This document shows, piece after piece, positions 1 to 64,000 of a stretch of DNA of 64,000 bases. Positions within the stretch are counted from its first letter, which is position 1. The number at the start of each line of letters is the position of its first letter. The position numbers were made by a program, and so were the translations under genes. Below the pieces are notes generated by a model. It worked only from the letters and a program-made list of their open reading frames with translations, searched no databases and was not told the origin of the DNA. This stretch comes from an uncultured Syntrophaceae bacterium. Its GTDB lineage: Bacteria > Desulfobacterota > BSN033 > UBA1163. The stretch lies in contig CAYMJV010000001.1 in assembly GCA_964390545.1 (NCBI GenBank), positions 30,282 through 94,281 of the forward strand, read 5' to 3'.

Positions 1-711
1 AAGAAACCGCTGGATGACATCCGAATCAGGCAAGCCATCTGTCATGCCATCAATATCGATGAGGTGATGAAATTTCTGGGACCCGATGTGACCGAAAAGC
101 TTGTCTCCCCCATCCCAATAAATTACCTGGGCGGAACAGACAAAGTCCCCAGATATGAATTCAACCCGGAGAAGGCGAAAAAACTTATGGCAGACGCTGG
201 ATATCCTAAGGGGTTCGAAATGTCCATGGTGATCACAGAGATGTCGGATTACCGTCGACCCATGGAACAAGTTCAGGAGCAACTCCGAAGGGTCGGGATC
301 AACTTAAAAATGGACGTCATTGCCCATTCCGCCTTCCACGACCAGATCCGGAAGGATGTCAATCCTCTGGTTCTCTATGTCTGTGCCCGCTTTCCAACCG
401 CAGACCCCATGCTCACCCAGTTCTATTATTCTAAGTCGATCGTCGGAACACCCACAGCGATCACCAATTTCTCCCACTATAATAAGATTGACGATTTGAT
501 TGAAAAGGCAAGGGTTGAAATCGATTCGAAAAAACAGAAGGCTCTCTGGGCAGAGGCGCAGAGGAAGATCATTGAAGATGCGGTCGCTCTTCCCCTCTGT
601 ATCACCAAGTTCGTCTTTGCAAGGAAGACCTATGCGGACCTTGGATACGAGATGAGATCCACATTGACCTTGGTCACCACCATCAAAGAGACGACAGACG
701 TTCGTAAATAA
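1..711 (+). CDS. ABC transporter substrate-binding protein, family 5 (Dpp/Opp/Nik-like), C-terminal part; gene starts upstream of window
   Basis: Open frame runs from base 1 in the same frame as ORF 64..711. The translation has the SBP_bac_5 C-terminal character. Two Dpp-type permease genes follow. Confidence 0.75.
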   Translation, partial: KKPLDDIRIRQAICHAINIDEVMKFLGPDVTEKLVSPIPINYLGGTDKVPRYEFNPEKAKKLMADAGYPKGFEMSMVITEMSDYRRPMEQVQEQLRRVGINLKMDVIAHSAFHDQIRKDVNPLVLYVCARFPTADPMLTQFYYSKSIVGTPTAITNFSHYNKIDDLIEKARVEIDSKKQKALWAEAQRKIIEDAVALPLCITKFVFARKTYADLGYEMRSTLTLVTTIKETTDVRK

Positions 712-783
712 TCAGTCTAAGCGTATCCAACGGGGCACCTCTCGAGAAATGGGGTGCCCCGTAACTATTTTTGGGAAAGAAGG

Positions 784-1725
784 ATGCTCAAGTACGCTAT
801 CCGCAGAATGATCTTTGTCCTCCCCACCCTTTGGGCAGTAGTCACTTTTGTCTTCTTCCTGATTCGTATCGTTCCAGGTGGTCCTGCTGTGGCAGCTCTC
901 GGATCGTACGCTACTGAAGAATCGATACGAGAACTTGAAAAACAGATGGGGCTCAATAGGCCAATTCTTATCCAATATGGCACCTTCCTAAAGGACCTGT
1001 GCCAAGGAGATCTGGGAAAATCTTTAATTACAAGAAGACCAATTTCTTCCGAGATTGTCAGAGCCTTGCCCTATACATTGGATCTGGCCATTGGAGGAAT
1101 GATTATCGGAATTCTTTTTGGAATCCCAACAGGCATCATCACCGCATTAAGGAGAAATCGTCCTCCAGACTATATTGGTAGAATTCTCTCCCTGGTAGGC
1201 ATCTCCATGCCGGAGTTTTACCTTGGTATCTTACTGATGTATATTCTTGCCATCAAACTCCCTCTCTTTCCCGTTTTGGGAGGGGGAGATCTCAGCAATC
1301 TGAGTAGCCGGCTGTATCATCTGTTTCTTCCAGCTCTTACCCTAGGGATCATCATGACAGCTTTTATCAGTCGAATGGTGCGCTCCTCCATGTTGAATGT
1401 GCTCAGAGAAGATTACGTGAGAACTGCCAGGGCAAAAGGGCTTCATGAGAGGGTGGTGATTTACAAGCATGCACTCCGAAATGCCCTCATTCCCACGGTG
1501 ACCGTGATTGGAATCTATATGAGTATTTTAATGGGCGGGTCGGTTCTGACAGAGATCATCTTCAGCCGTCCTGGACTGGGAAAGATGATGGTCTTTGCAG
1601 TGAAAGACCGCGATTACATCGCCCTCCAATCCGTAATCATCATCTTTTCGGCCTTCGTCTTTATTTTTAACCTTATCACCGACTTGCTTTATAGCATCAT
1701 CGATCCGAGGATCGAATATCATTAA
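784..1725 (+). CDS. ABC transporter permease, DppB/OppB-like
   Basis: N-terminus MLKYAIRRMIFVLPTLWAVVTFVFFLIRIVPGGP is typical of DppB. RBS GAAAGAAGG lies before the ATG at 784. Binding-protein-dependent transport signature present. Confidence 0.85.
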   Translation: MLKYAIRRMIFVLPTLWAVVTFVFFLIRIVPGGPAVAALGSYATEESIRELEKQMGLNRPILIQYGTFLKDLCQGDLGKSLITRRPISSEIVRALPYTLDLAIGGMIIGILFGIPTGIITALRRNRPPDYIGRILSLVGISMPEFYLGILLMYILAIKLPLFPVLGGGDLSNLSSRLYHLFLPALTLGIIMTAFISRMVRSSMLNVLREDYVRTARAKGLHERVVIYKHALRNALIPTVTVIGIYMSILMGGSVLTEIIFSRPGLGKMMVFAVKDRDYIALQSVIIIFSAFVFIFNLITDLLYSIIDPRIEYH

Positions 1726-1733
1726 ATAGTGCC

Positions 1734-2582
1734 ATGGCAACAATTAGCCAAAGAGCCATTCTTCTCAGGACCTTTAAAACTAATAAGACCTCTGTGGTCG
1801 GATTGATCTTGGCTTTTTGTGTTGTCATGATTGCTCTGACTGCTTCTTGGATTTCTCCTTATGACCCCATTTCACAGGACATGGATATTCAGCATGCCCC
1901 TCCAAGCTGGGCACATCCTTTTGGCGCAGATAGTTATGGACGGGATCAGCTTTCAAGAATCCTCTGGGGCTCTCGTGTTTCCCTTGTGGTGGGCATCCTC
2001 TCTGTCCTTTTCGCCATGGCAGCAGGCATTCCCCTTGGGATGATCGGAGGCTATAAAGGAGGGAGGATTGACAACCTCGTTCTCCGTTTTATTGACATCT
2101 TCATGTCATTCCCCATTGTGATCCTGGGACTTCTGGTCTTGGCCATCATGGGTCCAGGTCTGATCAAGATCGTCATTGCCATCGGTGTTGCCCTCACACC
2201 CCGGATCGCACGTTTGGCTCGTGGATCAACCCTTTCTATTAAGGGGAAAGAGTTCATAGAGGCAGCTCGAGCCGTGGGCCAAAACGATACTAAGATTATG
2301 ATCATTCATGTCCTGCCCAATATTTCTGGAGAAATCTTGGTGATGGGAACCCTCTGGATTGCTACGGCCATCATCGTTGAAGCAAGCCTCAGCTTTATTG
2401 GACTAGGTGTCCGACCTCCAACCCCCAGTTGGGGAGCTATGATCCGTGACGGTCTGGATCAGCTCACCAATGCTCCATGGCTTTCCATCTTTCCTGGCCT
2501 TGCCATCTTCATCTCTGTCTTCTCATTCAACCTCATCGCTGACGGCCTTCGCGATATTTCGGATCCAAAATTGAGAGGCTAA
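1734..2582 (+). CDS. ABC transporter permease, DppC/OppC-like
   Basis: Translation has OppC-type N-terminal and EAA-loop motifs (WAHPFGADSYGRDQLSRILWGSR; EAARAVGQ) and sits in tandem with the DppB-like gene. Confidence 0.85.
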   Translation: MATISQRAILLRTFKTNKTSVVGLILAFCVVMIALTASWISPYDPISQDMDIQHAPPSWAHPFGADSYGRDQLSRILWGSRVSLVVGILSVLFAMAAGIPLGMIGGYKGGRIDNLVLRFIDIFMSFPIVILGLLVLAIMGPGLIKIVIAIGVALTPRIARLARGSTLSIKGKEFIEAARAVGQNDTKIMIIHVLPNISGEILVMGTLWIATAIIVEASLSFIGLGVRPPTPSWGAMIRDGLDQLTNAPWLSIFPGLAIFISVFSFNLIADGLRDISDPKLRG

Positions 2583-2754
2583 TAATTGCCCGAAGTCCCG
2601 CCTTGCGGGATTAGCCCGGAGTTCTTAGCAATAAATCGTTACAAATTGATTTAGGTCATAACCTAGTTCAATGGATTTCTTGACAAGCCGGCGACTAGTT
2701 TATGTAATCCTATAAAATTGTCATGACTTTTTTATAGTCATATGAAAATGATTT

Positions 2755-3060
2755 ATGCGCTATCTTACCCCTGAAATTAATCGATTTTTTGTTGAAGAGG
2801 CCAAGATGGCCTTCATTGCCGGCCCGAGGCAAGTAGGCAAAACAACGCTGGCCAAGCATCTCCTATCTCAAGTCGGGATGGAGGCGTTTTATTTCATGAG
2901 TTTCTGCTCGCGCCGAGATGACAGGGCGAATGGCAAAGCCCACGAGAGATGGTTGGATTTTGGAATGCGCCTGCCTGCCGCAGGCAGGGATTGCGGAATT
3001 CGAAGTTCGGTGCAATTAAGCCTTGACCTCGGAAAATACCCCTTATTTCGCCATTCTTAA
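2755..3060 (+). pseudogene. Remnant of an AAA+ ATPase (COG1373/DUF4143-type), N-terminal ~55 aa only
   Basis: Walker A AGPRQVGKTTLAK after a short N-terminus. Homology is lost after about residue 55, at the GC-rich palindrome at 2970-2988. Full-length family members are about 400 aa. Confidence 0.4.
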
Positions 3061-3212
3061 CTTTCTTAATTGAAAAGGAGATTCCAGTTTCAAGAAAGAA
3101 TTAAGGGAAGTTCTCGGAGATTACTTCCTGAAATTCACAACCGGCCATTTTAGGGAAGCATGCTTGATTTGAAACGGTAATCCTCAATGATCTTTATAAA
3201 ATGCCAGTAATA

Positions 3213-3349
3213 CCCCGACCGAAAGGTCGGGGATGTAAGGGCTGTCCACCGAAGGTGGACAAAGAAATCTGTTAAGAAATGATAAGGTAACCAAAGGTTA
3301 CAAGGTTCGTTTTTTAAATTCCCAAAATGCCCTGATCGGAAGATCAGGG
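3213..3349. repeat. Array of four short GC-stem hairpins with purine loops (ccccgacc-GAAA-ggtcgggg; gtccacc-GAA-ggtggac; ggtaacc-AAA-ggttac; ccctgatc-GGAA-gatcaggg) in the leader of the amino-acid ABC operon
   Basis: Inverted repeats read directly at 3213-3232, 3244-3260, 3286-3302 and 3330-3349. Confidence 0.6.
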
Positions 3350-3435
3350 TACTCTCTTGACATTCAACTTCCGTTTTAATATATTCAACTCATCACAAAG
3401 CAAGTTCTTATGATTGATTAAAAAGGAGGAATACG

Positions 3436-4335
3436 ATGAAAAAGTTTTTTTTCACAGCGTTAGCGGTTGTTTGGATGCTTTCTTTCATTGCTGGACCAAC
3501 CCTGGCTGACCAGACCATGGATCAGATCGAGAAGACCGGAAAGATCAAAATAGGTTTCAGGGAGGATTCTATCCCCTTTGCTTTCATAGACCCGAGGGTG
3601 GGAAAGCAGATAGGTTTCTCCGTGGACATGGCCCAGCTCCTTGCTGAAAACCTCTCCAAACACTTTGGCAAGAAGATCGAGATTGAGCCAGTTACCATTA
3701 CCACAAAGACCCGTATCCCCATGATCACCAACGGAACTATTGATGTGGAGATGGGATCCACGACATACACGCAGGAACGGGAAGATGTGGTGGACTTCAG
3801 CCTGACTTTCTTCTTCTCCGAGACGGCCTTTCTTGTACCCAAGAATAGTCCTATCAAGACCAAAAAAGATCTGACCGGTAAACGGCTGGGGGGCGCTCAG
3901 GGAACGACGAACCTCAAAGCCATGGAGGATCAAACCAAGGCCGGAGAGTACAAACCAAAAGAGATCGTCACCGTTGAGGGACATGCCCAAGGATTCCTCA
4001 GTCTCAAAACCGGTAAAATCGATGCTTACGCCACAGATCGAAGCCTTCTGATGGGTCTTGCTTCCAAAGACGAAAATCCGGGCGCCTGGCGGACAACGGA
4101 TTTTGCCATCGCCTATGAGCCTTACGGGTATATGATGCGAGAGGGCAATTCGGATTTCAGGGATTTCGTCAACAATACCATCCTTTCGGCGATCAAGACT
4201 GGTAAATTCTATGAGCTTTATGACAAGTGGATGGGACCCAAAGGACAGACCCCGATTCCCATGTCTCAGGCTTACAAAGACTACCTGAAACTCATTGTCT
4301 ACCCCATGAAGGACGATTGGTGGAAGAAGCAATAA
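3436..4335 (+). CDS. Polar amino acid ABC transporter substrate-binding protein (SBP family 3, GlnH/GltI-like), secreted
   Basis: Signal peptide followed by a family-3 SBP signature (IKIGFREDSIPFAF; GTTNLKAMED; GKIDAYATD). RBS AAAGGAGGA lies before the ATG. Confidence 0.85.
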   Translation: MKKFFFTALAVVWMLSFIAGPTLADQTMDQIEKTGKIKIGFREDSIPFAFIDPRVGKQIGFSVDMAQLLAENLSKHFGKKIEIEPVTITTKTRIPMITNGTIDVEMGSTTYTQEREDVVDFSLTFFFSETAFLVPKNSPIKTKKDLTGKRLGGAQGTTNLKAMEDQTKAGEYKPKEIVTVEGHAQGFLSLKTGKIDAYATDRSLLMGLASKDENPGAWRTTDFAIAYEPYGYMMREGNSDFRDFVNNTILSAIKTGKFYELYDKWMGPKGQTPIPMSQAYKDYLKLIVYPMKDDWWKKQ

Positions 4336-4446
4336 GAACAGTCATCCCAAGACAAGAGGCCGAGCGTTCAGGATGTTTGCCTCAGTCATATGAGGAGACG
4401 CCGGCCTCGACAGACTCTTATGCTGTGGGTGCTCCCCGCTCTTGCG

Positions 4447-4469
4447 AAAAGGCCGGAATCCGGCCTTTT
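4447..4469 (+). terminator. Intra-operon rho-independent-type hairpin (AAAA-GGCCGG-aat-CCGGCC-TTTT) between the binding-protein and permease genes
   Basis: Perfect 6-bp GC stem with a 3-nt loop, flanked by an A-run and a T-run. This is the common attenuator position after SBP genes. Confidence 0.55.
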
Positions 4470-4527
4470 CGCCTTCCCCGGGTATTGAAAGAGGTTTGAT
4501 TGTCAATTGTAAGAGGAATAATAAGGA

Positions 4528-5244
4528 ATGGGACTTGCATATAAGTTTGACTGGAGCGTGCTGTGGCGCGAGCCTTACGGAGAATGGATGCTGCAGGGGA
4601 TATGGCTGACTTTGCAGTTGGGGCTTCTCGCATGGATCATTGCTCTTTTTCTGGGAATCTTTGTCGGCACGATGCGTGCTGCGCCATGGAAGCTGTTGCG
4701 CCGGGTGAGCACGATCTACGTGGAAATCTTTCGGAATGTTCCCTTCATTGTCCAGCTCTTCTTCTGGTTCTATGCCGGTCCCATGATCTTCGGCAAGACC
4801 CTTCAGTTCAAGATCAACGCCATCTCCGGGTTGAATTATTACGCTGCGGTTGTCGGCTTGGGGCTTTACACGGCAAGCCGCGTGGCTGAGCACGTGAGGG
4901 CCGGGTTTGCCTCCATCGGCCAAGGTCAATACCAGGCAGCTCTGTCCACGGGCATGAGTCAGTGGCAGATGTACTGGCACGTCATGATTCCCCATGCGCT
5001 GCGCCTTATCCTTCCACCCCTTACGACGGAATTCCTCACGATCTTCAAGAACTCTTCGGTGGCCATGACCATCGGTGTGGCCGAGACCACTTTCATGAGC
5101 TACAAGATCGATTCGGATACATTCCACGGGTTGGAGGCTACGACGGGAGCCATGTTTGTCTACCTTGTCCTGGGAATGGCGGTGGTAAAGACCATGAGTT
5201 ACATTGAGAAAAAATACCGGATTCATGGACTGGTAGGCAGATAA
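4528..5244 (+). CDS. Amino acid ABC transporter permease (HisM/GltJ family)
   Basis: Multi-TM protein with an EAA-like loop (QYQAALSTGMSQWQ) in the operon. Confidence 0.8.
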   Translation: MGLAYKFDWSVLWREPYGEWMLQGIWLTLQLGLLAWIIALFLGIFVGTMRAAPWKLLRRVSTIYVEIFRNVPFIVQLFFWFYAGPMIFGKTLQFKINAISGLNYYAAVVGLGLYTASRVAEHVRAGFASIGQGQYQAALSTGMSQWQMYWHVMIPHALRLILPPLTTEFLTIFKNSSVAMTIGVAETTFMSYKIDSDTFHGLEATTGAMFVYLVLGMAVVKTMSYIEKKYRIHGLVGR

Positions 5245-5245
5245 T

Positions 5246-5902
5246 TTGTTTGATGCGATCATCAACAACCTTTCCTACCTTTTGAAGGGATTCCTGACAA
5301 ACCTTGAATTGGCGATCTGCGCTCTTGCAGGAGGAATCTTCTTGGGTATCTTGGTGGGTCTGGGGCGGATCTCCAAGAACCGTTGGGTGTATCACAGTGT
5401 AACCCTTTACGTGAACTTTATCCGAAATATCCCCCTCATCCTGGTTATCTTCTGGTTCTACTTTATCATGCCCATCCTAGTCGGTAGGCCCCTGAATCCT
5501 TTCATCTCTGCGGCCATTTCCTTTGTGGTCTTTGAAGCGACCTATTTCGGAGAGATCTGCAGGGCAGGCTTTCAGTCCATCAGCCGTGATCTGGTAAGCG
5601 CTGCTTACTCAACAGCCCTTACTTACACTCAGACAGCTCGTTACATCCTCGTGCCCATCGCCATCCGGCGGATGCTCCCCAGCATGATCACTCAAAGCAT
5701 CATCACCTTTCAGGATACCAGCCTGGCTTATGTCATCGGACTTCAGGAGTTAGTTCGTAGAACCACCATCGTCGACAGTATGGAGGTGCGCTCCATCCAG
5801 CTTTACAGCTTCGTTGCCGCGCTTTTCTTTGTCATCTGTTTTGTCGGTTCTCGCATCAGCCGTTACTATGAGATTAAGAGTCGAGAGGCCAATATCCTAT
5901 GA
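5246..5902 (+). CDS. Amino acid ABC transporter permease (HisQ/GltK family); probable TTG start
   Basis: Multi-TM protein with the [23 protein letters not shown] motif. The start overlaps the upstream stop codon. Confidence 0.75.
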
Positions 5903-6624
5903 TAGAAATCAAGAACGTGAGCAAGTGGTACGGTGACCTCCAAGTCCTGAACGGCATCAACGAGACCATCGACCGGGGCCAAACCGTAGTCATCTGTGGC
6001 CCCAGCGGTTCCGGAAAGAGTACGCTCCTTCGGTGCATCAACGGCCTGGAGCCTTACCAGAAGGGTGAGATCACCGTGGAGGGTATCTCATTAAGCGACC
6101 CCAAAACGAACCTTTACAAGGTGCGCCGGAAGATCGGCATGGTCTTTCAGAAGTTCGAGCTTTACCCCCATATGACGGTCCTGCACAACATTACCCTGGC
6201 TCCCATGAAGGTACTGAAAAAGTCGAAGAAAGAAGCTGAAAAGAGGGCTATTGCACTTCTTGAACGTGTAGGCATTCCTGAAAAAGCGATGGAATACCCG
6301 GCGAACCTCTCCGGCGGGCAGCAGCAGCGGGTGGCTATTGCCCGCAGCCTAGCTATGGATCCGGGCTACATGCTCTTTGATGAACCCACCTCTGCTTTGG
6401 ACCCTGAAATGATCAAGGAGGTGCTCGATGTCATGATCGACCTGGCCAAAGAAGGGATGACCATGATCGTGGTCACCCACGAGATGGGCTTTGCCCGCGA
6501 AGTGGCCGATGAGATCATCTTTATTGATGAAGGCAAAATCGTCGAAAGGGGAACGGACGAGAGTTTTTTTGCAAACCCCAAGAGCGAACGCACAAAGGCA
6601 TTCCTCAGTCAGATCCTGGTCTGA
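5899..6624 (+). CDS. Amino acid ABC transporter ATP-binding protein (GlnQ family)
   Basis: Walker [13 protein letters not shown] signature LSGGQQQR and Walker [12 protein letters not shown]. Coding sequence overlaps the upstream gene by 4 nt. Confidence 0.9.
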
Positions 6625-6649
6625 GGCCCGGCTGAAAGGGGAGGGGAAG

Positions 6650-7372
6650 TTGGCAGAGAAGGTCATCGGCATACTCGGCGGCATGGGGCCGGAGGCAACC
6701 TTGGACTGTTTTGAAAAAATCATAAGGAATACCCCGGCCGGAAAGGATCAAGACCATCTGCGGGTCATTATTGATTCAAACTCCAAGGCGCCTGACCGAA
6801 CAGCAGCCATTCTCGGTAAAGGGGCTTCTCCACTGCCGCTGTTGGTTCAAGGATGCAGGACGCTGCAACAGGCGGGCGCCGATTTCATCATCATGCCCTG
6901 TGTGTCGGCTCATTTTTACCAAGAGGAGATGCGACAACAGATAACCCTTCCCTTTGTCTCTATTTTTGACGTTGTGGCCGAGACCATTTCCCATGATCAT
7001 CCGGAAATCAAAGTGGTGGGGTTGCTGGGTACCACCGGTACGGTTCGCAGCGGTCTTTTTCAAAAAAGACTGAGAGAGGATGGAATCGAGACCATTGTTT
7101 GCGAGGATAAGATCCAGGAACGGGTCATGGCCGCCATCTACGATATCAAGAGCAGTCAGGCGGATCGGCCGCGAGAGGCAATTACGGATGATCTTGTTGC
7201 TGCCGCCCAAAGCCTCATCTTCCGGGGAGCCCTGGGGATTGTGGCCGGCTGCACAGAGATTCCTCTTGCTTTGAGTCAACGCGACCTGTCTGTTCCCTAT
7301 TTTGACGTCCTTCTTCTTCTTGCCCGTGCGGCCATCCGCCTGGCCGGAAAAGAGCCTCTTTCTCTGCGATAA
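6650..7372 (+). CDS. Aspartate/glutamate racemase-family protein (aspartate racemase-like); TTG start after GGGAGGGGAAG
   Basis: N-terminal IGILGGMGPEAT motif, a central cysteine (PCVSAH) and a second catalytic region GCTE identify the Asp/Glu racemase family. Confidence 0.7.
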   Translation: MAEKVIGILGGMGPEATLDCFEKIIRNTPAGKDQDHLRVIIDSNSKAPDRTAAILGKGASPLPLLVQGCRTLQQAGADFIIMPCVSAHFYQEEMRQQITLPFVSIFDVVAETISHDHPEIKVVGLLGTTGTVRSGLFQKRLREDGIETIVCEDKIQERVMAAIYDIKSSQADRPREAITDDLVAAAQSLIFRGALGIVAGCTEIPLALSQRDLSVPYFDVLLLLARAAIRLAGKEPLSLR

Positions 7373-7589
7373 AGACCGTGTATTTTCATGAGTTCAATAA
7401 AGAGCAACCGAATCGCGCGCAGCCAGCTGGAAGGGCAAAAGCAGGGTTACGGCTGTGTTCAATCTTGAGAGGACAGGATGTCTATGACTGTCGAACAACT
7501 GGAGTGAGCCTTAAGTTAAGTGTATGAATGACAATATGGTGATGGGCGAAGTGCCTGTCTTATGATTTAGAAGAATGCAAGGAGGAAAA

Positions 7590-8594
7590 ATGGACCTCAG
7601 TCGTTTTCCACGTCGACGTTATACCGAAGGACAAACACCTATTGAAAAACTTTCCCGCTTTTCCAAACAACTGGACGGCCCCACGATTTACATGAAAAGG
7701 GATGATCTTTTGGGACTTGCGGCAGGGGGCAACAAGACCCGCAAGCTGGAGTTTGTGGTTGCAGATGCCATCACAAAAGGCGCTGATACGCTCATCACCT
7801 GTGGAGCAGTCCAGTCCAACCACTGCCGCCTGACTCTTGCCGCAGCCGTCAAGGAGGGGCTCAAGTGCAGGCTGATTCTGGAAGAACGGGTGCCTAAGAG
7901 TTACAATCTTCAGGCCAGCGGCAACAACTTCCTGTTTCAATTGATGGGAGTGGAGAAAATCAAGGTCGTGCCGGGCGGTTCGGATATGATGAAAGAGATG
8001 CAGACTGAGGCCGATGAAGTGGCAGCTGCCGGCCGCAAAGCATATATCATCCCCGGGGGAGCTTCCAATAGCCTCGGCGCTTTGGGATATGTGGCCTGTG
8101 CTGAGGAGATCTTGAATCAGATCTTTGAAAAGGGCCTGAGGATCCACCGCGTGGTCTGTGCCAGCGGCAGTGCAGGGACCCATGCCGGCCTCGTTACGGG
8201 CTTTTGCGGTACCAACAGCAATATCCCGGTGGTCGGAATCAACGTCAGCCGCACCAAGGAAGCTCAGGAAGAACTCGTCTACGGGTTGGTCCAGAAAACC
8301 GCGGAGCATGTCGGTGTTGAGGGAAAGATCCCCAGGGAAGCGGTGCTCTGTTTCGGGGATTACGTTGGAGCGGGGTACTCCCTCCCCACCCCCGGCATGA
8401 CCGAGGCGGTTAAACTGCTGGCACGTACCGAAGCGATCCTGCTGGATCCGGTCTATACCGGCAAGACCATGGCTGGAATGATCGACCTTGTCCGCAAGGG
8501 GTATTTCAAAAAGGACGAAAACATCCTTTTCGTCCACACCGGCGGATCACCGGCCCTTTATGCTTATAGGGAAACCTTTCTGAGCGAAGTTTAA
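7590..8594 (+). CDS. PLP-dependent D-cysteine desulfhydrase / ACC deaminase-family enzyme
   Basis: GGNKTRKLE lysine motif and overall DcyD/ACC-deaminase fold signature. RBS AGGAGG lies 5 nt before the ATG. Confidence 0.75.
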   Translation: MDLSRFPRRRYTEGQTPIEKLSRFSKQLDGPTIYMKRDDLLGLAAGGNKTRKLEFVVADAITKGADTLITCGAVQSNHCRLTLAAAVKEGLKCRLILEERVPKSYNLQASGNNFLFQLMGVEKIKVVPGGSDMMKEMQTEADEVAAAGRKAYIIPGGASNSLGALGYVACAEEILNQIFEKGLRIHRVVCASGSAGTHAGLVTGFCGTNSNIPVVGINVSRTKEAQEELVYGLVQKTAEHVGVEGKIPREAVLCFGDYVGAGYSLPTPGMTEAVKLLARTEAILLDPVYTGKTMAGMIDLVRKGYFKKDENILFVHTGGSPALYAYRETFLSEV

Positions 8595-9137
8595 ACCCAA
8601 CCTCTTCCTAGACCAAAGGGGTCATTGGTAACGATGCACTTCGATTATTCAGATTCTCAGAGAATAGGCAGGAAATGCCTCCCCACCAAACCTCCATCGT
8701 GACGAGGGTTCTTTGGACCCAATCAACTTATCATGGCTGTGGGAGGCAGGGAACACACTACAAAAAGGATTCAATGACCCAGGTGAAACTCAAGTCCTCC
8801 TGCCTCTTCCTCCTGAATGGCTTAACCCATTCATATGCTATTTATAACATACTCGCAGAGTAGGAGGTTAAGTTCGCAACCCCCTTTTTCGAGGACTCCT
8901 TCCTGTAATTTTTGGTTTACATTTTTGTCCCACCATACAATCTTTCAAGTGATAATCCTTGATTCTTGTTGACCTTTTCATTCCAAAGTGGTAGCCTCTT
9001 ATCAAATCATACGACCTTAATCAACCTTCCAATTCAACCTCAACCTTTTGGTATTAGTTATGAAATGGAGTTTTCAGAAGCGGCCACTATGAAACCTTCA
9101 ATACCCCTTGGTGCATTTGGTTAAAAGGAGGATCCTT

Positions 9138-9467
9138 ATGGTAGATAAACTTCATAAGTTGAGGTCGATGCTACTAATAATCATCATTCCCATTTTATTC
9201 TCATGTGCCTCTGCTGAATACTACGACAACCGGGGACTTGATTACTATTTTAAAGGCCAATACGATCAGGCGATCTCTGATTACACCAAGGCTCTTGAGA
9301 TAAATCCGAGGTTTGCTGAGGCCTACAACAATCGGGGGATTGCCTATTTTGAGAAGAGAGAATACGACAAGTCTTCGGAGGATGTGAAAAAGGCACTAGA
9401 TTTAGGTTACCAAGTTCACCCTAAGGTTTTTGAAGAACTTCGTAAGGCTTCAGGAAGGCAAAATTGA
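9138..9467 (+). CDS. Small TPR-repeat lipoprotein
   Basis: Lipobox LFSC after the signal peptide. Two to three TPR units (AISDYTKALEINPRFAEAYNNRGIAYF). RBS AGGAGG before the ATG at 9138. Confidence 0.6.
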   Translation: MVDKLHKLRSMLLIIIIPILFSCASAEYYDNRGLDYYFKGQYDQAISDYTKALEINPRFAEAYNNRGIAYFEKREYDKSSEDVKKALDLGYQVHPKVFEELRKASGRQN

Positions 9468-9666
9468 GGGAAAAGGCATTAACGCTTTCAACCCGCAATC
9501 CTCAAGTTATGATATGGTGTAAATCTGACTCTTTGTAGGTGCTATCAACAACGACGTGAAAGTTCGGAGACATAAAAAAAGTAGGTTAAAGGTTGAGGTT
9601 AAGGCTTAGGCTGAGTCAAGGCTTTTGCTCTTGCCTCCAACCTTCGACCTCTAACCTCTGGCGGGA

Positions 9667-10635
9667 TCACAGATGGCAGGCCACATAATGGCCATTTCCA
9701 ATGTCGGTTAATGGAGGGATGGTTTCCTCACATTCCTTCTTTCGGTGTGGGCAACGGGTGTGAAAATGACAACCCGGAGGAGGACGCATAGGGCTCGGGA
9801 CATCTCCTTCCAGGATGATCCTCTTCTTGGTGATGTTGGGATCGGGCACAGGAATCGCAGAAAGGAGCGCCACCGTATAGGGATGGACAGGTGAGGTGTA
9901 GAGCTCTTTGTCTCTTGCGAGCTCCACAATTCTCCCCAGGTACATCACTGCAATCCGATCACAGATATGTTCTACAACAGCAAGATCATGGGCAATGATG
10001 ATATAAGAAAGTTTGAATTCCTTCTGGATATCCTCCAAGAGGTTGATCACCTGGGCTTGGATCGAGACATCGAGAGCGGACACAGGTTCATCCCCGATGA
10101 TCAGTTTCGGGTTGAGAGCAAGGGCCCTGGCAATTCCAATCCTCTGTCTCTGACCACCGCTGAACTCATGGGGGTAACGTCGGGCGTGCTCGGGGCTGAG
10201 ACCGACTTTCTGGAGAAGATAGGCAATGCGTTCCTTCCTCTCTTTCTTGCCGGCAATGTTGAAGACATCCAAGGGCTCTCCGATAATCTGCTCCACTGTT
10301 CTCCGGGGGTCGAGTGAAGCATAAGGGTCCTGAAAAACAATCTGCATATCTCTCCGGATCGAACGCATCTCCTTGTGGTCAAGTTTGCAGACATCCTTCC
10401 CTTCGAAGAGTATTTCTCCCTCGGTAGGCTCAATCAACCTCAAAATGGCTCGGGCAGTGGTCGACTTTCCGCAACCGCTTTCTCCCACTAATCCAAAACT
10501 CTCTCCTTCGTTGAGAAAGAAGTTTACTCCATCCACGGCATAGACATAGCCAATGGCCTTGGAGAAGATTCCTCCCTTGATAGGGAAGTACTTCTTAAGA
10601 TTTCTTACTTCAAGTAAAGGTTCTGTCATCATCAA
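9667..10635 (-). CDS. Oligopeptide/dipeptide-type ABC transporter ATP-binding protein (OppF/DppF-like)
   Basis: Walker [18 protein letters not shown] signature and an Opp-type C-terminal Cys-rich extension. Confidence 0.85.
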   Translation of the reverse strand: MMMTEPLLEVRNLKKYFPIKGGIFSKAIGYVYAVDGVNFFLNEGESFGLVGESGCGKSTTARAILRLIEPTEGEILFEGKDVCKLDHKEMRSIRRDMQIVFQDPYASLDPRRTVEQIIGEPLDVFNIAGKKERKERIAYLLQKVGLSPEHARRYPHEFSGGQRQRIGIARALALNPKLIIGDEPVSALDVSIQAQVINLLEDIQKEFKLSYIIIAHDLAVVEHICDRIAVMYLGRIVELARDKELYTSPVHPYTVALLSAIPVPDPNITKKRIILEGDVPSPMRPPPGCHFHTRCPHRKKECEETIPPLTDIGNGHYVACHL

Positions 10636-10672
10636 TTATCAATGGTCAATGATCAATGGTCATTGGTAAATG

Positions 10673-11665
10673 TTAAGTTTTGAGCTCTGTGAGCCAGCAA
10701 GAGCTGAAATGACCTGTTTCGATTTCTTTGAGCTGAGGCTCTTTCTCTTTGCAGATGTCCATCACGGAGGGGCATCTTGTTGAAAATTTACAACCTGAAG
10801 GAAGTTCGTAGAGACCGGGAACGACCCCTGGTATCTCATTCAAGCGAACTTTTCCACGACGGATCTTATCCCCTAAAATTGGGATGGATTTGAGCAGACC
10901 CATAGTGTAGGGATGTTGGGGGTTTCCAAAAAGGGTTTTCGTCTCTGCCTCTTCCACAATCTTACCTGCATACATGACGATGACCCGTTTTACCGTCTCT
11001 GCGATCACCCCTAAGTTGTGTGTGATGAGGATGATGGCCATTCCCAGTTCCTCTTTCAGTTTGTTCATCAGGTCGAGAATCTGAGCCTGAATGGTTACAT
11101 CCAGCGCCGTCGTCGGTTCATCAGCAATCAGGATCTCCGGATTACAAGCAAGGGCCATGGCGATCATCACCCTCTGTCTCATCCCGCCGCTCAACTCATG
11201 GGGGTAACGCTCCACGCATCTCTCTGGGGAGGCAATATTGACCAGTCTAAGCATCTCGATACTTTTTTCGAGGGCCTCTTTCTTAGATAAGCCCTGATGC
11301 AATCGGAAAGTCTCCTGAATTTGATTTCCGACTGTAAAGACGGGATTGAGGGAGGTCATGGGTTCCTGGAAGATCATCGAAATTCGATTTCCCCGAATCT
11401 TTCTCATCTCATCCTCTGAAAGTTCCAAGAGATTTCTCCCTTTAAACAGAATTTCCCCACCCACGACTTTACCTGGAGGAACTGGGATGAGGCGAAGGAT
11501 CGACAGAGCCGTGACGCTCTTCCCACATCCGGATTCCCCCACCACACCTAAAGGTTCCCCTTTAGCCAGTTGGTAGCTAATACCATCAACGGCCTTTGCA
11601 ACGCCTTCATAGGTGAAGAAGTAGGTCTTCAGATCCTTAATTTCAAGAATGGCCTGGTCATTCAT
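10673..11665 (-). CDS. Oligopeptide/dipeptide-type ABC transporter ATP-binding protein (OppD/DppD-like)
   Basis: Walker [18 protein letters not shown] signature and an Opp C-terminal domain. The start is ambiguous; an alternative ATG lies at 11701. Confidence 0.8.
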
Positions 11666-11724
11666 GCCAAACGAATTCCCCTTCCAGAAATGCGGTTTCA
11701 AAATAGTCTAAGTTTCGCCGATTT

Positions 11725-13752
11725 TCAAATGTTATTTTCTCGCGATGTTTGGGATAGGCCATCTGAATACATCCTGGGATTTCCCATCCCCTGGGCGATG
11801 ATCACTTTCTCAATGAAGATGGAATCTCCCCCAGGGGTAGTAGCCCAGCTCTCTTTCTCGTCGAAGAAGACTTCCACTTCTTCAGCCCCCGCCTCCTTTG
11901 CTTTTTGGAGAGTAATTTCGCGAAGACGCTTCTTCCCTTCCTCGGTTGCCTCTCCAAGATCATTGTAGAAGGCCATCCTTGAGGAGGGGTAGAGGCGAAA
12001 TCCTCTCTCGAAGGGTTTGATGAGGAGTTCTTCTTTGATGACGATGGCACTCGTAATGGCGCCTACCGCATTGGCGACCCCGGCATAAAATGGAATCACT
12101 GCCTGAGTGCCCAGCTTCTCAGCCACAGAAGGAAGAAAGGCATGGGCAGGCGCTCCAATCCCGATGATCTTATCTCTGAGGTTCACTTTAAACTGAATGC
12201 CCTCGATCGATGCTCCCCGGCGAAAAGATTGGTCTAAGAAAAGGCGGGAGAACTCGCATTCATCCAATCCCTTTTTTGAGTCGATCGATTCGGACAGAAT
12301 GAGTTCAAGGATCTGAAGGCCCATGGTCCGATCCATGGTCTCTTCCAATTTCTGAATGAGGGTGGAAAGTTCAACCCTCGATCGATCACAGAGAATACGG
12401 ATTCCCCGCTCCGCAGCCTCTCTGTCCCAGGCCTGGAAAATCCCTGTTACGTGGAGGATGTCAGTTGGAGTAAGTCCACTCTTCTGAATCAGGTTACGCC
12501 TTTCTAAATAGGAGACTCTCCTCTGCACTTCGGCCGGGGACCGACCTGTTGGTCTAAATAGTTGAAACAGGGAGAGGGGTTTATCCGTCACCTCTGAAAG
12601 GATCTCCTCTGTGAGGTGATCCAGTCCATTTTCTGTCCTTCTTCCTATCCGAATCCAAAACTCCGCATCATTTCTCCAAGAAGGAAGGCTTCGGTCCTCA
12701 TAAATCCGTATCAATTCTTCATGAATGTTTGCATGACAGTACCCTAAATAAGAAAGAGGAATGACCCTCTTCGGTCCGACCCGCAGATCCCCTCCGTCAT
12801 CAATCGTGATCTGGCTGTCCCCTCCAAGGGCAATGGTCCGCATATCGATCGCAATGACGTTTGTCTGCCAGTTCCCAACCCTTGCCCCCTTTGGATTAAG
12901 CCGAGGAAGTCCACCTCTGAGCAGGGCGATATCCGTGGTCGTCCCTCCGATATCCGTAATCACTGCATTCTGAGTTTCTCCAGATTGCTCCAGTAAGTAT
13001 TTGGCTCCAATCACACTTGCAGCAGGTCCCGATAGGATCGTCTCAATAGGTCGATCCTGGATAACAGATTCGCTCATCAGGCTTCCATCTCCCTTCACGA
13101 TCATCAGAGGTGCAGCGATGTTCTCTCTTCGAAATTCGCGTTTCACAGAATCAATCAATTGATGGATGATGGGGATGAGATGGGCATTGAGGATGGCAGT
13201 GGTGGCCCGTTTGACGGCATCCAATTGGAGGGAGATTTCGTGGCCACAGACAACCGGTTTCCCTATCTTCTCTTGAATGAGACGCTTTACACGAAGTTCA
13301 TGATCTGGATTCCGAACGCTGAAATAGCCGCAGACGGCATAAGCCTCGATTTCGTCTTTTGTCTTGTGCAAGACTGCTTTCACCCGATCAAGATCCAACG
13401 GTTCCTTCTCTTCACCCTGCACGGTATGTCCCCCAGGGATTAAAACAACTTCTTCTTTCAGCCCGGACGGGCATTCATCAGGCCCATAGCCGATGAGGAT
13501 ACCACAGACTCTGCGCCTCACCCCCTCTACGATGGAGTTGGTAGCTAAAGTGGTAGATAGGGAAACCAACGAAATCTTGGGGAAGTAGATTCTGTCCAAA
13601 CGTTTAAGAACATCATCGATACCCTTAGAGAGATCATCTTTGGTGGTAGGTGCCTTTGCAAAGGAGAGAACTTTTCTCTCACTGAGATCAATGAGAACTG
13701 CATCAGTATTGGTTCCTCCAACATCGATGCCCAGCCCGATATTTGAACTCAT
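11725..13752 (-). CDS. Hydantoinase/oxoprolinase-family (HyuA-like, ASKHA fold) protein
   Basis: N-terminus LGIDVGGTNTDAVLID is the hydantoinase_A N-terminal motif, and the 675 aa length fits A-type subunits. No B-subunit gene is adjacent. Confidence 0.75.
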   Translation of the reverse strand: MSSNIGLGIDVGGTNTDAVLIDLSERKVLSFAKAPTTKDDLSKGIDDVLKRLDRIYFPKISLVSLSTTLATNSIVEGVRRRVCGILIGYGPDECPSGLKEEVVLIPGGHTVQGEEKEPLDLDRVKAVLHKTKDEIEAYAVCGYFSVRNPDHELRVKRLIQEKIGKPVVCGHEISLQLDAVKRATTAILNAHLIPIIHQLIDSVKREFRRENIAAPLMIVKGDGSLMSESVIQDRPIETILSGPAASVIGAKYLLEQSGETQNAVITDIGGTTTDIALLRGGLPRLNPKGARVGNWQTNVIAIDMRTIALGGDSQITIDDGGDLRVGPKRVIPLSYLGYCHANIHEELIRIYEDRSLPSWRNDAEFWIRIGRRTENGLDHLTEEILSEVTDKPLSLFQLFRPTGRSPAEVQRRVSYLERRNLIQKSGLTPTDILHVTGIFQAWDREAAERGIRILCDRSRVELSTLIQKLEETMDRTMGLQILELILSESIDSKKGLDECEFSRLFLDQSFRRGASIEGIQFKVNLRDKIIGIGAPAHAFLPSVAEKLGTQAVIPFYAGVANAVGAITSAIVIKEELLIKPFERGFRLYPSSRMAFYNDLGEATEEGKKRLREITLQKAKEAGAEEVEVFFDEKESWATTPGGDSIFIEKVIIAQGMGNPRMYSDGLSQTSRENNI

Positions 13753-13862
13753 TTCGAAGACTCCAGCAAAAAAGATAGCGACATAACGAAATTACATCTC
13801 TATAGGCAACTCTTTTCTCTATCGATGGGATAGGATATCTAGTCCAACAGGGAAGATTCTAT

Positions 13863-14501
13863 CTACCCCCGACCAATCAATTCCCGGGCCTTTTCCACAG
13901 CACTTGCCGCCTCTGGGGCATAAGCATCTGCCCCGACATCCTTAGCAAATTTCTCAGTCACAGGTGCTCCTCCCACCATCACTTTCACCCTGCCTCGAAC
14001 CCCTGCCTCAACGAGAGATTCAATGACTTCCTTCATCTTCGGCATCGTTGTCGTCAGAAGGGAGGAGAGGCCCAAGATGTTCGGTCGATTCATTTTCACT
14101 GCCTCAACAAATCTCTCTGAAGGAACATCAATTCCCAGATCGATTACCTGAAATCCCGCTCCTTCCATCAACATTCCCACTAAATTCTTGCCAATATCAT
14201 GAAGATCCCCTTTGACGGCACCCAGAACAATCTTCCCGGCAAGCTTTACCCCTGTCTCAATCAATTTCGGACGCAATATATCCATTCCGGCCTGCATCGC
14301 CCTAGCCGAGATCAGGACCTCCGGCATGAAGAATTCATCTCTGCGAAATTTCTCTCCGACCACATCCATTCCGGCAACAAGTCCATTGCTCAGAATCTTT
14401 GACGGGGGAACATTCGCATTCAGTGCTTCCTGGACCAATTTGGGCATTTCCTGGTAATTTCCTTTCTGAAGCTCTTCAGAGATCTTTTGCAGCAGTTCCA
14501 T
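13863..14501 (-). CDS. Cobalamin-binding corrinoid protein (MtmC/MttC/MtgC-like)
   Basis: B12-binding DxHxxG motif (GDLHDIGKN) with the C-terminal Rossmann-like B12 domain. A preceding helical cap domain is present. RBS AAAGGAGAGG lies before the ATG at 14501. Confidence 0.8.
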   Translation of the reverse strand: MELLQKISEELQKGNYQEMPKLVQEALNANVPPSKILSNGLVAGMDVVGEKFRRDEFFMPEVLISARAMQAGMDILRPKLIETGVKLAGKIVLGAVKGDLHDIGKNLVGMLMEGAGFQVIDLGIDVPSERFVEAVKMNRPNILGLSSLLTTTMPKMKEVIESLVEAGVRGRVKVMVGGAPVTEKFAKDVGADAYAPEAASAVEKARELIGRG

Positions 14502-14607
14502 CTCTTCCTCTCCTTTTCGCATTAGATTGTATTACCCTGGATCCTTGATTATTGAGACCACTACGCTCCTGAACACTATAGGCAGAGCATAACAAATCTT
14601 ATTAACA

Positions 14608-16044
14608 CTACGGTCTTATTTCCGGAAACATCTTCTTCAACTGATCATTTAACTCTTTCGGTAGGCCCAACGGCTTGTGATCCCTGAGGATCGCCTTGGC
14701 GATCGCTCTGGCCTTTTCCTCCACAGAGGCTCTTCCCGATTTCTCCCAATTGACCCTTAGTTGCCGGTCGCTCAATTTAGGGGTAAAGTGTTCCCTGCGC
14801 ATCCATTGTACCGTGTGATGATCACACAGAAAATTTCCACCGGGACCCACTCTACGGTAAGCATCCAGAGCAATGGTCTCTTCCGAAACTTCAATCCCTC
14901 GGACAGCTCTCATGACCATCCCTATGATCTCGTCATCGATTACATACTGTTTATAGCTGGCAGTGCTTGCAAACTCCACCAATCCAGCCGCATCATGGAT
15001 GAAATTGGAACCCGAGAGGGCCACCAGCACATTGGTGATCGCTTTTTCATAGCCATTTTGGGTATCTACGATCTTGGAGTCAGACATTCCAGCCGTCGTA
15101 TAATTAGGCAGATTCACATACTGGGCCATGGCGGCTGCCCCTGCATTAATTAATCCCATTTCCACCGATCCGCTCACATAGCCCATCGTCTTTAAATCCG
15201 TGGAGGTGGCTGTGCAGGCATAGAGGACCGGGGTACCAGGGTTAACCAGTTGCGTGAGCACAACGCCACTTAAAGTCTCAGCATGGAGACCGGTGAGAAG
15301 GCCTGCGATCGTCACCGGTGCGGTTGCACCCGTCAGAGGCTCTGCTGGAATGGCAACGGGCATCCCAGCCCGAGCAATGTGACAGAGGATATCGCCATAG
15401 AGATCATCAATCTTAAGAGGGCTGACCACACAGGTGATGAACGAGATGAACGGCCTCTCCCTTAAGGCTTTGGGGCTTCCTGCAATGATCTCCCCCATCT
15501 TGATGATATCGAGAGTTCCTTTAAGCGTGTAGATCCCTCCCATGAGGTGTTTTGAGCAGTTCAGGATCGATGAGTGAAATCGATTGATGTCCACCTCCTG
15601 AGGCGGAAGCTCATTGGGATAAACGGGAAGAACCATAAAATGGATATTTTCCAAGGCATCACACAAGCGTGCAATATCCCGCACATCCTTCAAAAGGGTT
15701 GGACGTTTCTCATTGGTTTCGAGATCGATCACATTCAGGACCGTCCCTCCTGTTCCGAGATAGACATTCTTTCCTTCACAATAGAGGTCATGCTTCTCTT
15801 CCCTGCCACAAAGGACAACTTTCTTTGGTGCTTTATCGATTGTATCCTCGACCATTGATCTCGATAATTTAACGAGTTTCTTTGAAGTGTCGCATCCCGC
15901 CCCATGTTTCTGAAACGCTTCGAAAGCTAACTTGCTATGAACTTCCACCCCAATTTCCGAGAGAAGGGTAAGGGCAGATTCGTGAATTTTGCGAATGCCT
16001 TCATTCGTCAGAGGTCGGTATTGACCACCAGCGATCGGTTTCAT
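14608..16044 (-). CDS. MttB-superfamily methyltransferase (non-pyrrolysine; substrate:corrinoid methyltransferase), copy 1
   Basis: MttB-family blocks (YLGTGG, DLETNEKRP, LCDALENIHF). Uninterrupted ORF with no in-frame TAG. RBS AAAGGAG lies before the ATG at 16044. Confidence 0.8.
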   Translation of the reverse strand: MKPIAGGQYRPLTNEGIRKIHESALTLLSEIGVEVHSKLAFEAFQKHGAGCDTSKKLVKLSRSMVEDTIDKAPKKVVLCGREEKHDLYCEGKNVYLGTGGTVLNVIDLETNEKRPTLLKDVRDIARLCDALENIHFMVLPVYPNELPPQEVDINRFHSSILNCSKHLMGGIYTLKGTLDIIKMGEIIAGSPKALRERPFISFITCVVSPLKIDDLYGDILCHIARAGMPVAIPAEPLTGATAPVTIAGLLTGLHAETLSGVVLTQLVNPGTPVLYACTATSTDLKTMGYVSGSVEMGLINAGAAAMAQYVNLPNYTTAGMSDSKIVDTQNGYEKAITNVLVALSGSNFIHDAAGLVEFASTASYKQYVIDDEIIGMVMRAVRGIEVSEETIALDAYRRVGPGGNFLCDHHTVQWMRREHFTPKLSDRQLRVNWEKSGRASVEEKARAIAKAILRDHKPLGLPKELNDQLKKMFPEIRP

Positions 16045-16108
16045 TTTTTCTCCTTTCTTTTTGTGCACCCCTAATGCCGAAGAGAATCCTCTTGATGGGT
16101 CTCTTCTC

Positions 16109-17545
16109 TTAGAGCCGTATATCAAACCGCTTCCGGATCTCCTGGTCGGTTTCTACATCAAGTCCTTTGGGCAAGTGGGTTTTAAGTATTTCCCTCGCCT
16201 TCCTTCGGGCCCTTTCGCGACCGTCAAGAGATCCTGAATTTTCCCAGGTCTCCCTAGTCTGACGGTCTCCGAGCGTTTGTCGAAAATATTCCTGTCTCAT
16301 AAATTTGATAGTATGCATGGAAGAAAGGAAGTTCCCAGAAGGTCCCACTTCTCGAAGGGCCTCCAATCCCAAGGTCTCGCTGTCAATCTGGATCCCTTTG
16401 AGGAGACGGAGGGCCATCCCGATGATCTCATCGTCAATCACAAACTGCTCGTAAGCAACCGCTCTCATTGATTCCAACATACCGGCGGCATGGTGAATGT
16501 AATTTGAGCCTGCCAATACACAGAGGCAGACCGAGTACGCCTTCTCATAACCTGCCTGGATATCAGGGAGCTTCGATTCGGTAAGGCCAGCGGAATTATA
16601 ATTGGGAACTTGAATCGATTGAGCCATTTGAGAGATTGCTGCATTCATCAATCCAAACTCGATGCCTCCTCCCACATAACCCATTGTTTTTAAATCGGCC
16701 ATGGAAGGGATGGCACCATAGAGAACCGGAGAACCAGGGTTCGCCAGTTGTGTAAAAACGATTCCAGACAGTTGTTCAGCATGCACCTGAGCTAACGTCC
16801 CGGCCAATGTGACTGGAGAGGTTGAACCTGCCATAGGAGCTGAAGAGAGAGCTACCGGGATCTTATTTCTTATAATTTCTAGTAAGACTCGGGTTGTTTC
16901 TGTCGCAAAATGTAAAGGGCTGATCATCCAACTTGTGACAAAGGAGATAATCGGTCTCTTCACTAAGGCCTCTTTCCCTCCTGCGATCATCTGGGCCATT
17001 TCGATCACATCTCTGGCTGTTTGAACAGATTGGGCAGCTGCCATGACATGTTTGGTCGTATTAGAAAGGGAGGCATAAAACTGGTTGATGTCCATCACCT
17101 CTTTAGGAATGTCCTGAGGAATACAGGGTCGAAGGTAGAAATGGACGTTCTCCAATGCATCGACAAGCTTTGCAAGCTGTCCGATATCTTTTAACACTCC
17201 GGGCCTTGCCTTTCCTGTTCCCAAATCGAGGATAGTCAACGCAGCCCCCCCTGTTCCCAAATAGACCCTCTTATCTTCAAGGATCAGATCATTCTTTTCT
17301 TCTTGACCTGCCATCAAGAATTTGTGAGGAACAAGTTTCAGGCCCTCTTCAACAAGTGATGCCGGGATGCGAACGATCACTCCTTCGATCTTTGCCCCAT
17401 GTTTCTTAAAAACCTGCAGGGCTTCTTCTAACTCCACCTTGACCCCAATCTCTTCAAGAATTTTGAGAGACGTTTGATGAATTTTATTAACGTCTTGTTC
17501 GTTTAAAGGCCTAAACTGTCCTCCCACTAACGCTTTCACATTCAT
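16109..17545 (-). CDS. MttB-superfamily methyltransferase (non-pyrrolysine), copy 2 (paralogue of copy 1)
   Basis: Same blocks as copy 1 (YLGTGGAALTILDLGTGKARP; LVDALENVHF). The two copies are about 45% identical by eye. No in-frame TAG. Confidence 0.8.
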   Translation of the reverse strand: MNVKALVGGQFRPLNEQDVNKIHQTSLKILEEIGVKVELEEALQVFKKHGAKIEGVIVRIPASLVEEGLKLVPHKFLMAGQEEKNDLILEDKRVYLGTGGAALTILDLGTGKARPGVLKDIGQLAKLVDALENVHFYLRPCIPQDIPKEVMDINQFYASLSNTTKHVMAAAQSVQTARDVIEMAQMIAGGKEALVKRPIISFVTSWMISPLHFATETTRVLLEIIRNKIPVALSSAPMAGSTSPVTLAGTLAQVHAEQLSGIVFTQLANPGSPVLYGAIPSMADLKTMGYVGGGIEFGLMNAAISQMAQSIQVPNYNSAGLTESKLPDIQAGYEKAYSVCLCVLAGSNYIHHAAGMLESMRAVAYEQFVIDDEIIGMALRLLKGIQIDSETLGLEALREVGPSGNFLSSMHTIKFMRQEYFRQTLGDRQTRETWENSGSLDGRERARRKAREILKTHLPKGLDVETDQEIRKRFDIRL

Positions 17546-17586
17546 CCTCCTGCAGATTTAATATGATAGACCATATCATATTTTTT

Positions 17587-18924
17587 CTATTTCAAAAATT
17601 TGATCAGATCTTTAATATGGTAATCTTCAAAATTCTTGACTATTCCAATTAACGTATGGATCTGTTTTTCGCTTAATATGTTCTTGGTAATGTTAATAAA
17701 CTTATCTTCTAATTCCTGCTCAGATAAAGGATAATCAAAATCCCCTCTGGCGGAAATCAAACCCGAATGATATTCCTTTCCCTGATTCGTAATCATCTCT
17801 ATTTCAGCCATGCACTGCTCAGGAAACCTCTTCTGTATCTTCGGATCCTCAATGAGGGAAATCTTCTTCATCAATTGAAGGATCTCTTTTTTATTAAAAT
17901 ATCTTTCTTCCAAATATTTGGGTATAAATTCTTTGTAAATGGCTGCAACAGCAACGGGATAGACAACATTATATTCTGCATTTTCTAAACTGGTTGGTGG
18001 TGTTGAATAAAGGCTTACAGCCTCAGAAATAGTTTTGACGTTGATGCTAGAGATTTCCTTATAAGTCAAATTTTCTTGCTCCATTATTTTCAATACGCCA
18101 TCAATGGCCGGGTGGGCCCATCTGCAGCAAGGATACCTCTTGAAATAAACCTTCATTATTTTATACTTTTTACCTAAGGTAAAAACATCTTTATTTCTTT
18201 TTGAATCCCCTAAAAGGCTGGGACTTCCCGTAAAACCTTTTTGAGCCAAGAAGGCAGCACTGGTTCCAACCATCGCTCCCCAGGCTATTCCATCTTTCGG
18301 TGCCATAGCAGGATGTTCTACGGCTCGAATCTCAGGGACAAGCGGGGCATAAGCCTCGGCAATGCCAAGGGCATTCTTCGTCTCCAATTCAGAAAGACCT
18401 AACAATTTTGCAGCCCCTGCAGCTGAACCGATGGCACCCCAAGAGCCTGAGCCATGATAAAAGCCATAATGGGAGTGCAAAATTTCACCGGCCCGAATCC
18501 CAATTTCATAACCGAGGATTAAGGCCTCAAGTAGCTGTTTCCCAGTGGCTCCTATCTTTTCTGAAACGGCTAAGATCGTAGGGAAAACAGCGGTTCCTGG
18601 ATGCCCTTTCACTTTCCGGTAACCATCATCAATGTCCAGGGCATTGGCGATAAATCCATTAATTAAAGAGGCCGCAACACAGGATAATTTTTTATTAGCC
18701 CTAATGATTGTGGCTTCTCTTGAACCGTTCACCTCTCGAGAAGAAAAATCGGACAAAATCTTTGCGCCTTTAACTTCAGCTCCTGCTAAACTCGCACCCA
18801 CTAAATCTAATAGGCATATTTTTGCTTGTCTTAATATTTTTGGTGGAACATCTCTAAATTTCAGAGTATGAATGAATTTTACTGCATATTCATTGCCATC
18901 CATTTTTTTACAAAACACCTCCAT
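17587..18924 (-). CDS. MmgE/PrpD-family protein (2-methylcitrate dehydratase superfamily)
   Basis: Length of about 445 aa and PrpD-type N-terminal helical-domain motifs. An alternative start lies at 18903. Confidence 0.65.
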   Translation of the reverse strand: MEVFCKKMDGNEYAVKFIHTLKFRDVPPKILRQAKICLLDLVGASLAGAEVKGAKILSDFSSREVNGSREATIIRANKKLSCVAASLINGFIANALDIDDGYRKVKGHPGTAVFPTILAVSEKIGATGKQLLEALILGYEIGIRAGEILHSHYGFYHGSGSWGAIGSAAGAAKLLGLSELETKNALGIAEAYAPLVPEIRAVEHPAMAPKDGIAWGAMVGTSAAFLAQKGFTGSPSLLGDSKRNKDVFTLGKKYKIMKVYFKRYPCCRWAHPAIDGVLKIMEQENLTYKEISSINVKTISEAVSLYSTPPTSLENAEYNVVYPVAVAAIYKEFIPKYLEERYFNKKEILQLMKKISLIEDPKIQKRFPEQCMAEIEMITNQGKEYHSGLISARGDFDYPLSEQELEDKFINITKNILSEKQIHTLIGIVKNFEDYHIKDLIKFLK

Positions 18925-18984
18925 TTTAAGAATTAGCTTTTCTCCGTGCTGTAGAAATATTGATGGTCCTCAAATCCCTGCAAT

Positions 18985-19839
18985 TTAGGCTCCTCGAAGT
19001 TTAGGATCAGTAATATCACGAATCCCATCTCCAAGCATGTTAAAAGAGAGGATGGTGATGAGAATACTTAACCCTGAAAAAATAGAGATCCAGGGAGCAT
19101 TGATGAGCACATCCACACCCTCCCGAGTCATATTTCCCCAAGTCGGCGTAGGCGGTTGAACGCCTAATCCGATAAATGCCAGATTGGCCTCGAGTCGAAT
19201 GGCTTCCCCTACCCAAAGTGTACTGGCAACAAACAGGTCACCAAAGATATTGGGGAATATATGGTAGACAAGAATCCTGGGTGTGCCTGCCCCTACGGCT
19301 TTGGCGGCAACCACATATTCGCTTTCTTTCAGCGATAAGATAATTCCATGAGCTAAGCGGGCGAACCTTGGAACCATGACAATGCCGATCGTAATAATCA
19401 GGTTTAAAAGATTAGCCCCCAAGGCAGCCGTCACAGCGATCGCTAGGATGAGATCAGGAAAACACATGACGACATCAATTGATCTCATGATCAGGCTCTC
19501 TGGTTTTCCGCCATAATAGCCGGCGATCATGCCCATCATCGTTCCCAGCAGCATCCCCAGTAGAACGGAAGCACTCCCGATCAGAAGTGATACCCGGCTG
19601 CCCCAAATAATTCTTGAAAGAACATCTCGACCAAAATCATCCGTCCCTAACCAGTGTTCAGAACTGCTCCCGGCCAAACGATAAAAAGGATCCTGTTTCA
19701 AGGGATCGAATGGTGAAATCCAGGGAGCCAAAATGGCAACAGAAATGATGCATAGAGCAATGACACCACCGGCGAGAGCAGTTTTATTCCTTGAAAAAGT
19801 GAACCATAACCTTTGACTTTGAGAGATCTCTTTCGTCAT
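18985..19839 (-). CDS. ABC transporter permease, OppC/DppC-like
   Basis: Close paralogue of the 1734..2582 product (WLGTDDFGRDVLSRIIWGSR). Confidence 0.85.
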   Translation of the reverse strand: MTKEISQSQRLWFTFSRNKTALAGGVIALCIISVAILAPWISPFDPLKQDPFYRLAGSSSEHWLGTDDFGRDVLSRIIWGSRVSLLIGSASVLLGMLLGTMMGMIAGYYGGKPESLIMRSIDVVMCFPDLILAIAVTAALGANLLNLIITIGIVMVPRFARLAHGIILSLKESEYVVAAKAVGAGTPRILVYHIFPNIFGDLFVASTLWVGEAIRLEANLAFIGLGVQPPTPTWGNMTREGVDVLINAPWISIFSGLSILITILSFNMLGDGIRDITDPKLRGA

Positions 19840-19869
19840 TCCTTGCTCTTCGGCTGAATTCCTATATGG

Positions 19870-20811
19870 CTAACGATACTGAATTCGAGGATCGATTAAA
19901 CCGTAGATCAAGTCTGTCATCAGGTTCAAGATCACAACAATCACCGAATAAAACACCATGACCGATTGAAGGGTTGTATAATCTCTCTGTTTGATGGTCC
20001 CCACCATGAGGCTCCCTAAACCCGGTCTGGAAAAGACAATTTCAGTCATTACGGATGAACCGATGAGCACCACAGCATAAACCCCTCCAAGGGCAACAAT
20101 CGGAATCAGCGCATTGCGTAAGGCATGCTTGAAAAGGACCACCTGTTCTGAGATCCCTTTTGACCGGGCGGTACGGATGTAATCTTCCCGCAGGATATTC
20201 AGTAGAGAAGACCGGGTCATTCGAGTGACGTAGGCCGTCATAATTAACCCGAGGGAGAGGGCTGGCAGAAAAAGATGACGGAGGTTACTCGATAGACTCG
20301 AAAGATCGCCTCCTCCCACGACGGGAAAAAGTCTGAATTTAATCGAGAAGACCAACATCAAAAGAATCCCTAAATAAAAAGCGGGAATCGAAAGACCTGT
20401 CAATGAAAATATTCGATTGAAATAATCAATAAAACTATTCCTTCGAACTGCCGCTGGGATCCCTAAAGGAATTCCAAAAAGAAACCCGAGCAATATGGCG
20501 CTAAAGGTCAATTCCAAGGTATAAGGAAGGACTTTTAGGAGTTGAGTACCCACTGGGTAACCAGTAATGATGGAAGTCCCGAGTTTCCCCTGGCAGAGGT
20601 TACCAAGAAATCGGAGGTATTGAAGCCAAAGCGGCGCATTGAGCCCCATCTTTTCTCGGAGGGCATTCACAGTCTCCTTGCTTGCATAATCTCCAAGGGC
20701 TGCCACCGCAGGATCACCGGGTAGTACTCGTACAACAATAAAAACCAAAGTTAAAACAACAAGAAGAATGGGAATGCTTTGGAGGATTCTACGGACTACA
20801 TAATTAAACAT
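19870..20811 (-). CDS. ABC transporter permease, OppB/DppB-like
   Basis: Paralogue of the 784..1725 product (VLPGDPAVAALGDYASKE). Confidence 0.85.
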   Translation of the reverse strand: MFNYVVRRILQSIPILLVVLTLVFIVVRVLPGDPAVAALGDYASKETVNALREKMGLNAPLWLQYLRFLGNLCQGKLGTSIITGYPVGTQLLKVLPYTLELTFSAILLGFLFGIPLGIPAAVRRNSFIDYFNRIFSLTGLSIPAFYLGILLMLVFSIKFRLFPVVGGGDLSSLSSNLRHLFLPALSLGLIMTAYVTRMTRSSLLNILREDYIRTARSKGISEQVVLFKHALRNALIPIVALGGVYAVVLIGSSVMTEIVFSRPGLGSLMVGTIKQRDYTTLQSVMVFYSVIVVILNLMTDLIYGLIDPRIQYR

Positions 20812-20911
20812 AAATTGAATGCCCTAAGAGAAACTCACCCCATCCCTGAAAGGAAAAGGGATGGGGTGAGTGGAAATGAAGTAGAAGGGATCAAATCTTT
20901 AGATCCTTATA

Positions 20912-22531
20912 TTATTTGGCCAAAATTCTCGTTTTTTCTGTGATTTGAGAAGAATAAGTTTCCCAACTCCACTCAAGCGGATGCCCCAAGTCTACGTAAG
21001 ACTTCATTGGAAAATTATACATTAAACGAATAATCGGCACAGTCGCAACATCTCTAAGAACTTTAATCTGGGCTTCTTTCCAGAGGGCATTCTGCTTCGC
21101 AGAATTAAGTTCCCACCTTGCCTTTTCGATAAGGTCATCAATACCAGCATAATGAGAAAAATTCGTATCAGGTTTTTTACCCGTTACGACGGTTGACTCG
21201 GAATAATAGAAACGGGTAAGAAAAACATCCACATTAGGTCGCCAGGCCGCATAATAGACGATTGGACTCGCATCTTGACGGATTAAGCTGTGGAAGGAAG
21301 AATGGTCGACGACTTTCAACTCCATATCAATTCCAACCTTTTTAAGTTGGGCCTGGATCGCAATCATTGGTTTTCTGTAACTACTCTCCATTTCGCTAAT
21401 AATGACTTCTGTTTTAAAGCCGTTGGGGTAGCCGGCTTCAGCCAGAAGTTTTTTTGCTTCCCCTATATTGTTTTCGTAGACCACCCCTGCCTTAAGCGCA
21501 TCTTCTTTGGTTAAAGCACCAGGAGAAGGGGGAGCTAGCGCCGCAGAATAAATCGGGGCGGCTAAACTTTTTCCCATAAAAGCAGCCACTTCCTCGCGGG
21601 AAATGGCATAAGAAACTGCTTTTCGAACTTTCACATCGTCAAAGGGTTTCTTTGTCATGTTGAAATAGAGCATTTGTGTTTCACAAGGACCGAAACCTTT
21701 GATGGTCACATCCTGAAAGGTCCCGACCTTTTCTACCCACTTCTCCTCTTTTAGCCCCTCGATGATTTGTAACTCCCCTGTCTGAAGTCCGAATTCTCGG
21801 GAACTGACACTGGCCATATATCGAATGACGAGTTGTTTTATAATGGGAGCCCCTCTAAAATATTTATTATTCGCCACAAGAGCTGTCTTCTGCCGGGGTT
21901 CATAGGACTCAAACATGAATGGACCTGTTCCAACTGGATGGGTTTTTGCCCACTCGTCACCCTTTTCTTCAATTGCTTTCTTGGAAACAATAAATCCACC
22001 AGCATAGTTGGCAACCTTGGCTAAAAAAAGGGTTTCGGAGATCGGCCTCTCTATCGTAATTTTAACTGTATAGGGATCAACCGCTTCAAAGTCCATTCCA
22101 ACATATTCACCAGCATAGGATGAACGCTTCGGATCAGCAGCACGTTTCAAGGAATAAACAACGTCTCCAGAAGTCAGTTCATGTCCATTTGGATAACCTG
22201 GAAATGGATGAAAATAGACTCCCTTCCGAAGAGCAAAGGTCCAGACTTTACCATCTTTTGAAACTTTCCATGATTTAGCCAAATCTGGCTCAACTTTTAC
22301 TTGACTCCCAGGAGGATATCGAACAAGACCATTAAAAATCGGATCAACAGTACTTCGATCGACTGTTGTAGCTGATCGATGAGGATCAAGCGTTTGGACA
22401 TCTCCAGCATCAAAAGCAATATTTATTACTTGCTCTTTTGCTAACTTTTCAGCAGCTCCTACACCAATAACGTTGATGAATCCGACCATGAAAATAGCTG
22501 TCATTAAAAAAAGAAAAATTCTCTTTCTCAT
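20912..22531 (-). CDS. ABC transporter substrate-binding protein, family 5 (OppA/DppA/NikA-like), secreted
   Basis: Signal peptide plus the SBP_bac_5 signature. Its C-terminal half is homologous to the partial SBP at 1..711. RBS AAAGGAGGAGG lies before the ATG at 22531. Confidence 0.85.
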   Translation of the reverse strand: MRKRIFLFLMTAIFMVGFINVIGVGAAEKLAKEQVINIAFDAGDVQTLDPHRSATTVDRSTVDPIFNGLVRYPPGSQVKVEPDLAKSWKVSKDGKVWTFALRKGVYFHPFPGYPNGHELTSGDVVYSLKRAADPKRSSYAGEYVGMDFEAVDPYTVKITIERPISETLFLAKVANYAGGFIVSKKAIEEKGDEWAKTHPVGTGPFMFESYEPRQKTALVANNKYFRGAPIIKQLVIRYMASVSSREFGLQTGELQIIEGLKEEKWVEKVGTFQDVTIKGFGPCETQMLYFNMTKKPFDDVKVRKAVSYAISREEVAAFMGKSLAAPIYSAALAPPSPGALTKEDALKAGVVYENNIGEAKKLLAEAGYPNGFKTEVIISEMESSYRKPMIAIQAQLKKVGIDMELKVVDHSSFHSLIRQDASPIVYYAAWRPNVDVFLTRFYYSESTVVTGKKPDTNFSHYAGIDDLIEKARWELNSAKQNALWKEAQIKVLRDVATVPIIRLMYNFPMKSYVDLGHPLEWSWETYSSQITEKTRILAK

Positions 22532-22752
22532 TTTTCCTCCTCCTTTCGAAAGATAAAGTTCCCCCTCCAATTTTTCAGCACCCATCCCTTAGAAAGCCCT
22601 TCATGAAGCCTTTCAACGATTATACCTTAATGAAGGTGAATTACAAATGAAACAGATCACGAAGTTTAGTAATCCGTTGAAGGCGTAATCCCCCCGTCCC
22701 CTATAGAGGAGATCGCGCCCAACAGAATTGAACTCGTCAAAATCTGCCTCCA

Positions 22753-23652
22753 TCATTTGATGAGATTCAAACTCTTTAGGAAATCACGGGCCACTTCCTC
22801 TGCTGGCTGCTTCTTACCATCGACTGTATAGTTTAAAGTAGCCATCGTTATATCACTGATTTTCCCAGCCAACTTGTTTAGGATATCGGCCACTTGAGGA
22901 CCCTTAGCAAGGAGATCATCTCTAACGACTGGGGCAGCATAATAGGGAGGAAAGAACTTAAGATCATCCTCCAAGACAACTAAGTTGAATGCCGGGATAC
23001 GGCCATCGGTTGCGAACCCCGAGATCACATCCACTTGATTTTCTGCGATCGCCTTATAGACCAGTCCAGGGTCCATTCCCTTCTGGTCTTTAAATTTAAG
23101 GTCATAAAATTTTGTGAGCCCTGGGACTCCATCGGGTCTTGCCAAGAACTCAATGGTAGCTCCGAAGATGAGGTCTTTTGCATAGGGCTTCAAGTCAGAG
23201 ACCTTTTTAGCCTTCAGGCGATCTGCATCGGCTTTTCGCATCACGATGCAATAAGTATTGTTAAATCCCCAAGATTTCAGCCAAGTTAATTTAAACTTCT
23301 CCTCATACTCTTTTTTTACAATCTGGTAGGCCTCATCAGGATCTTTCACTGCCGGCTTTTTGAGAATGGCAGTTAGGCCGGTTCCGGTATACTCAACGTA
23401 GACATTGATATCTCCACGGACAATGGCCTCATGACATATGACTGTTCCTCCCAAACCTATCTTCCGGTCCACCTTGAAACCATTGTTCTCCATCAAAAGG
23501 GCTACCATATTTCCTACTATGGTCTGTTCTGTAAAGCCTTTTGATCCAACAATGATCACGGGTTTCTCCTGTCCCTTTGCTTCCTGAAAAAAGGCAGGAA
23601 TCAAAGCCACAAATACCACTGCCATCACTAGAACCATTCCAATTCTTCTCAT
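22753..23652 (-). CDS. Glycine betaine/choline/proline-betaine-type ABC transporter substrate-binding protein (OpuAC/ProX-like)
   Basis: Signal peptide, and the OpuAC-fold family is recognisable (VGSKGFTEQTIVGNM...YTGTG). Confidence 0.75.
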   Translation of the reverse strand: MRRIGMVLVMAVVFVALIPAFFQEAKGQEKPVIIVGSKGFTEQTIVGNMVALLMENNGFKVDRKIGLGGTVICHEAIVRGDINVYVEYTGTGLTAILKKPAVKDPDEAYQIVKKEYEEKFKLTWLKSWGFNNTYCIVMRKADADRLKAKKVSDLKPYAKDLIFGATIEFLARPDGVPGLTKFYDLKFKDQKGMDPGLVYKAIAENQVDVISGFATDGRIPAFNLVVLEDDLKFFPPYYAAPVVRDDLLAKGPQVADILNKLAGKISDITMATLNYTVDGKKQPAEEVARDFLKSLNLIK

Positions 23653-23683
23653 TTTACTCCCTCCTTTTTGTAATCGAAAACAT

Positions 23684-24319
23684 CTATTGAGTAGTAGATC
23701 CTTTTCTTAACCGCCTCTCCGCAACCCCTAAGAGCATGTCTGCACCAATGGCTAATATTGCTGTTGGTATGGACCCAGCGAGAAGAAGGTTCGTGTCTGC
23801 CATCACGATTCCTTGAAAGATCAGATCGCCTAATCCTCCGGCCCCGATCAAAGCAGCCAATGTGGCTATACTGATACTCAATACTGTCGCCGTTCTAATG
23901 CCAGCCATGATCACCGGAAAAGATAAAGGAAGCTCAACCAGGGTGAGGATCTGTCGGTCTTTCATTCCTATTCCCCTGCCTGCTTCGATGAGCGAACGAT
24001 CCACGTTTATAATCCCAGAATAGGTGTTGTTGATGATCGGAAGCACACCTCGGAGAACTAAGGCAAAAACAGCTGGTTTCAAACCAATCCCAAGAAGGGG
24101 GATCACCAGCCCGAGGATAGCAAGGCTTGGAATTGTCTGGCCAATGTTTGCTGAATTGACCACCACGTGTGCAATTTTTCGATACCGTGTGATGAGAATT
24201 CCCAGGGGGATGGCAATGACCACCGAGAGGAAAATAGCGATGGCGCTCACCTCCATGTGCCGTAGAGCAGAAAGAAGGATGACTTCCCTCTTCTCAAAAA
24301 GATAGAACAAAAACTCCAT
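23684..24319 (-). CDS. Osmoprotectant/quaternary-amine ABC transporter permease (OpuBB/OpuCB-like)
   Basis: Permease of about 210 aa with 5-6 TM segments, typical of OpuB/C permeases. Confidence 0.75.
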   Translation of the reverse strand: MEFLFYLFEKREVILLSALRHMEVSAIAIFLSVVIAIPLGILITRYRKIAHVVVNSANIGQTIPSLAILGLVIPLLGIGLKPAVFALVLRGVLPIINNTYSGIINVDRSLIEAGRGIGMKDRQILTLVELPLSFPVIMAGIRTATVLSISIATLAALIGAGGLGDLIFQGIVMADTNLLLAGSIPTAILAIGADMLLGVAERRLRKGSTTQ

Positions 24320-24363
24320 TTCACCTCCTTTCGGATTTCAATGTTTTGTCCAACCCCTTAAGA

Positions 24364-25020
24364 TTAATGGCGCAAACCTGAAGGCGTCAAAAATCTTTCT
24401 AACAGGACAAAGAAATAGTCTGTACCTATAGCGAGCAAGATAACTGGAACCGCCCCTGCAATGATCTGTTCGGTGTAAACACTGGCAATCCCTCTGAAGA
24501 TTAACCAGCCCAATCCTCCAGCTCCAATATAAGCGGCAATGGTGGCTGTACCAATGTTCATGACCGCGGCGGTTCGAATACCAGCCATGATGACCGGAAG
24601 AGCCAAGGGAAGTTCCACCATCCTTAAGAACTGCCAACTACTCATCCCCATGCCCTTTCCTGCCTCGATCACAGCCCGATCGATTTGAGTAATTCCCACA
24701 TAGGTATTCCGAATCAAAGCCAGTTGTCCGTAGAGTATTAATGCGATCACAGCCGGTTTCACCCCAATCCCGATAAAAGGAATGAGCATTCCAAAAAGGG
24801 CAAGGCTCGGGATCGTATAGATGACGCCAGCAATCCCAATCACTGGGGTCACAAGTTTTCTTATTCGTGTGATCGATATTCCAATAGCGACTCCAATGAT
24901 GGTCGAGATAATCACAGCCATCATCGCAACCTCAATATGTTCCAAAGTGAGTTTAAAGATCAATCCCAAATTCTTGATAAAGTAGTGGAGGATACTCAAG
25001 AGGCTCCCTCCTGATTCCAT
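24364..25020 (-). CDS. Osmoprotectant/quaternary-amine ABC transporter permease (second permease)
   Basis: Paralogue of the 23684..24319 product. Confidence 0.75.
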   Translation of the reverse strand: MESGGSLLSILHYFIKNLGLIFKLTLEHIEVAMMAVIISTIIGVAIGISITRIRKLVTPVIGIAGVIYTIPSLALFGMLIPFIGIGVKPAVIALILYGQLALIRNTYVGITQIDRAVIEAGKGMGMSSWQFLRMVELPLALPVIMAGIRTAAVMNIGTATIAAYIGAGGLGWLIFRGIASVYTEQIIAGAVPVILLAIGTDYFFVLLERFLTPSGLRH

Positions 25021-26132
25021 CCTTCTGAAGAGAAGAAACAGGCAAAATGGGTCATCGTCACAATTCCTTTTAGTCGTTCTTCCTCATCGACTACGGGCAA
25101 CCAAACTACCCCTTTTCTTAACATTAATTCTAAAGTCGGCCTGATCTCTTCTTCTGCTTTCACGGTAGGAATATCTTGATCCATCAATTCTTTCACACTT
25201 CCCTGGTTTCGGTCTGTGAGAAGCTCAAATCGAATCACCCCTCGAAAGACCTCATGGTCATCCACAACCAGAAGGATATCGCTCTTTCTCTCCTCCATCA
25301 CTCTTTTTGCTTCGGCAACCCCGCTTCTTTCTGTAATATGATTCAATGCTGGCACCATAATGTCTGAGATCTTCAATAGTTTCATAAGCTTTAATCCACA
25401 GTCTTTGCCCACGAAATCCTTCACAAACTCATCAGCCGGTTCTCCCATGATCTTCTTTGAGGTGTCAAATTGTACAATCTTTCCAGTTCTCATCACAGCA
25501 ATCCGATCACCCAACTTGATCGCCTCATCGATATCGTGAGTGACAAAGAGAATGGTTTTCTTGATCTTTAAGCGAAGTCTCAAAAACTCATCCTGCAATT
25601 GAGCCCTCGTAATCGGATCAAGAGCTCCGAACGGTTCATCCATCAAGATCACAGGAGGGTCTGCCGCCAATCCCCGGGCAACCCCTACCCGCTGCCTCTG
25701 GCCACCTGAAAGTTGATGAGGATAGCGATCTTTGAAAGCTGATGGTTCAAGGTCTACAAGCCTTAGAAGCTCATCGACCCGCGTCCCCTGGGTAGTGATA
25801 GACCAACCGATCAGTCGAGGAACAAGAGAAATATTCTGTGCTACTGTCATATGAGGGAAAAGACCTACGTCCTGGATCACATAACCAATGCTACGCCGAA
25901 GAGCGATCACATCGATCTTGGAGGTGTCTTTTCCATTCAAGTAGATGTTTCCATCGGTGGGCTGCTCTAAACGGTTTAAGAGTTTGATGGTCGTCGTTTT
26001 TCCGCATCCCGAAGGACCCAAGAATACGTCACATTCCCCTTCATAGATCTCGAAGCTCAAATCGTCAACGGCCTTCGTGCCCCCCGGAAAAACCTTGCTC
26101 ACTCTGTTAAATCTGATAATCGTACGAGTCAC
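24996..26132 (-). CDS. Glycine-betaine-type ABC transporter ATP-binding protein with C-terminal CBS domains (OpuAA/ProV/OpuCA-like)
   Basis: Walker [18 protein letters not shown] signature and a C-terminal CBS pair. Confidence 0.85.
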
Positions 26133-26312
26133 CTGATTTGGATCCTCCAGCCTATTCTATACTAAATTTTTGATTGTTTGACAAGATTCTCATACCATTC
26201 GAGATAGAAGGAAAACAAGTATTGTTCTAAACTTGTTCGGGCAATCGATCAAAGCCAAACAGAAATTGAGCGGGCGGACTGAAAAGGAGAAAGGTGATTC
26301 GTTGTTAGGGAA

Positions 26313-27398
26313 TTAGGACGATTTACCGCTCAAGAAGTAATGTCTCAATTCTTCTAGACCCAATTCAGCCAACTTAAGGTTTTCCAGAGTGCGGCCCTTG
26401 GCATAAAAATCAGTATCATTGACCACTGAAGCAAGGTGAATCATCGCCTCATAGGTGGGCACCGATATCCCTGCTTTCCGAGCTAACGAAACTGTGAGAC
26501 AGGCTCCCATCGGTATATCTTCTGTGACATAGCGATCTTGCATGCTAAAGGGTCCTTGGCTTGAGGCTATCGCGAATTGTTCCACGGTCATGTTGAAAGA
26601 ATCCCAAAAAATCTGGTCATAGGTATAAGGCTGATACCCAAATGCTTTAAATAGGGCTGACCGCTCCTTATCCATGCTGTAAATGACCTTCTTCACCGAA
26701 GGCGTAAGGCCTTCTTTGTACATCCAGAATTCCCCTTTTGAGTATTCTATTCTTCCCATGTTGAGTAAGGCACCTACCGGATGGACGATGATATTGACGT
26801 TGTATAAGGCAGGTTCCAATACACTGACTGCGGGCTGAACCACATCAGCGTAAGTTCCAGACAAAGCCTTCAAGACAGACTGGGTATCTGTGGCTGGAAA
26901 GGCTGCCAATAACATCCGGGGACCATCGATCCTGTGGATGTTGACTGTTCCCGGGCCATGCAGACGACGACAGCAATACGGAAACGTCACCCCCTCCGCC
27001 AGAAAAACCCGACGATTCATGCCCATCTCATCCCATACTTTTCGAAATACGAGCGTCCCTCCACTTCCAGGCCACAATACGACGGTTTGGCCATCCGACA
27101 AATGAGGAATCAACTCCTTCGCTACCCGTTCATGTGTTAGGGCTTGTGTCGTTACCATAATCAGGTCTGCGCCCTGAACCGCTTCTGATAGATCCAAGGT
27201 TGCTAGTGCCACCTTCGCAAAACCTGTCCTTGCGATTCCAGTAACGTGAATTCCACCTTGAACAATAACGGGCTTTATGTTCTCAGCGTATTCCGGAAAT
27301 TCGAATAGTCGGCATCGGTGCCCTGCCAAAGTCATGTCGCCTGCCATTGCGGAACCACCATTCCCAGCTCCAATAATACAGATCTCTTTAGACCTCAT
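26313..27398 (-). CDS. NAD(P)-dependent opine dehydrogenase-family protein (octopine/nopaline DH family)
   Basis: N-terminal Rossmann motif ICIIGAGNGGSAMAG and overall Octopine_DH architecture. RBS GGGAGG lies before the ATG at 27398. Confidence 0.6.
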   Translation of the reverse strand: MRSKEICIIGAGNGGSAMAGDMTLAGHRCRLFEFPEYAENIKPVIVQGGIHVTGIARTGFAKVALATLDLSEAVQGADLIMVTTQALTHERVAKELIPHLSDGQTVVLWPGSGGTLVFRKVWDEMGMNRRVFLAEGVTFPYCCRRLHGPGTVNIHRIDGPRMLLAAFPATDTQSVLKALSGTYADVVQPAVSVLEPALYNVNIIVHPVGALLNMGRIEYSKGEFWMYKEGLTPSVKKVIYSMDKERSALFKAFGYQPYTYDQIFWDSFNMTVEQFAIASSQGPFSMQDRYVTEDIPMGACLTVSLARKAGISVPTYEAMIHLASVVNDTDFYAKGRTLENLKLAELGLEELRHYFLSGKSS

Positions 27399-27557
27399 CT
27401 TTTCCTCCCTACTAGATAAATAAAGACTGCCCGACAAATTTTCTAAATCTTAACAATTTGAATCTTGTTCGGCAACTTCTTAGATAGTGGGGATAAAACC
27501 ATTTTCATTCTAACTAAATTGTGTTATGTAGACTTTATTATTTGGGAGATATCATCT

Positions 27558-28889
27558 ATGAAACATTTCTTTGATGCCTACCGACAAAAAACGCCCCTTT
27601 CAGAAAATCTCTTTAAGCGTTCCAGGGAAGTGATGCCAGGAGGAGTATCTCACAATTTTCATTACTTTCCGCCCTACCCCTTCTTTGTAAAAAAAGGAAA
27701 GGGATCTAAGATCTGGGATGTGGATGGAAATGAATATGTGGACCTCTGGATGGGCCATTATACGCATATTCTGGGCCATCACCCCGATGTCATTGTCGAA
27801 GCGGTCCAACGGCAGGCGAAAGAAGGAATCCATTGGGGTATTGTTTTTGAGAAACAGGTAGCGTGGGCAGAACTCATTCGGGATCTCGTTCCCTGTGCAG
27901 AAATGGTCCGTTTCTGTTGTTCCGGGACAGAAGCAACAATGTATGCCGTGCGCCTCGCGCGTGCCTTCACAGGCAAGAAAATCATATTAAAGATGGCTGG
28001 TGGATGGCATGGAGCCAGTTCAGACCTCTCCTTAGGGATTAAGATGCCCTATGATAAGGAAGAGAGCCTCGGTCTTTTTCCCGAACTTCAGCAGAATACA
28101 AAAGTGATCTATTTCAATGATATCCAAAAGTCCCTCGAGGTCATTCAACAAACCAAGAAGAACCTGGCGGGTATTATTCTTGAACCTGCCATGGGCGAAG
28201 GGGGATTTGTTCCCGCAACGAACGACTATCTGAAAATGCTGCGTTCCGAGACAGAAAGACTGGGCGCGCTTCTCATCTTTGATGAAGTCATTACGGGATT
28301 TCGAGTCGCCCTGGGTGGAGCCCAGGAAAGATTTGGCATTCTCCCAGACTTAACCACCTTGGGAAAGATTACGGGTGGAGGATTTCCCGTTGGCGCGCTG
28401 GTTGGAAAAAGGGAGATCCTCGAAAAAACCTCCCCCGAATTAAAAGGCAACAAGTGGGAAAGAATTCTGATCGGCGGCGGTACATTCTCTTCGCATCCTT
28501 TTACGGCAGCAGCAGGATTGGCAATGTTAGGATATTTAAAGGATCATGCGGAAGAGGTTTATCCCGCTTTAGAAGCCCAAGGGGAGAAAGTACGAAAGGG
28601 GGTTCAAGAGAGTCTCCTTCGGGAAGGGGTCGATGCTGTTGTCACGGGAATCGGTTCACTCTTCCAGACCCATTTCCCTTTACAAAAAAAGGTGGCACTG
28701 AATTCTCCCCATTCAATCAACCAACTCACCGATGTAGAGAAAAGAGAAGTTGAATTTCGCATCAGAATGTTGACCAAAGGTGTCCATGTGATGCACGGCG
28801 GTGGCGGACTGTCGATTGCTCACTCGGATAAGGATATTGAGAAGATCATTGAAACAGCGAGGGAAGTAGCAAGAGAAATGAAAGGTTAA
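27558..28889 (+). CDS. Class III (PLP) aminotransferase, glutamate-1-semialdehyde aminomutase-like
   Basis: HemL-like class III fold motifs (SGTEATM, FDEVITGFR, PLP Lys region LTTLGKITGGG). Confidence 0.75.
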   Translation: MKHFFDAYRQKTPLSENLFKRSREVMPGGVSHNFHYFPPYPFFVKKGKGSKIWDVDGNEYVDLWMGHYTHILGHHPDVIVEAVQRQAKEGIHWGIVFEKQVAWAELIRDLVPCAEMVRFCCSGTEATMYAVRLARAFTGKKIILKMAGGWHGASSDLSLGIKMPYDKEESLGLFPELQQNTKVIYFNDIQKSLEVIQQTKKNLAGIILEPAMGEGGFVPATNDYLKMLRSETERLGALLIFDEVITGFRVALGGAQERFGILPDLTTLGKITGGGFPVGALVGKREILEKTSPELKGNKWERILIGGGTFSSHPFTAAAGLAMLGYLKDHAEEVYPALEAQGEKVRKGVQESLLREGVDAVVTGIGSLFQTHFPLQKKVALNSPHSINQLTDVEKREVEFRIRMLTKGVHVMHGGGGLSIAHSDKDIEKIIETAREVAREMKG

Positions 28890-28953
28890 GGTTGAGGGTA
28901 AGGTTAAGGGTTTGAAGCAAAGAGGAGGTTTTAATTTAAAGAGACGTACGGCC

Positions 28954-29607
28954 ATGGCGAAGGAGACTGAAAACATCGGTGTAATTGTCGTCGATGTCCA
29001 GGGCGACTTCACAAGATTCAAAAACGGCTCCTTGGCTGTGGAGGGGACGGACGAGGCCTTTGTCAAGTCAGTGGAAGAGAATACGAAGAAGTTGAAATCA
29101 GCGGGTTTCCCGGTTTATGCCACCCAGGACTGGCATCCCGCGAATCATGCTTCTTTCTTTGCCAACCATAAAGGGAAAAAGGCCTTTGATGTCATTAAGC
29201 TTCACGGAAAGGATCAGGTCCTCTGGCCCCCTCACTGCGTTCAGAAAACTCCTGGAGCAGAGGTTTTGTTGGATAACAAATTATTCAAGGCCGTCGTGAA
29301 AAAGGGAATGGATCCGCAGTATGATAGTTATTCTGGTTTCCAGGATGATGGTGGCAAAAAGACCGAGATGGACGGTATTCTTAAAAAAGATGGAATCAAA
29401 AAAGTGGTCGTCTATGGAATTGCCACTGATTACTGTGTGAGGGCTACTGCAATGGATGCCGCTGCAGCAGGTTACAAGGTCATCATGATTAAGAATTTGA
29501 GCCGTGGAGTGGCACCTGAGACTTCTCAAAAAGCCGTCGACGAGATGAAAGCCAAAGGGGTCGTTATCCTCGACGATCTGGATCTACAAAAGATCAAAAC
29601 CAATTAG
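28954..29607 (+). CDS. pncA: Nicotinamidase/pyrazinamidase (PncA-like isochorismatase-family hydrolase)
   Basis: VVDVQGDF, TQDWHPANHASF, LWPPHCVQ and catalytic IATDYCV match PncA closely. Start is uncertain because the RBS is weak. Confidence 0.7.
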   Translation: MAKETENIGVIVVDVQGDFTRFKNGSLAVEGTDEAFVKSVEENTKKLKSAGFPVYATQDWHPANHASFFANHKGKKAFDVIKLHGKDQVLWPPHCVQKTPGAEVLLDNKLFKAVVKKGMDPQYDSYSGFQDDGGKKTEMDGILKKDGIKKVVVYGIATDYCVRATAMDAAAAGYKVIMIKNLSRGVAPETSQKAVDEMKAKGVVILDDLDLQKIKTN

Positions 29608-29921
29608 ATTCCCACAATAAGGGGATTTTCATATTTCTATATCCTATAGAAATGTGAGCGGCCCCTTATTGTGCTAGCAAGTCATGGGAGCATCTTATAG
29701 ACGAGGGTATGCACTCCGAAATTGCCCGCCTGATCAACAGCCAGAACCTGAAGCTTCACTTCTTCGAAACCTGCTGGAGGGAAAGTCTTACATTGAAATA
29801 AGGTCGGTTGTCCTGCATAGGTGAGTTTGAATTTACCTAAAATCTGATCTCCATGAATCCATTGTCCCCATATCTCCAACTTATTTGAATCCCAGAGACC
29901 TCCGGGAGTGAACGGGCATCC

Positions 29922-30470
29922 TCAGAGCATTCGGACTTCTGCCTTTATCGTTAATTCCTCTCCCTTTTTTAGAACCTCTTTAGGAGAAGGATTCAAAATA
30001 TGAACAATCAATCCATCCAGTTCAATGATCACCCCTTCACCCAGGATATGCTTTCCAGGGATGAGGGTGAGGGTCTTTGACCCTTTTTGAATCGACTGGG
30101 GATAGGCAAGAGGAGCCTCGGTATAAATCTCAATCTGAGTGGGTCGGTCTAAGGGAATCTCGGCCTGGAAAGAGGCCGCGCCTGAAGTCCCATATATCGT
30201 CTCCCCTCTTTGCCGGGGCCGAACCATGATTCTTTCGGTATCGCCCGTTCCTCCCTCCTGTTTGCCCTGAGCAAGGATCTCTCCAGTCTCGAGATTCCTA
30301 ATTCGAACAAAGGCACCCCCTACGCCTGAACCAATAACTTTGGAATCCTTTGCAACCACTCGGACAATAATTTTTGTCGGAACCTTTTCAGCAGAATAAG
30401 ATGGGGATGTGAATAGAAAGATGATATGAGCTAAAATGAGAAAGAACGGCACAAATCTTCGGATTGTCAT
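29922..30470 (-). CDS. Secreted hypothetical protein (signal peptide, Gly/Ser/Thr-rich)
   Basis: ORF with an N-terminal signal sequence. No recognisable family. Confidence 0.5.
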   Translation of the reverse strand: MTIRRFVPFFLILAHIIFLFTSPSYSAEKVPTKIIVRVVAKDSKVIGSGVGGAFVRIRNLETGEILAQGKQEGGTGDTERIMVRPRQRGETIYGTSGAASFQAEIPLDRPTQIEIYTEAPLAYPQSIQKGSKTLTLIPGKHILGEGVIIELDGLIVHILNPSPKEVLKKGEELTIKAEVRML

Positions 30471-30591
30471 TGTTCACCTACTCACTTTTAACCTATCTCC
30501 CATATAGCATTCTGCATTCTGCCTTCTGCTTTCTGCCTCCGACCTCTAACGTTCTTGCTAATACAAAAGCATTTTGCTCCATGACGATTCT

Positions 30592-30647
30592 GTAGGGCAT
30601 GATCCCCGATCATGCCATCAGCGGTGCGTTCGGGGAACGCACCCTAC
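30592..30647. repeat. REP/BIME-like pair of inverted GTAG-headed palindromic units immediately 3' of hemY
   Basis: GTAGGGCATGATCCCCGATCATGCC and the inverted GGTGCGTTCGGGGAACGCACCCTAC. The same units occur in swapped orientation at 47769-47848. Confidence 0.7.
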
Positions 30648-30670
30648 GGATCTTCCACCCTCTAACCTCC

Positions 30671-32173
30671 TTAGTAGTACCGTTTCTCCTCAGCGTGGTC
30701 CTCGGCAAGGTCGATGCCCCACTCACCGAGGATCTTCGAGACGGCCCGCTCTCCGCTCTCGATGCAGTTCGGTACGCCTACACCCCTGTAGCTACCACCG
30801 GCGAGCGCAAGACCGGGGATCTGGGCACTGTGATCCTCGATCATTGTCACACGGTCAAGGTGTCCAAGTGTATACTGGGGCATGCCAAGCTGCCACCGAA
30901 ACACACGCGAGAAGAGCGGCTTTGCAAACGGGTTGAGACCCAGGATGTCACGGAACTCGGCAAGTACCGTCTGCACGAGTTCCTCGTCCGAGCGTTTCAA
31001 AATCTCCTGATTGTGCGGACCTCCGACAAAACCGCGCAGCAACACCTTTCCCGCCGGTGCCCGACCCGGCCACTTGGTAGAAGAATAAGTAGCCGCCATG
31101 AGCGCACGGCCCTCCACAAGGGGGCATAGAACTCCGAAGGCATTCAGATTGAAACCGACCTCGTTCTCGTTGAAGGCGATCGAGATTGTCGCTGAGGAAG
31201 AGGCCGGTATGTTTGTCAGTGCGTCTGCGATGGCCCGGTCGTGCCGACGAATGAGCGGTTCGGCAGCCCATGACTCCGTTGCAATGATCACGGCGTTGCC
31301 TTCGATGGCAGAACCGTCGGAGGTCGAAGCACGCCATCCACCTCCGGAGGTTCGTTGGAGTGAGCTGATAGATACGCCCGTGCGCATGCGCTCACGACCT
31401 GCGGCATCGGCCATGCTGTCCGTGAGTTGCTGCATTCCTTTCACAAACGAGGTGAAGAAGGTACGAGGCTTCTCGCCTGGCTTCGCCGGGTACTTACGCC
31501 GCATCTCCTCCACCTTACGGCGGATTGCGATGAAGGCCTTCAACAGAGACCCATAATTTTGCTCCATCTCAAGGAGACGCGGGAAGGTTGCAGCAAGCGA
31601 CATCTGTTTCGGATCGGACGCATGTACGCCTCCCACGAGAGGCTCGGCCAGGCGATCCAGGCATTCGCGACCCATCCGCCGGACCACGAAGCTTTCGAGT
31701 GTCTCGTCATTCACCTCGCCGGGTGTGACCTTCTTTGGCGGGATCAGGAGGTCCATGGCCATCCTGATTTTCCCAGACCACGAGAAGAGGCCGGTCGTAG
31801 CAAAAGGCACGAACTTTGTGGGCGCGAACATCATGACACCATCCGGCATCTGATGAAGTTTGCCTCGAGACAGGATCCACGTCCGTCTCCGGGAGTCGTC
31901 GGTCGGCAACTCGTCATCGAAGATCCCCGTTAGCTTCGCGATACGGTGACAAGCTGGTTTTTCAGTCAAGAAACAATCCGGCCCACCGTCGACGATGAAG
32001 CTGCTCTCCTCCGAAGGATCCATAACGACCTCGGTCTGGATCTTTCCACCGAGGCGACGGTCTTTTTCCAGCAGAACGAACTCGACGTCGTGGCCCTCGG
32101 AAGCGGCACGGGTGATTTTATAAGCTGCGCCGAGCCCGGCAACGCCGCCACCGACAATAATGATCCGTTTCAT
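30671..32173 (-). CDS. hemY: Protoporphyrinogen/coproporphyrinogen III oxidase (HemY/CgoX family, FAD-dependent)
   Basis: N-terminal FAD motif IIIVGGGVAGLGAAY. Family length of about 500 aa. Lies in a hemE-hemH-hemY arrangement. GC content is far above its flanks. Confidence 0.8.
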   Translation of the reverse strand: MKRIIIVGGGVAGLGAAYKITRAASEGHDVEFVLLEKDRRLGGKIQTEVVMDPSEESSFIVDGGPDCFLTEKPACHRIAKLTGIFDDELPTDDSRRRTWILSRGKLHQMPDGVMMFAPTKFVPFATTGLFSWSGKIRMAMDLLIPPKKVTPGEVNDETLESFVVRRMGRECLDRLAEPLVGGVHASDPKQMSLAATFPRLLEMEQNYGSLLKAFIAIRRKVEEMRRKYPAKPGEKPRTFFTSFVKGMQQLTDSMADAAGRERMRTGVSISSLQRTSGGGWRASTSDGSAIEGNAVIIATESWAAEPLIRRHDRAIADALTNIPASSSATISIAFNENEVGFNLNAFGVLCPLVEGRALMAATYSSTKWPGRAPAGKVLLRGFVGGPHNQEILKRSDEELVQTVLAEFRDILGLNPFAKPLFSRVFRWQLGMPQYTLGHLDRVTMIEDHSAQIPGLALAGGSYRGVGVPNCIESGERAVSKILGEWGIDLAEDHAEEKRYY

Positions 32174-32223
32174 AAGGATTCCCCGCCCCTCCAATCTTTT
32201 TCCCTGCCTACCGCAGGCAGGTT

Positions 32224-33150
32224 TCAGGGCAGAGGGGATATATTAAGGATATGCTCTTCCACGATCACTGAAAGGGCCTCGATGAATTTTTCAGAATAAT
32301 TGAGAGAGGTGGTCCGCTTCAATTTTATTCCTAAGGATTTTGCTTTCTCCCGATAGACGATATCGATATCGTAAAGAATCTCAATATGGTCTGAAACAAA
32401 CCCAATCGGGACGATGAGAACCCTTTGGACTCCCTCTTTAGATAGATTCGTCAGGACAGACTCCACATCCGGACCGACCCACTCTTCTGGCCCGCCTCCT
32501 TTGCTCTGAAAAGCCATCCTCCAGACTCGATGCTCAAGCCCGTCGGCAACTCCTTGAATGCTTGCTTCGATCTCCCTTACATAGGGATCTTTCTCGACGA
32601 TTGATTTTGGAAGACTGTGAGCCGTGAAGAGGAGCTGAACTCTCTTTCTCTCCTCTGGAGTGAATCCTGTCAGCCCTTCACGGACCTTCTCCCGAATGGC
32701 TTCAAGGAAAAGGGGGTGCATGTGCCACCCCACTACAAAAGAAACCTTTAACACCTCTCCGATATTTTTCTGGACCCGCTTCACCTCTTCAATATAGGCC
32801 CCCGTGCTCTCACGGGATTGGAACGGGGCCATGGGAATAGCAACCACCTCCATGATCCCATCCCGCAGAATCTCGTTCATCGTCTCTTCAATCATGGGAT
32901 GGCCATAACGCATTCCCACATAGGATTTGAATGAATGACCTTTCTCGCTCAACCTCTTTTCTAATCCCTTGGCCTGTCCCTGGGTGATCTTAAGAAGGGG
33001 CGAAGCCCCTCCGATCAACCGATAACGCTCCTTAACCCTTTCCAGTTGCTCTGCAGAAGGTTTTCGACCTCTGAAAAGGCGCGTTAAGAAGGGCTCAACT
33101 TCGGCAAGGGAGTGAGGCCCTCCAAAGGCCAAAAGGAGGAGAGCTTTCAT
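32224..33150 (-). CDS. hemH: Ferrochelatase (HemH/CpfC)
   Basis: Ferrochelatase motifs (LLLAFGGP, RYGHPMIEE, FTAHSLP). Confidence 0.85.
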   Translation of the reverse strand: MKALLLLAFGGPHSLAEVEPFLTRLFRGRKPSAEQLERVKERYRLIGGASPLLKITQGQAKGLEKRLSEKGHSFKSYVGMRYGHPMIEETMNEILRDGIMEVVAIPMAPFQSRESTGAYIEEVKRVQKNIGEVLKVSFVVGWHMHPLFLEAIREKVREGLTGFTPEERKRVQLLFTAHSLPKSIVEKDPYVREIEASIQGVADGLEHRVWRMAFQSKGGGPEEWVGPDVESVLTNLSKEGVQRVLIVPIGFVSDHIEILYDIDIVYREKAKSLGIKLKRTTSLNYSEKFIEALSVIVEEHILNISPLP

Positions 33151-33178
33151 AACCGACTTCCAACTCCAAACGAGATAT

Positions 33179-33219
33179 AATTCCCTCTCCCTCGCCTACG
33201 GGGGAGAGGGAATTTTTTG
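33179..33219. repeat. G-rich palindrome (AATTCCCTCTCCC-tcgcctacg-GGGGAGAGGGAATT) plus T-run between hemE and hemH; member of the CCCTC..GAGGG palindrome family
   Basis: Perfect 13-bp arms read directly, followed by TTTTTT. Confidence 0.6.
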
Positions 33220-33229
33220 AGGAGTTTTA

Positions 33230-34297
33230 TTAATGGGAAGATTTTGCGCTATACTCATGAACCGACTCAACCAACGCAGCTACATTTTCGACCGGTGTGT
33301 TAGGAAGGATTCCATGTCCGAGATTGAAGATGTGACCAGATCGACCTCCAACACGATCAAGAATTCTCTTAACCTCCTTCTTAATCAGATCCACCGATCC
33401 AACCAAAATAACGGGATCGAGGTTTCCCTGGATGGCCACCTCATACCCTAACCGTGCCCATGCCTCTCCAATATCCATCCGCCAATCCACTCCAATCACG
33501 TCCCCGCCTGCCCGCTTCATCAACTCCAGAAGAGTCGAGTTGGAAGTGGCGAAGTGAATGAGAGGAATACTCTTATCGATACCGTCGATCACCCTCTTCG
33601 AATAAGGAAGAACATATTCCTCATAATCAGTTGGACTCAAACAACCTACCCAGGAATCAAAGAGCTGAACGGCTTGCACACCAGCGCGAATCTGTGCGTT
33701 AAGGCAGCGGATCAATACATCTGAAATCTTATTCATTAAGGCATCCCATGAAGGCCGGTTTTGATACATCAACCCTTTGGTGAGAATATAATTTCTTGAA
33801 TGGCCTCCTTCGATGATGTAGCTGGCGAGGGTGAAGGGAGCGCCAGAGAACCCAATCAGTGGAATTTTTCCTTCCAACTCTTTCCGCACCATTCGAATCG
33901 CTTTCACCAGAAAAGGGACTTCTTCTTCCGGCTCAATGACTCTCAGCTTCTCAATATCTTTCATCCCCCTGACCGGGTGATGGAAAACAGGACCCTCCCC
34001 CTTTGCAAATTCAAACTCCACTCCCATGGGTTCCAGGGGGATCAGGATATCTGAAAAGATAATGGCTGCATCGAGTTTGAATTTCTCAATGGGTTGGAGC
34101 GTCACCTGGGCGGCTATCTCAGGATTCTTACACATCTCCAGAAAAGAATATTTCTTTCGCAGGGTACGGTACTCCTTCATGTAGCGCCCTGCCTGACGCA
34201 TCAGCCAGATGGGTGTGTATTCGGTGGGTTGCCTATGACAAGCCATTAAAAAAGGGTAGTGGTTTTCAGTTTTTGTCATATTCAGTAGCGTCGGCAT
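33230..34297 (-). CDS. hemE: Uroporphyrinogen decarboxylase
   Basis: PIWLMRQAGRYMKEYR is the canonical HemE N-terminal motif. The true start may be the internal ATG at about 34279. Confidence 0.85.
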   Translation of the reverse strand: MPTLLNMTKTENHYPFLMACHRQPTEYTPIWLMRQAGRYMKEYRTLRKKYSFLEMCKNPEIAAQVTLQPIEKFKLDAAIIFSDILIPLEPMGVEFEFAKGEGPVFHHPVRGMKDIEKLRVIEPEEEVPFLVKAIRMVRKELEGKIPLIGFSGAPFTLASYIIEGGHSRNYILTKGLMYQNRPSWDALMNKISDVLIRCLNAQIRAGVQAVQLFDSWVGCLSPTDYEEYVLPYSKRVIDGIDKSIPLIHFATSNSTLLELMKRAGGDVIGVDWRMDIGEAWARLGYEVAIQGNLDPVILVGSVDLIKKEVKRILDRVGGRSGHIFNLGHGILPNTPVENVAALVESVHEYSAKSSH

Positions 34298-34375
34298 TTA
34301 TTGCCGACGAACTCCCGTGCCTAATTCGCCCTCAGTAAATGAGGGCGCTACACAATAGCTCGCAATGACATATAA

Positions 34376-35878
34376 TCACCTGGTCCCCTTTCCCCAATCC
34401 CTTAGGAACTGGATTAACAACCTCACTCCTACTCCAGTGCCTCCCTTTGGAATATAGGGTCTCTCTTTTTCAATAGAGGCCGGACCCGCAATATCGAGAT
34501 GGACCCACGGAATCTTCTCTACGAATTTGCTCAAGAAAATGCCCCCAATGATCGCACCTGCAGCCCGGGTTCCCACATTTCTAAAATCTGCCACATCGCT
34601 CTTCAAATATTCAAAGTATTCATCCCAGAGGGGGAGTCTCCAGACCTTCTCCCCTGTTTTTTCTGAAGCCTCTTCGATCCGTTTCAAAAGAGATGCATCA
34701 TTACCTAAAAGACCAATCACATAATCTCCAAGGGCGATCACGCACGCTCCGGTCAGAGTCGCAAGATCAATGATCGCCTTCGGCTGGTATCGAAGACTAT
34801 AGGTCAAGGCATCGGAAAGAATGAGCCTTCCTTCGGCATCAGTGCTGATAACCTCTACCGTCTGACCTGATAGGGTCTTTAAAACATCTCCGGGCTTATA
34901 AGCCTTTCCGCTTGGAAGGTTTTCTGTCGCCGGGATGATCCCTACCAGATGAAGGGGAATCTGAAGCCTGGAAGCAGCTTGCATCATGGCCAACACCGCT
35001 GCAGCCCCTGACATATCATCCTTCATCCGTTCCATTCCTTCCGAGGGTTTAATCGAAATCCCGCCGCTGTCGAAAGTGATTCCCTTACCTATCAAAGCGA
35101 TGGTGTCGAACCCTTTGTTCTTATTATGTTCGAGGATGATGAACTTTCCAGGTTCTTGGCTTCCCTTGGCCACAGCAGTAAAGGCTCCCATCCCCATGGC
35201 CTCTGCCTGACTCACTTCTAAAACCTGAAGCTCCATGCCATGGTCCTTTGCAATCTGCTGAGCCTTTTCGGAGAGTAAAGTCGGGGTGACTTTATTGCTG
35301 GGACCATTGACCAGGTCCCTTGCCCCGCAAACCGCTTCTGCAATAATTCTGCCTGTCCCCACTCCGTTATTAAGCGATTTCAATTCGACGGCTGTCTCTC
35401 CAAGGATGATTCCCTCTTCGATCTCCTTGATCTTCTCCCTCTCCAGGGTTTTATACTCATTGTATTGGTAGACTCCAAGGAGAAGCCCTGCGACAAAGGC
35501 CTCGGCAAGTTCTTCTTCTGCAAGCCGATCAAACTTCTTGATTTGGAAGGCAAACTGTTTTATTCCTGCATCCCGGAGGTACTGTCCAGCCTTCGAAGAA
35601 GCTCCCCGCCATTTTTCTAAATCGAATTCTCCTCTCTTCCCCAGACCGGTCAGCAACACTCTCTTCGCAGGAAAAGCCCCCTGGGTGTAGAAAAGCTTCC
35701 GTTCAAATAACTCCCCCTTGAAATCTCCCTGGTTCATCAGACTGGAGATAAAACCCTTCCATTCCAGGTCCACATTTTTTATAGGACCTTCCAGAGGCTC
35801 GGGAAATTCAAAAGAAAAGAGAATCAGAAGTTCACAGGGAAATTTTTCAGCCTTTCCTTTTTCTACTCGGATCTGCAT
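34376..35878 (-). CDS. pepA: Leucyl aminopeptidase (M17 family)
   Basis: M17 catalytic-domain motifs (NTDAEGRL, GKGITFDSGG). Confidence 0.85.
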   Translation of the reverse strand: MQIRVEKGKAEKFPCELLILFSFEFPEPLEGPIKNVDLEWKGFISSLMNQGDFKGELFERKLFYTQGAFPAKRVLLTGLGKRGEFDLEKWRGASSKAGQYLRDAGIKQFAFQIKKFDRLAEEELAEAFVAGLLLGVYQYNEYKTLEREKIKEIEEGIILGETAVELKSLNNGVGTGRIIAEAVCGARDLVNGPSNKVTPTLLSEKAQQIAKDHGMELQVLEVSQAEAMGMGAFTAVAKGSQEPGKFIILEHNKNKGFDTIALIGKGITFDSGGISIKPSEGMERMKDDMSGAAAVLAMMQAASRLQIPLHLVGIIPATENLPSGKAYKPGDVLKTLSGQTVEVISTDAEGRLILSDALTYSLRYQPKAIIDLATLTGACVIALGDYVIGLLGNDASLLKRIEEASEKTGEKVWRLPLWDEYFEYLKSDVADFRNVGTRAAGAIIGGIFLSKFVEKIPWVHLDIAGPASIEKERPYIPKGGTGVGVRLLIQFLRDWGKGTR

Positions 35879-35899
35879 AGGTCCCCCTAAATTCAAAAT

Positions 35900-36082
35900 C
35901 CCCCTCACCTTTATCCTCTCCCCTCAGAGACTGTGTCGTAATGTCATTCTGAGGCGTTAGCCGAAGAATCTCTGTTTTCTAACTTATTGATTCTATGAGA
36001 TTCTTCACTTCGTTCAGAATGACAAGCATGGCATTTCCCTCATTGCGACACACTCTCTCAGGGGAGAGGGGTGGGTGAGGGG
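35900..36082. mobile_element. MITE-like element: G-rich terminal inverted repeats (CCCCCTCACC...CCTCTCCCCTCAGAGA / TCTCAGGGGAGAGGGGTGGGTGAGGGG) enclosing a ~120-nt core with its own inner inverted repeats
   Basis: The arms are reverse complements of each other. Solo-palindrome versions of the same arms occur at 59088-59136 and 61368-61416. A core fragment (GTTCAGAATGACA) recurs at about 47925. Confidence 0.5.
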
Positions 36083-36093
36083 CAATCAATTTC

Positions 36094-37302
36094 TTACTCT
36101 CTTTCCTTCAACTTCGATACAGTGATCGAACGGCTCTCTTCCAGACTCGAGAACTCCTTCACCTTTTTCATTAACAGAGAATCCCATTTTCCCCGCTCGA
36201 TCACTCTGGAGAGCATCCAGGGATTTAAATCGGAAACCTCCATCCACTTCCCTGCTTTTTTGATCAACTCGTCCAGCACCCTCCGCCTCTGGTCCCCCTT
36301 CAAAGGATACTTCTGTTTCGTCTCGATCTTGATCTTTGCCACATGATCACTTCCATAGACGGCCTCGAGTTCTTCCCGCTGGGCGTAGGCATAGAGGGCT
36401 TCTTCAAGCTTCGCCAATTCGGCATCGATCTCTTCATTCAAGAGTCTTTTTCTCTCCTTCATCGCCACATATCGGTTGACTAAAGTGACCCCTTCTTCAT
36501 TCATATATTCATTCAACGGAAGGGCTTCAACCATGACCAGATGTTTCCGTTTCGGACAGAACCCCTGATAATCGCACCAATTGCAAAGAGGCCCTTCTTT
36601 GGGAAGAAATTGCCTGTCCGACTCAATCTCCTGAATGAGGTCCATGGTCTCCCGGCGGAGCTGCTGGAGTTCTTCAGGATTCCTTGAAGAAGTAATTTCG
36701 GTATCGAAGGCGAGGTAGTGCCATACCAATCTGATTTCCAGGATATCCTTCCATTTTCCTTCCACTCCCATGTGATAGAAGGCAAGTTGACGATCGGAAT
36801 CCACATCTTCCTGGGTGGGAAGCCGACTGGAAGTTTTGTAGTCATGGATTTCAAGGACAGAATGATCTGAAAGGGCCAAGCGATCGATAAAACCCCGGAT
36901 CCAGTAGCCCTTTTCTTCGTCCAGGGGGAAGTAAATATTCTCTTCAAGACCTAATGTCTTACCCTGATCAAATGGATAATAGCGTTTGTAATATTCCGTG
37001 ATGCATTTCTCCCCCAGACGGCGGTAATCTTCGGCAGTGTAATCCTTGCGGATGATCTGAATCATTTCTTCATTCCAGTTCTTCTCCCAGTCCCGACGGT
37101 AGTAGTCGAGAATCTCCTCCAGCGTATTCAGTTTGGTCACTTTCAGATCGCGGTAGAGCTTTTCCAGCGCTTCGTGAACCCTTGAACCCATGAAGGCTTC
37201 AATCCCCTCTGTTTCGATTTTGATTTTATCAATATATGCAAGTTTATACTGGTGGGGGCATGTCTCATAGGTGGATAGCTGCGAGTGAGAGTAGGTTGGC
37301 AT
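36094..37302 (-). CDS. PD-(D/E)XK nuclease-superfamily protein, Cas4/RecB-like with 4-Cys Fe-S cluster ligands and C-terminal coiled-coil extension
   Basis: N-terminal Cys (TCPHQY), an IHDYKTS D-x-K motif and a C-terminal CNWCDYQGFC cluster. Stand-alone gene. Confidence 0.6.
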   Translation of the reverse strand: MPTYSHSQLSTYETCPHQYKLAYIDKIKIETEGIEAFMGSRVHEALEKLYRDLKVTKLNTLEEILDYYRRDWEKNWNEEMIQIIRKDYTAEDYRRLGEKCITEYYKRYYPFDQGKTLGLEENIYFPLDEEKGYWIRGFIDRLALSDHSVLEIHDYKTSSRLPTQEDVDSDRQLAFYHMGVEGKWKDILEIRLVWHYLAFDTEITSSRNPEELQQLRRETMDLIQEIESDRQFLPKEGPLCNWCDYQGFCPKRKHLVMVEALPLNEYMNEEGVTLVNRYVAMKERKRLLNEEIDAELAKLEEALYAYAQREELEAVYGSDHVAKIKIETKQKYPLKGDQRRRVLDELIKKAGKWMEVSDLNPWMLSRVIERGKWDSLLMKKVKEFSSLEESRSITVSKLKERE

Positions 37303-37463
37303 TATTCACCCCCTTTTCGAATACTAAATAGGCTGTCTACCCATTGCTGCGAATTTATTATTATTTTTAACAAGAAAAAGAGGTTCTGTCAAAAGATGAA
37401 AATGGTGTTAACCCTAAATTCTTCTTGAAAATATTAGGTTCGATGTGATACGAGGTTTAAAGA

Positions 37464-38177
37464 ATGAACTTAAAAAGGGAACTGGAAAACTTGCAAAAAG
37501 TTGTAATCCAATGCCGCAAATGCCCCAGACTTGTCGCTTACCTTAAAGAAGTGTCAAAAAATAAACCCAAGAGATTTCGCGATTGGGATTACTGGGGGAA
37601 ACCCCTTCCGAGTTTTGGCGATCCAAATGCCCGAGTTCTCATTATCGGGCTTGCTCCGGCAGCCAATGGCGGAAATAGGACAGGACGGATGTTTACAGGA
37701 GACCGGAGTGGAGAATGGCTGTTTGGTGCTCTTCATCAATTTGGCTTTGCCAATCAGCCAAATTCCGCTCGGAGGGATGACGATTTTGCTTTGCATGATT
37801 GTTATATTACGGCGACGATTCGTTGCGCCCCACCGGACAACAAACCCTTACCGGAAGAAATAGAGAACTGCAGACCTTATTTTTTAAAGGAACTCGATCT
37901 TTTGAAAAATGTGAGGGACTTAGTTCCCTTGGGCCAGATCGCTTTCACACAGACTTTGAAATCCCTGAGGTTACGAGGAGTCGAAATTCCTTCACTAAAA
38001 TTTGGACATGGAAAGACCTTTTCGCTTCGAACTCCGAACTCCGTAGGGAACGCAGATCTGCGTTCCCTACGGACTTTAATTACGACCTACCATCCAAGCC
38101 AACAAAATACCCAGACTGGAAGACTGACCAGACCGATGTTTCATAAGATCTTTAGAATGCTACAAAAGAGATTATAG
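37464..38177 (+). CDS. Uracil-DNA glycosylase, family 4 (Fe-S type)
   Basis: CRKCPRL Fe-S motif, GLAPAANGGNRTGRMFTGD active-site loop and a C-terminal H motif. Confidence 0.8.
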   Translation: MNLKRELENLQKVVIQCRKCPRLVAYLKEVSKNKPKRFRDWDYWGKPLPSFGDPNARVLIIGLAPAANGGNRTGRMFTGDRSGEWLFGALHQFGFANQPNSARRDDDFALHDCYITATIRCAPPDNKPLPEEIENCRPYFLKELDLLKNVRDLVPLGQIAFTQTLKSLRLRGVEIPSLKFGHGKTFSLRTPNSVGNADLRSLRTLITTYHPSQQNTQTGRLTRPMFHKIFRMLQKRL

Positions 38178-38285
38178 GTTATAGGTGGTAGGTTGAGAGC
38201 GAAAGCTATGAGTTCGGAGCCGACAGTCTAATAGTCGATTGGTCTATTAGTCGGATAGTCGGAAACTATAAGACTACGAGACTAA

Positions 38286-38570
38286 ATGATTTTTATGGTT
38301 ATACAGATTCCCATCGAGGACTGGATCGATCTTCATACCTTCTCACCCAAGGAGATCCCCTATCTCTTAGAAGATTATCTTACGGAATGCCAGAAGAAAG
38401 GTTTTACTGAAGTCCGAATCATCCACGGGAAGGGAAAAGGGGTTCAACGAAATATCGTCCATTCCTTCTTAACCAAAAGCCCTCTTGTCGAATCATTCCG
38501 GGACGCCCCTCTCGAAGCAGGTTCCTGGGGCGCCACGATTGCCGTCCTGAAGAAGCAAGTTTCAGATTAA
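38286..38570 (+). CDS. Smr-domain protein (small MutS-related nicking endonuclease domain)
   Basis: IDLHTF...IIHGKGKG matches the Smr DLHG/HGKG signature. Confidence 0.6.
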   Translation: MIFMVIQIPIEDWIDLHTFSPKEIPYLLEDYLTECQKKGFTEVRIIHGKGKGVQRNIVHSFLTKSPLVESFRDAPLEAGSWGATIAVLKKQVSD

Positions 38571-38579
38571 AATATTTAC

Positions 38580-38608
38580 TTGACAAGAATAGTTCTAATG
38601 TGATAATT
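38580..38608 (+). promoter_or_regulatory. Sigma70-type promoter of the perR operon (TTGACA -17 nt- TGATAATT) with a Fur/PerR-box-like AT palindrome (GATAATTATTTCA) overlapping -10
   Basis: Consensus -35 and extended -10 elements with a 17-nt spacer. RBS AGGAGG at 38621 and ATG at 38631. Confidence 0.55.
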
Positions 38609-38630
38609 ATTTCATTCATCAGGAGGCTGA

Positions 38631-39032
38631 ATGGAAAAATATCGAGACTCCGGATTGAAATTAACGCCTCAAAGGCTTGCCATTCTGGAATACCTCGATG
38701 GAAATAAAGAGCACCCTTCGGCAGAAGATATCTATAGAGCAGTCTCAAAAAAATTTCCGACCATGTCGTTAGCGACGGTGTATAATACGTTGATGACCCT
38801 AAAGCAGCGAGGACTTGTAAAAGAACTTACCATGGATCCTCTTAGAATGCGTTTTGATCCTCAACCCACCCCCCACCATCACCTCATCTGTATGGACTGC
38901 CGAAAGATCATCGATATTCACATCCGGTTAAGGGTCAACTTGCCAGAAATGGAACAGGAAGGATTCGAAATCGTAGGCAACCATATTGAATTTTACGGTC
39001 GGTGTCCAAAATGCAAGAATAAGAAACATTAA
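38631..39032 (+). CDS. perR: Fur-family transcriptional regulator, PerR-like
   Basis: Fur-family HTH and metal sites (HHHLICMDC...CPKC). Assigned as PerR because peroxide-stress genes follow. Confidence 0.75.
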   Translation: MEKYRDSGLKLTPQRLAILEYLDGNKEHPSAEDIYRAVSKKFPTMSLATVYNTLMTLKQRGLVKELTMDPLRMRFDPQPTPHHHLICMDCRKIIDIHIRLRVNLPEMEQEGFEIVGNHIEFYGRCPKCKNKKH

Positions 39033-39075
39033 GTCATTCAATTCCAATAATAAAAATTAAGGGAGGAAAAGGACG

Positions 39076-39573
39076 ATGGCAAAGTCAGAACAATTTTTAA
39101 AAGAGGCCTTTGCAGGAGAATCACAGGCGAACAGGAAGTATTTGGCTTTCGCAGCTAAGGCCGATCAGGAGGGCCATCCTCAGGCGGCCCGACTCTTTCG
39201 AGCTGCGGCAGAGGCAGAAACCGTTCACGCCCATAATCATTTAAGAACCCTTGGGGGCATCAAGAGCACCAAAGAAAACCTCCAAGAGGCCATTGCGGGT
39301 GAAACCCATGAGTTCAAGAAGATGTATCCGGAAATGATCGACGCGGCCAAAGCTGAGGCAAACAAGGCAGCAGAAAGAAGCTTTAACTTTGCGAATGAAG
39401 TTGAGAAAATTCACGCCCAGCTCTATCAGAAGCTTCTTGATGGTTTGGGAAAGTCTAAGGAAAACTATCCCTACTATGTCTGCCCCGTATGCGGATTCAC
39501 GGCGGAGAAGGCAGCTCCGGGAGTCTGCCCTGTTTGTGGAACCAAAGGGGAGATGTTCAAAAAGATCGAATAA
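39076..39573 (+). CDS. rbr: Rubrerythrin (di-iron ferritin-like domain + C-terminal rubredoxin-like CxxC-x12-CxxC)
   Basis: ExxH di-iron motifs and the C-terminal CPVCG...CPVCG rubredoxin domain. Confidence 0.85.
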   Translation: MAKSEQFLKEAFAGESQANRKYLAFAAKADQEGHPQAARLFRAAAEAETVHAHNHLRTLGGIKSTKENLQEAIAGETHEFKKMYPEMIDAAKAEANKAAERSFNFANEVEKIHAQLYQKLLDGLGKSKENYPYYVCPVCGFTAEKAAPGVCPVCGTKGEMFKKIE

Positions 39574-39620
39574 TGAGAGGACAGTCAGATGAGGAATGCA
39601 TAAAGAAGAAAGGGGGTTTT

Positions 39621-40136
39621 ATGAGTGAACGAAAAGGGCTAGTAACGTTCATGGGGAATCCATTGACCTTGATTGGAAATGAGGTGAAAGTTGGAGAATC
39701 AGCGCCCGACTTCGTCGTCCTGGACAACAACCTCTCACCGGTCAAACTTTCTTCCTTTCGTGGGAAAATATGTGTGCTCTCATCTGTCCCTTCTCTTGAT
39801 ACTCCAGTCTGTGACATGGAGACAAGGAAGTTCAACGAGGAGGCTGGACGGTTAGGAAAGGACATCGCCATCCTGACCATCAGTATGGATCTGCCCTTTG
39901 CGCAGAAGCGCTGGTGCGCCGCAGCTGGAGTGAATCAGGTCCAAACTCTATCGGATCACCGCGAGGCTTCTTTTGGAAACTCCTTTGGGGTTCTGATCAA
40001 GGAGCTCAGATTGCTTGCAAGAGCGGTCTTCCTCATAGACCGAAAGGGAGTGATCCAGTATGTTCAGCTCGTGAAAGAGGTCTCAAGGGAACCAGACTAC
40101 GAGGCGGTATTCAACGCACTAAAAAAACTGCAATAA
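39621..40136 (+). CDS. tpx: Thiol peroxidase (Tpx, atypical 2-Cys peroxiredoxin)
   Basis: SVPSLDTPVC peroxidatic Cys motif and a resolving Cys (CAA). Confidence 0.8.
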   Translation: MSERKGLVTFMGNPLTLIGNEVKVGESAPDFVVLDNNLSPVKLSSFRGKICVLSSVPSLDTPVCDMETRKFNEEAGRLGKDIAILTISMDLPFAQKRWCAAAGVNQVQTLSDHREASFGNSFGVLIKELRLLARAVFLIDRKGVIQYVQLVKEVSREPDYEAVFNALKKLQ

Positions 40137-40149
40137 ACGGGGGAAAAAG

Positions 40150-40725
40150 ATGAAGAGAAAGTTAATGCCATTCGCTTTGATGGCCGTTCTTTTCTTAACG
40201 GTCAGTTCATCCATCCACGCGGCTGACAAGCCTCCACAGAAGGGGGAATCGCTTCCTGTCATTAACCTTCCTATTCCAAAGAGCCCTGCTGAGAAGAGCT
40301 ATCTGGGGCTTACTGGAGTAGGATCTTTCAAAATACCCCAGATCAAGGCCAAGGCGGTGATCATTGAGATTTTTAGCATGTACTGCCCCTACTGTCAGAA
40401 GGATGCACCCGGAATCAACGAACTCTACACTCTTATTGAAAATGATCCCGACCTCAAGGGGAAAATAAAACTACTAGGTATCGGGGCTGGAAATACGCCC
40501 TTCGAAGTGGGCGTCTACAAAAAAACTTACGCGGTTCCCTTCCCCCTCTTCCCGGATCAGGATTTCACGATTCACAAGGCCTGTGGAGAGGTAAGAACCC
40601 CATACTTCATCGTTGTTAAAATCAACGAGGACGGGAGCCATCTGATTGTTCACTCTCAGTTGGGGGAATACCCAGGGGCAAAACCATTCCTGGAATTAGT
40701 CCTCAAATCTTCAGGCCTTCAATAG
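40150..40725 (+). CDS. Secreted thioredoxin-fold thiol:disulfide oxidoreductase (TlpA/ResA-like)
   Basis: Signal peptide and a CPYC active site within a thioredoxin fold. Confidence 0.7.
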   Translation: MKRKLMPFALMAVLFLTVSSSIHAADKPPQKGESLPVINLPIPKSPAEKSYLGLTGVGSFKIPQIKAKAVIIEIFSMYCPYCQKDAPGINELYTLIENDPDLKGKIKLLGIGAGNTPFEVGVYKKTYAVPFPLFPDQDFTIHKACGEVRTPYFIVVKINEDGSHLIVHSQLGEYPGAKPFLELVLKSSGLQ

Positions 40726-40737
40726 GAGGAGGATGCC

Positions 40738-41346
40738 ATGAAAAAGAGAAGAGCCTTTCATCTCACATGGGTTATCGGGGCCCTCTCTCTCTGTGCCTTT
40801 ATCCCCATGGTCTACGCCATCTCAGACGCCTTCAAGCAGAATATTTATAACGTCGGGACGCTCAAACCGGTCGACAGTATCCTGAAGGTGAAGGCAGGAG
40901 ACCGCGCTCCCGATTTTACCCTCCCGTCCATCTCTGAAGAAAAAGTTTCCCTGAACCAGTACCGGGGGAAGAAGAATGTGGTTCTCTCCTTTGTACCTGC
41001 AGCGTGGACACCGGTCTGTTCAGATCAGTGGCCAGGGTACAATATCGTAAAGGACATCTTCGACGAGAATAATGCCATCCTGCTAGGCATTACGGTGGAC
41101 AACATCCCTACCCTCTATGCATGGACCAATCAAATGGGTAAATTGTGGTTTCCCGTACTCTCCGACTTCTGGCCGCATGGAGCCGTTGCCCAAAAATATG
41201 GGGTGTTAAGATCGAACGGCGTTTCTGAAAGAGCTTTGTTTGTGATTGATAAAAAGGGGATCGTTCGTTACATCAACGTCAATGACATTAACAAGAGACC
41301 CTCTCTAGAAGATCTTATCAATGCGTTAGAAAAGCTAAATAAGTAG
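40738..41346 (+). CDS. Peroxiredoxin (AhpC/TSA-PrxQ/BCP-like), exported
   Basis: Signal/TM N-terminus and the FVPAAWTPVCS peroxidatic motif. Confidence 0.75.
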   Translation: MKKRRAFHLTWVIGALSLCAFIPMVYAISDAFKQNIYNVGTLKPVDSILKVKAGDRAPDFTLPSISEEKVSLNQYRGKKNVVLSFVPAAWTPVCSDQWPGYNIVKDIFDENNAILLGITVDNIPTLYAWTNQMGKLWFPVLSDFWPHGAVAQKYGVLRSNGVSERALFVIDKKGIVRYINVNDINKRPSLEDLINALEKLNK

Positions 41347-41404
41347 AACAATGGCCTATGGGCGGGAAGCTTCACATTTGAAATTTGTCACTTGGCATTG
41401 ATTC

Positions 41405-41881
41405 TCAAATCTGAATTATGTCGCCTTCGATACTCTCACCAATATGTAAGATACCGAGAGTTGGTCCCTGGATAAAAGAACGGGTTGGGGAGCCTGGGTT
41501 GAAGAAGTAAATGTTTTTCACCTGATGATGGGCTGGCGTATGGGTATGACCATAAACGATCGCATCAACGTCGTCAAACTCATCTCTTACTCTTGACTCC
41601 ATTCCAAAGGGAGACCCTCCTCCATGGACCAAACCAATTTTGAATGTACCGATTTCAATAACCCTCTTCCGTGGGAAAGCCTTTCGGATTTCCGGGGGAT
41701 CCATATTCCCGAAGACTGCGATCAGTTCCTTCTGACTTGAGAGATACTCGGCCACGCTCAGATCGACAAAATCACCGGTGTGGAATATCTTTTCCACATC
41801 CTTAAAATGGGACTCGATCCATTTCTTAAACTCGGAATGGGGTTCCCTCAAATGGGTATCTGAAAGAACTCCGATCTTCAT
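41405..41881 (-). CDS. Metallophosphoesterase (YfcE/MJ0936-like)
   Basis: MPP metallophosphoesterase motifs (GVLSDTH, HTGDF, GNMD, GHTH). Confidence 0.75.
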   Translation of the reverse strand: MKIGVLSDTHLREPHSEFKKWIESHFKDVEKIFHTGDFVDLSVAEYLSSQKELIAVFGNMDPPEIRKAFPRKRVIEIGTFKIGLVHGGGSPFGMESRVRDEFDDVDAIVYGHTHTPAHHQVKNIYFFNPGSPTRSFIQGPTLGILHIGESIEGDIIQI

Positions 41882-41896
41882 GGCACGCCTCGTCAA

Positions 41897-41940
41897 ATCC
41901 CCCTTCCTCCCCCTTTACTAAAGGGGGAAAGAGGGGGATT
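41897..41940. repeat. G-rich palindrome (TCCCCCTTCCTCCCCC..GGGGGAAAGAGGGGGA) with flanking T-run; bidirectional terminator-like, same family as 33179 and 56875
   Basis: Inverted repeat read directly, between convergently and divergently arranged genes. Confidence 0.5.
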
Positions 41941-41942
41941 AT

Positions 41943-42881
41943 TTATTTTGTTAGTTCTACTACCGAATAATAAATTCCCACGGCCACTTTTCTCATAAAC
42001 TCGAAATCAAGGGTCTCCATCGTATCAGAAGGAAGATGGTAATTCGGGTTTCTCAAAAAAGCCGTATCCGTAACCAGCAGCGCTGGGAAGCCCCGATCCC
42101 AGAATGGACTGTGGTCGCTCGACCTCACTTCCTCCATGCCTGCCCCATTTCCAGGGACAAGAAGAAATTCAGATGGAAGCTGGGGGATCCGGGCTTTAAA
42201 AGTCCGGCGGACGACTTCTAATAATGCCTTCGAATTCTCATTCCCAACAATCCCGATGAAATCTCCCACGGCGGGATAATACTTAGGATCCATATAGGGG
42301 GGATAATCCTGCCTCGGCCCGGTGAAACCGACCATTTCCAGGGAGATCATCCCGTGTATCTTTTCCCCCCCTCTTCTCGCCCTCTCCGCATAATGAAGGC
42401 TACCCACATATCCATATTCCTCGAGACCAAACGCGATCAGTTTCAAAGTCGATCCCAAGGAAATCTTCTGAATATTTCTCGCCACCTCAAGAAGGACGGC
42501 GATAGCACTCGCATTGTCGTCCGCCCCTGGAGATCCTGGAACGGTGTCATAATGGGCTCCAAGAATCACCACCCGATCCGGCGAGGTTTTCCCTCTCTTC
42601 ACCGCCAGAATATTCTTATGGGTTTTCCCCTCCCACTGGAATGAATCTTCTTCGACCTCCAGCCCAATCCTTGAAAGCTCCCTCTGAATGTATTGGGCCA
42701 CCTGCTCTAATTCGGGATGTCGATCGTAGGGATTTCGATCAAAATGGATATTCCGTACATGGTCTTTGAGATTCTCTATCGAAATACGATCCATCATGGC
42801 AGAATATCTCTCATCCTGCACCAGTAGGAAAAGAAGAAAAAGCAGAAGGATGAATAGGAATGATACAAATCGAATACCCAT
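41943..42881 (-). CDS. M28-family aminopeptidase, secreted
   Basis: Signal peptide and M28 zinc-ligand blocks (GAHYD, DNASA, EEYG). Confidence 0.75.
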   Translation of the reverse strand: MGIRFVSFLFILLLFLLFLLVQDERYSAMMDRISIENLKDHVRNIHFDRNPYDRHPELEQVAQYIQRELSRIGLEVEEDSFQWEGKTHKNILAVKRGKTSPDRVVILGAHYDTVPGSPGADDNASAIAVLLEVARNIQKISLGSTLKLIAFGLEEYGYVGSLHYAERARRGGEKIHGMISLEMVGFTGPRQDYPPYMDPKYYPAVGDFIGIVGNENSKALLEVVRRTFKARIPQLPSEFLLVPGNGAGMEEVRSSDHSPFWDRGFPALLVTDTAFLRNPNYHLPSDTMETLDFEFMRKVAVGIYYSVVELTK

Positions 42882-42996
42882 GATGAGACATGAATGAAAG
42901 CATGTTATTGAAAAATGAATCGTCTGTCAATTGGGGGGCCTCTTAATTCCTTTCCTTTTTAAAACGATTTGATTTATAATTTTTGTAGGAATTCAG

Positions 42997-43458
42997 ATGG
43001 CTATCGGTCGTAAGAAGAAGGCTCTTGTCCATATTGCTAAAGAAGACCTTCATCTTGAGGATGAATCTTATCGCCAGATCCTAAAGGGAGTGGCAGGGGT
43101 GGAAAGTTCAACTCAACTCACTGTCGAGGGTTTTGAGAAAGTGATGAGACGGTTCGAGGAGATGGGATTTAAGGGCCTCCTCCCCTCTCCTCAACATCCC
43201 GTACCCAAAGGCCGGCTCATCCCTTCGGGCAGTCCGCAGGGTTTTGAAGGAATCACAACGAGTCAACAAGACTTCGTCCACTACCTCTTAGAGAGGCTGG
43301 GCTGGGATCAAGGCCACTACCATGCCTTCTGCCAGCGGATCATCAAAAAACTCGACCCCATGACCAAGCGGGATGGTCAGAAGATCATCATCGGTCTGAT
43401 GGCCATTTTAAGAAAGAGGGCGATTCAAGAAAGGGGGAAGAAGGGGAACCATAGATGA
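42997..43458 (+). CDS. DUF1018 / phage Mu GemA (gp16)-like protein
   Basis: KKALVHIAKEDLHLEDESYRQIL, an FEEMGF region and a C-terminal W...R pattern parallel Mu GemA. Stop overlaps the next start (ATGA). Confidence 0.6.
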   Translation: MAIGRKKKALVHIAKEDLHLEDESYRQILKGVAGVESSTQLTVEGFEKVMRRFEEMGFKGLLPSPQHPVPKGRLIPSGSPQGFEGITTSQQDFVHYLLERLGWDQGHYHAFCQRIIKKLDPMTKRDGQKIIIGLMAILRKRAIQERGKKGNHR

Positions 43459-44237
43459 AAACATATATAAAGGCTGGTTTGGCGGTTCTTCTGCTCATTG
43501 CTTTGGTGCTTTTCGCCGTCAGCAAAGAAACCCCACCTCCTTTTGTTGAAATGGAGGTGAAGGGGGTGAGGATGGATGTTCTGGGACAGAACCCGGTCGT
43601 CATCCTTGCAGATAAGGAGGGGAGGAAGGCTCTCCCCATCTGGATAGGCCTTCTTGAAGCCAACGCGATCGAAAGGGAGTTGAAGAGCGTCACGACCTCC
43701 AGACCCATGACCCATGACCTTCTCCACTCTGTCTTGGAGCAGGTGCGTGCGAAGGTAAAGGAGGTGAAGATCGTCGACCTGAAGGATCACACTTACTATG
43801 CAAAGCTTTTTCTCATCGTCAATAAAGAACTGATCGAACTCGATGCCCGACCCAGCGATGCCATCATCATGGCTCTAAAATCGAAGGCTCCGGTTTATGT
43901 CGCGGCAAAAATCGTCGATGATCAGGGCGTCCTTCTTACCAAGAAGGAGGCCCTTGGAGAACGCCATGGCATCCGAGTCCAGGAACTCACTCCTTCGCTC
44001 GCTTCCCACTTCAACTTCAAGGGCGAAAAAGGAGTTCTTGTTTCAGAAGTCGTTTCGGGCAGCGCTTCTGAGGCTTCGGGGATTAAAGCTGGAGATATTA
44101 TTACGAAGGTTCATTTGAAAGAGGTCGGGAGTGTTCAAGAATTTGAAGAGACCTTCGATGCACTCAAGGCGGAGAGTTCAATCAGCATCTCCCTTTTCAG
44201 GGATGACAGATTCCAAGAAATAAATCTTAAACCTTAG
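43455..44237 (+). CDS. Membrane-anchored bifunctional nuclease (BFN/DUF151) domain fused to a C-terminal PDZ domain
   Basis: N-terminal TM anchor, DUF151 blocks (PVVILAD..ALPIWIG..EA.AI; RPMTHDL; DARPSDAI) and a C-terminal PDZ (GIKAGDIITKV). Confidence 0.6.
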   Translation: MKTYIKAGLAVLLLIALVLFAVSKETPPPFVEMEVKGVRMDVLGQNPVVILADKEGRKALPIWIGLLEANAIERELKSVTTSRPMTHDLLHSVLEQVRAKVKEVKIVDLKDHTYYAKLFLIVNKELIELDARPSDAIIMALKSKAPVYVAAKIVDDQGVLLTKKEALGERHGIRVQELTPSLASHFNFKGEKGVLVSEVVSGSASEASGIKAGDIITKVHLKEVGSVQEFEETFDALKAESSISISLFRDDRFQEINLKP

Positions 44238-44470
44238 CCTTCCTCTTTTCCTCGGTGAAGGGATCTCAGCGAGCAATACCGCTCCGCCTCGGATCGAGGA
44301 GGTGACGAGAAACCTTCAACAGAGCTCTGAAAAACTACTTTTCGCTCTCTTGATTACACAGATTTCAAAATAGGATTACACGGATTTTTTTGTTTCAATG
44401 AATTCCCTGTCGGTGTAATCGGTCCCTAATCAGTGTAATCAGAGATTTCTCGACTTATCCAGAAATCTCT

Positions 44471-44884
44471 TCAATTCAGCATCTTCTTAATGATAGGGAC
44501 CTTGAAAAAGGCAACGCCTTCCTCCTTCAGAATGACTTCCTCTTCGGTAGTGGCCGTTCCCTTTATATTTCTCTTTTCTGCCTCACCCGAATGTATTTTG
44601 AGAGCCTCCTTGTAGAAGTCAGCCCCCACATCCTCAAAATGCTTGTCAATATAGTCAGTAATCACCTGAAGGGCCTGTTGAGCGCGCTGAGAATCGAATT
44701 CTTCCTCCTTCTTCCCACCATCCCTCTTTATCATAAAAGGAGAAAAAGCCCTTTCAATCTGATGGTCGCTGCAGACGGGGCAGCTCACCATGCAGGAGGC
44801 TATTTTTTCCTCACAGGAAGCGCTGTCCTTAAACCAGCATTCAAATTTATGTCCGTTCGAACAGAAAAGATCGAAAGCAATCAT
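44471..44884 (-). CDS. DUF1178-like zinc-ribbon protein
   Basis: N-terminal CxxGHxFExWF and CPxC motifs. Confidence 0.5.
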   Translation of the reverse strand: MIAFDLFCSNGHKFECWFKDSASCEEKIASCMVSCPVCSDHQIERAFSPFMIKRDGGKKEEEFDSQRAQQALQVITDYIDKHFEDVGADFYKEALKIHSGEAEKRNIKGTATTEEEVILKEEGVAFFKVPIIKKMLN

Positions 44885-44955
44885 TTTATACCCCAAAATA
44901 GATTAACATCTTGATACGACTTTGGCAACTTGTTTCTGAACATGAAGAGCCTTTC

Positions 44956-46170
44956 TTACTTCGTTCTCTTACTGAAAGCGGTTAAAGTAAAGCAGAGGAG
45001 AAACCCAACCAACGAAGAAAGAAGAGTTAACAGAAAAGAACCCGTTAGATCTCTTAGAGTCCCTCCCAACGTTGTTCCCAAGAATTGCCCGATGCCATGA
45101 ATCAGGGTGACCAGACCGTAGACCGAGGCCCTTTTTTCACCCACCTGATCTCCAATGGACGCGGCAATAATGGCAACGGTGCCTAAAAAAGTGAACCCGA
45201 ATAGAAAGGTAGAAACCCCCAGAAGAAAAACCTGATGGAAACAGAGAGGGAGAATCAGGGCTAATGAAATGACTCCGTTATTCCAGAGAAGGGCTCTTCT
45301 CCTTCCCAGTCGGTCTGAAAGAAATCCCCAGACCAATCCACTCACCATGCACATCCATCCAAAAATGGCCCAGAGGCTCCCAGCGGTTTTTTCGGGAATA
45401 TGAATCTCCTCGATCATATAGGCCACAAAATAGGTCGTATAGATGTTATAGGCAAATCCAAAGATGAAATAGATGATAAAGATGGCTTTAAGAGTGAATT
45501 CATCTCCCCTCCTCCCGGGAGCCATGGCTTTCCTTTCTTCATCAGGGGTTGAAGAAAGGATGGAGATCTCCCCAGGCTTTTCTTTCAAGAATATCCATCC
45601 CCCAATGGCTACCGTAAGAGTGGTCAAGGCGAGAAGGAACCAACATTGTCTCCATGCCTCCTGACCCAGACGGGACAAAAGATAAGGAAGCAAAAGGCCC
45701 GTGACGATAATACCAAGACCTGTTCCTCCGGTAAGGACCCCAACGGCCCTTCCTAGCCTTCGCTCTTCAAACCATGCCATGGGAAGAGTCGTCATGGAAA
45801 TGTGAACCCCTCCACCCCCTGCTCCCATGGTAAAGGTGAAGAAAAGAAGAGGAAAGAACCCTAACAATCGGCCGATGAAGAACATGGAGAGTGCCCCACA
45901 CAAAAGAGAGCCGATCACAATCCTTTTCGGCCCGAACCGCGTTGCCAACACCCCCCCAATCAGAGAAAAAAGAAGGTAGCCCAGCAGAATTCCTCCGCTG
46001 AGGAGTCCCATCTGAATATAATTGAAATCAAGGGACTCTCTCATACTGGGGAGAAGCATCGGATAGGCAAAACGACCAAACCCCAATCCCGCCATTTTGA
46101 CAAGGACGCCCACTCCCACAATGACCCAGCCGTAATGGAAAGTTTTCATTGTCGACAACAGTAATTCCAT
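44956..46170 (-). CDS. MFS transporter
   Basis: Twelve predicted TM segments and an MFS loop motif (GRRRAL). Confidence 0.75.
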   Translation of the reverse strand: MELLLSTMKTFHYGWVIVGVGVLVKMAGLGFGRFAYPMLLPSMRESLDFNYIQMGLLSGGILLGYLLFSLIGGVLATRFGPKRIVIGSLLCGALSMFFIGRLLGFFPLLFFTFTMGAGGGGVHISMTTLPMAWFEERRLGRAVGVLTGGTGLGIIVTGLLLPYLLSRLGQEAWRQCWFLLALTTLTVAIGGWIFLKEKPGEISILSSTPDEERKAMAPGRRGDEFTLKAIFIIYFIFGFAYNIYTTYFVAYMIEEIHIPEKTAGSLWAIFGWMCMVSGLVWGFLSDRLGRRRALLWNNGVISLALILPLCFHQVFLLGVSTFLFGFTFLGTVAIIAASIGDQVGEKRASVYGLVTLIHGIGQFLGTTLGGTLRDLTGSFLLTLLSSLVGFLLCFTLTAFSKRTK

Positions 46171-46210
46171 CTCTTGACGAAGTCAATCATTTTTGATATC
46201 AATAGCTTTG

Positions 46211-46756
46211 ATGACAGCTAAAATCAATATCGGCAAGTCAACGTTAGAAGTGGTCCAGGGCGACATTACCTTTCAGGATACGGAGGCTATTGGGAACGCT
46301 GCCAATTCGGCTTTGGCAGGAGGAGGGGGAGTCGATGGCGCGATTCACCGCGCAGGTGGCCCCTCCCTGATGGCTGAGCTAAAAGCTAAATATAAGGATT
46401 GTCCGACAGGATCGGCTGTGATTACGGGGGGTGGGAATCTCAAAGCGAAATATGTGATCCATGCCGTTGGTCCAAGGTATTCCGGGTCTCCCAAAGATGC
46501 GGCGCTTCTTGGTGCTGCCTATCGAGAGAGTTTGGAGTTGTGCTCACGACAGAACATTTCCTCGATTGCCTTTCCTTCTATCAGCACCGGGGTTTATGGA
46601 TACCCGGTGGAAGAAGCCTCCCGGATTGCATTAAATACGGTTGCGAACTATTTGGAGAGACATCAAGACATTAAACTCACCCGGTTCGTCCTCTTCGATT
46701 TAAGAACCTACCAAACGTATGTAGCTGCGTTGAAAGAATTAGTCCTGCCCGAATGA
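46211..46756 (+). CDS. Macro-domain protein (ADP-ribose / O-acetyl-ADP-ribose hydrolase, YmdB-like)
   Basis: GDIT...NAANSAL..GGGVDGAIH...HAVGP macro signature. Confidence 0.8.
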   Translation: MTAKINIGKSTLEVVQGDITFQDTEAIGNAANSALAGGGGVDGAIHRAGGPSLMAELKAKYKDCPTGSAVITGGGNLKAKYVIHAVGPRYSGSPKDAALLGAAYRESLELCSRQNISSIAFPSISTGVYGYPVEEASRIALNTVANYLERHQDIKLTRFVLFDLRTYQTYVAALKELVLPE

Positions 46757-46769
46757 AATAGGGCAATTC

Positions 46770-47744
46770 TTAAAGAGGCAGGTCCACACCCATCCCCTTT
46801 GCTTTCGCCAGTTGATAAATCCGGATCGCTGTGGCCATGTCATCCAGGGCAAGGCCCAGGTTGATGCTCATGGCCCGCTCTTTAGAAGATTCACGGCCGG
46901 GCTTAAGACCCGCCACAATCTCTCCAAGGTCGGCATAAGGCTCTGGTGTCTCTTTGAAGTAGCCTTCCTGCCTGTAGTAACGCATCTGCATGAGGTCATC
47001 GGTAGCAAGTTTATTGATTTGACGGATTGCTCCCCCCTTCCAGTAGGAGTCAAAATCTACAGGAGAGGCAAAGGCTCCATCTGCAAGCCACCCCGGTTCG
47101 ATGAGGGGTTTCGGATGTTTAAGAATGGGACCGCTGGTCACCACAAGGTCTAGGCCTTGCACTGCTTCAGTCAGTCTTTTCACCGGCTCAATATCCAGGT
47201 TCAGGGCTTTGCTCATTTCCGTTGCATACTGCTCGGCTATTTCAGGGTAGAGATCGTACGCCTTCACTTTCTTAATCTTGAAGAGACAGGTTAGGGCTTC
47301 AAGATTGCTGCGGCCTTGCACTCCGCAAGCCACAATCCCGACCGTGGTACTATCAGGACGGGCGAGGTACTTGGCTGCCACGGCCGTGGCTGCACCTGTT
47401 CGCTTGGCCGTAATCCAGGTGCAGTCCATGATGGTGATGGGTATGCCTGTTTCTGGGTCGTTCAGCAAGAGGAGCCCAGTGATATAGGGAAGACCTTTTC
47501 TTTGATTGTCCGGGTAACCCGACACCCATTTCATGCCTGCTGATTGGAGGTTGGGGATATAGGCAGGCATAGCGTGGATAAAGGCGTCAGGACGGGTATG
47601 GATGCCTGGTTTGGGTGGCATCTCTGTACGGCCGGCACCCTTCTCTTTAAACATCGCTTCCAATGCATCGATGATTTCACGCATGGGAAGGGCAATCGTT
47701 TCTACATCTTTACGTGAAAGGTATAGAACGGATCCTAGTTTCAT
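46770..47744 (-). CDS. Ornithine cyclodeaminase / mu-crystallin-family protein
   Basis: NAD Rossmann motif GIVACGVQG in the OCD fold. The ORF-track 5' extension overlaps the REP pair, so the ATG at 47744 is preferred. Confidence 0.7.
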   Translation of the reverse strand: MKLGSVLYLSRKDVETIALPMREIIDALEAMFKEKGAGRTEMPPKPGIHTRPDAFIHAMPAYIPNLQSAGMKWVSGYPDNQRKGLPYITGLLLLNDPETGIPITIMDCTWITAKRTGAATAVAAKYLARPDSTTVGIVACGVQGRSNLEALTCLFKIKKVKAYDLYPEIAEQYATEMSKALNLDIEPVKRLTEAVQGLDLVVTSGPILKHPKPLIEPGWLADGAFASPVDFDSYWKGGAIRQINKLATDDLMQMRYYRQEGYFKETPEPYADLGEIVAGLKPGRESSKERAMSINLGLALDDMATAIRIYQLAKAKGMGVDLPL

Positions 47745-47768
47745 ATCTTTTTTATCCTGATCAGATAT

Positions 47769-47848
47769 GTAGGGTGCGTTCCCCGAACGCACCATCATGG
47801 TGAGCTCTTGTTAAACTATTTAAGGCGTGCTCGGGGATCACGCCCTAC
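47769..47848. repeat. REP/BIME-like pair: GTAGGGTGCGTTCCCCGAACGCACC, a ~30-nt spacer, then inverted GGCGTGCTCGGGGATCACGCCCTAC
   Basis: Reverse-complement relationship to the units at 30592-30647, verified by eye. Confidence 0.7.
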
Positions 47849-47957
47849 AGCCTTGGATTCTGCCGAAAAGGGAGGCTAAAGCTTTCCCTCCCAATGTTTA
47901 TTTTTCAATGAGTTTCTGAAACAAGTTCAGAATGACAGATGGTAAAGTTAATGTTCT

Positions 47958-48518
47958 TTATTCCAAGATCTTCTTCAGGGCCTCGTCGGTCTTTCGTCCC
48001 CTCGGCCCATCTCCAGGAAGGTAGAGCATGACTCCTTTTCCGCTCCTTAAGGGAATGACCTCTATCTTTCCCTCTGAGGCCATTTTGCTGGTAAATTCAA
48101 TCGGGTCTTTGTTGAAATGTTTCCGGAAGGCATCATTTAACCCGCTGAAGACACTGTGGATACCCCGGTAAGGTTCTTTCCTCAATTTCTTTATCCCTTC
48201 GATGATGAACTCCTCTTCAGAAAGAGAGGAGGCTTGACCCCCGCCGATCAACCGGATGATCTCTTCTGCAGAAGGCCTTTGAGGAGCATCTCCAGGAAGA
48301 AAGAGCATCACCCCTCCTTTAAAAGCCCTCGTCTCAATCTTGCCCTCCTTGGCGAGTCTGGAGGTCGCCTCCACGGGATTAGTTCCGAAATACTTTCGAA
48401 AGGCTTCGTTGAACCCGCTGTAGACGCTGTGGATCCCCCGAAAGGGGTCCTTTCTCAATTTCTTGATCGCCTGGGTAACAAATTCTTCTTCGGTCAGTCT
48501 TTTTTCTTCGTCCGCCAT
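47958..48518 (-). CDS. Hypothetical protein made of two tandem ~90-aa repeats (EEEF..KKLRK.P.RGIHSV.SG.N.AFRK.F...P.E.TS..A.EGKIE......G.GVML.LPGD)
   Basis: Internal duplication obvious in the translation. No known family. Confidence 0.5.
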   Translation of the reverse strand: MADEEKRLTEEEFVTQAIKKLRKDPFRGIHSVYSGFNEAFRKYFGTNPVEATSRLAKEGKIETRAFKGGVMLFLPGDAPQRPSAEEIIRLIGGGQASSLSEEEFIIEGIKKLRKEPYRGIHSVFSGLNDAFRKHFNKDPIEFTSKMASEGKIEVIPLRSGKGVMLYLPGDGPRGRKTDEALKKILE

Positions 48519-48673
48519 GGGGCTCCCTCCTCCCAAATCAACACTTCGACTCCCCGGCCTGAAGGCCTGGGCTTGCCCTCGGCCTGAGACTTCGGCGTGA
48601 GCTCAGTCGAACGCTCGGGTCGAAGGCTCAGGGTTGACCCTGAGCGCCGCCGAATGGGTCAACCCTTTAGGTT

Positions 48674-49885
48674 CTACGATTCCTTCGGCTTTTTTAAATC
48701 GAATCCTTCTTTTAAAAGGGAATCCTTTAACTCCTTCACATCGACCTTCTTTTCAATGGCATTGAGAATCTCTGCCCTCCCCTTTGTCTCCCCGAGAAGG
48801 ATACAGCCCACGACCTTATCTTCTTTGAAAGTGATCTTACAATAAGTACATTTCTCGAGGTCACTCCTTACGACACAATCCAGCTTCTTTTCGGCATCGA
48901 TCTCACCGGCAGCCGTGAGGTCAATCCCCACTACCTTCAAGGTATTTGAAACGACCGTTCCTTCGTAGATGGCCTTTCCCCCAGCCATATTGATCCCGGC
49001 AACCTCTCCCTGCCGTTGGGCTGCTGGCCAGATCCCGTAAACGCGACCTCGATGCTCTGCCACATCTCCAGCAGCAAAGATCCCTTCGGTCTTTGTCTTT
49101 AATTGGTCGTCAACGAGAATTCCATTCTTCATCTCTAAACCCATTTCCTTGGCCAGCTGGATGTTAGGCCTAACTCCGGCCGAGATGATCACCATCTGAC
49201 CTTCAACAACCCTACCATCTTTAAGCCGTAATCCCTCTACTTTCTCTTTTCCCAGAATTTCATCTGATTGGCCATTGAGGAAGAAGGAAAAACCCATCTC
49301 CTCCATCTTTTTTTGTAATATCTGAGCTCCCGCTTCATCCATCTGCCTAGGAAGGATTCGCGGATTATGTTCAATAACGGCGACCTTTACCTCTCGCTTC
49401 AACAAAGCCCCCCCCGTCTCCAATCCGACGAGCCCCCCTCCAATCAGGATGGCCTGCTTCACCTTGGCCGAAAACTCCTTCATCTCGAGGGCATCTTTCA
49501 TGGTCCGCAGAGTGAAGACGCCCTTTTTCTCCACCCCTTTAATGGGGGGTACAAAGGCACTGCCCCCCGTAGCCACGAGAAGCATGTCATACGGATAGGT
49601 CTTCCTCTTCTTGCTGAGAACCTCTCTCTTGTCGGACCGGATCTCTCCGATCGGCTCCTCCAAATGGATGGAGATCTCCTTGCTCTCGTAGTACTCCTTC
49701 GTATGGATGGTGATGTCTTTAAGGCTCACCTCCCCTGCCACGTACTCTGGGAATCGAACACGATAATAAAAAGGATAAGCCTCTTCCGTAAAGATGTGTA
49801 TCTCCCCTTTTGGATCGGTCTCCCTGATCTTAATGGCTGCCCTTGCCCCTGCCGCACCATTCCCGACGATAAGATATCGTTTCAC
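48674..49885 (-). CDS. FAD-dependent pyridine nucleotide-disulfide oxidoreductase (rubredoxin reductase/NADH oxidase-like)
   Basis: Two Rossmann motifs (LIVGNGAAG; ILIGGGLVGLE) and an FAD C-terminal motif GDVA. Confidence 0.75.
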   Translation of the reverse strand: MKRYLIVGNGAAGARAAIKIRETDPKGEIHIFTEEAYPFYYRVRFPEYVAGEVSLKDITIHTKEYYESKEISIHLEEPIGEIRSDKREVLSKKRKTYPYDMLLVATGGSAFVPPIKGVEKKGVFTLRTMKDALEMKEFSAKVKQAILIGGGLVGLETGGALLKREVKVAVIEHNPRILPRQMDEAGAQILQKKMEEMGFSFFLNGQSDEILGKEKVEGLRLKDGRVVEGQMVIISAGVRPNIQLAKEMGLEMKNGILVDDQLKTKTEGIFAAGDVAEHRGRVYGIWPAAQRQGEVAGINMAGGKAIYEGTVVSNTLKVVGIDLTAAGEIDAEKKLDCVVRSDLEKCTYCKITFKEDKVVGCILLGETKGRAEILNAIEKKVDVKELKDSLLKEGFDLKKPKES

Positions 49886-50162
49886 TCTTCTTCTCCCCTG
49901 TATCTAAATTTGTTGATCCACTGCTGGAACATAAATTGGCTAGAGCAGTCCCTTCACCCTATTTCGTTGATCCGTTCGGTCGGCCGAAGCCGTTCGGCTG
50001 AGCTCACGGCTGAAGGCAAGCTAGCAGTCGAGAGGTTTACCCCGTTAGAAAGCCCCGCTGCTTGCAGCGGGGATGAAGGTAATTTTGCCATGGGAGCGAG
50101 CACAGGGTTTAATGCCCCGCGTGAGCCTTCCCGTTAGAAGGCCAAAGGTCTTCTAACGGGGT

Positions 50163-51284
50163 TTACTTGATTCCATCACGGAGTTCCCGGGCGAGGAGGT
50201 CAACCGTCCCTCGCGTTCCTCCTGCCAATTTCTGCTTCCACTCTCCGTCCGTCTCAAACCGTGTTTCTCCGATCCGATCGCCCCAGGGTTTGATCGCTTC
50301 CCGGATGCCGAAGTAGTCGAAAGAATCTTTCTTTAACTCTTTTGATCGAGCCATCACATCGGGGCTCACCCGTATGAAGGCACGGAGGGCGGCTCCGGTC
50401 TTGATGCTGTATTTCCGCCCGGCCCAGGCCTTTGGGAAAATTGCCAGAATGGCCTTAAAATAGTTCAAAAAGAATCGCTTTCCATTCTGCTCGAATTCCT
50501 TGAACCGATTCGCTCCTCCCAGCTTCTCGATATTGCCAAAAAGATCCACCATCTCTTCTGCCAAGGAAGCCTGGGAGACTCGGCCCTTTCCCACACCCAA
50601 TATTTTAATCTCTCTGTGCAGAGGAGAGCTTTCCTCTTCGTTGAGAGTACGGATGATATCATGGGCTAAGGCCTGATACGAATCAGCGTAAAGCCTTCGA
50701 CCGGCTAACGAGATGAGGTGGGAGGGGTTGAGCCGCGTATGCTTGGCATTGATGGTCACAAAAAGCTCAACTGTCTGCCGAGCATCCAACGTATCGAAGA
50801 GAACGGCTGGGACGTCGATCTCCAAATCTGTTTCCATCTGAGCACTGAGGGCGAGGAGGCGATGTTGACCATCGAGACATCGAAGGATTCCCGGCTCTTC
50901 GGGAATCTGAAGCATCCCTAGGTTGGGATTCTTCCCTATCGGGGAGAAGCTAAGCTTCTTTTCCGTGATCATGATCACGGCCCCTGGTATGGCAGGTAGA
51001 TTCTGGGACTCTTTACAATCCAGATAGTACTGGACCAATTCTCGGATCTTCTTTCGAATCATCGGCCTCTGGAAGGCCGCCTCGCTCTGCCCGATCCGCT
51101 TCTCCAGCACCTCCCAGTTGATGGCAGAGGTTTTGGTCGGTTTCCTCTTTTTCGTCTCCTCCTCCGCGCCTGAATAACTTAAAACTTCAAATTGAACCAA
51201 TTTCTGAATATCCCCGGAGGTAAAAGAGGTTTGATAAAAATCGACTCCGAATTGCCTCACCTTATGGGCTGGAACGGTAATCAT
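50163..51284 (-). CDS. DGQHR-domain protein (DndB-like, ParB/Srx-fold)
   Basis: Literal DGQHR motif (ILRCLDGQHRLLAL). A size of about 370 aa matches DndB/DpdB-like proteins. No dndACDE genes are adjacent. Confidence 0.65.
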   Translation of the reverse strand: MITVPAHKVRQFGVDFYQTSFTSGDIQKLVQFEVLSYSGAEEETKKRKPTKTSAINWEVLEKRIGQSEAAFQRPMIRKKIRELVQYYLDCKESQNLPAIPGAVIMITEKKLSFSPIGKNPNLGMLQIPEEPGILRCLDGQHRLLALSAQMETDLEIDVPAVLFDTLDARQTVELFVTINAKHTRLNPSHLISLAGRRLYADSYQALAHDIIRTLNEEESSPLHREIKILGVGKGRVSQASLAEEMVDLFGNIEKLGGANRFKEFEQNGKRFFLNYFKAILAIFPKAWAGRKYSIKTGAALRAFIRVSPDVMARSKELKKDSFDYFGIREAIKPWGDRIGETRFETDGEWKQKLAGGTRGTVDLLARELRDGIK

Positions 51285-51377
51285 GAAGAACCACCTCCCT
51301 TTTTCTATCTACATCTCCAGCAATTAAGAATGGTTTCGGTGCTTTAGGAGATATGATAAATTGAGTCTATACGCTGT

Positions 51378-51400
51378 GCGCATAGCGCTAAGCGCTTAGC
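51378..51400. promoter_or_regulatory. Palindromic candidate operator (GCGCATAGCGC / GCTAAGCGCTTAGC) ~90-115 nt upstream of the DGQHR gene
   Basis: Perfect 14-nt palindrome read directly, in the 5' region of the minus-strand gene. Confidence 0.3.
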
Positions 51401-51984
51401 CTAGTAATACATAGATACCAAAATTCCCCTTCCTAAACAAGCGAATTCTATTGCTCTTTGAACCCCCTCAGTTATGGGTTCTGGGGTAGAGAATTCGACA
51501 GGAATACCTCCGAAAATCTTATCAAGCGGACGATATTATTTTTTGCTAAGGGCAACAGCTGCTACCATTTCGTGGCTGGTTAAATGGGTTTAGATCGCGA
51601 TCCGACGATCAGCGAGCAGAGGATTCCGCCCTGCCTGCCGGCAGGCAGGTATAAGATTTTCTCCGGCATCCCTGCCAAATTCTGAAAAGTTCGTGTGTGT
51701 AACTGAGGGATTACTGCCCTTTTCTGGACATGGGCACCGGCATGGATTCCCTTTCCTTTTTATTGATACTTCGACGGCACCAAACCTCGACCTTTAGGAC
51801 AGGGTCAAAGACGCCGCTCAGTATCAACCCTGAGCAAACCCCGGGTGCTTGTCCTGAGCGCAGTCGAAGGATTAGACCGGGGATAGTCGAAAGGTTGATT
51901 TTGGAATATCCCTCTGGTAAGTTAAAATAAGTGTTACCAATCCAATCTGAGGAAACCCAAATCAAACATGCAGGGAGACTTACC

Positions 51985-52389
51985 ATGAAAAAGAAGCTAC
52001 TTTTAGGATGCCTCGTCATCTTTTTGGGAATGGGAATGTTTGTTTCGCGGGTACTGTCAGCCGATGCTGCGAGAATGACCAAGGATGAACTCAAAGCCTT
52101 ATTTGGGAATCCCGATTTGATTCTATTGGATGTCCGTTCCGGGAGCGATTGGAAGGATAGCGATTTGAAAATTCAAGGGGCCATTCGAGAAGAACCCGGG
52201 CAAATCAAATCCTGGTCTAAGAAGTACTCCAAGGAGAAGATCATCGTTCTCTACTGCGCCTGACCCAATGAAGGAACGAGTGCCCGGGTGGCACAACAAC
52301 TGATCAAAATGGGATATCCCAAAGTCTATGCCCTAAAGGGTGGCTGGGTGGAATGGTCTAAAAATAATTATCCAGTGGAGAAAAAATAG
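51985..52389 (+). CDS. Periplasmic (lipoprotein-signal) single-domain rhodanese with in-frame TGA at 52261-52263 in the active-site loop (YCA-TGA-PNEGTS): candidate selenoprotein, or a pseudogene
   Basis: RBS GGGAG before the ATG. Rhodanese motifs occur before the TGA (LLDVRSGSDW; IIVLYC). The frame is perfectly conserved after it (SARVAQQLIKMGYPKVYALKGGWVEW) to TAG 52387. A GUGCC-CGGGU-GGCAC hairpin lies 16 nt downstream. Confidence 0.55.
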
Positions 52390-52400
52390 AGTCGAAGCGT

Positions 52401-53228
52401 ATGTGGTTTCGATCTCCAATTGTCCTCAATGCGGGAACTCCGTTTCACATCCCGACAGAACAGTCCATCGATATTGCGTTAACCCTTGCGATGGCGGACC
52501 TGAAGGCAAAGTTCATCGATGCTGAAAGGGGGGCGGTCCGTTACAAGTCTATTCGTGGCTCTGAGGAGTTTGAACGTTATAAGGATCTGACAAGGGGATT
52601 ACGGTCCTTCGATCTTCGCTCTGTCAAAGACCGTGGACCGAGGCTCGCCTTCTGGACCAATATTTATAACACGGCCGTGATTCACGGTGTGATTGAACTG
52701 GGGCTGGAACGCTCTGTTAAGGAGTATCCTGGATTTTTCGATCGGATCACTTATGAGATAGGGGGATCTCGTTTTTCTCTTAATGAAATGGAGCATGGTC
52801 TCCTCCGTGGCAACCGGAGACACCCCTATCGGGTCCTGAAACCTTTCCGTGAAAGAGACCCGCGCCTCGAATTCGCCATTGTCCCCCTGGATCCAAGAAT
52901 CCATTTCGCTCTGGTCTGTGGGGCCAGGTCGTGTCCGCCCATCGGTTTTTATGAAGCTGAACAGATCGATTTCCAGCTTGGGCTGGCGGCCATGAGCTTT
53001 ATCAATAGCCCTCAGGTCAAGATCCTCCCCGAAGAGAAGACTGTTTTCATTTCGATGATTTTTAAATGGTATAAGATTGATTTTGGAGGGAGTGACAGAG
53101 CACTGCTCGACACTCTTTTGAACTACCTTGATGAGGGGAAGGATAAGGCCTTCCTTGAGGAGAATAGAAATCAGATCAGAATCCGGTATCAGCCTTATGA
53201 CTGGAATTTGAATCAATCGGAGAGATGA
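52401..53228 (+). CDS. DUF547-family protein
   Basis: LAFWTNIYNTAVIHG block typical of DUF547. Confidence 0.55.
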   Translation: MWFRSPIVLNAGTPFHIPTEQSIDIALTLAMADLKAKFIDAERGAVRYKSIRGSEEFERYKDLTRGLRSFDLRSVKDRGPRLAFWTNIYNTAVIHGVIELGLERSVKEYPGFFDRITYEIGGSRFSLNEMEHGLLRGNRRHPYRVLKPFRERDPRLEFAIVPLDPRIHFALVCGARSCPPIGFYEAEQIDFQLGLAAMSFINSPQVKILPEEKTVFISMIFKWYKIDFGGSDRALLDTLLNYLDEGKDKAFLEENRNQIRIRYQPYDWNLNQSER

Positions 53229-53245
53229 TTTCAGGAAGAGAGAGA

Positions 53246-54232
53246 TCAGTACCTAAATAAAGCGGCTCCCCAAGTGAACCCCGCACCAAAGGAACTCGTC
53301 AGAATCAGGTCTCCCCTTTGAATCTTCCCGCTTCGCACACCTTCGTCCAGGGCCGTCGGGATCGAAGCAGCTGAAGTATTACCGTACTTGTGAACAGTGA
53401 TGATCACCTTCTCTTTGGGGATTCTCAAACGCTTGGCCACTGTATCCATAATTCGAATATTTGCTTGATGAGGGATGAACCAGTCTATTTCATTACTGGT
53501 GACTCCTGCTGATTTCATCGCCTTGAGCGCTGAGTCCACCATGATCCGAACCGCATACTTGAAGACTTCGTTCCCCTGCATCTTTAAGTATTGAAGACCT
53601 TCTTCCAGCATCTTTAGGGAAGCAGGGATGCGTGATCCGCCTCCAGGCACGTGGATGAGGCTCCAAAGATCGCCATCCGATTCGATATCGATGTTGAAAA
53701 TCTCTCCATCTCCATGTCGATTTGAATGACCCAGGACGACCGCCCCTGCTCCGTCACCAAAAAGGACGCAAGTCGCCCTGTCCTTGAAATCGATCCGATT
53801 GGAAATGATTTCTCCCCCAATAACAAGGGCATAGTGGTAGGAGCCGTCCTGCATGAACTTCTGAGCTACGGCAAGACCGTAGATGAACCCCGGACAGGCT
53901 GCATTGACATCGAACGCCACGGCTTTCTTGGCCCCCAATCGATGCTGGATAATACAGGCGGCCGACGGGCTCACCATATCTGCCGTGGAAGTCCCAACGA
54001 TGATCATATCCAATTTTTCAGGGGAAATTCCGGCCATCTCCAGAGCCTTCTCTGAGGCCCCCGTGGCCAAATCGGAAAGGGCCTGTCCTGGTTCGATCAT
54101 TCGGCGTGTATGAATTCCGGTACGGGTAACGATCCATTCGTCGGTCGTATTCACGATCTTTTCAAAATATGAATTAGGAATGACTCGTTCAGGGACATAA
54201 GAGCCTGTTCCCATGATGCCTACCTTTTTCAT
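53246..54232 (-). CDS. fabH: 3-oxoacyl-ACP synthase III
   Basis: KAS III motifs (ACPGF active-site Cys, H/N region, C-terminal GFGAGFTWGA). Confidence 0.85.
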   Translation of the reverse strand: MKKVGIMGTGSYVPERVIPNSYFEKIVNTTDEWIVTRTGIHTRRMIEPGQALSDLATGASEKALEMAGISPEKLDMIIVGTSTADMVSPSAACIIQHRLGAKKAVAFDVNAACPGFIYGLAVAQKFMQDGSYHYALVIGGEIISNRIDFKDRATCVLFGDGAGAVVLGHSNRHGDGEIFNIDIESDGDLWSLIHVPGGGSRIPASLKMLEEGLQYLKMQGNEVFKYAVRIMVDSALKAMKSAGVTSNEIDWFIPHQANIRIMDTVAKRLRIPKEKVIITVHKYGNTSAASIPTALDEGVRSGKIQRGDLILTSSFGAGFTWGAALFRY

Positions 54233-54525
54233 CCGATCTCTTTCCTCCGGAGACAGTGAGATTTTCGAGAAACGACATCCATTCTATCGCCCATACACGG
54301 CTGTGACGGAGGCAGACTCGATCACCTTCCCCTCGATGGTCTTCTTAAAAACGAAGCGGGAGGTATTCACCCCAACGTCCAGTTTCTCCAAAAGGATTCG
54401 AAGTAATGAAAGTAAGAACTTCGCGGGAAGGTCCGCTGAGCTCCCCGCCTTTTTGGCGGGGGTGAAGGCAGACAACGTGAAAGGTCTCTACCTTACCCCG
54501 AAAACTCAGACTTTGGGGAGGAGTT

Positions 54526-54813
54526 TTACAATGCAATGCGATTGAGGAGCGTGATCCCCGCATGATAGCAACAGCATGCACTATCGAAACTATTATCGAA
54601 GACCCTCTTCTTCCCATCCTGAAAGAGGATTCGAACGTAACAAAGCCCGCCGGGCAAATCAGAAGACCAGGTCTCGATCACAACCCCACCTCCCCAAGAT
54701 TTGAACTTTTTATGATAGACTTTATCCCCTACCCTAAGATAGGTGTGTCTTTCAATGTTAGACTTTATTTCCGAAAGACCCTGCGTCTTTCTTTGAGGAA
54801 GAAGTTCTCTCAA
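54526..54813 (-). CDS. Small hypothetical protein (possibly DUF3553-like)
   Basis: ORF only. The GDKVYHKKFKSWGGGVVIE motif resembles small conserved proteins. Confidence 0.25.
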   Translation of the reverse strand: MRELLPQRKTQGLSEIKSNIERHTYLRVGDKVYHKKFKSWGGGVVIETWSSDLPGGLCYVRILFQDGKKRVFDNSFDSACCCYHAGITLLNRIAL

Positions 54814-54891
54814 TTATTTTCCTCCTGCCGGGAGTATATCCCGTTCACCCCCTTTCCGCAAGCAGAATTTAATCAATCCCCGCCGGGAGCT

Positions 54892-55782
54892 TCATTTGTC
54901 TTCCCTCTTTCTCTCCCATCTCCGATGGATCCAAATCCATTGATCAGGATACTGAAGGATCATCGATTCAAGCACACGGGTAAAGCGTTGCATATTGATC
55001 TCTACATCTTTATTCATATCTCCTGTAAGGACCAGTTCAATCGGATCTTTGACCAATAGACGATGCTTTTGAAATCCATTGCGAATCATGAAGACCGGTA
55101 CCACCGGAGCACCGCTTCTGATGGCCATCACTGCCAGGCCAGGGGTGGTCGGTGCCTTTTTCCCGAAGAATTCAACCCAGACGGCTCTGCTTCGTTTGGC
55201 CCTCTGATCAATCATGATTCCAACCAGCCGGTTTTCTGAAAGGGCATGAACCACTTTCTGGGTTGCATTTTCAGGAGAAATGAGGTGGAGACCTGCTTTA
55301 TCTCTGATCTCTGCAATGAAGCGATACAATCGCTCATTCCGTTTAATGGGTTTGGCAACGGCCAGGACCGGATTCCCGATTACCTTCGCCATGAACCCCA
55401 TCAATTCCCAATTCCCAAAGTGGCCAATGAGCAGAAGACCCCCTTTCTTCTTCTCTAGAAGTTTCAGTGCCTCTTCGAGCCCCTCCACGCTCACCTTTCT
55501 TTTATAGGTCTCCGTATCCATCCCCAGAATCCGGAAAAACTCAATGACCATCATCCCCATGTGCTGGAAGTTCCTTTTAGCAATGGACCGTCTCTCCTCT
55601 TCGGATTTCTCCTGACCGAACGCAATGCGTAGATTCTGAAGGGCCACGTTGCGATGTTCCCAATCTAAATAGTAAGCGGCATTTCCCATCTGTCTCCCCA
55701 CCCAGAGAGCAAAACTCTCAGGGAAAAGATTGATGAGAAAGCTGAATCCCTTGAGAAGTAAGTATATGAAATAGCCAACCAT
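54892..55782 (-). CDS. Lipid A biosynthesis acyltransferase (LpxL/HtrB/LpxM family)
   Basis: HtrB-family length, N-terminal TM and an HxxxxD-type region (IGHFGNWE). Confidence 0.75.
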   Translation of the reverse strand: MVGYFIYLLLKGFSFLINLFPESFALWVGRQMGNAAYYLDWEHRNVALQNLRIAFGQEKSEEERRSIAKRNFQHMGMMVIEFFRILGMDTETYKRKVSVEGLEEALKLLEKKKGGLLLIGHFGNWELMGFMAKVIGNPVLAVAKPIKRNERLYRFIAEIRDKAGLHLISPENATQKVVHALSENRLVGIMIDQRAKRSRAVWVEFFGKKAPTTPGLAVMAIRSGAPVVPVFMIRNGFQKHRLLVKDPIELVLTGDMNKDVEINMQRFTRVLESMILQYPDQWIWIHRRWERKREDK

Positions 55783-55850
55783 TTTCTATTTCAGATTTCG
55801 GATTGAATAATTCTCAATTCGAAATTCCGCACCCCGCATTCCGTATTTGA

Positions 55851-56029
55851 TTACTCTTCTCCTTTATAAGGCAGGGCTTCATCGATCAACATGACAGGGA
55901 TATCATCTTTGATCTGGTAGACAAGGCGACAAGATTTGCAGATCAGTCCGTCTCCTGCCCTGTTTAAGAAAATCTCCCCCTTACATTTAGGACACGCTAA
56001 AATCTCCAAGAGTTCTTTGCTGAGAGCCA
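55851..56029 (-). CDS. Trm112/YcaR-like small zinc-ribbon protein (DUF343)
   Basis: Not in the ORF track because it is under 60 aa. Minus-strand translation is MALSKELLEILACPKCKGEIFLNRAGDGLICKSCRLVYQIKDDIPVMLIDEALPYKGEE. It is typical next to lpx/kds genes. Confidence 0.6.
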
Positions 56030-56274
56030 TCTTTTATCCTCCCTGGTTACGAGATAAAAAGGCCTGGTTTAGAGGCTAGGGTAACCACGCCCGTTTTGTC
56101 CAACGGTTCGGGTTTGCCAACGTTTCTCGTTGTCGAAGCCCGTATCGGCACTCGTCAATCGATAGTGGATATTCGAGCTTCATTTTGTACGGGCTTCCTG
56201 CTTCGATTCCAGCGTCGTCACCCATAACTATTCGACTATCCACTTAAACGGGCTTCATAACCGTGGCCCATCGT

Positions 56275-56862
56275 TTATTTGAAACCCATTCCTTCTCGCT
56301 GAAGGATCCACTGAACGGCCTCGTAGAGATCCGATGCAACATGATCCGGCTTCACCTTCCATTGATCTCTGCAATATTCCCATTCCCCTTTTCCATATCC
56401 CGTGAGGACCAGAATCCCCTTGGCTCCGATCCGACGGGCAAATTCAAGCTCAGCACCTCGATCTCCGATAACATAGCTCTTTGAACAATCGACATCCAAC
56501 TCCTTCACTGCTGTTTCGACCAATCCTGTGTCCGGCTTCCGACACCGGCACTTTTGTCGATAGGGGGGTGCTCCCGCATCCGGATGATGGGGACAGTAAT
56601 AGATGCCATCCAGGCGGGCCCCCTCTTTTCTTAAAAGGTCTTCCATCCGTTGGTGCACCAGATGAAGAAGCGATTCCGAGAAATAACCTCTCGCCACTCC
56701 GGATTGGTTGGTGGTGACAACAGCCTTGAACCCATGCTCGTTCAATAACCGAATGGCCTCCCCCACCCTGGGAAGGAGGACAAATCGATCCAGGTGGTTG
56801 ACATACCCTACCTCTTCATTGAGGGTTCCATCACGATCAAGAAAAACTGCCCTATTTGCCAT
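56275..56862 (-). CDS. gmhB: D,D-heptose 1,7-bisphosphate phosphatase (HAD-IIIA)
   Basis: FLDRDGTLN HAD motif I, a zinc-binding CxH...CxC region and GDR motif III. Confidence 0.8.
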   Translation of the reverse strand: MANRAVFLDRDGTLNEEVGYVNHLDRFVLLPRVGEAIRLLNEHGFKAVVTTNQSGVARGYFSESLLHLVHQRMEDLLRKEGARLDGIYYCPHHPDAGAPPYRQKCRCRKPDTGLVETAVKELDVDCSKSYVIGDRGAELEFARRIGAKGILVLTGYGKGEWEYCRDQWKVKPDHVASDLYEAVQWILQREGMGFK

Positions 56863-56954
56863 GAACTCCTAATAATCCCCTCCAACCCCCCTTTAGCAAA
56901 GGGGGGAGAGGGGGGATTTCTCCTTATCTCCTCATCTCCCCATCTCCCTATCTC

Positions 56955-57749
56955 TCATTCGATAAATCGGCTCAATTCAAAACGGTCAGGGGGAGTGAAT
57001 CGCAAAAAAGACCGATGGGTCCGCCAGTCCCCCACATTGAAATAGCGGCATCTCCTCCCATCGAACCATTCTTCTTCGTCTTCTGGAAAATGGGAATGAC
57101 CGAGGATGACGATTTCAAATCCCTCCATGAACTTCCGATGAGCGAAGGCCTTAAAACCCGGAGGCGGATGAGAAGGTTGTCCCATGTGGTACTTCTGGTA
57201 GCTCATCTGGCTTAGCCATTGGGCGACGTGGCGGGAGAGTCGCGGACCTGCCCATTGCATGAGACCATAGGTCCACCGGTTCTTCAGCACCCTTCGAAAA
57301 GCTCGATACTTCCACTGTTTTGGATTGGATAAATCCCCGTGGCCAATGAACGTTTTCCTTCCTCCCAACCATTCCTCACTTCCAGCGGGATGAACCTCCA
57401 CCTCTATCTGAAATTGTTCTGAGAAGATGGAATCGAGAAAAAAATCGTGATTCCCCTCAAAATATTTAATATGGATGCCATGGCGGGAGAGGATTTGAAG
57501 CCTTTCAAGGACAGGGAGATACTCGGTAAAGGGAAAAAAGTTCTCCTTTGATGGAACTTTCTTAAAACCAAAGAAGAACTCGAAGAGATCGCCCAAGATC
57601 ACCAGATGGCTCATTTGTTCCCTTTCCAGATCCAGGAATCTGAGAAAGGGCTCCATCTCTTCACGATCCCTTCCGGTGAAATGGGCGTCTGAAACAAAAA
57701 TCCAGTCCTTTCCGGAACGGGTCAACAGGAAGTCCTTACCTCCCCACAC
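56955..57749 (-). CDS. UDP-2,3-diacylglucosamine diphosphatase-like metallophosphoesterase (LpxH family)
   Basis: DAHF, GDLFEFF and GNHD motifs. The start is uncertain because it overlaps ugd. Confidence 0.65.
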   Translation of the reverse strand: MWGGKDFLLTRSGKDWIFVSDAHFTGRDREEMEPFLRFLDLEREQMSHLVILGDLFEFFFGFKKVPSKENFFPFTEYLPVLERLQILSRHGIHIKYFEGNHDFFLDSIFSEQFQIEVEVHPAGSEEWLGGRKTFIGHGDLSNPKQWKYRAFRRVLKNRWTYGLMQWAGPRLSRHVAQWLSQMSYQKYHMGQPSHPPPGFKAFAHRKFMEGFEIVILGHSHFPEDEEEWFDGRRCRYFNVGDWRTHRSFLRFTPPDRFELSRFIE

Positions 57750-59031
57750 CGCAATAATTGAAACCCAATCGCTTCATCTGATCCGGGTCATAGACATTTC
57801 TGAGATCGATGAAAATTGGCGTTTTTAGCAGCGTTTTGATACGTTGGAGATCGAGTCGCCGAAATTGGTTCCACTCCGTTGCAAGAACCAGGGCATCAGA
57901 TCCTTTGGCCACATCGTAGGGGTCCCTCCCATACTCCACCTCAGGGAGAACGGCTTTGGCCTCATCAATGGCCGCTGGGTCAAAGGCTTTCACCTTAGCC
58001 CCCATGGCTAACAGATCTCCGATGATGACCATCGAGCTCGATTCCCTGATATCATCCGTATTGGGCTTGAAGGAGAGACCTAAAATGCCGATGGTCTTTC
58101 CTCGAAGGTCCCCCACTTTCTCTTGGATCTTCACCACCATTCTCTTCTTCTGTTCTTCATTGACCCGGATGACAGAGTCCAGTATTTTGAAAGAATATCC
58201 CCTTTCCTGAGCCATCCGCGATAAGGCACGGGTGTCTTTCGGGAAACAGGAACCACCATAACCCGGACCCGGATGGAGAAACTTCTTCCCAATCCTTCCA
58301 TCCAAGCCCATGGCCCTGGCCACATGGTGCACATCAGCCCCCATCCTTTCACAGAGATTGGCAATCTCGTTGATGAAACTCACCTTGGTTGCCAAGAAGG
58401 CGTTGGCGGCGTACTTGATCATCTCGGCTGTCTCAAGACCGGTAATCACGAAGGGCGTCTCAATGAGATAGAGGGCACTGTAAATATCTTTCATGATGGC
58501 GATGGCCTGCTCACTCTCGGCACCGATGGTCACTCGATCAGGCCGCATGAAATCTTCAATGGCGGACCCTTCTCGCTGAAATTCAGGATTGGAGACAATG
58601 TCAAAAGCAATGGGTTGAGTCTGATGGTCTTGGATCAGCTTTTTCAGGCGACGGGCCGTTCCCACAGGAACTGTGGACTTGATGACGATCACCTTGTAGC
58701 CATTCATCGATCGGCCGATCTGTTTAGCCACCTCCTCCGCGGCCTGAAGGTCTGCGGACCCGTCCTCATGGGAAGGAGTGCCCACCGCGATGAAAACGAC
58801 CAGACTCGATTTGACTCCCTCTTCGATGCTGGTGGAGAAGGAAAGCCTTCCCTCCCTCATATTCTTGACGACCAAACCCTCCAGCCCGGGTTCGTAAATG
58901 GGAATGGTCCCCTGCTTGAGAAGATTAATCTTCACTTGATCATTATCCACACAGATCAAGCTCATCCCAAATTCAGCCAAACAAGCCCCTGTTACTAACC
59001 CCACATAACCCGTTCCGATGACACAAATATT
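57736..59031 (-). CDS. ugd: UDP-glucose 6-dehydrogenase / nucleotide-sugar dehydrogenase
   Basis: N-terminal GTGYVGL Rossmann motif, catalytic GGSCFPKD and family length. Confidence 0.85.
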   Translation of the reverse strand, partial: NICVIGTGYVGLVTGACLAEFGMSLICVDNDQVKINLLKQGTIPIYEPGLEGLVVKNMREGRLSFSTSIEEGVKSSLVVFIAVGTPSHEDGSADLQAAEEVAKQIGRSMNGYKVIVIKSTVPVGTARRLKKLIQDHQTQPIAFDIVSNPEFQREGSAIEDFMRPDRVTIGAESEQAIAIMKDIYSALYLIETPFVITGLETAEMIKYAANAFLATKVSFINEIANLCERMGADVHHVARAMGLDGRIGKKFLHPGPGYGGSCFPKDTRALSRMAQERGYSFKILDSVIRVNEEQKKRMVVKIQEKVGDLRGKTIGILGLSFKPNTDDIRESSSMVIIGDLLAMGAKVKAFDPAAIDEAKAVLPEVEYGRDPYDVAKGSDALVLATEWNQFRRLDLQRIKTLLKTPIFIDLRNVYDPDQMKRLGFNYCGVGR

Positions 59032-59054
59032 CATCATTTACTCCGTTTCTTGGA

Positions 59055-59178
59055 CTAATACAAACGCATTTATTTTTTGACATGAGGCCCCCTCACCCTC
59101 CCCTCTCCCCGTTGGGGAGAGGGATGGGGTGAGGGGCGAATCCGTTGAGGGTAATGAGATTTAACGCGTTTGTATTAG
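59055..59178. mobile_element. MITE-like element: 13-bp perfect TIRs (CTAATACAAACGC / GCGTTTGTATTAG) enclosing the 46-nt G-rich palindrome CCCCTCACCCTCCCCTCTCCCC-gtt-GGGGAGAGGGATGGGGTGAGGGG
   Basis: Both inverted repeats read directly. A near-identical palindrome at 61368-61416 has different AT-rich inverted flanks. Confidence 0.5.
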
Positions 59179-59224
59179 ATGAAATGTATAATGGGTTTAT
59201 GAAAATTGCAAGATAAAAAGACCT

Positions 59225-60088
59225 TCAGGCCCGCTCTGAGTAGGACGAAAGATAATCTTTCAGGGCTTCCACCCATGGCCTCAAGGTCAACCCCGTTTCT
59301 CGTTTCAACTTCTCGGTATCCAAAACGGAGTAAGCAGGGCGGACAGCCGAGTAGGCTAGTTCTTTGGAGGAAATGGGAACGACCTTTACCCCTTCTATCC
59401 CCGATAGTTTTAAAATCGTTCGAGCGTAGTGATACCAGGTACAGGAATCACTGTTAGCGACATTAAAAATCCCCCGGGCCTTCCGCTCAATCAGAAGGGC
59501 AATCGCCTGGGATAGATCGAGGGTGTAGGTAGGTGAGCCAACCTGGTCATTGACGACCGAGAGCACGTCTTTCTCTCTGGCCTGGCGCAGGATGGAGGCA
59601 ACAAAATTTTTCCCATACTTCCCATAGAGCCACTGGGTCCGGACGATTAGAGCATCCTTCACCAGTTCCTGTACATATTGTTCCCCCTTCCATTTGGAGC
59701 GACCATAGACATTGAGGGGATTGGGAGGATCCTCCTCGAGATAGGGGCTCCCTTTTCTCCCATCGAAGATGTAGTCCGTGCTGAGGGTGACGACTTTTGC
59801 TCCGCATGTCGCCGCCCCTAAGGCCACATGCTTCATCCCCTCCGCATTGGTGGCGAAGGCTTTCTTTTCATTCAATTCACATCCGTCCACATCGGTATAC
59901 GCCGCCAAATGGAAGATCACGCCAGGCTCGAGATTTCTGATCTGGGTGACCGTGCTTCTTTCTTCCCGGATATCGATCTCTTCCACATCCCATCCAGTGA
60001 TCTCATCCTTGGGGAAAGAGGACCGGAGCGTTTCGACCAGGTCTCTTCCCAACATCCCTTTGGCGCCAATCACTAAGATCCTTTTCAT
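59225..60088 (-). CDS. rmlD: dTDP-4-dehydrorhamnose reductase
   Basis: RmlD signature (ILVIGAKGMLG; STDYIFDG; YGRSK). Confidence 0.85.
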   Translation of the reverse strand: MKRILVIGAKGMLGRDLVETLRSSFPKDEITGWDVEEIDIREERSTVTQIRNLEPGVIFHLAAYTDVDGCELNEKKAFATNAEGMKHVALGAATCGAKVVTLSTDYIFDGRKGSPYLEEDPPNPLNVYGRSKWKGEQYVQELVKDALIVRTQWLYGKYGKNFVASILRQAREKDVLSVVNDQVGSPTYTLDLSQAIALLIERKARGIFNVANSDSCTWYHYARTILKLSGIEGVKVVPISSKELAYSAVRPAYSVLDTEKLKRETGLTLRPWVEALKDYLSSYSERA

Positions 60089-60295
60089 TTCCACGATGAA
60101 TCTAGGATATCATCCTGTTGTTTACGTGTGCAGATGGTTCCCTTGGAAAATAAATCCGAAGCACGAAATCCGAATTTCGAAACAATATCAAAATAACAAA
60201 TTCAAATGTCCCAAACTTTTCTTGAGTTTTGAACATTGGAGATTCGGATTTGTTTCGAACTTCGATATTCGAATTTCGGATTTAAGAGGAATGCC

Positions 60296-61312
60296 TTACC
60301 TATTTCCATACATCCGCTCGTAATACTGAAGGTATTCCCCTGTCTTGATCTTCCTCCACCATTCCTGATGAGTCCTGTACCACTCAACGGTCAGGTGAAC
60401 CCCTTCTTCAAAAGAGACGGTGGGCTTCCATCCCAGTTCTCTCTCGATTTTGGAGAAATCCATCGCATATCTTCGGTCGTGGCCTGGGCGGTCCTTTACA
60501 AACCGGATGAGAGAATGAGGTTTACTGAGCTGGTCCAAAACCGTCTTCACCACTTCCAAATTCGGCTTTTCACTCCGACCTCCTATGTTGTAAACTTCCC
60601 CGTCTTTCCCACGGTGAAGAACCCTATCCAATGCCCGACAGTGATCCTCTACATAGATCCAGTCCCTGACATTCATCCCGTCTCCATAAATGGGAAGTTC
60701 CTTATCTTCAATCGCATTTGAGATCAATAGAGGAATGAGTTTTTCTGGAAATTGATAGGGCCCATAATTATTGGAACATCGTGTGATGGAAGCGGGGAGG
60801 CCATACGTGTGATAGTAGGCCCTGACTAACATATCCGCAGCAGTCTTGCTGGCCGAGTAGGGGCTGTTGGGTGCGAGAGGGGTTTCTTCAGTAAAGGCCC
60901 CTGTCTCCCCAAGGGACCCATAGACTTCGTCCGTCGAGATATGGACGATCCGGATCTTCTGTTTTGGGAAAACCTTCCGGACCGCTTCCAAAAGCACAAA
61001 CGTGCCAAAGACATTTGTCTTCATAAAGGTACTGGGGTCTTCGATCGATCGATCAACATGGGATTCAGCCGCAAAGTTGACGATGGCATCCACCCCCTCC
61101 CGGATGATCGCTTCCATCTGGGGCGCCTCAGCAATATCCGTCTTGATGAAACGGTACCGAGGGGAAGAAGCAAGATCGGCGAGGTTCTCCAAATTCCCGG
61201 CATAGGTTAATTTGTCCACATTGAGGATGGAATAACTTGGATAACCCTTTAAAATATAACGAACGAAATTACTCCCAATGAACCCACAACCACCTGTTAC
61301 TAAGATCTTCAT
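60296..61312 (-). CDS. rmlB: dTDP-glucose 4,6-dehydratase
   Basis: TGGCGFIGSN, YSASK and overall RmlB length and signature. Confidence 0.9.
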   Translation of the reverse strand: MKILVTGGCGFIGSNFVRYILKGYPSYSILNVDKLTYAGNLENLADLASSPRYRFIKTDIAEAPQMEAIIREGVDAIVNFAAESHVDRSIEDPSTFMKTNVFGTFVLLEAVRKVFPKQKIRIVHISTDEVYGSLGETGAFTEETPLAPNSPYSASKTAADMLVRAYYHTYGLPASITRCSNNYGPYQFPEKLIPLLISNAIEDKELPIYGDGMNVRDWIYVEDHCRALDRVLHRGKDGEVYNIGGRSEKPNLEVVKTVLDQLSKPHSLIRFVKDRPGHDRRYAMDFSKIERELGWKPTVSFEEGVHLTVEWYRTHQEWWRKIKTGEYLQYYERMYGNR

Positions 61313-61367
61313 TGCTCGCTCCCACTCATTTCAAAATTCCAAATCCCAAATAAATTCCAAACTTTAA

Positions 61368-61416
61368 ATTCAAATGACCCCCTCACCCCACCCTCTCCCC
61401 TTTGGGGAGAGGGCAA
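61368..61416. repeat. G-rich 46-nt palindrome (CCCCTCACCCCACCCTCTCCCC-ttt-GGGGAGAGGGCAAGGGTGAGGGG) with AT-rich inverted flanks (AAATTCCAAAC / GTTTGGAATTT) between rmlC and rmlB
   Basis: Read directly. Paralogue of the element at 59088-59136. Confidence 0.6.
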
Positions 61417-61463
61417 GGGTGAGGGGATTTTCAATTTACTGTTTGGAATTTGGTGCTTCTATT

Positions 61464-61919
61464 TCATCCATCTTTCCTCGACCAATCATAGGGGATATCT
61501 GTTTCGTGGGGAGGAAGGCGGTATTCATCCGGTGTGCGATAGGCATAGACCTCTGTTGGGATGTTGATGATGATGGCTTCCTCCTCGCTGATGCATTTCC
61601 ACCCGTGGTAGATTCCATGGGGCACTTGAACCAACAACGAGTTATGGACTCCGATGAAGAACTCATTGACTTCTCTTTTGGTTGGAGAGTTTTCCCGCGG
61701 ATCGTAAAGCACCAGCTTGATCATTCCCTGGACGGCAACGATGTGATCTGTCTGGACTTTGTGATAATGCCAGGCCTTCACGACCTGAGGATAGGTCGTC
61801 GTGATATAGATCTGTCCAAACTTTAGAAAAAGTTCATCGTCTGCCCTGAGGATCTCCATCACTCGTCCCCGCTCATCGGGAATCACCTTCAATGATTTCG
61901 TTCTTACACCATGTATCAT
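61464..61919 (-). CDS. rmlC: dTDP-4-dehydrorhamnose 3,5-epimerase
   Basis: RmlC cupin motifs (RGxM; HYH; VPxGxxHGW). RBS GGAGG lies before the ATG at 61919. Confidence 0.85.
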   Translation of the reverse strand: MIHGVRTKSLKVIPDERGRVMEILRADDELFLKFGQIYITTTYPQVVKAWHYHKVQTDHIVAVQGMIKLVLYDPRENSPTKREVNEFFIGVHNSLLVQVPHGIYHGWKCISEEEAIIINIPTEVYAYRTPDEYRLPPHETDIPYDWSRKDG

Positions 61920-62082
61920 TGCCTTGCCTCCATTCGTGCGATCTAAAATAAATCCGTCAACTAAATTCCAAATGTCTAAGTTCAAATGTCAAATCAAATC
62001 CCAATTTCAAATGTCAAAAGTTTCGTAACTTCAAACTTTGACATTCATTTGTCATTTGGATTTTGTCATTTGACATTATCTT

Positions 62083-62811
62083 TCATGGATTGTTGGCTCC
62101 TGTCTGGGCGACCAATTGGTTTGCCCGGAGAAGGGAGTCAAATGTTCCTGCGTCGGTCCACCATCCCTCTAAGATATCCCAGGTCATCAATCCCTTTTCA
62201 ATATACTGATTGTTCACATCCGTAATCTCTAACTCCCCCCGGCCGGAAGGTTTGAGGGTTTTGATGATATCGAAAACCGCTGCATCATAGAAATAGATTC
62301 CGATCACCGCATAGGGAGATTTTGGAACCTTCGGCTTCTCCTCCACCCGGACCACCCGATCTCCTTTCAACTCCGGAACTCCAAATCGCTGGGGGTCAGG
62401 AACCTCCTTGAGCAGGATCTTCGCCCCGCCTTTCTGCTTGCGAAACGCCTTTGCAGCCTTTTGGACATTCTTTTCAATAAGATTATCTCCCAAGACGACG
62501 CAGATCCTGTCCCCCGCGGCGAAGAATTCTGCTAAATTCAGGGCCTCGGCAATCCCGCCCTCTCCCTCTTGATAGGTGTAGTTGATGTGTTTGAGACCAA
62601 ATTCCTTTCCATTCCCTAATAACTTTAGAAAATCACCGGCACTATTTCCACCGGTGACGATGAGGATATCGTCAATCCCTGCGTTGATGAGGGTCTGAAT
62701 GGGATAGTAAATCATCGGCTTCTCATAGACTGGCAGGAGATGTTTATTGGTCACCTTTGTCAATGGATAGAGTCGGGTCCCTAACCCCCCTGCCAAAATG
62801 ACTCCCTTCAT
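62083..62811 (-). CDS. rmlA: Glucose-1-phosphate thymidylyltransferase (short form)
   Basis: MKGVILAGGLGTRLYPLT and the rest of the nucleotidyltransferase signature. Lies in rmlACBD order. Confidence 0.8.
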   Translation of the reverse strand: MKGVILAGGLGTRLYPLTKVTNKHLLPVYEKPMIYYPIQTLINAGIDDILIVTGGNSAGDFLKLLGNGKEFGLKHINYTYQEGEGGIAEALNLAEFFAAGDRICVVLGDNLIEKNVQKAAKAFRKQKGGAKILLKEVPDPQRFGVPELKGDRVVRVEEKPKVPKSPYAVIGIYFYDAAVFDIIKTLKPSGRGELEITDVNNQYIEKGLMTWDILEGWWTDAGTFDSLLRANQLVAQTGANNP

Positions 62812-62852
62812 TTTCTTCTCCTCCTGTCCCTCTGTGTTCATCAGAGGAATTT

Positions 62853-64000
62853 TTAAAAACCCAACGCATAGGGTTTAAGGCCATACGCACCCAAATTGAG
62901 CAATTGGAGGTAGACCTGGACCTTGAGTTCCTTTTCCTGAGTCCCGTCGGGAGATCTGCCCCTATCCTCCACGGCAAGGCCTAGGGTCCAACACTGGGCC
63001 TTGTATTCCAATCCATAGACATTCTCCACCTTCCAATGATCCACTAAGTTATATCGCATTGAGCCAAAAAGATGCAATGGGTCAATCGTCCTCACCCTTG
63101 CAGCGAGATTGATCTCTTTAACGCTGTCTTTAGTATATCGATATTGAACCTGAATCGCATCGTTTCTCCGGTCTTTCCCCGTGATCAAAAAATTGAATAC
63201 TTCAAAATTCCCACGATAAGGGCTGAACCCAGCATCCCATTGGGCAGATAGGAAGGGACTGAAATTCCACCAAAGTTCTGCTTGAATATTTGAAAAATAT
63301 CTTCCCTTGCCTTTAGAGTCTCTTTCGTAAGGATCTCCCAAGCTGTAACTCTGGAAGATATCCAACCGGGCATATTCATAGGGAGCTGTTTCTTTTTCTT
63401 GCTTGACCTGTTTTCCCAAAAGGCGCTGAACAATTCCATAGGTGATCTTATTAGAATACGGGAGCCGGTCCACTTCGTCGAAGACTGGCAGGTCGTTCTG
63501 GTTCACCCGGGGGCTGTAAAGATAGCCGATTTTGGGTTCGACCGTGTGCATCCATTTATTCACTTTGAAGAAATCGGATATTTTTGAATTCTCCCCCCAG
63601 TCAAAGACCCGGTAGAATTCAGTGGACGCCTCCGCACCTGCTTCAAAGGTCTCTCTCGATTCCCATGGATCAAATCGGTCCGCCCGATCATGAGTGGGTC
63701 GATAAAGCGTTTCCCTTCCTCCCACATGGGGTTCCATTTTCAAAACATCGAAGACCCTCACCGGGTATGAAATACTTGGAAAAAAATCCCACCGGTGAGC
63801 ATTGACACCCCTCTCCCGCCAGAAGTTGTTATAGCTGGATGTCAAGTCATAGAAGAGAGGGGTCTTCCAAAGAGACTGAGGATGAGCAAAAAAACCGATC
63901 TGGGGAAGCTTCTGAATGGTTTCATCGTTGCTTTCTTTTGACAGATCATCGAAAACTGCTGTGTTCATCAAAAGACTGTATCGATCCCAGTTCTTCCCTC
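62853..64000 (-). CDS. lptD: LPS-assembly protein LptD, C-terminal beta-barrel part (gene continues beyond window end)
   Basis: Beta-barrel character with alternating aromatics and a C-terminal ...YALGF. The ORF-track start at 63971 is just the first Met; family length is over 700 aa. Confidence 0.55.
   Translation of the reverse strand, partial: GKNWDRYSLLMNTAVFDDLSKESNDETIQKLPQIGFFAHPQSLWKTPLFYDLTSSYNNFWRERGVNAHRWDFFPSISYPVRVFDVLKMEPHVGGRETLYRPTHDRADRFDPWESRETFEAGAEASTEFYRVFDWGENSKISDFFKVNKWMHTVEPKIGYLYSPRVNQNDLPVFDEVDRLPYSNKITYGIVQRLLGKQVKQEKETAPYEYARLDIFQSYSLGDPYERDSKGKGRYFSNIQAELWWNFSPFLSAQWDAGFSPYRGNFEVFNFLITGKDRRNDAIQVQYRYTKDSVKEINLAARVRTIDPLHLFGSMRYNLVDHWKVENVYGLEYKAQCWTLGLAVEDRGRSPDGTQEKELKVQVYLQLLNLGAYGLKPYALGF

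What the first reader, a model, noticed from the sequence alone, without database searches (positions are those of the whole stretch)
9667..22585. Complete Opp/Dpp-like ABC transporter operon with a corrinoid methyltransferase module embedded between its permease and ATPase genes
Gene order on the minus strand is SBP(family 5), OppB-like, OppC-like, MmgE/PrpD-family, MttB-paralogue 2, MttB-paralogue 1, B12-binding corrinoid protein (DxHxxG), hydantoinase-A-family protein, OppD-like, OppF-like. Gaps are short throughout (from +61 nt to a 16-nt overlap), which is consistent with one transcript. Non-pyrrolysine MttB-superfamily members are, by established knowledge, substrate:corrinoid methyltransferases for quaternary amines (glycine betaine MtgB, proline betaine MtpB, carnitine MtcB, gamma-butyrobetaine MtyB). 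Described clusters normally carry a methylcobalamin:THF methyltransferase (MtgA/MtqA-type), a RamA-type Fe-S activase and BCCT or OpuA-type uptake. This cluster instead has an Opp/Dpp peptide/opine-type transporter wrapped around the module, two different MttB paralogues side by side, an ASKHA-fold hydantoinase_A protein with no B subunit, and an MmgE/PrpD protein, and it carries no MtgA or RamA homologue. The inference is a demethylation or catabolic system for an unidentified N-methylated, peptide-like or opine-like compound. The hydantoinase-like ATPase may stand in for the missing activase, but that is speculation.
Basis: partly seen in the sequence, partly recalled or inferred. Interest (0 to 1): 0.75.

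Follow-up and report, generated by a model that had tools for sequence, protein, structure and literature searches.

The report
Corrinoid demethylase module inside importer operon
A sediment bacterium carries a conserved ten-gene operon in which two previously unclassified vitamin-B12-dependent N-demethylases, their B12 carrier protein and two helper enzymes sit inside the genes of an opine-type nutrient importer, which points to an anaerobic breakdown route for a methylated compound that has not yet been identified.

Summary
The anatomy is real. Ten intact minus-strand genes (9667-22585) encode SBP5, OppB, OppC, MmgE/PrpD, two non-pyrrolysine MttB paralogues (46% identical), a DxHxxG corrinoid protein, a 675-aa hydantoinase-A-like ATPase, OppD and OppF. 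Two corrections apply. An OpuC/ProU-type betaine ABC transporter and an Octopine_DH-family gene lie immediately upstream in conserved synteny. The gaps are 23-110 nt, with no overlap. No MtgA or RACE/RamA gene is in the 64 kb. The gene set recurs in more than 15 metagenome contigs in three different gene orders. The PrpD-like enzyme is also linked to MttB+CoP+OpuC without Opp in two distant loci, one of them a Bacillota genome. Both MttBs form separate conserved clades that lack Arg312, which a 2026 study reports as conserved in the members of known function; they carry Tyr there, as the pyrrolysine TMA enzyme does. The SBP is 40% identical to MoaA, the Agrobacterium mannopinic-acid binder. 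The PrpD-like protein is closest to iminodisuccinate epimerase. The ATPase belongs to a widespread family next to corrinoid methyltransferase genes in 44 of 80 genomes. It has no Fe-S motif and sometimes co-occurs with RACE, so it is not a simple activase substitute. Verdict: a new variant of the MttB quaternary-amine system; the substrate is unknown.

The parts
20912..22585 (-). Family-5 solute-binding protein of the Opp-type importer. The likely start is Met19 at 22531, followed by a signal-peptide-like MRKRIFLFLMTA.
   Evidence: SBP_bac_5 8e-78. The best solved relative is MoaA (6TFQ/6TFS/6TFX) at E 1.3e-97, about 40% identity over residues 55-552. The chain is named MoaA in PMC7312458 Table 4. 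Plasmid homologues are mostly from Agrobacterium and Rhizobium.
19870..20811 (-). OppB/DppB-type permease
   Evidence: BPD_transp_1 1e-39 + BPD_transp_1_N. All NCBIfam matches fall below the equivalog cutoffs.
18985..19839 (-). OppC/DppC-type permease
   Evidence: BPD_transp_1 + OppC_N.
17587..18924 (-). MmgE/PrpD-family enzyme. The probable start is 18903, giving 438 aa.
   Evidence: MmgE_PrpD_N 2e-53 and MmgE_PrpD_C 8e-31. It scores far below the PrpD equivalog cutoffs. The best PDB matches are IDS epimerase 2HP0/2HP3 at 2e-30, then IRG1/CAD. Its subfamily is found with Opp, with MttB+OpuC, or with a GltS symporter.
16109..17545 (-). MttB-a, a non-Pyl MttB-superfamily methyltransferase of 478 aa. 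Its signature at the MtgB positions Y97/R312/Pyl/H348/F356 is G-Y-L-H-M.
   Evidence: MTTB 5e-121. It is 35% identical to MtgB and 33-34% to Pyl-MttB. The signature is conserved in 13 of 13 orthologues. The codon at the Pyl position is CTT.
14608..16044 (-). MttB-b, the second non-Pyl MttB paralogue of 478 aa. Its signature is G-Y-M-D-A.
   Evidence: MTTB 6e-106. It is 46% identical to MttB-a. The start is ATG 16044 with an AAGGAG site. The signature is conserved in 7 of 7 orthologues. The codon at the Pyl position is ATG.
13863..14522 (-). Cognate corrinoid protein with the DLHDIG motif
   Evidence: B12-binding_2 + B12-binding. The sequence is shown. The best NCBIfam match is MtgC_2 at 233 bits, below the 370-bit cutoff.
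11725..13752 (-). Hydantoinase-A/acetone-carboxylase-beta-like ASKHA ATPase of 675 aa with no B subunit. It belongs to a family that accompanies corrinoid methyltransferase genes.
10673..11701 (-). OppD/DppD-type ATPase. The probable start is Met13 at 11665.
   Evidence: ABC_tran + oligo_HPY. DppD/OppD are the best NCBIfam matches.
9667..10635 (-). OppF/DppF-type ATPase
   Evidence: ABC_tran + oligo_HPY. NF008453 scores 427.7 bits, above its 408-bit cutoff.
22619..22646 (-). Best sigma-70-like promoter match of the region (TTGTAA-16-TATAAT), in the gap between opuAC and the SBP gene. This is the candidate operon promoter.
   Evidence: with the sequence. The number of promoter-like sites in the region is not above the shuffled expectation, so only the position is suggestive.
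22753..26132 (-). Upstream syntenic OpuC/ProU-type betaine ABC transporter: OpuAC SBP 22753-23652, permeases 23684-24319 and 24364-25020, ATPase+CBS 24996-26132.
   Evidence: Pfam. TIGR01186 proV scores 380 bits against a 327-bit cutoff, and OsmF-like scores 156 bits. Synteny is conserved in L085-L088, L097, L098 and L100.
26313..27437 (-). Octopine_DH-family NAD(P) oxidoreductase, syntenic with the cluster in the closer relatives
   Evidence: Octopine_DH 9e-35. It is present in L085, L086, L088, L097 and L106.

Best explanation
The locus is an anaerobic uptake-and-demethylation system for one or two related N-methylated, probably acidic amino-acid-derived compounds (betaine-like and/or opine-like). 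It is a new variant of the non-pyrrolysine MttB / corrinoid-protein systems.

Proposed mechanism:
1. The substrate enters through the MoaA-like Opp-type importer and/or the adjacent OpuC-type betaine importer. This step is inferred.
2. MttB-a and MttB-b each transfer an N-methyl group to Co(I) of the shared corrinoid protein. The family assignment is shown. The substrates are unknown, and the binding mode must differ from MtgB.
3. Methyl-Co(III) is discharged to tetrahydrofolate by an MtgA-type MT2 encoded elsewhere. This is inferred, because MT2 is in cis in the relatives L090 and L103.
4. The PrpD/IDS-epimerase-like enzyme isomerises, dehydrates or epimerises the carboxylate skeleton before or after demethylation. 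The reaction type is inferred from the family.
5. The hydantoinase-A-like ASKHA ATPase is a general ATP-dependent maintenance factor of corrinoid methyltransferase systems, for example for cofactor loading, repair or conformational gating of the corrinoid protein. It is neither a substrate enzyme nor an electron-delivering activase. This is guilt by association and the least certain step.
For: - Domain identities are shown.
- Both MttBs are non-Pyl.
- The corrinoid protein has the DxHxxG motif.
- The whole 15-gene synteny is conserved down to 64-68% identity in L085-L087 and L097. The same gene set appears in other orders in L002/L111 and L089.
- PrpD-like is linked to MttB+CoP(+MtgA)+OpuC without Opp in L103 (40% identity). 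The same holds, without MtgA, in the Bacillota genome L114 (43% identity).
- PrpD-like sits directly behind a GltS glutamate-type symporter in L115.
- The SBP is 40% identical to the N-mannityl-glutamate binder MoaA.
- PrpD-like is closest to IDS epimerase.
- HydA-like has invariant ASKHA motifs. A corrinoid-MT partner lies within 2.5 kb, almost always on the same strand, in 44 of 80 species genomes.
- HydA-like is also found next to URO-D-type MT + CoP + CobW in Methanomassiliicoccus, with no MttB. The association is therefore independent of substrate type and of transporter type (BCCT, OpuC, Opp, AA permease).
- HydA was induced together with MttB, CoP and MT2 on glycine betaine in strain DCMF (PMC9768040).
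Against: - No substrate is identified.
- Both MttBs lack Arg312, which forms the salt bridge to the acidic group in MtgB and is reported as conserved in the MttB members of known function (PMC13080624). This sits awkwardly with an acidic substrate.
- Opp+PrpD units exist without MttB (L112, L113, L116). MttB-b-like+CoP+HydA units exist without Opp or PrpD (L003, L005). The operon could therefore be a fusion of two modules with separate substrates.
- About 30 of 84 HydA-like loci have no corrinoid gene within 10 kb.
- The HydA fold matches substrate-phosphorylating carboxylase and lactamase subunits over about 500 residues.
- Co-transcription is not shown.
Confidence: 0.6

Rival explanations
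1. The hydantoinase-A-like protein is a substrate enzyme. It uses ATP to phosphorylate or open a cyclic amide or lactam form of the substrate (as caprolactamase, oxoprolinase or N-methylhydantoinase do), or it activates a poorly leaving N-methyl donor, before MttB acts.
For: - Sequence matches to the same proteins.
- From memory, unverified: the Agrobacterium agropinic-acid lactam catabolic genes agaF/agaG are hydantoinase A/B-like and sit beside AgaA/MoaA-type SBP genes.
Against: - There is no Hydantoinase_B-type partner in the window or in the related clusters.
- Only the N-terminal half of the Hydantoinase_A profile matches.
- The family accompanies corrinoid systems with different substrate methyltransferases (MttB clades, URO-D type) and different transporters.
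- PrpD+MttB clusters work without it (L103, L114).
Confidence: 0.25
2. Two unrelated modules are merely fused. Opp+PrpD imports and processes a non-methylated opine- or peptide-like acid, while MttB-a/b+CoP+HydA demethylate a betaine delivered only by the upstream OpuC-type transporter.
For: - Stand-alone Opp+PrpD units occur in L112, L113 and L116.
- Stand-alone MttB+CoP+MtgA+HydA+RACo units occur in L003 and L005.
- In L002 and L111 the MttB block lies outside the opp genes.
- GC content steps from about 0.44 to about 0.49 at the MttB-a/MttB-b boundary.
Against: - The gene set stays together through three rearrangements at 53-93% identity.
- PrpD-like is linked to MttB+CoP+OpuC without Opp in L103 and L114. 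PrpD and MttB are therefore functionally tied.
- In the window the MttB block interrupts the opp operon with no convincing internal terminator.
Confidence: 0.2
3. It is an ordinary glycine-betaine (MtgB-type) demethylation cluster that uses unusual transporters.
For: - MtgB is the best solved match for both paralogues, at 304 and 265 bits.
- The OpuAC SBP is OsmF-like.
- HydA-containing clusters were induced by glycine betaine in strain DCMF.
Against: - Identity to MtgB is only 32-35%, about the same as to Pyl-MttB.
- One of four (MttB-a) and none of four (MttB-b) glycine-betaine-binding residues are kept. R312 is Tyr, and R312L abolishes MtgB activity.
- The two proteins form clades separate from the MtgB clade.
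Confidence: 0.1
4. The Opp-type system imports nickel/cobalt or an opine-type metallophore (Cnt-like, with the Octopine_DH protein as a CntM analogue) to supply cobalt for the corrinoid.
For: - The best NCBIfam match of the OppB-like permease is the Opp2B nickel permease at 317 bits.
- Weak CntA/C/D/F matches exist.
- An Octopine_DH-family gene is nearby.
Against: - All of these matches fall below their cutoffs (CntA 80 bits against 800).
- NikA-type structures match the SBP at 1e-20 to 1e-26, against 1e-97 for MoaA.
- There is no CntL or CntK homologue.
- PrpD-like also pairs with OpuC and GltS transporters.
Confidence: 0.05

Closest known systems
MtgB/MtgC/MtgA glycine betaine:THF methyl transfer system (Desulfitobacterium hafniense DSY3155-3157, Acetobacterium woodii) and the E. 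limosum MtpB/MtcB/MtyB/MthB systems
   Same: A non-Pyl MttB-superfamily MT1 works with a DxHxxG corrinoid protein, and a betaine-type transporter lies next door.
   Different: - There are two MttB paralogues from clades of their own.
- Arg312 and the aromatic pair are absent.
- No MT2 or RACE is encoded in cis.
- The module is embedded in an Opp-type operon together with a PrpD-like enzyme and a HydA-like ATPase.
'Architecture B' glycine-betaine clusters with HydA ('Ca. Formimonas warabiya' DCMF, Sporomusa ovata, 'Ca. Frackibacter'; PMC9768040)
   Same: MttB genes, a corrinoid protein and an N-methylhydantoinase-A-like gene are co-located, and in DCMF they are co-induced.
   Different: - Those clusters use BCCT/ProX transport and have no Opp or PrpD.
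- The MttBs found next to HydA in such Firmicute-type loci here carry other signatures (SFCDG/PFCDG) and form a different clade.
MoaA / AgaA mannityl-opine binding proteins and Opp-type opine importers of Agrobacterium
   Same: The family-5 SBP is about 40% identical to MoaA over the mature protein. It is part of a five-component Opp-type ABC system, and an Octopine_DH-family gene is nearby, as on an A. vitis plasmid.
   Different: - The host is an anaerobe.
- There are no opine-oxidase genes.
- Ligand-contact residues were not compared.
- The ligand need not be a sugar-opine.
Iminodisuccinate epimerase and cis-aconitate decarboxylase (MmgE/PrpD family)
   Same: It has the two-domain MmgE/PrpD fold, and IDS epimerase is the best solved match (2e-30).
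   Different: The relationship is distant. The catalytic residues and the reaction type were not tested. It is not a PrpD equivalog.
RACE/RamA reductive activases, and the GlmL/MutL, EutA and DdrA reactivases of B12 enzymes
   Same: It is an ASKHA-fold ATPase encoded beside a B12 protein, and its N-terminus gives a weak MutL/GlmL match (1e-10).
   Different: - It has no Fe-S domain, no RACo_C_ter match and no conserved Cys cluster.
- It co-occurs with RACo.
- Its overall fold is the hydantoinase-A / acetone-carboxylase-beta type.

Membership tests
MttB superfamily (PF06253), non-pyrrolysine branch | Full-length match to the MTTB profile | tested here: met
   5e-121 and 6e-106, covering profile positions 30-490 of 500.
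MttB superfamily (PF06253), non-pyrrolysine branch | A sense codon instead of UAG at the pyrrolysine position | tested here: met
   CTT (Leu321) and ATG (Met320) align to the UAG of Rfam PYLIS_3 and to X in the 7XCL chain.
MtgB-type glycine betaine methyltransferase | The glycine-betaine binding motif Y97, R312, H348, F356 (PMC13080624) | tested here: not met
   MttB-a has G, Y, H, M at these positions and MttB-b has G, Y, D, A.
Characterised acidic quaternary-amine MttB members (MtgB, MtpB, MtcB, MtyB, MthB) | Conserved Arg312 salt bridge, as reported in PMC13080624 | tested here: not met
   Tyr occupies this position in both paralogues and in all 20 orthologues. The MtpB, MtcB, MtyB and MthB sequences themselves were not available for a tree.
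Methyltransferase cognate corrinoid protein | B12-binding_2 cap plus a Rossmann B12-binding domain with DxHxxG | tested here: met
   Pfam 2.5e-19 and 2e-27. DLHDIG is present. TIGR02370 scores 210.1 bits against a 215.3-bit cutoff and MtgC_2 scores 233 against 370, so no equivalog assignment is made.
Canonical three-component methyl transfer cluster (MT1 + CoP + MT2, plus RACE) | A Pterin_bind MT2 (MtgA/MtqA) and a RACE/RamA activase encoded in cis | tested here: not met
   Neither is present in 64 kb. MT2 is in cis in the relatives L090 and L103, and RACo in L003 and L005.
Opp/Dpp (PepT-family) ABC importer | A family-5 SBP, two permeases (one with OppC_N) and two ATPases with oligo_HPY | tested here: met
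   All five components are intact.
MoaA-type opine importer | Binding of mannopinic acid or another opine | not testable with these tools
   Only 40% sequence identity to MoaA is shown. Ligand contacts were not compared.
2-methylcitrate dehydratase PrpD | Equivalog-level match to PrpD models | tested here: not met
   36-38 bits against cutoffs of 458-950. The two MmgE/PrpD domains themselves are present.
Hydantoinase/oxoprolinase/acetone carboxylase (HyuA/HyuB type) | An A subunit with the complete Hydantoinase_A domain, working with a Hydantoinase_B partner | tested here: not met
RACE / RamA reductive activase | A Fe-S cluster domain plus RACo_middle/RACo_C_ter | tested here: not met
   There are no such Pfam matches and no conserved Cys cluster in 15 homologues. 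The protein co-occurs with a true RACo.

The most novel reading that the evidence does not exclude
Two linked novelties remain possible.

(a) The 'G-Y' clade MttBs (Gly at MtgB Y97, Tyr at R312), together with the IDS-epimerase-like PrpD enzyme, define a previously unknown anaerobic pathway. It would act on an N-methylated glutamate- or aspartate-like or opine-like compound, that is, a substrate class outside the acidic trimethylammonium compounds known for the superfamily.

(b) The 670-aa hydantoinase-A-like protein is a new, Fe-S-free class of ATP-dependent corrinoid-protein maintenance factor. It would be shared by bacterial MttB systems and by the methyltransferase systems of Methanomassiliicoccales.
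Probability: 0.3. Interest if true: 0.8.

Novelty: new variant of a known kind. Interest (0 to 1): 0.58.

Why it matters
The MttB superfamily is large, and only a handful of its members have a known substrate (TMA, glycine betaine, proline betaine, carnitine, gamma-butyrobetaine, choline).

This locus supplies several handles at once:
- two conserved MttB clades with a distinct active-site signature
- two candidate binding proteins that can be used to fish for the ligand
- a co-evolving PrpD-like enzyme that constrains the chemistry

It therefore turns the question of what these MttBs demethylate into an experiment that can be done. It also highlights a widespread ATPase that accompanies corrinoid methyltransferases in bacteria and in methanogenic archaea and still has no assigned function. 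That bears on anaerobic methyl-group cycling, and therefore on methane and TMA budgets.

Tried and rejected
- An exact-sequence look-up of the window's HydA-like protein found nothing on record. The source organism is therefore inferred only from 76-80% identical hits labelled Thermodesulfobacteriota or Deltaproteobacteria.
- A full-text search for '6TFQ' returned only unrelated papers. The MoaA identity of that PDB sequence came indirectly from Table 4 of PMC7312458, which lists 6TFX. The primary MoaA paper is not in the library.
- No paper describing MttB together with Opp or MmgE/PrpD was found.
- The sequences of MtpB, MtcB, MtyB and MthB could not be obtained. The tree has only MtgB and Pyl-MttB as characterised anchors.
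- Promoter and terminator scans were not above the shuffled expectation. Only the position of the best promoter-like site is suggestive.
- The Rfam PYLIS_3 matches were examined and rejected as evidence for pyrrolysine, because sense codons occupy the UAG position and several pairs are broken.
- Neighbours of HydA-like genes in alphaproteobacterial and Chloroflexota loci that lack corrinoid genes were unrelated housekeeping genes and gave no alternative functional lead.
- The flanks of L103 and L089 gave only weak hints: a GS-like protein, a CN_hydrolase and a SIS-domain giant protein.
- One Pfam call failed because of wrong coordinates.
- The nickel/cobalt or metallophore reading of the Opp system was considered and rated unlikely.

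Full report
**1. Observation**

The minus strand between 9667 and 22585 carries ten intact ORFs.
- a family-5 SBP
- an OppB-like and an OppC-like permease
- a two-domain MmgE/PrpD protein
- two MTTB proteins
- a B12-binding_2 + B12-binding corrinoid protein
- a Hydant_A_N + Hydantoinase_A protein
- two ABC_tran + oligo_HPY ATPases

E-values run from 1e-25 to 1e-121, so chance is not an issue. The corrinoid protein has DLHDIG.

The second MttB begins at ATG 16044, behind an AAGGAG site, not at the upstream TTG. It is 478 aa and lies 64 nt after the first MttB. The two paralogues are 46% identical. With likely start codons the gaps are 23-110 nt. Nothing overlaps.

Rfam reports PYLIS_3 inside both MttB genes. 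The codons aligned to the model's UAG are ATG and CTT, and the X of the M. barkeri MttB chain aligns to Met320. Both proteins are therefore non-pyrrolysine members, and the Rfam match reflects coding-sequence homology.

**2. Surroundings**

These are an OpuAC binding protein, two permeases and a ProV-type ATPase with a CBS domain (22753-26132). Next comes an Octopine_DH-family oxidoreductase (26313-27437).

The 167-nt gap between opuAC and the SBP ORF (221 nt to the likely SBP start at 22531) holds the best promoter-like site of the region, TTGTAA-16-TATAAT. The scan as a whole is not above chance.

The supercluster is bounded on one side by a hemL-like gene that runs divergently. On the other side lie a TPR gene and a cysteate racemase / D-cysteate sulfo-lyase pair that run convergently.

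No Pterin_bind MT2, RACo/RamA, DUF1638, BCCT or Hydantoinase_B gene is present anywhere in the 64 kb. The window also encodes LptD, a lipid A acyltransferase and rubrerythrin. The closest homologues are labelled Thermodesulfobacteriota or Deltaproteobacteria. A sediment Desulfobacterota-type anaerobe is therefore the likely host.

**3. Conservation of the arrangement**

A metagenome scan with the PrpD-like protein returned 23 loci. Mapping all window proteins onto them gave the following:
- The full order OctDH, OpuC (four genes), SBP5, OppB, OppC, PrpD, MttB-a, MttB-b, CoP, HydA, OppD, OppF is kept in L085-L087 and L097. PrpD identity falls to 64% and HydA identity to 68% across these loci.
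- In L002 and L111 (HydA 53-56%) the opp genes are contiguous with PrpD between the permeases and the ATPases. The block MttB-a, MttB-b, CoP, HydA follows them.
- In L089 the MttB/CoP block precedes the SBP.

The same gene set therefore survives three rearrangements. This argues for functional coupling and against a recent accidental insertion. L090 has a Pterin_bind MT2 directly upstream of the SBP.

**4. The PrpD-like enzyme is the hub**

More distant members of its subfamily occur in three contexts:
- with MttB + CoP + MtgA + an OpuC-type transporter and no Opp, in L103 at 40% identity
- with a sigma-54 regulator, MttB, CoP, a second MttB and an OpuC-type transporter, in a 3.5-Mb Bacillota genome, L114, at 43% identity
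- embedded in Opp operons without any MttB, in L112, L113 and L116, and directly behind a GltS-family glutamate symporter in L115

Its best solved relatives are iminodisuccinate epimerase (2e-30) and then IRG1/CAD. It scores far below the PrpD equivalog cutoffs.

By established knowledge, the family abstracts protons alpha to carboxylates in di- and tricarboxylates, giving dehydration, decarboxylation or epimerisation. Together with its transporter partners, this suggests an acidic, glutamate-like skeleton. That is an inference.

**5. The binding protein**

Its best solved relative by a wide margin is the chain of 6TFQ/6TFS/6TFX. The match is E 1.3e-97 at about 40% identity over residues 55-552, and the next best match is 4.5e-50. 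PMC7312458 lists 6TFX as MoaA of Rhizobium radiobacter. From my own knowledge, MoaA is the mannopinic-acid (N-mannityl-glutamate) binding protein.

Plasmid homologues are mainly on Agrobacterium and Rhizobium plasmids. On an A. vitis plasmid the SBP gene sits with opine-oxidase-like genes and an Octopine_DH-family gene. NikA-type and CntA-type matches are much weaker.

**6. The two MttBs**

Both match MtgB best among solved structures (304 and 265 bits) and match Pyl-MttB nearly as well (239 and 242 bits). Identity is 32-35% to either.

PMC13080624 defines the glycine-betaine site of MtgB as Y97, R312, H348 and F356. It shows that R312L abolishes activity. It also states that R312 is conserved among the superfamily members of known function, all of which act on acidic quaternary amines.

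The table gives the residues at these positions after mapping through ungapped, high-confidence alignment blocks and a 68-sequence MAFFT alignment.

| Protein | Y97, R312, Pyl position, H348, F356 | Conservation |
|---|---|---|
| MtgB | Y R L H F | reference |
| Pyl-MttB | G Y X - G | reference |
| MttB-a | G Y L H M | 13 of 13 orthologues |
| MttB-b | G Y M D A | 7 of 7 orthologues |

Tyr at the R312 position is shared with the TMA enzyme.

In a neighbour-joining tree the two paralogues are sister clades inside a 'G-Y' clade. That clade also holds the MttBs of L003, L005, L074 and L075; by signature and identity the two L114 MttBs belong with it as well. It is separate from the MtgB clade and from the large SFCDG/PFCDG clade that dominates HydA-linked Firmicute-type loci.

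They are therefore members of the superfamily but not MtgB orthologues. Their substrate-binding mode must differ from every characterised member.

One caveat applies. The absence of R312 does not by itself exclude betaines, because the HydA-linked clusters reported as induced by glycine betaine may also lack it. I could not check those sequences.

**7. The hydantoinase-A-like protein**

It belongs to a full-length family of about 670 aa. The family has invariant ASKHA phosphate and adenosine motifs (GxDxGGTxxD, DxGGTTxD, LGGDS, VxNAxGA) and no conserved cysteine cluster.

Neighbourhoods:

| Locus | Gene order around HydA |
|---|---|
| L001, L002 | MttB, CoP, HydA |
| L003 | MttB, CoP, MtgA, HydA, RACo, DUF1638 |
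| L004 | MttB, MttB, HydA, DUF1638, BCCT |

Among 80 species-representative genomes with 35-41% identical relatives, 44 have MttB, CoP, MtgA, RACo or DUF1638 within 2.5 kb, almost always on the same strand. Counting all 84 loci examined (these 80 plus L001-L004), 54 have one within 10 kb.

In Methanomassiliicoccus the partners are a URO-D-type methyltransferase, a corrinoid protein and CobW, with no MttB. About a third of the loci are stand-alone genes among unrelated neighbours.

Holland et al. 2022 (PMC9768040) had already noted a 'HydA' in glycine-betaine MttB clusters of strain DCMF, Sporomusa ovata and 'Ca. Frackibacter', and found it co-induced on glycine betaine. They proposed no function.

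The association follows the corrinoid machinery and not a particular substrate or transporter, and no B subunit is ever present. I therefore favour a role on the corrinoid protein, as an ATP-driven maintenance, loading or gating factor. The protein lacks Fe-S ligands and co-occurs with RACo, so it is not a drop-in replacement for the reductive activase. The substrate-enzyme alternative stays open at about one chance in four.

**8. Synthesis**

What is shown:
- the gene content
- the non-Pyl status of both MttBs
- conserved synteny through several rearrangements
- the PrpD-MttB linkage across phyla
- the distinct MttB signatures
- the similarity of the SBP to MoaA
- the statistics of the HydA association

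What is inferred:
- a single transcript starting from a promoter upstream of the SBP gene
- import by one or both ABC systems
- methyl transfer from substrate to CoP by the two MttBs
- discharge to THF by an MT2 encoded in trans
- processing of the skeleton by the PrpD-like enzyme, and perhaps by the Octopine_DH protein
- a CoP-directed role for the ATPase

The substrate is not identified. The best guess is an N-methylated acidic amino-acid derivative or opine-like compound, possibly with betaine and less-methylated forms entering through different transporters.

**9. Novelty and score**

The system is a new variant of a known kind. It is a non-Pyl MttB/corrinoid system with new MT1 clades, a new enzymatic partner and a new transporter context. 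It also contains an accessory ATPase that has been noticed before but not understood.

It is not categorically new, and a specialist would not be astonished. It is, however, a well-defined and conserved entry point to new MttB substrates. Interest 0.58.

Noticed in passing
window 14988-15087 (-) and 16486-16585 (-): Rfam PYLIS_3 (the pyrrolysine insertion sequence of mttB) matches above its gathering score inside both non-Pyl MttB genes, at 56.7 and 43.4 bits. The model's UAG aligns to ATG and CTT. The match therefore reflects coding homology and is not a recoding signal.
   Followed up: yes
window 3436-8594 (+): This is a cysteate utilisation cluster. It holds a polar amino-acid ABC transporter (SBP_bac_3, two permeases, an ATPase), cysteate racemase CuyB (237 bits against a 190-bit cutoff) and D-cysteate sulfo-lyase CuyA (546 bits against 450). 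It runs convergently to the operon under study.
   Followed up: partly
window 64-2582 (+): A second Opp-type system is cut by the window edge. It comprises the C-terminal part of a family-5 SBP, an OppB-like gene and an OppC-like gene.
   Followed up: no
window about 16000: GC content steps from about 0.44 (16-24 kb: MttB-a, PrpD, OppCB, SBP, OpuC) to about 0.49 (10-16 kb: MttB-b, CoP, HydA, OppDF). The step falls at the boundary between the two MttB paralogues and may be a trace of module fusion.
   Followed up: no
L033 3630-12010 (Methanomassiliicoccus sp. UBA345): Two tandem HydA-like genes lie next to a URO-D-type methyltransferase, a corrinoid protein, a CobW GTPase and an HTH_10 regulator, with no MttB. 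The HydA family therefore also accompanies archaeal methyltransferase systems.
   Followed up: partly
L115 7604-10332: A GltS-family glutamate symporter gene ends 3 nt before a 44%-identical PrpD-like gene. This hints at a glutamate-like substrate for this PrpD subfamily.
   Followed up: no
L109 (Agrobacterium vitis plasmid CP146241.1, 394889-414430): A 40%-identical SBP homologue lies with LysR, opine-oxidase-like FAD/2Fe-2S genes, ABC permeases and an Octopine_DH-family gene. This is the same SBP plus Octopine_DH pairing as in the window.
   Followed up: partly
L003 and L089: Glutamine-synthetase-like genes lie next to MttB clusters (L003 4595-5974, L089 151-1206), and a CN_hydrolase lies after the opp genes in L089. 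A possible link to gamma-glutamyl-amine chemistry is unexplained.
   Followed up: no
window 42997-43458 (+) and 50163-51284 (-): A GemA-like (phage Mu) protein and a DndB-like DNA-sulfur-modification-associated protein are encoded here. Both are unrelated to the finding.
   Followed up: no
window 30671-34297 (-) and 27465-28889 (+): Heme biosynthesis genes flank the cluster: an amine-oxidase-type protein that is probably protoporphyrinogen oxidase, ferrochelatase, uroporphyrinogen decarboxylase and a HemL-like aminomutase. The HemL-like gene and an isochorismatase/nicotinamidase gene also follow the HydA-like gene in the rearranged relative L110.
   Followed up: no

What the first reader, a model, noticed from the sequence alone, without database searches (positions are those of the whole stretch)
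30560..32225. hemY within hemE-hemH-hemY is a compositional island (about 60% GC versus about 47% in flanks) bounded by repeat elements: probable in-situ xenologous replacement
The reverse-strand hemY coding sequence is visibly GC- and GC3-rich (GGC GTT GCC GGG CTC GGC GCA...). By contrast, hemH and hemE immediately upstream and the secreted-protein gene downstream have ordinary composition. The GC-rich block begins at the GTAG-headed REP pair (30592-30647) right after the hemY stop. It ends at the palindrome CCTGCCTACCGCAGGCAGG (32203-32221) just 5' of the hemY start. Such repeats are plausible recombination or insertion hot-spots. The hemEHY operon organisation itself is the one associated with the coproporphyrin-dependent haem branch.
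Basis: partly seen in the sequence, partly recalled or inferred. Interest (0 to 1): 0.6.

Follow-up and report, generated by a model that had tools for sequence, protein, structure and literature searches.

The report
Foreign hemY swapped into haem operon
The GC-rich hemY gene in this haem-synthesis operon came long ago from high-GC Actinomycetota and replaced the original hemY at the same position, which makes it a clean but ordinary example of one gene in an operon being displaced by horizontal transfer.

Summary
hemY (30671-32173, minus strand) is 58.3% GC, against 48.4 +/- 2.7% for 60 other ORFs, and is the highest in the window. The island matches the coding sequence.

The core interpretation also holds.
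- About 25 related genomes (Syntrophaceae-like Thermodesulfobacteriota MAGs) share the block PDDEXK-M17-hemE-hemH-hemY.
- Their HemY is about 72% identical to HemY of Coriobacteriia/Anaerosomatales MAGs (62-67% GC). There the gene has native composition and sits in hemE-hemH-hemY.
- HemE (53%) and HemH (35%) from the same loci do not group with those Actinomycetota.
- Some Actinomycetota carry tandem paralogs, hemY1-hemY2. The window's HemY falls within the Y2 branch.
- One basal relative (L053) keeps the same block. Its HemY is only 42% identical, of the type expected from HemE/HemH, and shows no GC island.

So this is an ancient, lineage-wide, in-situ xenologous displacement that is partly ameliorated. 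The GC excess shrinks as branch length grows.

The flanking repeats are real (a REP-like doublet and a palindrome). They are genome-specific intergenic elements, absent from these positions in relatives, and are not relics of the transfer.

This is a new member of a known kind. Interest is modest.

The parts
30671..32173 (-). hemY (CgoX-type porphyrinogen oxidase, 500 aa). This is the xenologous gene and the GC island.
   Evidence: TIGR00562 at 271 bits, Pfam Amino_oxidase. 58.3% GC, z = 3.7. 67-75% identical to Coriobacteriia/Anaerosomatales HemY. CgoX signature residues F240 and R380 are present.
32224..33150 (-). hemH (ferrochelatase, 308 aa). Host-like composition; not from the hemY donor lineage.
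   Evidence: TIGR00109 at 243 bits. GC 49.6%. 35% identical to Actinomycetota HemH, against 46% to other operons. Best PDB match is B. subtilis ferrochelatase 1ak1/1doz.
33230..34297 (-). hemE (uroporphyrinogen decarboxylase, 355 aa). Host-like composition.
   Evidence: TIGR01464 at 440 bits. GC 47.7%. 53% identical to Actinomycetota HemE, against 60% to other operons.
34376..35908 (-). M17 leucyl aminopeptidase. Syntenic anchor upstream of hemE.
   Evidence: Pfam Peptidase_M17. Found at the same position in all related loci, including L053.
36094..37302 (-). PD-(D/E)XK nuclease family gene. Syntenic anchor.
   Evidence: Pfam PDDEXK_1. Conserved neighbour in relatives and in L053, where it is 76% identical.
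30592..30647 (.). REP-like doublet: two inverted GTAGGG-headed 9-bp hairpins, 24 nt beyond the hemY stop. A later, genome-specific insertion.
   Evidence: Sequence. Second copy at 47769-47848. Folds as two hairpins with no T-tract, and no terminator-like site falls on it in the scan. Absent downstream of hemY in 17 relatives.
32203..32221 (.). 6-bp-stem palindrome CCTGCC-N7-GGCAGG in the 50-nt hemH-hemY spacer.
   Evidence: Sequence. Near copy at 2970-2988. Related CCTGCC...GGCAGG and CCCTCTCCC...GGGAGAGGG elements lie at other intergenic sites in relatives and are not positionally conserved.
33179..33214 (.). Palindrome AATTCCCTCTCCC...GGGAGAGGGAATT in the hemE-hemH spacer. It shows that such repeats are not specific to the hemY borders.
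   Evidence: Inverted repeat I2: 16-nt arms, 94% complementary.
47769..47848 (-). Second copy of the REP-like doublet, with a longer spacer between the hairpins.
29922..30470 (-). Gene for a 182-aa protein with a hydrophobic N-terminal segment that looks like a signal peptide, downstream of hemY. Host-like GC.
   Evidence: No Pfam or NCBIfam hit. Translation. 69-79% identical orthologues lie downstream of hemY in several relatives.

Best explanation
WHAT THE GENE DOES. hemY encodes the FAD-dependent porphyrinogen oxidase of a hemE-hemH-hemY operon transcribed on the minus strand. It is the CgoX type, which oxidises coproporphyrinogen III to coproporphyrin III.

WHERE THE GENE CAME FROM.
- The gene is not native to this diderm, Syntrophaceae-like Thermodesulfobacteriota lineage.
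- It derives from the hemY2 paralog of high-GC, anaerobic Actinomycetota (Coriobacteriia/Anaerosomatales-like).
- The common ancestor of most of the lineage acquired it. There it took the place of the resident, isofunctional hemY directly downstream of hemH.
- Since then it has been inherited vertically with its neighbours.

WHY THE ISLAND REMAINS.
- The GC island is the partly decayed compositional imprint of the donor.
- Purifying selection keeps the Gly/Ala/Arg/Pro-rich protein sequence in place.
- Synonymous sites have drifted most of the way to host usage.

SHOWN: foreign phylogenetic origin; native composition in the donor group; a shared syntenic slot; a relative that keeps a different hemY in that slot; co-divergence with the flanks; an excess that declines with branch length.

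INFERRED: direction and single timing of the transfer; the enzyme activity; the recombination mechanism, of which no trace is left.
For: COMPOSITION.
- hemY is the GC maximum of the window.
- Its codon usage is donor-like: Arg CGN 92% vs 59% in the other ORFs, GAC 68% vs 33%, GAG 81% vs 47%, CAC 78% vs 35%, TTC 77% vs 46%, ATC 79% vs 52%.

SYNTENY.
- PDDEXK-M17-hemE-hemH-hemY occurs in about 25 independent assemblies of the lineage. These include contigs of 0.88 and 2.2 Mb.
- hemY is GC-enriched in all 22 genomes tested, by +0.03 to +0.11.

DONOR GROUP.
- Actinomycetota MAGs of 62-67% GC carry hemE-hemH-hemY. Their hemY has the same GC as its neighbours.
- It co-diverges with HemE and HemH there (r = 0.75-0.76).

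PAIRWISE IDENTITIES.
- HemY: lineage vs Actinomycetota .72; within Actinomycetota .75; vs other operons .43.
- HemE: .53, .76 and .60 for the same comparisons.
- HemH: .35, .56 and .46.

NJ BOOTSTRAPS.
- HemY lineage + Actinomycetota clade: 100%.
- HemE and HemH never join the Actinomycetota (0-0.5%).
- With the tandem paralogs Y1/Y2 found in Actinomycetota: Y1 monophyletic 100%; lineage + Y2 96.5%; lineage nested within Y2 86%.

OTHER.
- The affinity to Actinomycetota runs the whole length of the protein.
- Within the lineage, HemY distances track HemE and M17 distances (r = 0.79). Four-fold-site identity in hemY (.40-.53) is like that of the flanks (.33-.48).
- The hemY GC3 excess falls with root-to-tip depth (Spearman -0.59, p = 0.004).

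THE RELATIVE THAT KEPT THE OLD GENE (L053).
- It groups with the lineage on HemE + HemH (100%) and has the same block.
- Its 475-aa HemY is 42% identical to the lineage's HemY. It groups with the HemY of the outgroup operons (100%) and has flank-like GC (.38).
Against: - Trees are neighbour-joining on Kimura distances only. No likelihood method was available.
- Taxonomy rests on MAG record titles.
- L053's position is unresolved. Carriers of the Y2 type are monophyletic to its exclusion in only 17% of replicates, and L053 pairs with L030 in 48%. A second displacement in L053 is therefore not excluded.
- Four-fold sites of hemY in this genome are no longer unusual (rank 12 of 61), while two-fold sites still are. 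A simple amelioration model does not predict that difference.
- The depth correlation uses phylogenetically non-independent points.
- No ChdC/HemQ gene was found in the window, so the pathway assignment is indirect.
Confidence: 0.8

Rival explanations
1. Addition rather than replacement. The ancestor had only hemE-hemH at this site. The Actinomycetota hemY was inserted downstream of hemH. L053 gained its different hemY separately.
For: One outgroup operon, L050 (Nitrospinota), has hemE-hemH without hemY, and it has the HemE most similar to the window's (66%). L053's position is unresolved.
Against: Four of five nearest HemH outgroup loci, plus L055, L056 and L059, have hemY directly after hemH. 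L053's HemY is related to exactly those outgroup HemYs, as vertical descent together with HemE and HemH predicts.
Confidence: 0.12
2. Whole-operon transfer. hemE-hemH-hemY came together from Actinomycetota, and hemE and hemH then diverged and ameliorated faster.
For: Donor and recipient share the gene order hemE-hemH-hemY.
Against: HemE and HemH are further from the Actinomycetota (.53.35) than from unrelated operons (.60.46). They never group with the Actinomycetota in bootstraps. Within the lineage HemY evolves only slightly more slowly than HemE (0.75x), so rate differences cannot explain the gap. hemE and hemH show no GC excess.
Confidence: 0.03
3. Reverse direction. The Actinomycetota acquired hemY2 from this Thermodesulfobacteriota lineage.
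For: In some Actinomycetota hemY2 is an extra tandem copy next to hemY1, as an acquired gene might be. Y2 is monophyletic to the exclusion of the lineage in 13.5% of replicates.
Against: The gene is compositionally native in the Actinomycetota and anomalous in the Thermodesulfobacteriota. Y1, the sister of Y2 + lineage, was found only in Actinomycetota. The lineage is nested within Y2 in 86% of replicates. L053 and the outgroup operons show what the lineage's vertical HemY looks like.
Confidence: 0.04
4. No transfer. hemY is GC-rich because of its amino-acid needs or selected codon usage (high expression), and it resembles actinobacterial HemY through functional constraint.
For: Four-fold-site GC is not unusual, and part of the excess lies in GC1 and GC2. 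C-ending two-fold codons together with CGT and GGT can mark highly expressed genes.
Against: L053 and the outgroup operons encode functional-looking HemY with flank-like GC. The low-GC members L022 and L030 have lost the synonymous excess. 72% identity across phyla, with HemE at 53% and HemH at 35%, is not explained by constraint.
Confidence: 0.02
5. Recent, genome-specific insertion mediated by the flanking REP-like and palindromic repeats.
For: Repeats lie within 24-30 nt of both ends of the gene. They are multi-copy.
Against: The same gene occupies the same slot in more than 20 diverged relatives that lack these repeats there. The two flanking elements are unrelated to each other, and no direct repeats flank the gene. 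There are no integrase or transposase genes nearby.
Confidence: 0.01

Closest known systems
Xenologous gene displacement in situ, giving 'mosaic operons' (Omelchenko, Makarova, Wolf, Rogozin and Koonin, Genome Biology 2003; recalled from memory; the phrase appears in 58 papers of the library, e.g. PMC4481853)
   Same: One gene of a conserved operon is replaced at the same position by a distant homologue from another phylum. Its neighbours keep the vertical signal. Detection is by incongruent trees.
   Different: Here the donor clade, a paralog-level origin (Y2), a relative that retains the displaced gene type, and a graded compositional decay across about 22 descendants can all be seen.
Bacillus subtilis hemEHY operon of the coproporphyrin-dependent haem pathway (CgoX structure 3I6D)
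   Same: Same gene order. HemY's best solved relative is B. subtilis 3i6d (253 bits). HemH's best is B. subtilis ferrochelatase. The CgoX signature residues F227 and R364 are conserved (criteria from PMC10740692).
   Different: The host is a diderm: LptD and a lipid A acyltransferase are in the window. The protein is about 30 residues longer. The operon is phylogenetically mosaic. No chdC/hemQ was seen in the window.
Known horizontal-transfer history of the HemY/HemG/HemJ oxidases (Kobayashi et al. 2014 Genome Biol Evol, cited in PMC10740692) and the CgoX/PgoX phylogeny (PMC10740692)
   Same: Porphyrinogen oxidases are already known to have a patchy, transfer-rich distribution. Actinomycetota CgoX forms its own clade.
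   Different: The literature searches run here turned up no report of this Coriobacteriia-to-Syntrophaceae-like case. They also turned up no report of the tandem Y1/Y2 duplication in Coriobacteriia.
REP/REPIN elements (GTAG-headed extragenic palindromes mobilised by RAYT transposases; recalled from memory)
   Same: GTAGGG head, short GC-rich hairpin, inverted doublet, intergenic location, several copies.
   Different: Only three sites occur in 64 kb. No RAYT gene was seen in the window. The stem sequences differ between relatives. They are unrelated to the hemY transfer.

Membership tests
HemY-type porphyrinogen oxidase (TIGR00562 / Pfam PF01593) | Full-length match to the family model above the curated cutoff | tested here: met
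   TIGR00562 at 271.3 bits (cutoff 97.85), residues 1-482. PF01593 E = 2.5e-51.
HemY-type porphyrinogen oxidase (TIGR00562 / Pfam PF01593) | N-terminal FAD-binding Rossmann motif GxGxxG | tested here: met
   MKRIIIVGGGVAGLGAAY in the translation. PF13450 hit.
CgoX (coproporphyrinogen III oxidase) as opposed to PgoX | Phe at B. subtilis position 227 and Arg at 364 (criteria of PMC10740692) | tested here: met
   Window F240 and R380. Both are invariant in 23 lineage, 12 Actinomycetota and 4 outgroup sequences.
CgoX (coproporphyrinogen III oxidase) as opposed to PgoX | Groups with monoderm (Actinomycetota/Bacillota) CgoX rather than deltaproteobacterial PgoX | tested here: met
   Clade with Coriobacteriia HemY at 100%. 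The B. subtilis CgoX 3i6d scores higher than the M. xanthus PgoX 2ivd (253 vs 207 bits).
Coproporphyrin-dependent haem pathway | Coproheme decarboxylase (ChdC/HemQ) encoded in the genome | not testable with these tools
   No Chlor_dismutase-family ORF among the annotated ORFs of the 64-kb window. The rest of the genome is not available.
Coproporphyrin-dependent haem pathway | Ferrochelatase of the CpfC type | tested here: inconclusive
   The best PDB matches are B. subtilis and other CpfC entries (about 198 bits). Human ferrochelatase scores nearly as well (184 bits).
Xenologous gene displacement in situ | Gene tree incongruent with the trees of adjacent operon genes | tested here: met
   HemY + Actinomycetota clade 100%. 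HemE and HemH + Actinomycetota 0-0.5%.
Xenologous gene displacement in situ | The same slot in a related genome holds a distant, vertically congruent homologue | tested here: met
   L053 has the same PDDEXK-M17-hemE-hemH block. Its HemY is 42% identical and groups with outgroup-operon HemY at 100%.
Xenologous gene displacement in situ | Donor lineage identifiable, with the gene compositionally native there | tested here: met
   In Coriobacteriia/Anaerosomatales MAGs hemY GC equals the GC of hemE, hemH and the locus (.62-.67). Taxon names.
Mobile genomic island / element-mediated insertion | Flanking direct repeats, an integrase or transposase, or a tRNA target | tested here: not met
   No direct repeats flank the gene. 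The neighbours are housekeeping genes. The two flanking elements are unrelated to each other and absent in relatives.
REP/REPIN elements | GTAG-headed imperfect palindrome, multi-copy, extragenic, often as inverted doublets | tested here: met
   30592-30647, 47769-47848 and 38043-38070.
REP/REPIN elements | Cognate RAYT (TnpA_REP) transposase in the genome | not testable with these tools
   None among the window ORFs that were annotated. The rest of the genome is unavailable.

The most novel reading that the evidence does not exclude
hemY2 may be a functionally distinct CgoX variant that arose by tandem duplication in anaerobic Coriobacteriia, for example one better suited to very low oxygen or to another electron acceptor. 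It would then have won out repeatedly: hemY1 was lost in the Anaerosomatales-like genomes that keep only Y2, and Y2 crossed phyla to displace the resident CgoX of an anaerobic Syntrophaceae-like family. In that family it now evolves more slowly than HemE. If so, the displacement was adaptive rather than neutral. It would also point to an uncharacterised way of running the 'oxygen-dependent' step of haem synthesis in strict anaerobes.
Probability: 0.12. Interest if true: 0.6.

Novelty: new member of a known kind. Interest (0 to 1): 0.35.

Why it matters
This is an unusually complete natural example of single-gene displacement inside an operon. The following can all be read from public assemblies:
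- the donor clade and paralog;
- the recipient clade;
- a relative that still carries the displaced gene type;
- a series of about 22 descendants in which the donor's compositional imprint decays with branch length.

That makes it useful as a calibration case for amelioration models and for methods that detect transfer from composition. Here four-fold sites have already equilibrated, while amino-acid-driven GC and two-fold sites have not.

Biologically, it shows a monoderm-type CgoX working in a diderm anaerobe's haem operon. It also reveals a tandem hemY duplication in Coriobacteriia. It does not change how haem synthesis or gene transfer is understood.

Tried and rejected
- START COORDINATE. 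My first hemY start coordinate (32172) was off by one and gave a frame with stop codons. It was corrected to 32173.
- EXACT LOOK-UP. An exact-sequence look-up of the window's HemY found nothing.
- L021. It looked like a relative with 88% HemY but only 48-51% HemE and HemH. It turned out to be a frameshift-ridden assembly and was dropped.
- BIOPYTHON IDENTITIES. The 'identity' distances are distorted by shared gap columns. I recomputed identities over aligned residues only and quote only those.
- MISLABELLED PARALOG. 'ACT_L045' in the early HemY trees was the Y1 paralog. The trees were redone with the paralogs labelled.
- NAMING OUTGROUPS. The listing of cluster members gave no taxon names for the nearest HemH outgroups. 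Their loci were fetched instead.
- NATIVENESS OF hemE. A HemE search from L050 showed that 62-69% relatives span Thermodesulfobacteriota, Nitrospinota and Bacillota. HemE therefore cannot show whether hemE and hemH are themselves 'native'.
- POLARISED SUBSTITUTIONS. I considered polarising GC-to-AT against AT-to-GC synonymous changes on the window/L001 pair. I rejected it because four-fold sites are only 53% identical even for this closest pair, and parsimony would be biased towards GC ancestors.
- TERMINATOR. No terminator-like site falls on the REP doublet: it forms two hairpins with no T-tract.
- CHIMERA OR MIS-ASSEMBLY. Rejected as an explanation of the GC island, because the same arrangement recurs in more than 20 independent assemblies, including megabase contigs.
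Full report
WHAT IS THERE

The region holds a minus-strand operon: hemE (33230-34297), hemH (32224-33150) and hemY (30671-32173, ATG at 32173, 500 aa). The assignments rest on Pfam and NCBIfam matches well above the curated cutoffs. An M17 aminopeptidase and a PD-(D/E)XK nuclease gene lie upstream. A gene for a 182-aa protein with a signal-peptide-like hydrophobic N-terminus lies downstream. The window also encodes LptD and a lipid A acyltransferase, so the host is a diderm.

THE OBSERVATION

- hemY is 58.3% GC. The other 60 ORFs average 48.4% (sd 2.7), giving z = 3.7, and no other ORF exceeds 54.7%.
- The richest 1503-nt stretch of the window is 30604-32106 (58.7%). The best stretch elsewhere is 54.2%. 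The steepest GC changes fall at about 30604 and about 32238, which are the gene ends plus the GC-rich repeats next to them.
- The excess is spread over all codon positions and is uniform along the gene.
- At finer grain it is uneven. Four-fold-site GC is ordinary (.606, rank 12 of 61). Two-fold-site GC3 (.726) and the Gly/Ala/Arg/Pro fraction (.32) are each the highest in the window.
- Codon choice is donor-like: Arg is 92% CGN, and GAC, GAG, CAC, TTC and ATC are preferred.

THE REPEATS

- 30592-30647 is an inverted doublet of GTAGGG-headed 9-bp hairpins. A second doublet lies at 47769-47848 and a related hairpin at 38043-38070.
- It folds as two hairpins without a T-tract. No terminator-like site falls on it in the scan.
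- The spacer palindrome 32203-32221 has a near copy at 2970-2988.
- A similar CCCTCTCCC...GGGAGAGGG palindrome sits between hemE and hemH.
- In 17 related loci the spacers around hemY are hypervariable. They carry other members of these repeat families or none, and never these elements at these positions.
- The repeats are therefore real, but they are later intergenic colonists of this genome.

RELATIVES

- HemY has more than 120 database clusters at 83-93% identity. Those with names are labelled Thermodesulfobacteriota, Deltaproteobacteria or Syntrophaceae MAGs.
- About 25 fetched loci share PDDEXK-M17-hemE-hemH-hemY. They include contigs of 0.88 and 2.2 Mb, so assembly artefact is excluded.
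- hemY is GC-enriched relative to its neighbours in all 22 genomes tested (+0.03 to +0.11).
- HemY is the most conserved protein of the block.
- Four-fold-site identity between the window and these relatives is about the same in hemY (.40-.53) as in the flanks (.33-.48).
- Pairwise HemY distances track HemE and M17 distances (r = 0.79; flank against flank is 0.78-0.84).
- The gene has therefore been inherited vertically with its neighbours since before the lineage radiated.

THE DONOR

The same scan found HemY at 67-75% identity in MAGs labelled Coriobacteriia, Anaerosomatales or Actinomycetota (two are labelled Eubacteriales). Their loci are 62-67% GC. hemY sits in hemE-hemH-hemY and has exactly the GC of its neighbours.

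Identities over aligned residues:

| Protein | Lineage vs Actinomycetota | Within Actinomycetota | Lineage vs nearest other operons |
|---|---|---|---|
| HemY | .72 | .75 | .43 |
| HemE | .53 | .76 | .60 |
| HemH | .35 | .56 | .46 |

The nearest other operons were found with a search of HemH against the clustered representative-protein library. They are hemE-hemH(-hemY) loci from a spore-forming Firmicute, a Nitrospinota genome and unassigned contigs.

Neighbour-joining bootstraps (200 replicates):
- HemY lineage + Actinomycetota: 100%.
- HemE and HemH with Actinomycetota: 0-0.5%.
- HemE and HemH with the other operons: 85-87%.

Further points:
- The actinobacterial affinity holds in every 50-residue window of HemY.
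- A reverse search from an actinobacterial HemY returns Coriobacteriia/Actinomycetota proteins at 75-85%, with the Thermodesulfobacteriota proteins interleaved at 73-75%.

PARALOGS FIX THE DIRECTION

- Eight clear actinobacterial loci carry two tandem hemY genes, as hemE-hemH-hemY1-hemY2; L046 shows weaker, fragmentary matches. The others carry only Y2.
- The window's HemY is Y2-type: 67-75% identity against 50-63% to Y1.
- With the paralogs labelled: Y1 is monophyletic (100%); lineage + Y2 excludes Y1 (96.5%); all three exclude the outgroups (100%); the lineage is nested among actinobacterial Y2 in 86% of replicates.
- HemY also co-diverges with HemE and HemH within the Actinomycetota, and its composition is native there.
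- Together these favour transfer from Actinomycetota to the Thermodesulfobacteriota lineage.

REPLACEMENT IN PLACE

- A metagenome scan seeded with the most divergent lineage HemH recovered L053, a 162-kb contig of 36.9% GC.
- It has the same block: PDDEXK 76%, M17 72%, HemE 69% and HemH 59% identical to the window. It joins the lineage on HemE + HemH with 100% support.
- Its 475-aa HemY is only 42% identical to the lineage's HemY. It is 56-59% identical to three of the outgroup-operon HemYs (L048, L055, L061) and groups with the outgroup-operon HemYs at 100%. Its GC matches its flanks (.38).
- The same slot thus holds two different hemY types within one lineage. The type that is congruent with HemE and HemH shows no GC island.
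- Whether L053 branches before all Y2 carriers is unresolved (17% against 48% for pairing with L030). A second displacement in L053 cannot be excluded.

AMELIORATION

- The hemY GC3 excess falls with root-to-tip depth measured on HemE + HemH (Spearman -0.59, p = 0.004, n = 22; the points are not independent).
- In the long-branch, low-GC members L022 and L030 the excess is essentially gone (+0.006 to +0.013).
- A rough inference from four-fold-site identities suggests that 20-45% of an initial GC3 excess of about 0.3-0.4 should remain. That is compatible with the observed 0.14.
- GC1 and GC2 stay high because the Gly/Ala/Arg/Pro-rich protein is under purifying selection.
- A simple amelioration model does not explain why two-fold sites lag behind four-fold sites in this genome.

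FUNCTION

- The best solved relative is B. subtilis CgoX 3i6d (253 bits), against 207 bits for M. xanthus PgoX.
- The two residues reported to distinguish CgoX, F227 and R364 (PMC10740692), are present as F240 and R380. They are invariant in all groups compared.
- The displacement was therefore between isofunctional enzymes.
- No chdC/hemQ is in the window, so use of the coproporphyrin-dependent route is inferred, not shown.

NOVELTY

Transfer-rich histories of porphyrinogen oxidases and in-situ xenologous displacement in operons are both established (PMC10740692 and its citation of Kobayashi 2014; Omelchenko et al. 2003, from memory). The literature searches run here turned up no report of this particular case or of the Coriobacteriia Y1/Y2 duplication. 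It is a new member of a known kind.

VERDICT

It is ancient and lineage-wide, and it is not repeat-mediated. Interest is modest (0.35).

Noticed in passing
L025 3419-6475; L026 8440-11494; L028, L033, L036, L037, L039, L045 (same layout): A subset of Coriobacteriia-like MAGs carries two tandem HemY-family genes, as hemE-hemH-hemY1-hemY2. The two copies are about 58-64% identical to each other. Anaerosomatales-like MAGs keep only the Y2 copy.
   Followed up: partly
window 30592-30647, 38043-38070, 47769-47848; L018 11064-11091; L034 3274-3301; L003 3760: A GTAGGG-headed hairpin (REP/REPIN-like) family occurs across the lineage. The stem sequences differ between genomes. No RAYT-like gene was seen in the window.
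   Followed up: partly
window 33179-33214 and 32203-32221; spacers of L001, L003, L004, L009-L011, L017, L041: Nested palindromes of the form CCCTCTCCC...GGGAGAGGG, sometimes enclosing CCTGCC...GGCAGG, are scattered through the intergenic spacers of the haem operon in many relatives, at varying positions.
   Followed up: partly
window 13863-26132: Two MttB-family methyltransferase genes, a corrinoid-binding protein, an OpuAC-type betaine-binding protein and ABC transporter genes lie together. This is probably a quaternary-amine (glycine betaine-like) demethylation cluster. The ORFs at 17587-18924 (MmgE/PrpD) and 20912-22585 (an SBP_bac_5 solute-binding protein) are the lowest-GC ORFs of the window (40-42.5%).
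   Followed up: no
window 38631-41346: A Fur-family regulator, a rubrerythrin and three peroxiredoxin/AhpC-like genes form an oxidative-stress cluster about 6 kb from the haem operon. The same genes flank the block in L004.
   Followed up: no
window 42997-43458 and 50163-51284: A phage Mu GemA-like ORF and a DndB-like (DNA sulfur modification-associated) ORF occur in otherwise housekeeping surroundings.
   Followed up: no
L021 (whole locus): This long-read MAG contig is riddled with frameshifts and broken ORFs. That made HemE and HemH look only 48-51% identical while HemY looked 88% identical. It is an assembly artefact, not biology.
   Followed up: yes
L050 4789-6999: A Nitrospinota genome has hemE-hemH followed by PALP/ThiS/ThiF/DsrE/TusA sulfur-carrier genes and no adjacent hemY. 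Its HemE is the closest outgroup to the window's (66%).
   Followed up: partly

Follow-up and report, generated by a model that had tools for sequence, protein, structure and literature searches.

The gene at positions 50163 to 51284 (minus strand, 373 aa) of the window, by which we mean the whole 64-kb stretch of DNA analyzed here, encodes an intact protein of the ParB-sulfiredoxin fold, on its DGQHR/DndB branch. The clade to which it belongs is small, stands alone, evolves very slowly, and keeps one position in the chromosome, with no dnd, dpd or restriction partners close by. The gene product, referred to below as the DGQHR protein, is probably a core protein that would bind NTP and nucleic acid and would have no part in defence. 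A DGQHR protein is commonly taken as a sign of phosphorothioation (Dnd), 7-deazaguanine (Dpd) or GmrSD-type defence, so lone copies tend to be flagged as orphan defence genes by finders and readers alike. A preliminary description of this DNA had taken that course and proposed an accessory segment in a recombination-prone spot, carrying an orphan or novel component of defence or DNA modification.

The locus consists of three genes, all on the minus strand, which are parted by repeat-rich spacers as that description had it. The gene calls place dup192, which encodes a tandem-duplicated 186-aa protein, at 47958-48518/48536 and PyrRedox, which encodes an FAD/NAD(P)H oxidoreductase with Pyr_redox_2 and Rubredoxin_C domains, at 48674 to 49885; the third is the DGQHR gene. 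The spacers between and around them measure ~160-215, 137-155, 277, and 700 nt. Neighbours of the DGQHR locus are Trm112, LpxL, FabH, a rhodanese gene, PyrRedox, and Macro. A search of positions 47600-52500 against Rfam gave nothing credible, the matches being only MEG8 and HgcC (E = 0.25-0.38).

The HMM comparison suggested in the preliminary description confirms a true DGQHR-domain protein, with scores above cut-off on TIGR03187 (121.5 bits vs 58.85) and on Pfam PF14072 (DndB; 60.8 vs 29.1). Its orthologs score 108-126 bits on the TIGR03187 family, and residues Q72-R73, D138-G-Q-H-R142, and F175/I178/N179 (FxxxN) are invariant in 16 sequences with identity down to 27%. The QR pair, the DGQHR pentapeptide, and FxxxN are the family motifs of the DGQHR domain (PMC4619093). 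The protein is neither DndB proper nor DpdB proper, since the equivalog model TIGR03233 gives 25.2 bits where 328 are needed, far under the cut-off, and NF041060 gives 58.8 bits where 300 are needed; public databases label it and its relatives "DGQHR domain-containing protein" on TIGR03187 only. The family is narrow, with 94 matches at E ≤ 1e-30 among 1.84 billion representatives, ~8 of which are full-length 50%-identity clusters.

The AF2 model (pLDDT 80) is composed of an N-terminal ParB/Srx-type domain and an all-helical C-terminal domain. The best matches in a BFVD fold search are viral DndB-like and GmrS proteins (E = 1e-9 to 1e-5), and the BFVD matches as a whole, which include DndB-like, GmrS, and ParB/Srx proteins, span E = 1e-9 to 1e-3. 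Fold matches in PDB are weak (E at least 0.04) and comprise ParB-N, PadC, and sulfiredoxin; sequence searches of PDB with the protein and with the family profile gave no meaningful homolog. The AF2 model and the BFVD matches, with weak agreement from PDB, place the protein in the ParB/sulfiredoxin-type fold.

In ~30 species-level Syntrophaceae-like genomes the DGQHR gene is found in one block, Trm112-LpxL-orf95 ... DGQHR-(PyrRedox)-dup192-Macro. When metagenome loci were searched from the dup192 side, DGQHR was upstream in 45 of the 48 informative loci; it is missing from three syntenic ones (L102, L113, and L115), so the gene is not indispensable everywhere. Conservation was measured as the median identity per gene, separately for the window's clade and for Binatia-type loci, and DGQHR has the top value among neighbouring genes in both lineages. 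The values in the window's clade are 84% for DGQHR, 83% for Trm112, 82% for dup192, 77% for Macro, 75% for PyrRedox, and 62% for LpxL; those in the Binatia-type loci are 86% for DGQHR, 71% for MnmA, 64% for Der, and 61% for IscS. What varies between relatives is limited to PyrRedox, OCD, FabH, DUF547, and the rhodanese gene (the last is missing from many clade loci), and the DGQHR-dup192 pair is constant. A fixed position and slow evolution across many genomes make the DGQHR gene look core and not like an orphan defence gene. The label of an accessory or defence segment is accordingly not borne out, and a syntenic housekeeping context across the clade, which the preliminary description had itself named as evidence against its defence reading, is what the relatives contain. 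Its recombination-prone spot survives in part: repeats vary, and in some relatives the slots beside the gene pair accept foreign DNA (L017 has an IS256-family transposase there, L021 a DNA methylase), but the locus is not an accessory island.

The usual partner genes are absent, as had been claimed. PADLOC matched no dnd or dpd partner model among the 64 ORFs of the window, a screen that covers 64 kb of the source genome, beyond which unlinked dnd or dpd genes could lie, and PADLOC matched none among 79 ORFs in the ±10-kb flanks of four relatives. Neither a dndBCDE(A) cluster around the DGQHR gene nor an adjacent dpdA (TGT-like) or dpdC was found in the window or at the four related loci, and TACG-N10-CGTA, the motif of DndB, is absent from the 64-kb window. 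An orphan or novel component of defence or DNA modification, with partners that are unlinked or unknown and a place in a recombination-prone accessory spot, is nevertheless what the domain suggests at first sight, as it is best known from DndB, DpdB, and GmrS systems (PMC4619093) and as viral DndB-like and GmrS-like proteins head the list of its structural matches in BFVD. The IS element, methylase or small HNH gene in neighbouring slots of some relatives and the small mobile repeats around the gene are also in keeping with it. A defence island would show patchy presence and defence neighbours, whereas here ~30 species, and 45 of 48 metagenome loci, share a fixed synteny with housekeeping neighbours. 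Together with the top median identity in two lineages, the Binatia ortholog described below, which lies inside an rnc-era operon with start/stop overlap, the lack of partner matches, and equivalog scores of 25 vs 328 (DndB) and 59 vs 300 (DpdB), this makes a defence role quite improbable in our judgement.

The ortholog in Binatia-type genomes is 60% identical and has rnc (TIGR02191, 252.6 bits) and era (NF000908, 334 bits) as its immediate neighbours within the conserved gene order iscS-mnmA-rnc-DGQHR-era-der; at 13 of 16 such loci its start overlaps the stop of the upstream gene as ATGA. This arrangement would fit a factor of RNA processing or ribosome biogenesis that works with RNase III, Era, Der or tRNA thiolation (IscS, MnmA) and acts on RNA and not on DNA; the DGQHR conservation level is like that of translation-related genes, and the divergent neighbour in the window's clade is often a sulfur-carrier rhodanese. 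The association is limited to one lineage, however, and in other lineages the orthologs have unrelated, non-defence contexts, such as thyX and a Ser/Thr kinase, TPR, PilZ, and a sigma-54 regulator, or acyl-CoA dehydrogenase and Aat. The rnc-era operons carry unrelated genes too; that of E. coli also contains recO, so membership in the operon is no proof of related function. We know of no ParB/Srx-fold DGQHR protein that acts on RNA, and we give such a role little chance.

Upstream of the DGQHR gene, a sigma-70-type promoter is predicted at 51412 to 51440 (minus strand) from its consensus match and conservation. It is composed of the -35 element TTGTTT at 51440-51435, a 17-nt spacer, and the extended -10 element TGGTATCTA with its hexamer at 51417-51412, and the block CGCTTGTTTAGG...AATTTTGGTATCTAT upstream of the gene is kept in most clade loci. 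Directly downstream of the predicted -10 hexamer lie the leader palindromes (51370 to 51400), consisting of GCTAAGCGCTTAGC at 51387-51400, which is the palindrome reported earlier upstream of the DGQHR start, followed by the imperfect CGCTATGCGCACAGCG. The former is unique in the window and recurs in seven other loci, there always 40-90 nt ahead of the DGQHR ATG; other relatives, including L001 with a 97% identical protein, have instead an unrelated, equally locus-specific hairpin leader. The folds of both leader types have z = -3.2 to -3.9. Two readings of GCTAAGCGCTTAGC were rejected, that of a dispersed REP, because it is locus-specific, and that of a universal operator, because of the alternative leader in other relatives.

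These palindromes bring to mind DndB, which binds palindromes in its own promoter and represses its own operon (PMC4507180). A repressor of this type would bind GCTAAGCGCTTAGC and CGCTATGCGCATAGCG at its own transcription start and autoregulate DGQHR-(PyrRedox)-dup192, perhaps along with the divergent rhodanese gene, and both the uniqueness of GCTAAGCGCTTAGC and its place directly downstream of a conserved -10 hexamer are what one would expect of its operator. Yet many relatives have the unrelated leader without the palindrome, and its exchange for another hairpin at 97% protein identity argues against a simple autoregulatory operator. Moreover, the Binatia orthologs overlap the rnc stop and hence lack a separate promoter region, the TACG-N10-CGTA site of DndB is absent from the window, and a local regulator is seldom so extremely conserved over its whole length. 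We regard such a repressor as unlikely.

In the loci of this clade DGQHR is followed by its clade-specific companion dup192, which has an internal repeat of 105 nt (75% identity, 273-nt spacing) and encodes two ~90-aa repeats, for which the AF2 model (pLDDT 84) shows an H-S-H-H-S-S topology twice. The protein is predicted to form tandem winged-helix domains, and its weak fold matches are tandem winged-helix proteins (STK19, RPC34, ESCRT-II, ScpB, and SelB); no family match was obtained in Pfam, NCBIfam or PADLOC. A histone-fold doublet was rejected, as both AF2 and the fold search point to tandem winged-helix, and the similarity of the dup192 profile to the artificial tandem H2B 8grq_D (E = 1e-4, vs ~0.3 for single H2B chains) is probably coincidental. 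An HMM search found no dup192 homologs beside DGQHR orthologs of Binatia, Terriglobia or Myxococcales, so a DGQHR-dup192 partnership cannot be general. Fold prediction gives a terminator-like hairpin (GGGAGG...CCUCCC then UUUU) 3' of dup192 at ~47866-47892 (minus strand), which from its consensus type may end the transcript.

The PyrRedox protein has Pfam and NCBIfam matches and is NirB-N-terminal or ferredoxin-reductase-like. Its gene is present in 21 and absent from 24 of the 45 metagenome loci with DGQHR upstream of dup192, absent in L007 (DGQHR 99% identical) and present in L001, and in the window it has inverted 18-nt repeats on both sides (48596-48613 and 49991-50008); it is an optional or variable passenger between DGQHR and dup192. 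This bears on a further alternative, which we consider very unlikely: a sulfiredoxin-like redox or sulfur enzyme whose partners would be the neighbouring FAD oxidoreductase and rhodanese selenoprotein. The ParB/Srx fold (with sulfiredoxin among the weak PDB matches), the redox or sulfur proteins next to the gene, and several peroxiredoxin-family genes within the 64-kb window speak for it, but about half of the loci lack PyrRedox and many lack the rhodanese gene, and in other lineages neither gene lies close to the orthologs. Sulfiredoxin-like catalysis was rejected, because Gln in DGQHR replaces the catalytic Cys of Srx GCHR (PMC4619093).

A close examination of the spacers revealed several kinds of small repeats. 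The inverted REP pair described earlier is present at 47769 to 47848 (GTAGGGTGCGTTCCCCGAACGCACC at 47769-47793 on the plus strand, its partner at 47824-47848 on the minus strand; z = -6.0 for the fold), and with a second pair at 30592-30647 the window has 4 REP copies vs 0 expected. The MITE fragment of the preliminary description was not confirmed at 47850-47957, a stretch to which a terminator-like hairpin with its U-run is the better fit. A composite palindromic element of GCTCAGG, CCTGAGC, and TGAGCTCA (48579 to 48660; z = -2.8) has related copies at 49980-50008 and 51806-51870, and the kinship noted earlier, including an inverted copy, is confirmed by complementarity between 48626-48649 and 51812-51835 (24 nt, 88%) and between 48596-48613 and 49991-50008 (18 nt, 94%). 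The corresponding spacers of L001 are without the copies that flank PyrRedox. A MITE-like element of ~125 nt (50035 to 50163) abuts the DGQHR stop codon and has 12-nt terminal inverted repeats ACCCCGTTAGAA, flanked by TTTAC/GTAAA repeats, and an RNA fold of z = -5.7. Both hairpins that had been described as perfect at this stop are real and internal to the element, but the first lies at 50053-50072 and not at 50040-50059, and the second (50130-50160) pairs only 13 of 14 positions. In L001 and L002 the element has the reverse orientation relative to DGQHR, L007 and L006 lack it, and L015 has a copy at another site. In comparison with L001, the DGQHR-rhodanese spacer contains an insert of ~300 nt (51470 to 51790) with 33-nt inverted arms (51490-51522 and 51651-51683) and a CCTGCC...GGCAGG palindrome. 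The presence or position of the repeat elements differs from the closest relatives, and the palindromes around the genes are ordinary REP-/MITE-type intergenic elements, not the bounds of a mobile segment. The locus is thus a caution that spacers dense in REP and MITE do not make the enclosed genes accessory.

For the core role that we favour, we propose that the DGQHR protein would be an NTP-binding, probably NTP-hydrolysing switch on nucleic acid, most likely DNA, because of its characterized relatives DndB, DpdB, and ParB. DndB is an ATP-dependent repressor, DpdB the ATPase helper of a DNA transglycosylase, and ParB an NTP-gated DNA clamp. On NTP binding itself, the invariant signature residues bear, as does the precedent of a DndB-like ParB-fold protein that binds both ATP and GTP (PMC12704722). 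The DGQHR gene would be expressed from its own conserved sigma-70-type promoter with a hairpin or palindrome leader, probably in one transcript with dup192, which follows in the same orientation and whose product would be the best candidate for a physical partner or a DNA-binding adaptor.

The compact DGQHR clade behaves like core genes, with a fixed position and higher conservation than MnmA, Der, and LpxL, and in one phylum the gene is coupled to rnc and era. It is conceivable, though we would say so only tentatively, that here for the first time a DGQHR/ParB-fold protein serves a core function of the cell and not DNA modification or defence, as an NTP-gated nucleic-acid-binding factor wired into the rnc-era operon of ribosome and RNA processing in Binatia and paired with the previously undescribed dup192 protein in Syntrophaceae-like genomes; its role may be in chromosome or nucleoid organization, or in RNA or ribosome maturation. 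A limited literature search returned no paper on a DGQHR clade that is conserved, stand-alone, and part of the core genome, or on the rnc-era placement. A cellular role would extend the range of functions known for the ParB/Srx NTPase fold and would provide a testable candidate, which could be the DGQHR protein by itself or with its tandem winged-helix partner.

Among known systems, DndB (TIGR03233) is alike in the PF14072 DGQHR domain with its QR, DGQHR, and FxxxN motifs, in a length of ~360-375 aa, and in a palindrome in its own promoter region, which the DGQHR gene has in part of the clade. It is unlike in that the DGQHR gene scores 25 vs 328 bits, has no dndACDE or dndFGH nearby and no TACG-N10-CGTA site, and lies in a fixed context of housekeeping type, in contrast to the mobile dnd island of DndB. 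Of the named subfamilies, DpdB (NF041060; 7-deazaguanine DNA modification ATPase) scores best (58.8 bits in NCBIfam; PADLOC DpdB, 1e-18) and has the ParB-like NTPase fold in common, but the DGQHR protein is far under 300 bits and lacks dpdA (TGT-like), dpdC, and dpdD-K nearby. The C-terminal helical domain has no recognizable relative. As compared with the GmrS/ParB group, the DGQHR protein has neither a fused HNH/DUF1524 nuclease nor the HTH and dimerization domain of ParB type, and no parA or parS is evident with it. With the GmrS/DUF262 N-terminal domain and ParB-CTPase/sulfiredoxin it nonetheless shares the fold and the position of the nucleotide-binding signature (DGQQR, GERRxR, GCHR), and its orthologs give weak Pfam GmrSD_N matches.

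The segment at 47760-51985 carries three minus-strand genes, dup192 (a tandem-duplicated protein), PyrRedox (a FAD/NAD(P)H oxidoreductase) and DGQHR, set apart by repeat-rich spacers, much as in the preliminary description, with small coordinate corrections. The DGQHR gene (50163-51284, minus) encodes 373 aa, and the domain call made for it stands: the protein reaches 121.5 bits against TIGR03187, where the cut-off is 58.85, and 60.8 bits against Pfam DndB, where it is 29.1; it gives 58.8 bits on the DpdB model (300 needed), 42.9 bits on TIGR04172 (450 needed) and 25.2 bits on the DndB equivalog (328 needed). The PADLOC models agree with NCBIfam and Pfam on this assignment. Three motifs are reported as defining the DGQHR domain (PMC4619093); Q72-R73, D138-G-Q-H-R142 and F175xxI-N179 do not vary in an alignment whose sequences fall to 27% identity. 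The product is a bona fide DGQHR-domain protein, neither DndB nor DpdB. Its clade is narrow, with 94 matches at E <= 1e-30 among 1.84 billion 50%-identity representatives, most of them fragments and about eight of them full-length clusters.

In the AF2 model of DGQHR, built from 29 sequences (pLDDT 80), the N-terminal half is rich in beta structure and includes the DGQHR helix, and the C-terminal half is entirely helical. In the PDB the model resembles ParB-N of pNOB8, PadC and sulfiredoxin most, each of them weakly (E >= 0.04); its best matches among predicted viral structures are DndB-like, GmrS-N and ParB/Srx proteins, with E from 1e-9 to 1e-3. The modelled fold fits the ParB/Srx assignment published for DGQHR domains (PMC4619093), and also the finding that a DndB-like protein binds ATP and GTP (PMC12704722). 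One could, with sulfiredoxin among these matches, read DGQHR as an Srx-like redox enzyme; however, the position of the Srx catalytic Cys is a Gln, so that sulfiredoxin chemistry is unlikely and we give this reading hardly any credence.

The DGQHR protein is 99% identical to its counterpart in the MAG "Deltaproteobacteria bacterium RBG_16_49_23". When the window's neighbouring proteins were mapped onto 51 loci from one-genome-per-species contigs and several metagenome contigs, about 30 Syntrophaceae-like Thermodesulfobacteriota genomes showed a common order, Trm112-LpxL-orf95-[variable]-DGQHR-[PyrRedox +/-]-dup192-[OCD +/-]-Macro-MFS/DUF1178-PDZ nuclease, with FabH, DUF547, rhodanese or HNH in the variable slot. 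Median identity to the window protein in this clade is 84% for DGQHR, 83% for Trm112, 82% for dup192, 77% for Macro, 75% for PyrRedox, 62% for LpxL and 55% for rhodanese. From the dup192 side, 48 of 80 metagenome loci had enough upstream sequence, and DGQHR lies upstream of dup192 in 45 of them, with PyrRedox in between in 21 and absent in 24; the other three (L102, L113 and L115) keep the context and lack DGQHR.

MAGs labelled Binatia or Polyangiaceae carry orthologs of 56-62% identity, and most of these loci have the order iscS-mnmA-rnc-DGQHR-era-der (rnc with 252.6 bits on TIGR02191, era with 334 bits on NF000908). DGQHR is the most conserved gene here as well (median identity 86%; MnmA 71%, Der 64%, IscS 61%), and the TGA of the upstream gene overlaps its ATG (ATGA) in 13 of 16 Binatia-type loci, an arrangement of sequence that suggests translational coupling. 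More distant full-length relatives likewise stand alone amid unrelated chromosomal genes: between thyX and a Ser/Thr kinase gene (P0279), next to a HEAT-repeat protein gene (P0314), among TPR, PilZ and sigma-54 regulator genes in Terriglobia (L052), and between acyl-CoA dehydrogenase and Aat in Myxococcales (L053).

The genes around DGQHR form a conserved setting of housekeeping type, and in two lineages every neighbour falls below it in median identity. The preliminary description, having found none of the usual partner genes, had taken the segment as accessory and suggested that DGQHR is an orphan or novel defence or DNA-modification component. The missing partners are borne out: the search, which covered the 64-kb window and four related loci of a clade known solely as MAGs, gave no dnd or dpd gene by PADLOC among 64 window ORFs or among 79 ORFs from the four loci. 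The accessory label does not survive the gene order shared by about 30 genomes and by 45 of 48 dup192-side loci, and this synteny, together with the lack of a dnd/dpd partner in the ORFs screened, leaves an orphan component quite improbable; we judge the defence reading to be wrong.

The slots around the DGQHR-dup192 pair behave differently from the pair. Optional cargo across the clade comprises PyrRedox, OCD, FabH, DUF547 and the rhodanese gene, and in some relatives foreign DNA has entered: an IS256/Mutator-family transposase upstream of DGQHR (L017, 8357-9646), and an N6/N4 DNA methylase with a 200-aa ORF, possibly an R-M system, between dup192 and Macro (L021, 12197-13342 and 13390-13992). 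The upstream slot repeatedly holds the gene of a small HNH protein of about 105-111 aa (L003 4578-6029, L004 7225-7560, L115 2600-3598), accompanied in L003 and L115 by two conserved ORFs, each about 111 aa long; L115 retains it though DGQHR itself is missing. Most clade genomes also have, upstream of the DGQHR slot, the conserved 95-aa orf95 (54526-54813, minus), whose sole match is a sub-threshold PcrA/UvrD Tudor domain (17 bits). Given the cargo and the foreign DNA, the description of a recombination-prone spot is partly fair for the spacers and not for the DGQHR gene, which is kept.

A close examination of the spacers identified several kinds of element. A REP pair lies at 47769-47793 (+) and 47824-47848 (-) (hairpin z = -6.0), and the element (GTAGGGYGYGNTCCCCGARCRCRCC) recurs as another inverted pair at 30592-30647, giving four matches where none was expected. 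Mutually related GCTCAGG/CCTGAGC/TGAGCTCA elements occur at 48579-48660, 49980-50008 and 51806-51870. The two hairpins reported at the DGQHR stop do exist, the first with corrected coordinates, as parts of one MITE-like element of about 125 nt (50035-50163), which ends in inverted repeats ACCCCGTTAGAA, is flanked by TTTAC repeats and folds strongly (z = -5.7). L001 and L002 have it in opposite orientation relative to the DGQHR gene, L007 and L006 lack it, and L015 has a further copy at another site. L001 lacks, in the corresponding spacers, the elements found on both sides of PyrRedox, and relative to L001 the window has about 300 nt inserted in the DGQHR-rhodanese spacer. Small mobile or palindromic elements are thus abundant in the spacers and vary from one close relative to another. 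The sequence at 47850-47957, previously called a MITE fragment, resembles instead a terminator hairpin after dup192, and Rfam gave nothing credible in the region. The longest ORF of the OCD/mu-crystallin gene (46770-47798, minus) begins inside the REP element; since its relatives have 324 aa and homology begins at 47745, translation probably begins at the ATG at 47744.

PyrRedox (48674-49885, minus, 403 aa) is a Pyr_redox_2 plus Rubredoxin_C flavoprotein, with its best NCBIfam matches, to the NirB N-terminal half and ferredoxin/rubredoxin reductases, all below equivalog cut-offs. It is bracketed by an 18-nt inverted repeat (48596-48613 and 49991-50008, 94% complementary), is present in about half of related loci, and is an optional passenger. 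The closest relative, L007, lacks it entirely and has 111 nt of spacer between DGQHR and dup192.

The dup192 gene (47958-48518, minus; start at 48536 in the ORF list) encodes 186 aa in two roughly 90-aa repeats, visible in the DNA as a 105-nt repeat of 75% identity at 273-nt spacing. It matches no family in Pfam, NCBIfam or PADLOC, and no homolog was found by HMM near DGQHR outside the window's clade. The model (pLDDT 84) shows an H-S-H-H-S-S topology twice, and its weak fold matches, STK19, RPC34, ESCRT-II, ScpB and SelB, are all tandem winged-helix proteins. A profile of 47961-48518 also matched an artificial tandem H2B-H2B chain (8grq_D, E = 1e-4; single chains E ~0.3) in consistent register ("LFLPGD" against "LLLPGE"); no histone fold is seen in the AF2 model, and the similarity, though unexplained, is probably coincidence.

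Most clade loci conserve, upstream of DGQHR, a TTGTTT-17 nt-TATCTA block with a TGG extended -10 (51440-51412, minus), and a transcription start is predicted near 51405. The leader that lies downstream of the block takes two unrelated, mutually exclusive forms, one with palindromes GCTAAGCGCTTAGC and CGCTATGCGCATAGCG (window, L003, L015, L017, L018, L021) and the other with a long GGTGGAG...CTCCACC-type hairpin (L001, L004, L009-L011, L016, L020, L030, L035); both are locus-specific and both fold (z = -3.2 to -3.9). Such palindromes could be operators of a local DndB-like repressor. However, the two forms accompany nearly identical DGQHR proteins and the Binatia orthologs lack a leader altogether, so that a DndB-style autoregulatory operator is possible but not compelling; with the TACG-N10-CGTA site of DndB absent from the window, we consider this role unlikely.

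Divergent from DGQHR, the rhodanese gene (51985-52389, +) has a UGA at 52261-52263; the ORF ends there in ...LYCA-TGA, and the same frame stays open beyond it as far as a TAG at 52387-52389. With Cys in place of Sec, the product reaches 181.7 bits against NF041203 "rhodanese-related (seleno)protein" (cut-off 115), and the gene probably encodes a selenoprotein; the small hairpin after the UGA does not fold significantly (z = 0.06). Two Rfam PYLIS_3 (mttB pyrrolysine insertion) matches, at 14988-15087 (-, 56.7 bits) and 16486-16585 (-, 43.4 bits), lie inside adjacent MttB-family ORFs (14611-16125 and 16112-17545), which, both being seemingly uninterrupted, may be non-Pyl homologs. A glycine-betaine-binding OpuAC protein is also encoded in the window.

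We infer that DGQHR would be an NTP-binding ParB-fold switch in a core role, acting on DNA or, less likely, RNA, and in the window's clade probably together with the tandem winged-helix dup192. Having rnc and era as neighbours in Binatia-type loci, it might instead be an RNA or ribosome-biogenesis factor, to which we assign a low probability. What surprises here is a domain of "defence type" in a gene that behaves as housekeeping genes do. The domain and its motifs were already known; the genomic logic differs, the gene being stand-alone, core and rnc-era operon-coupled.
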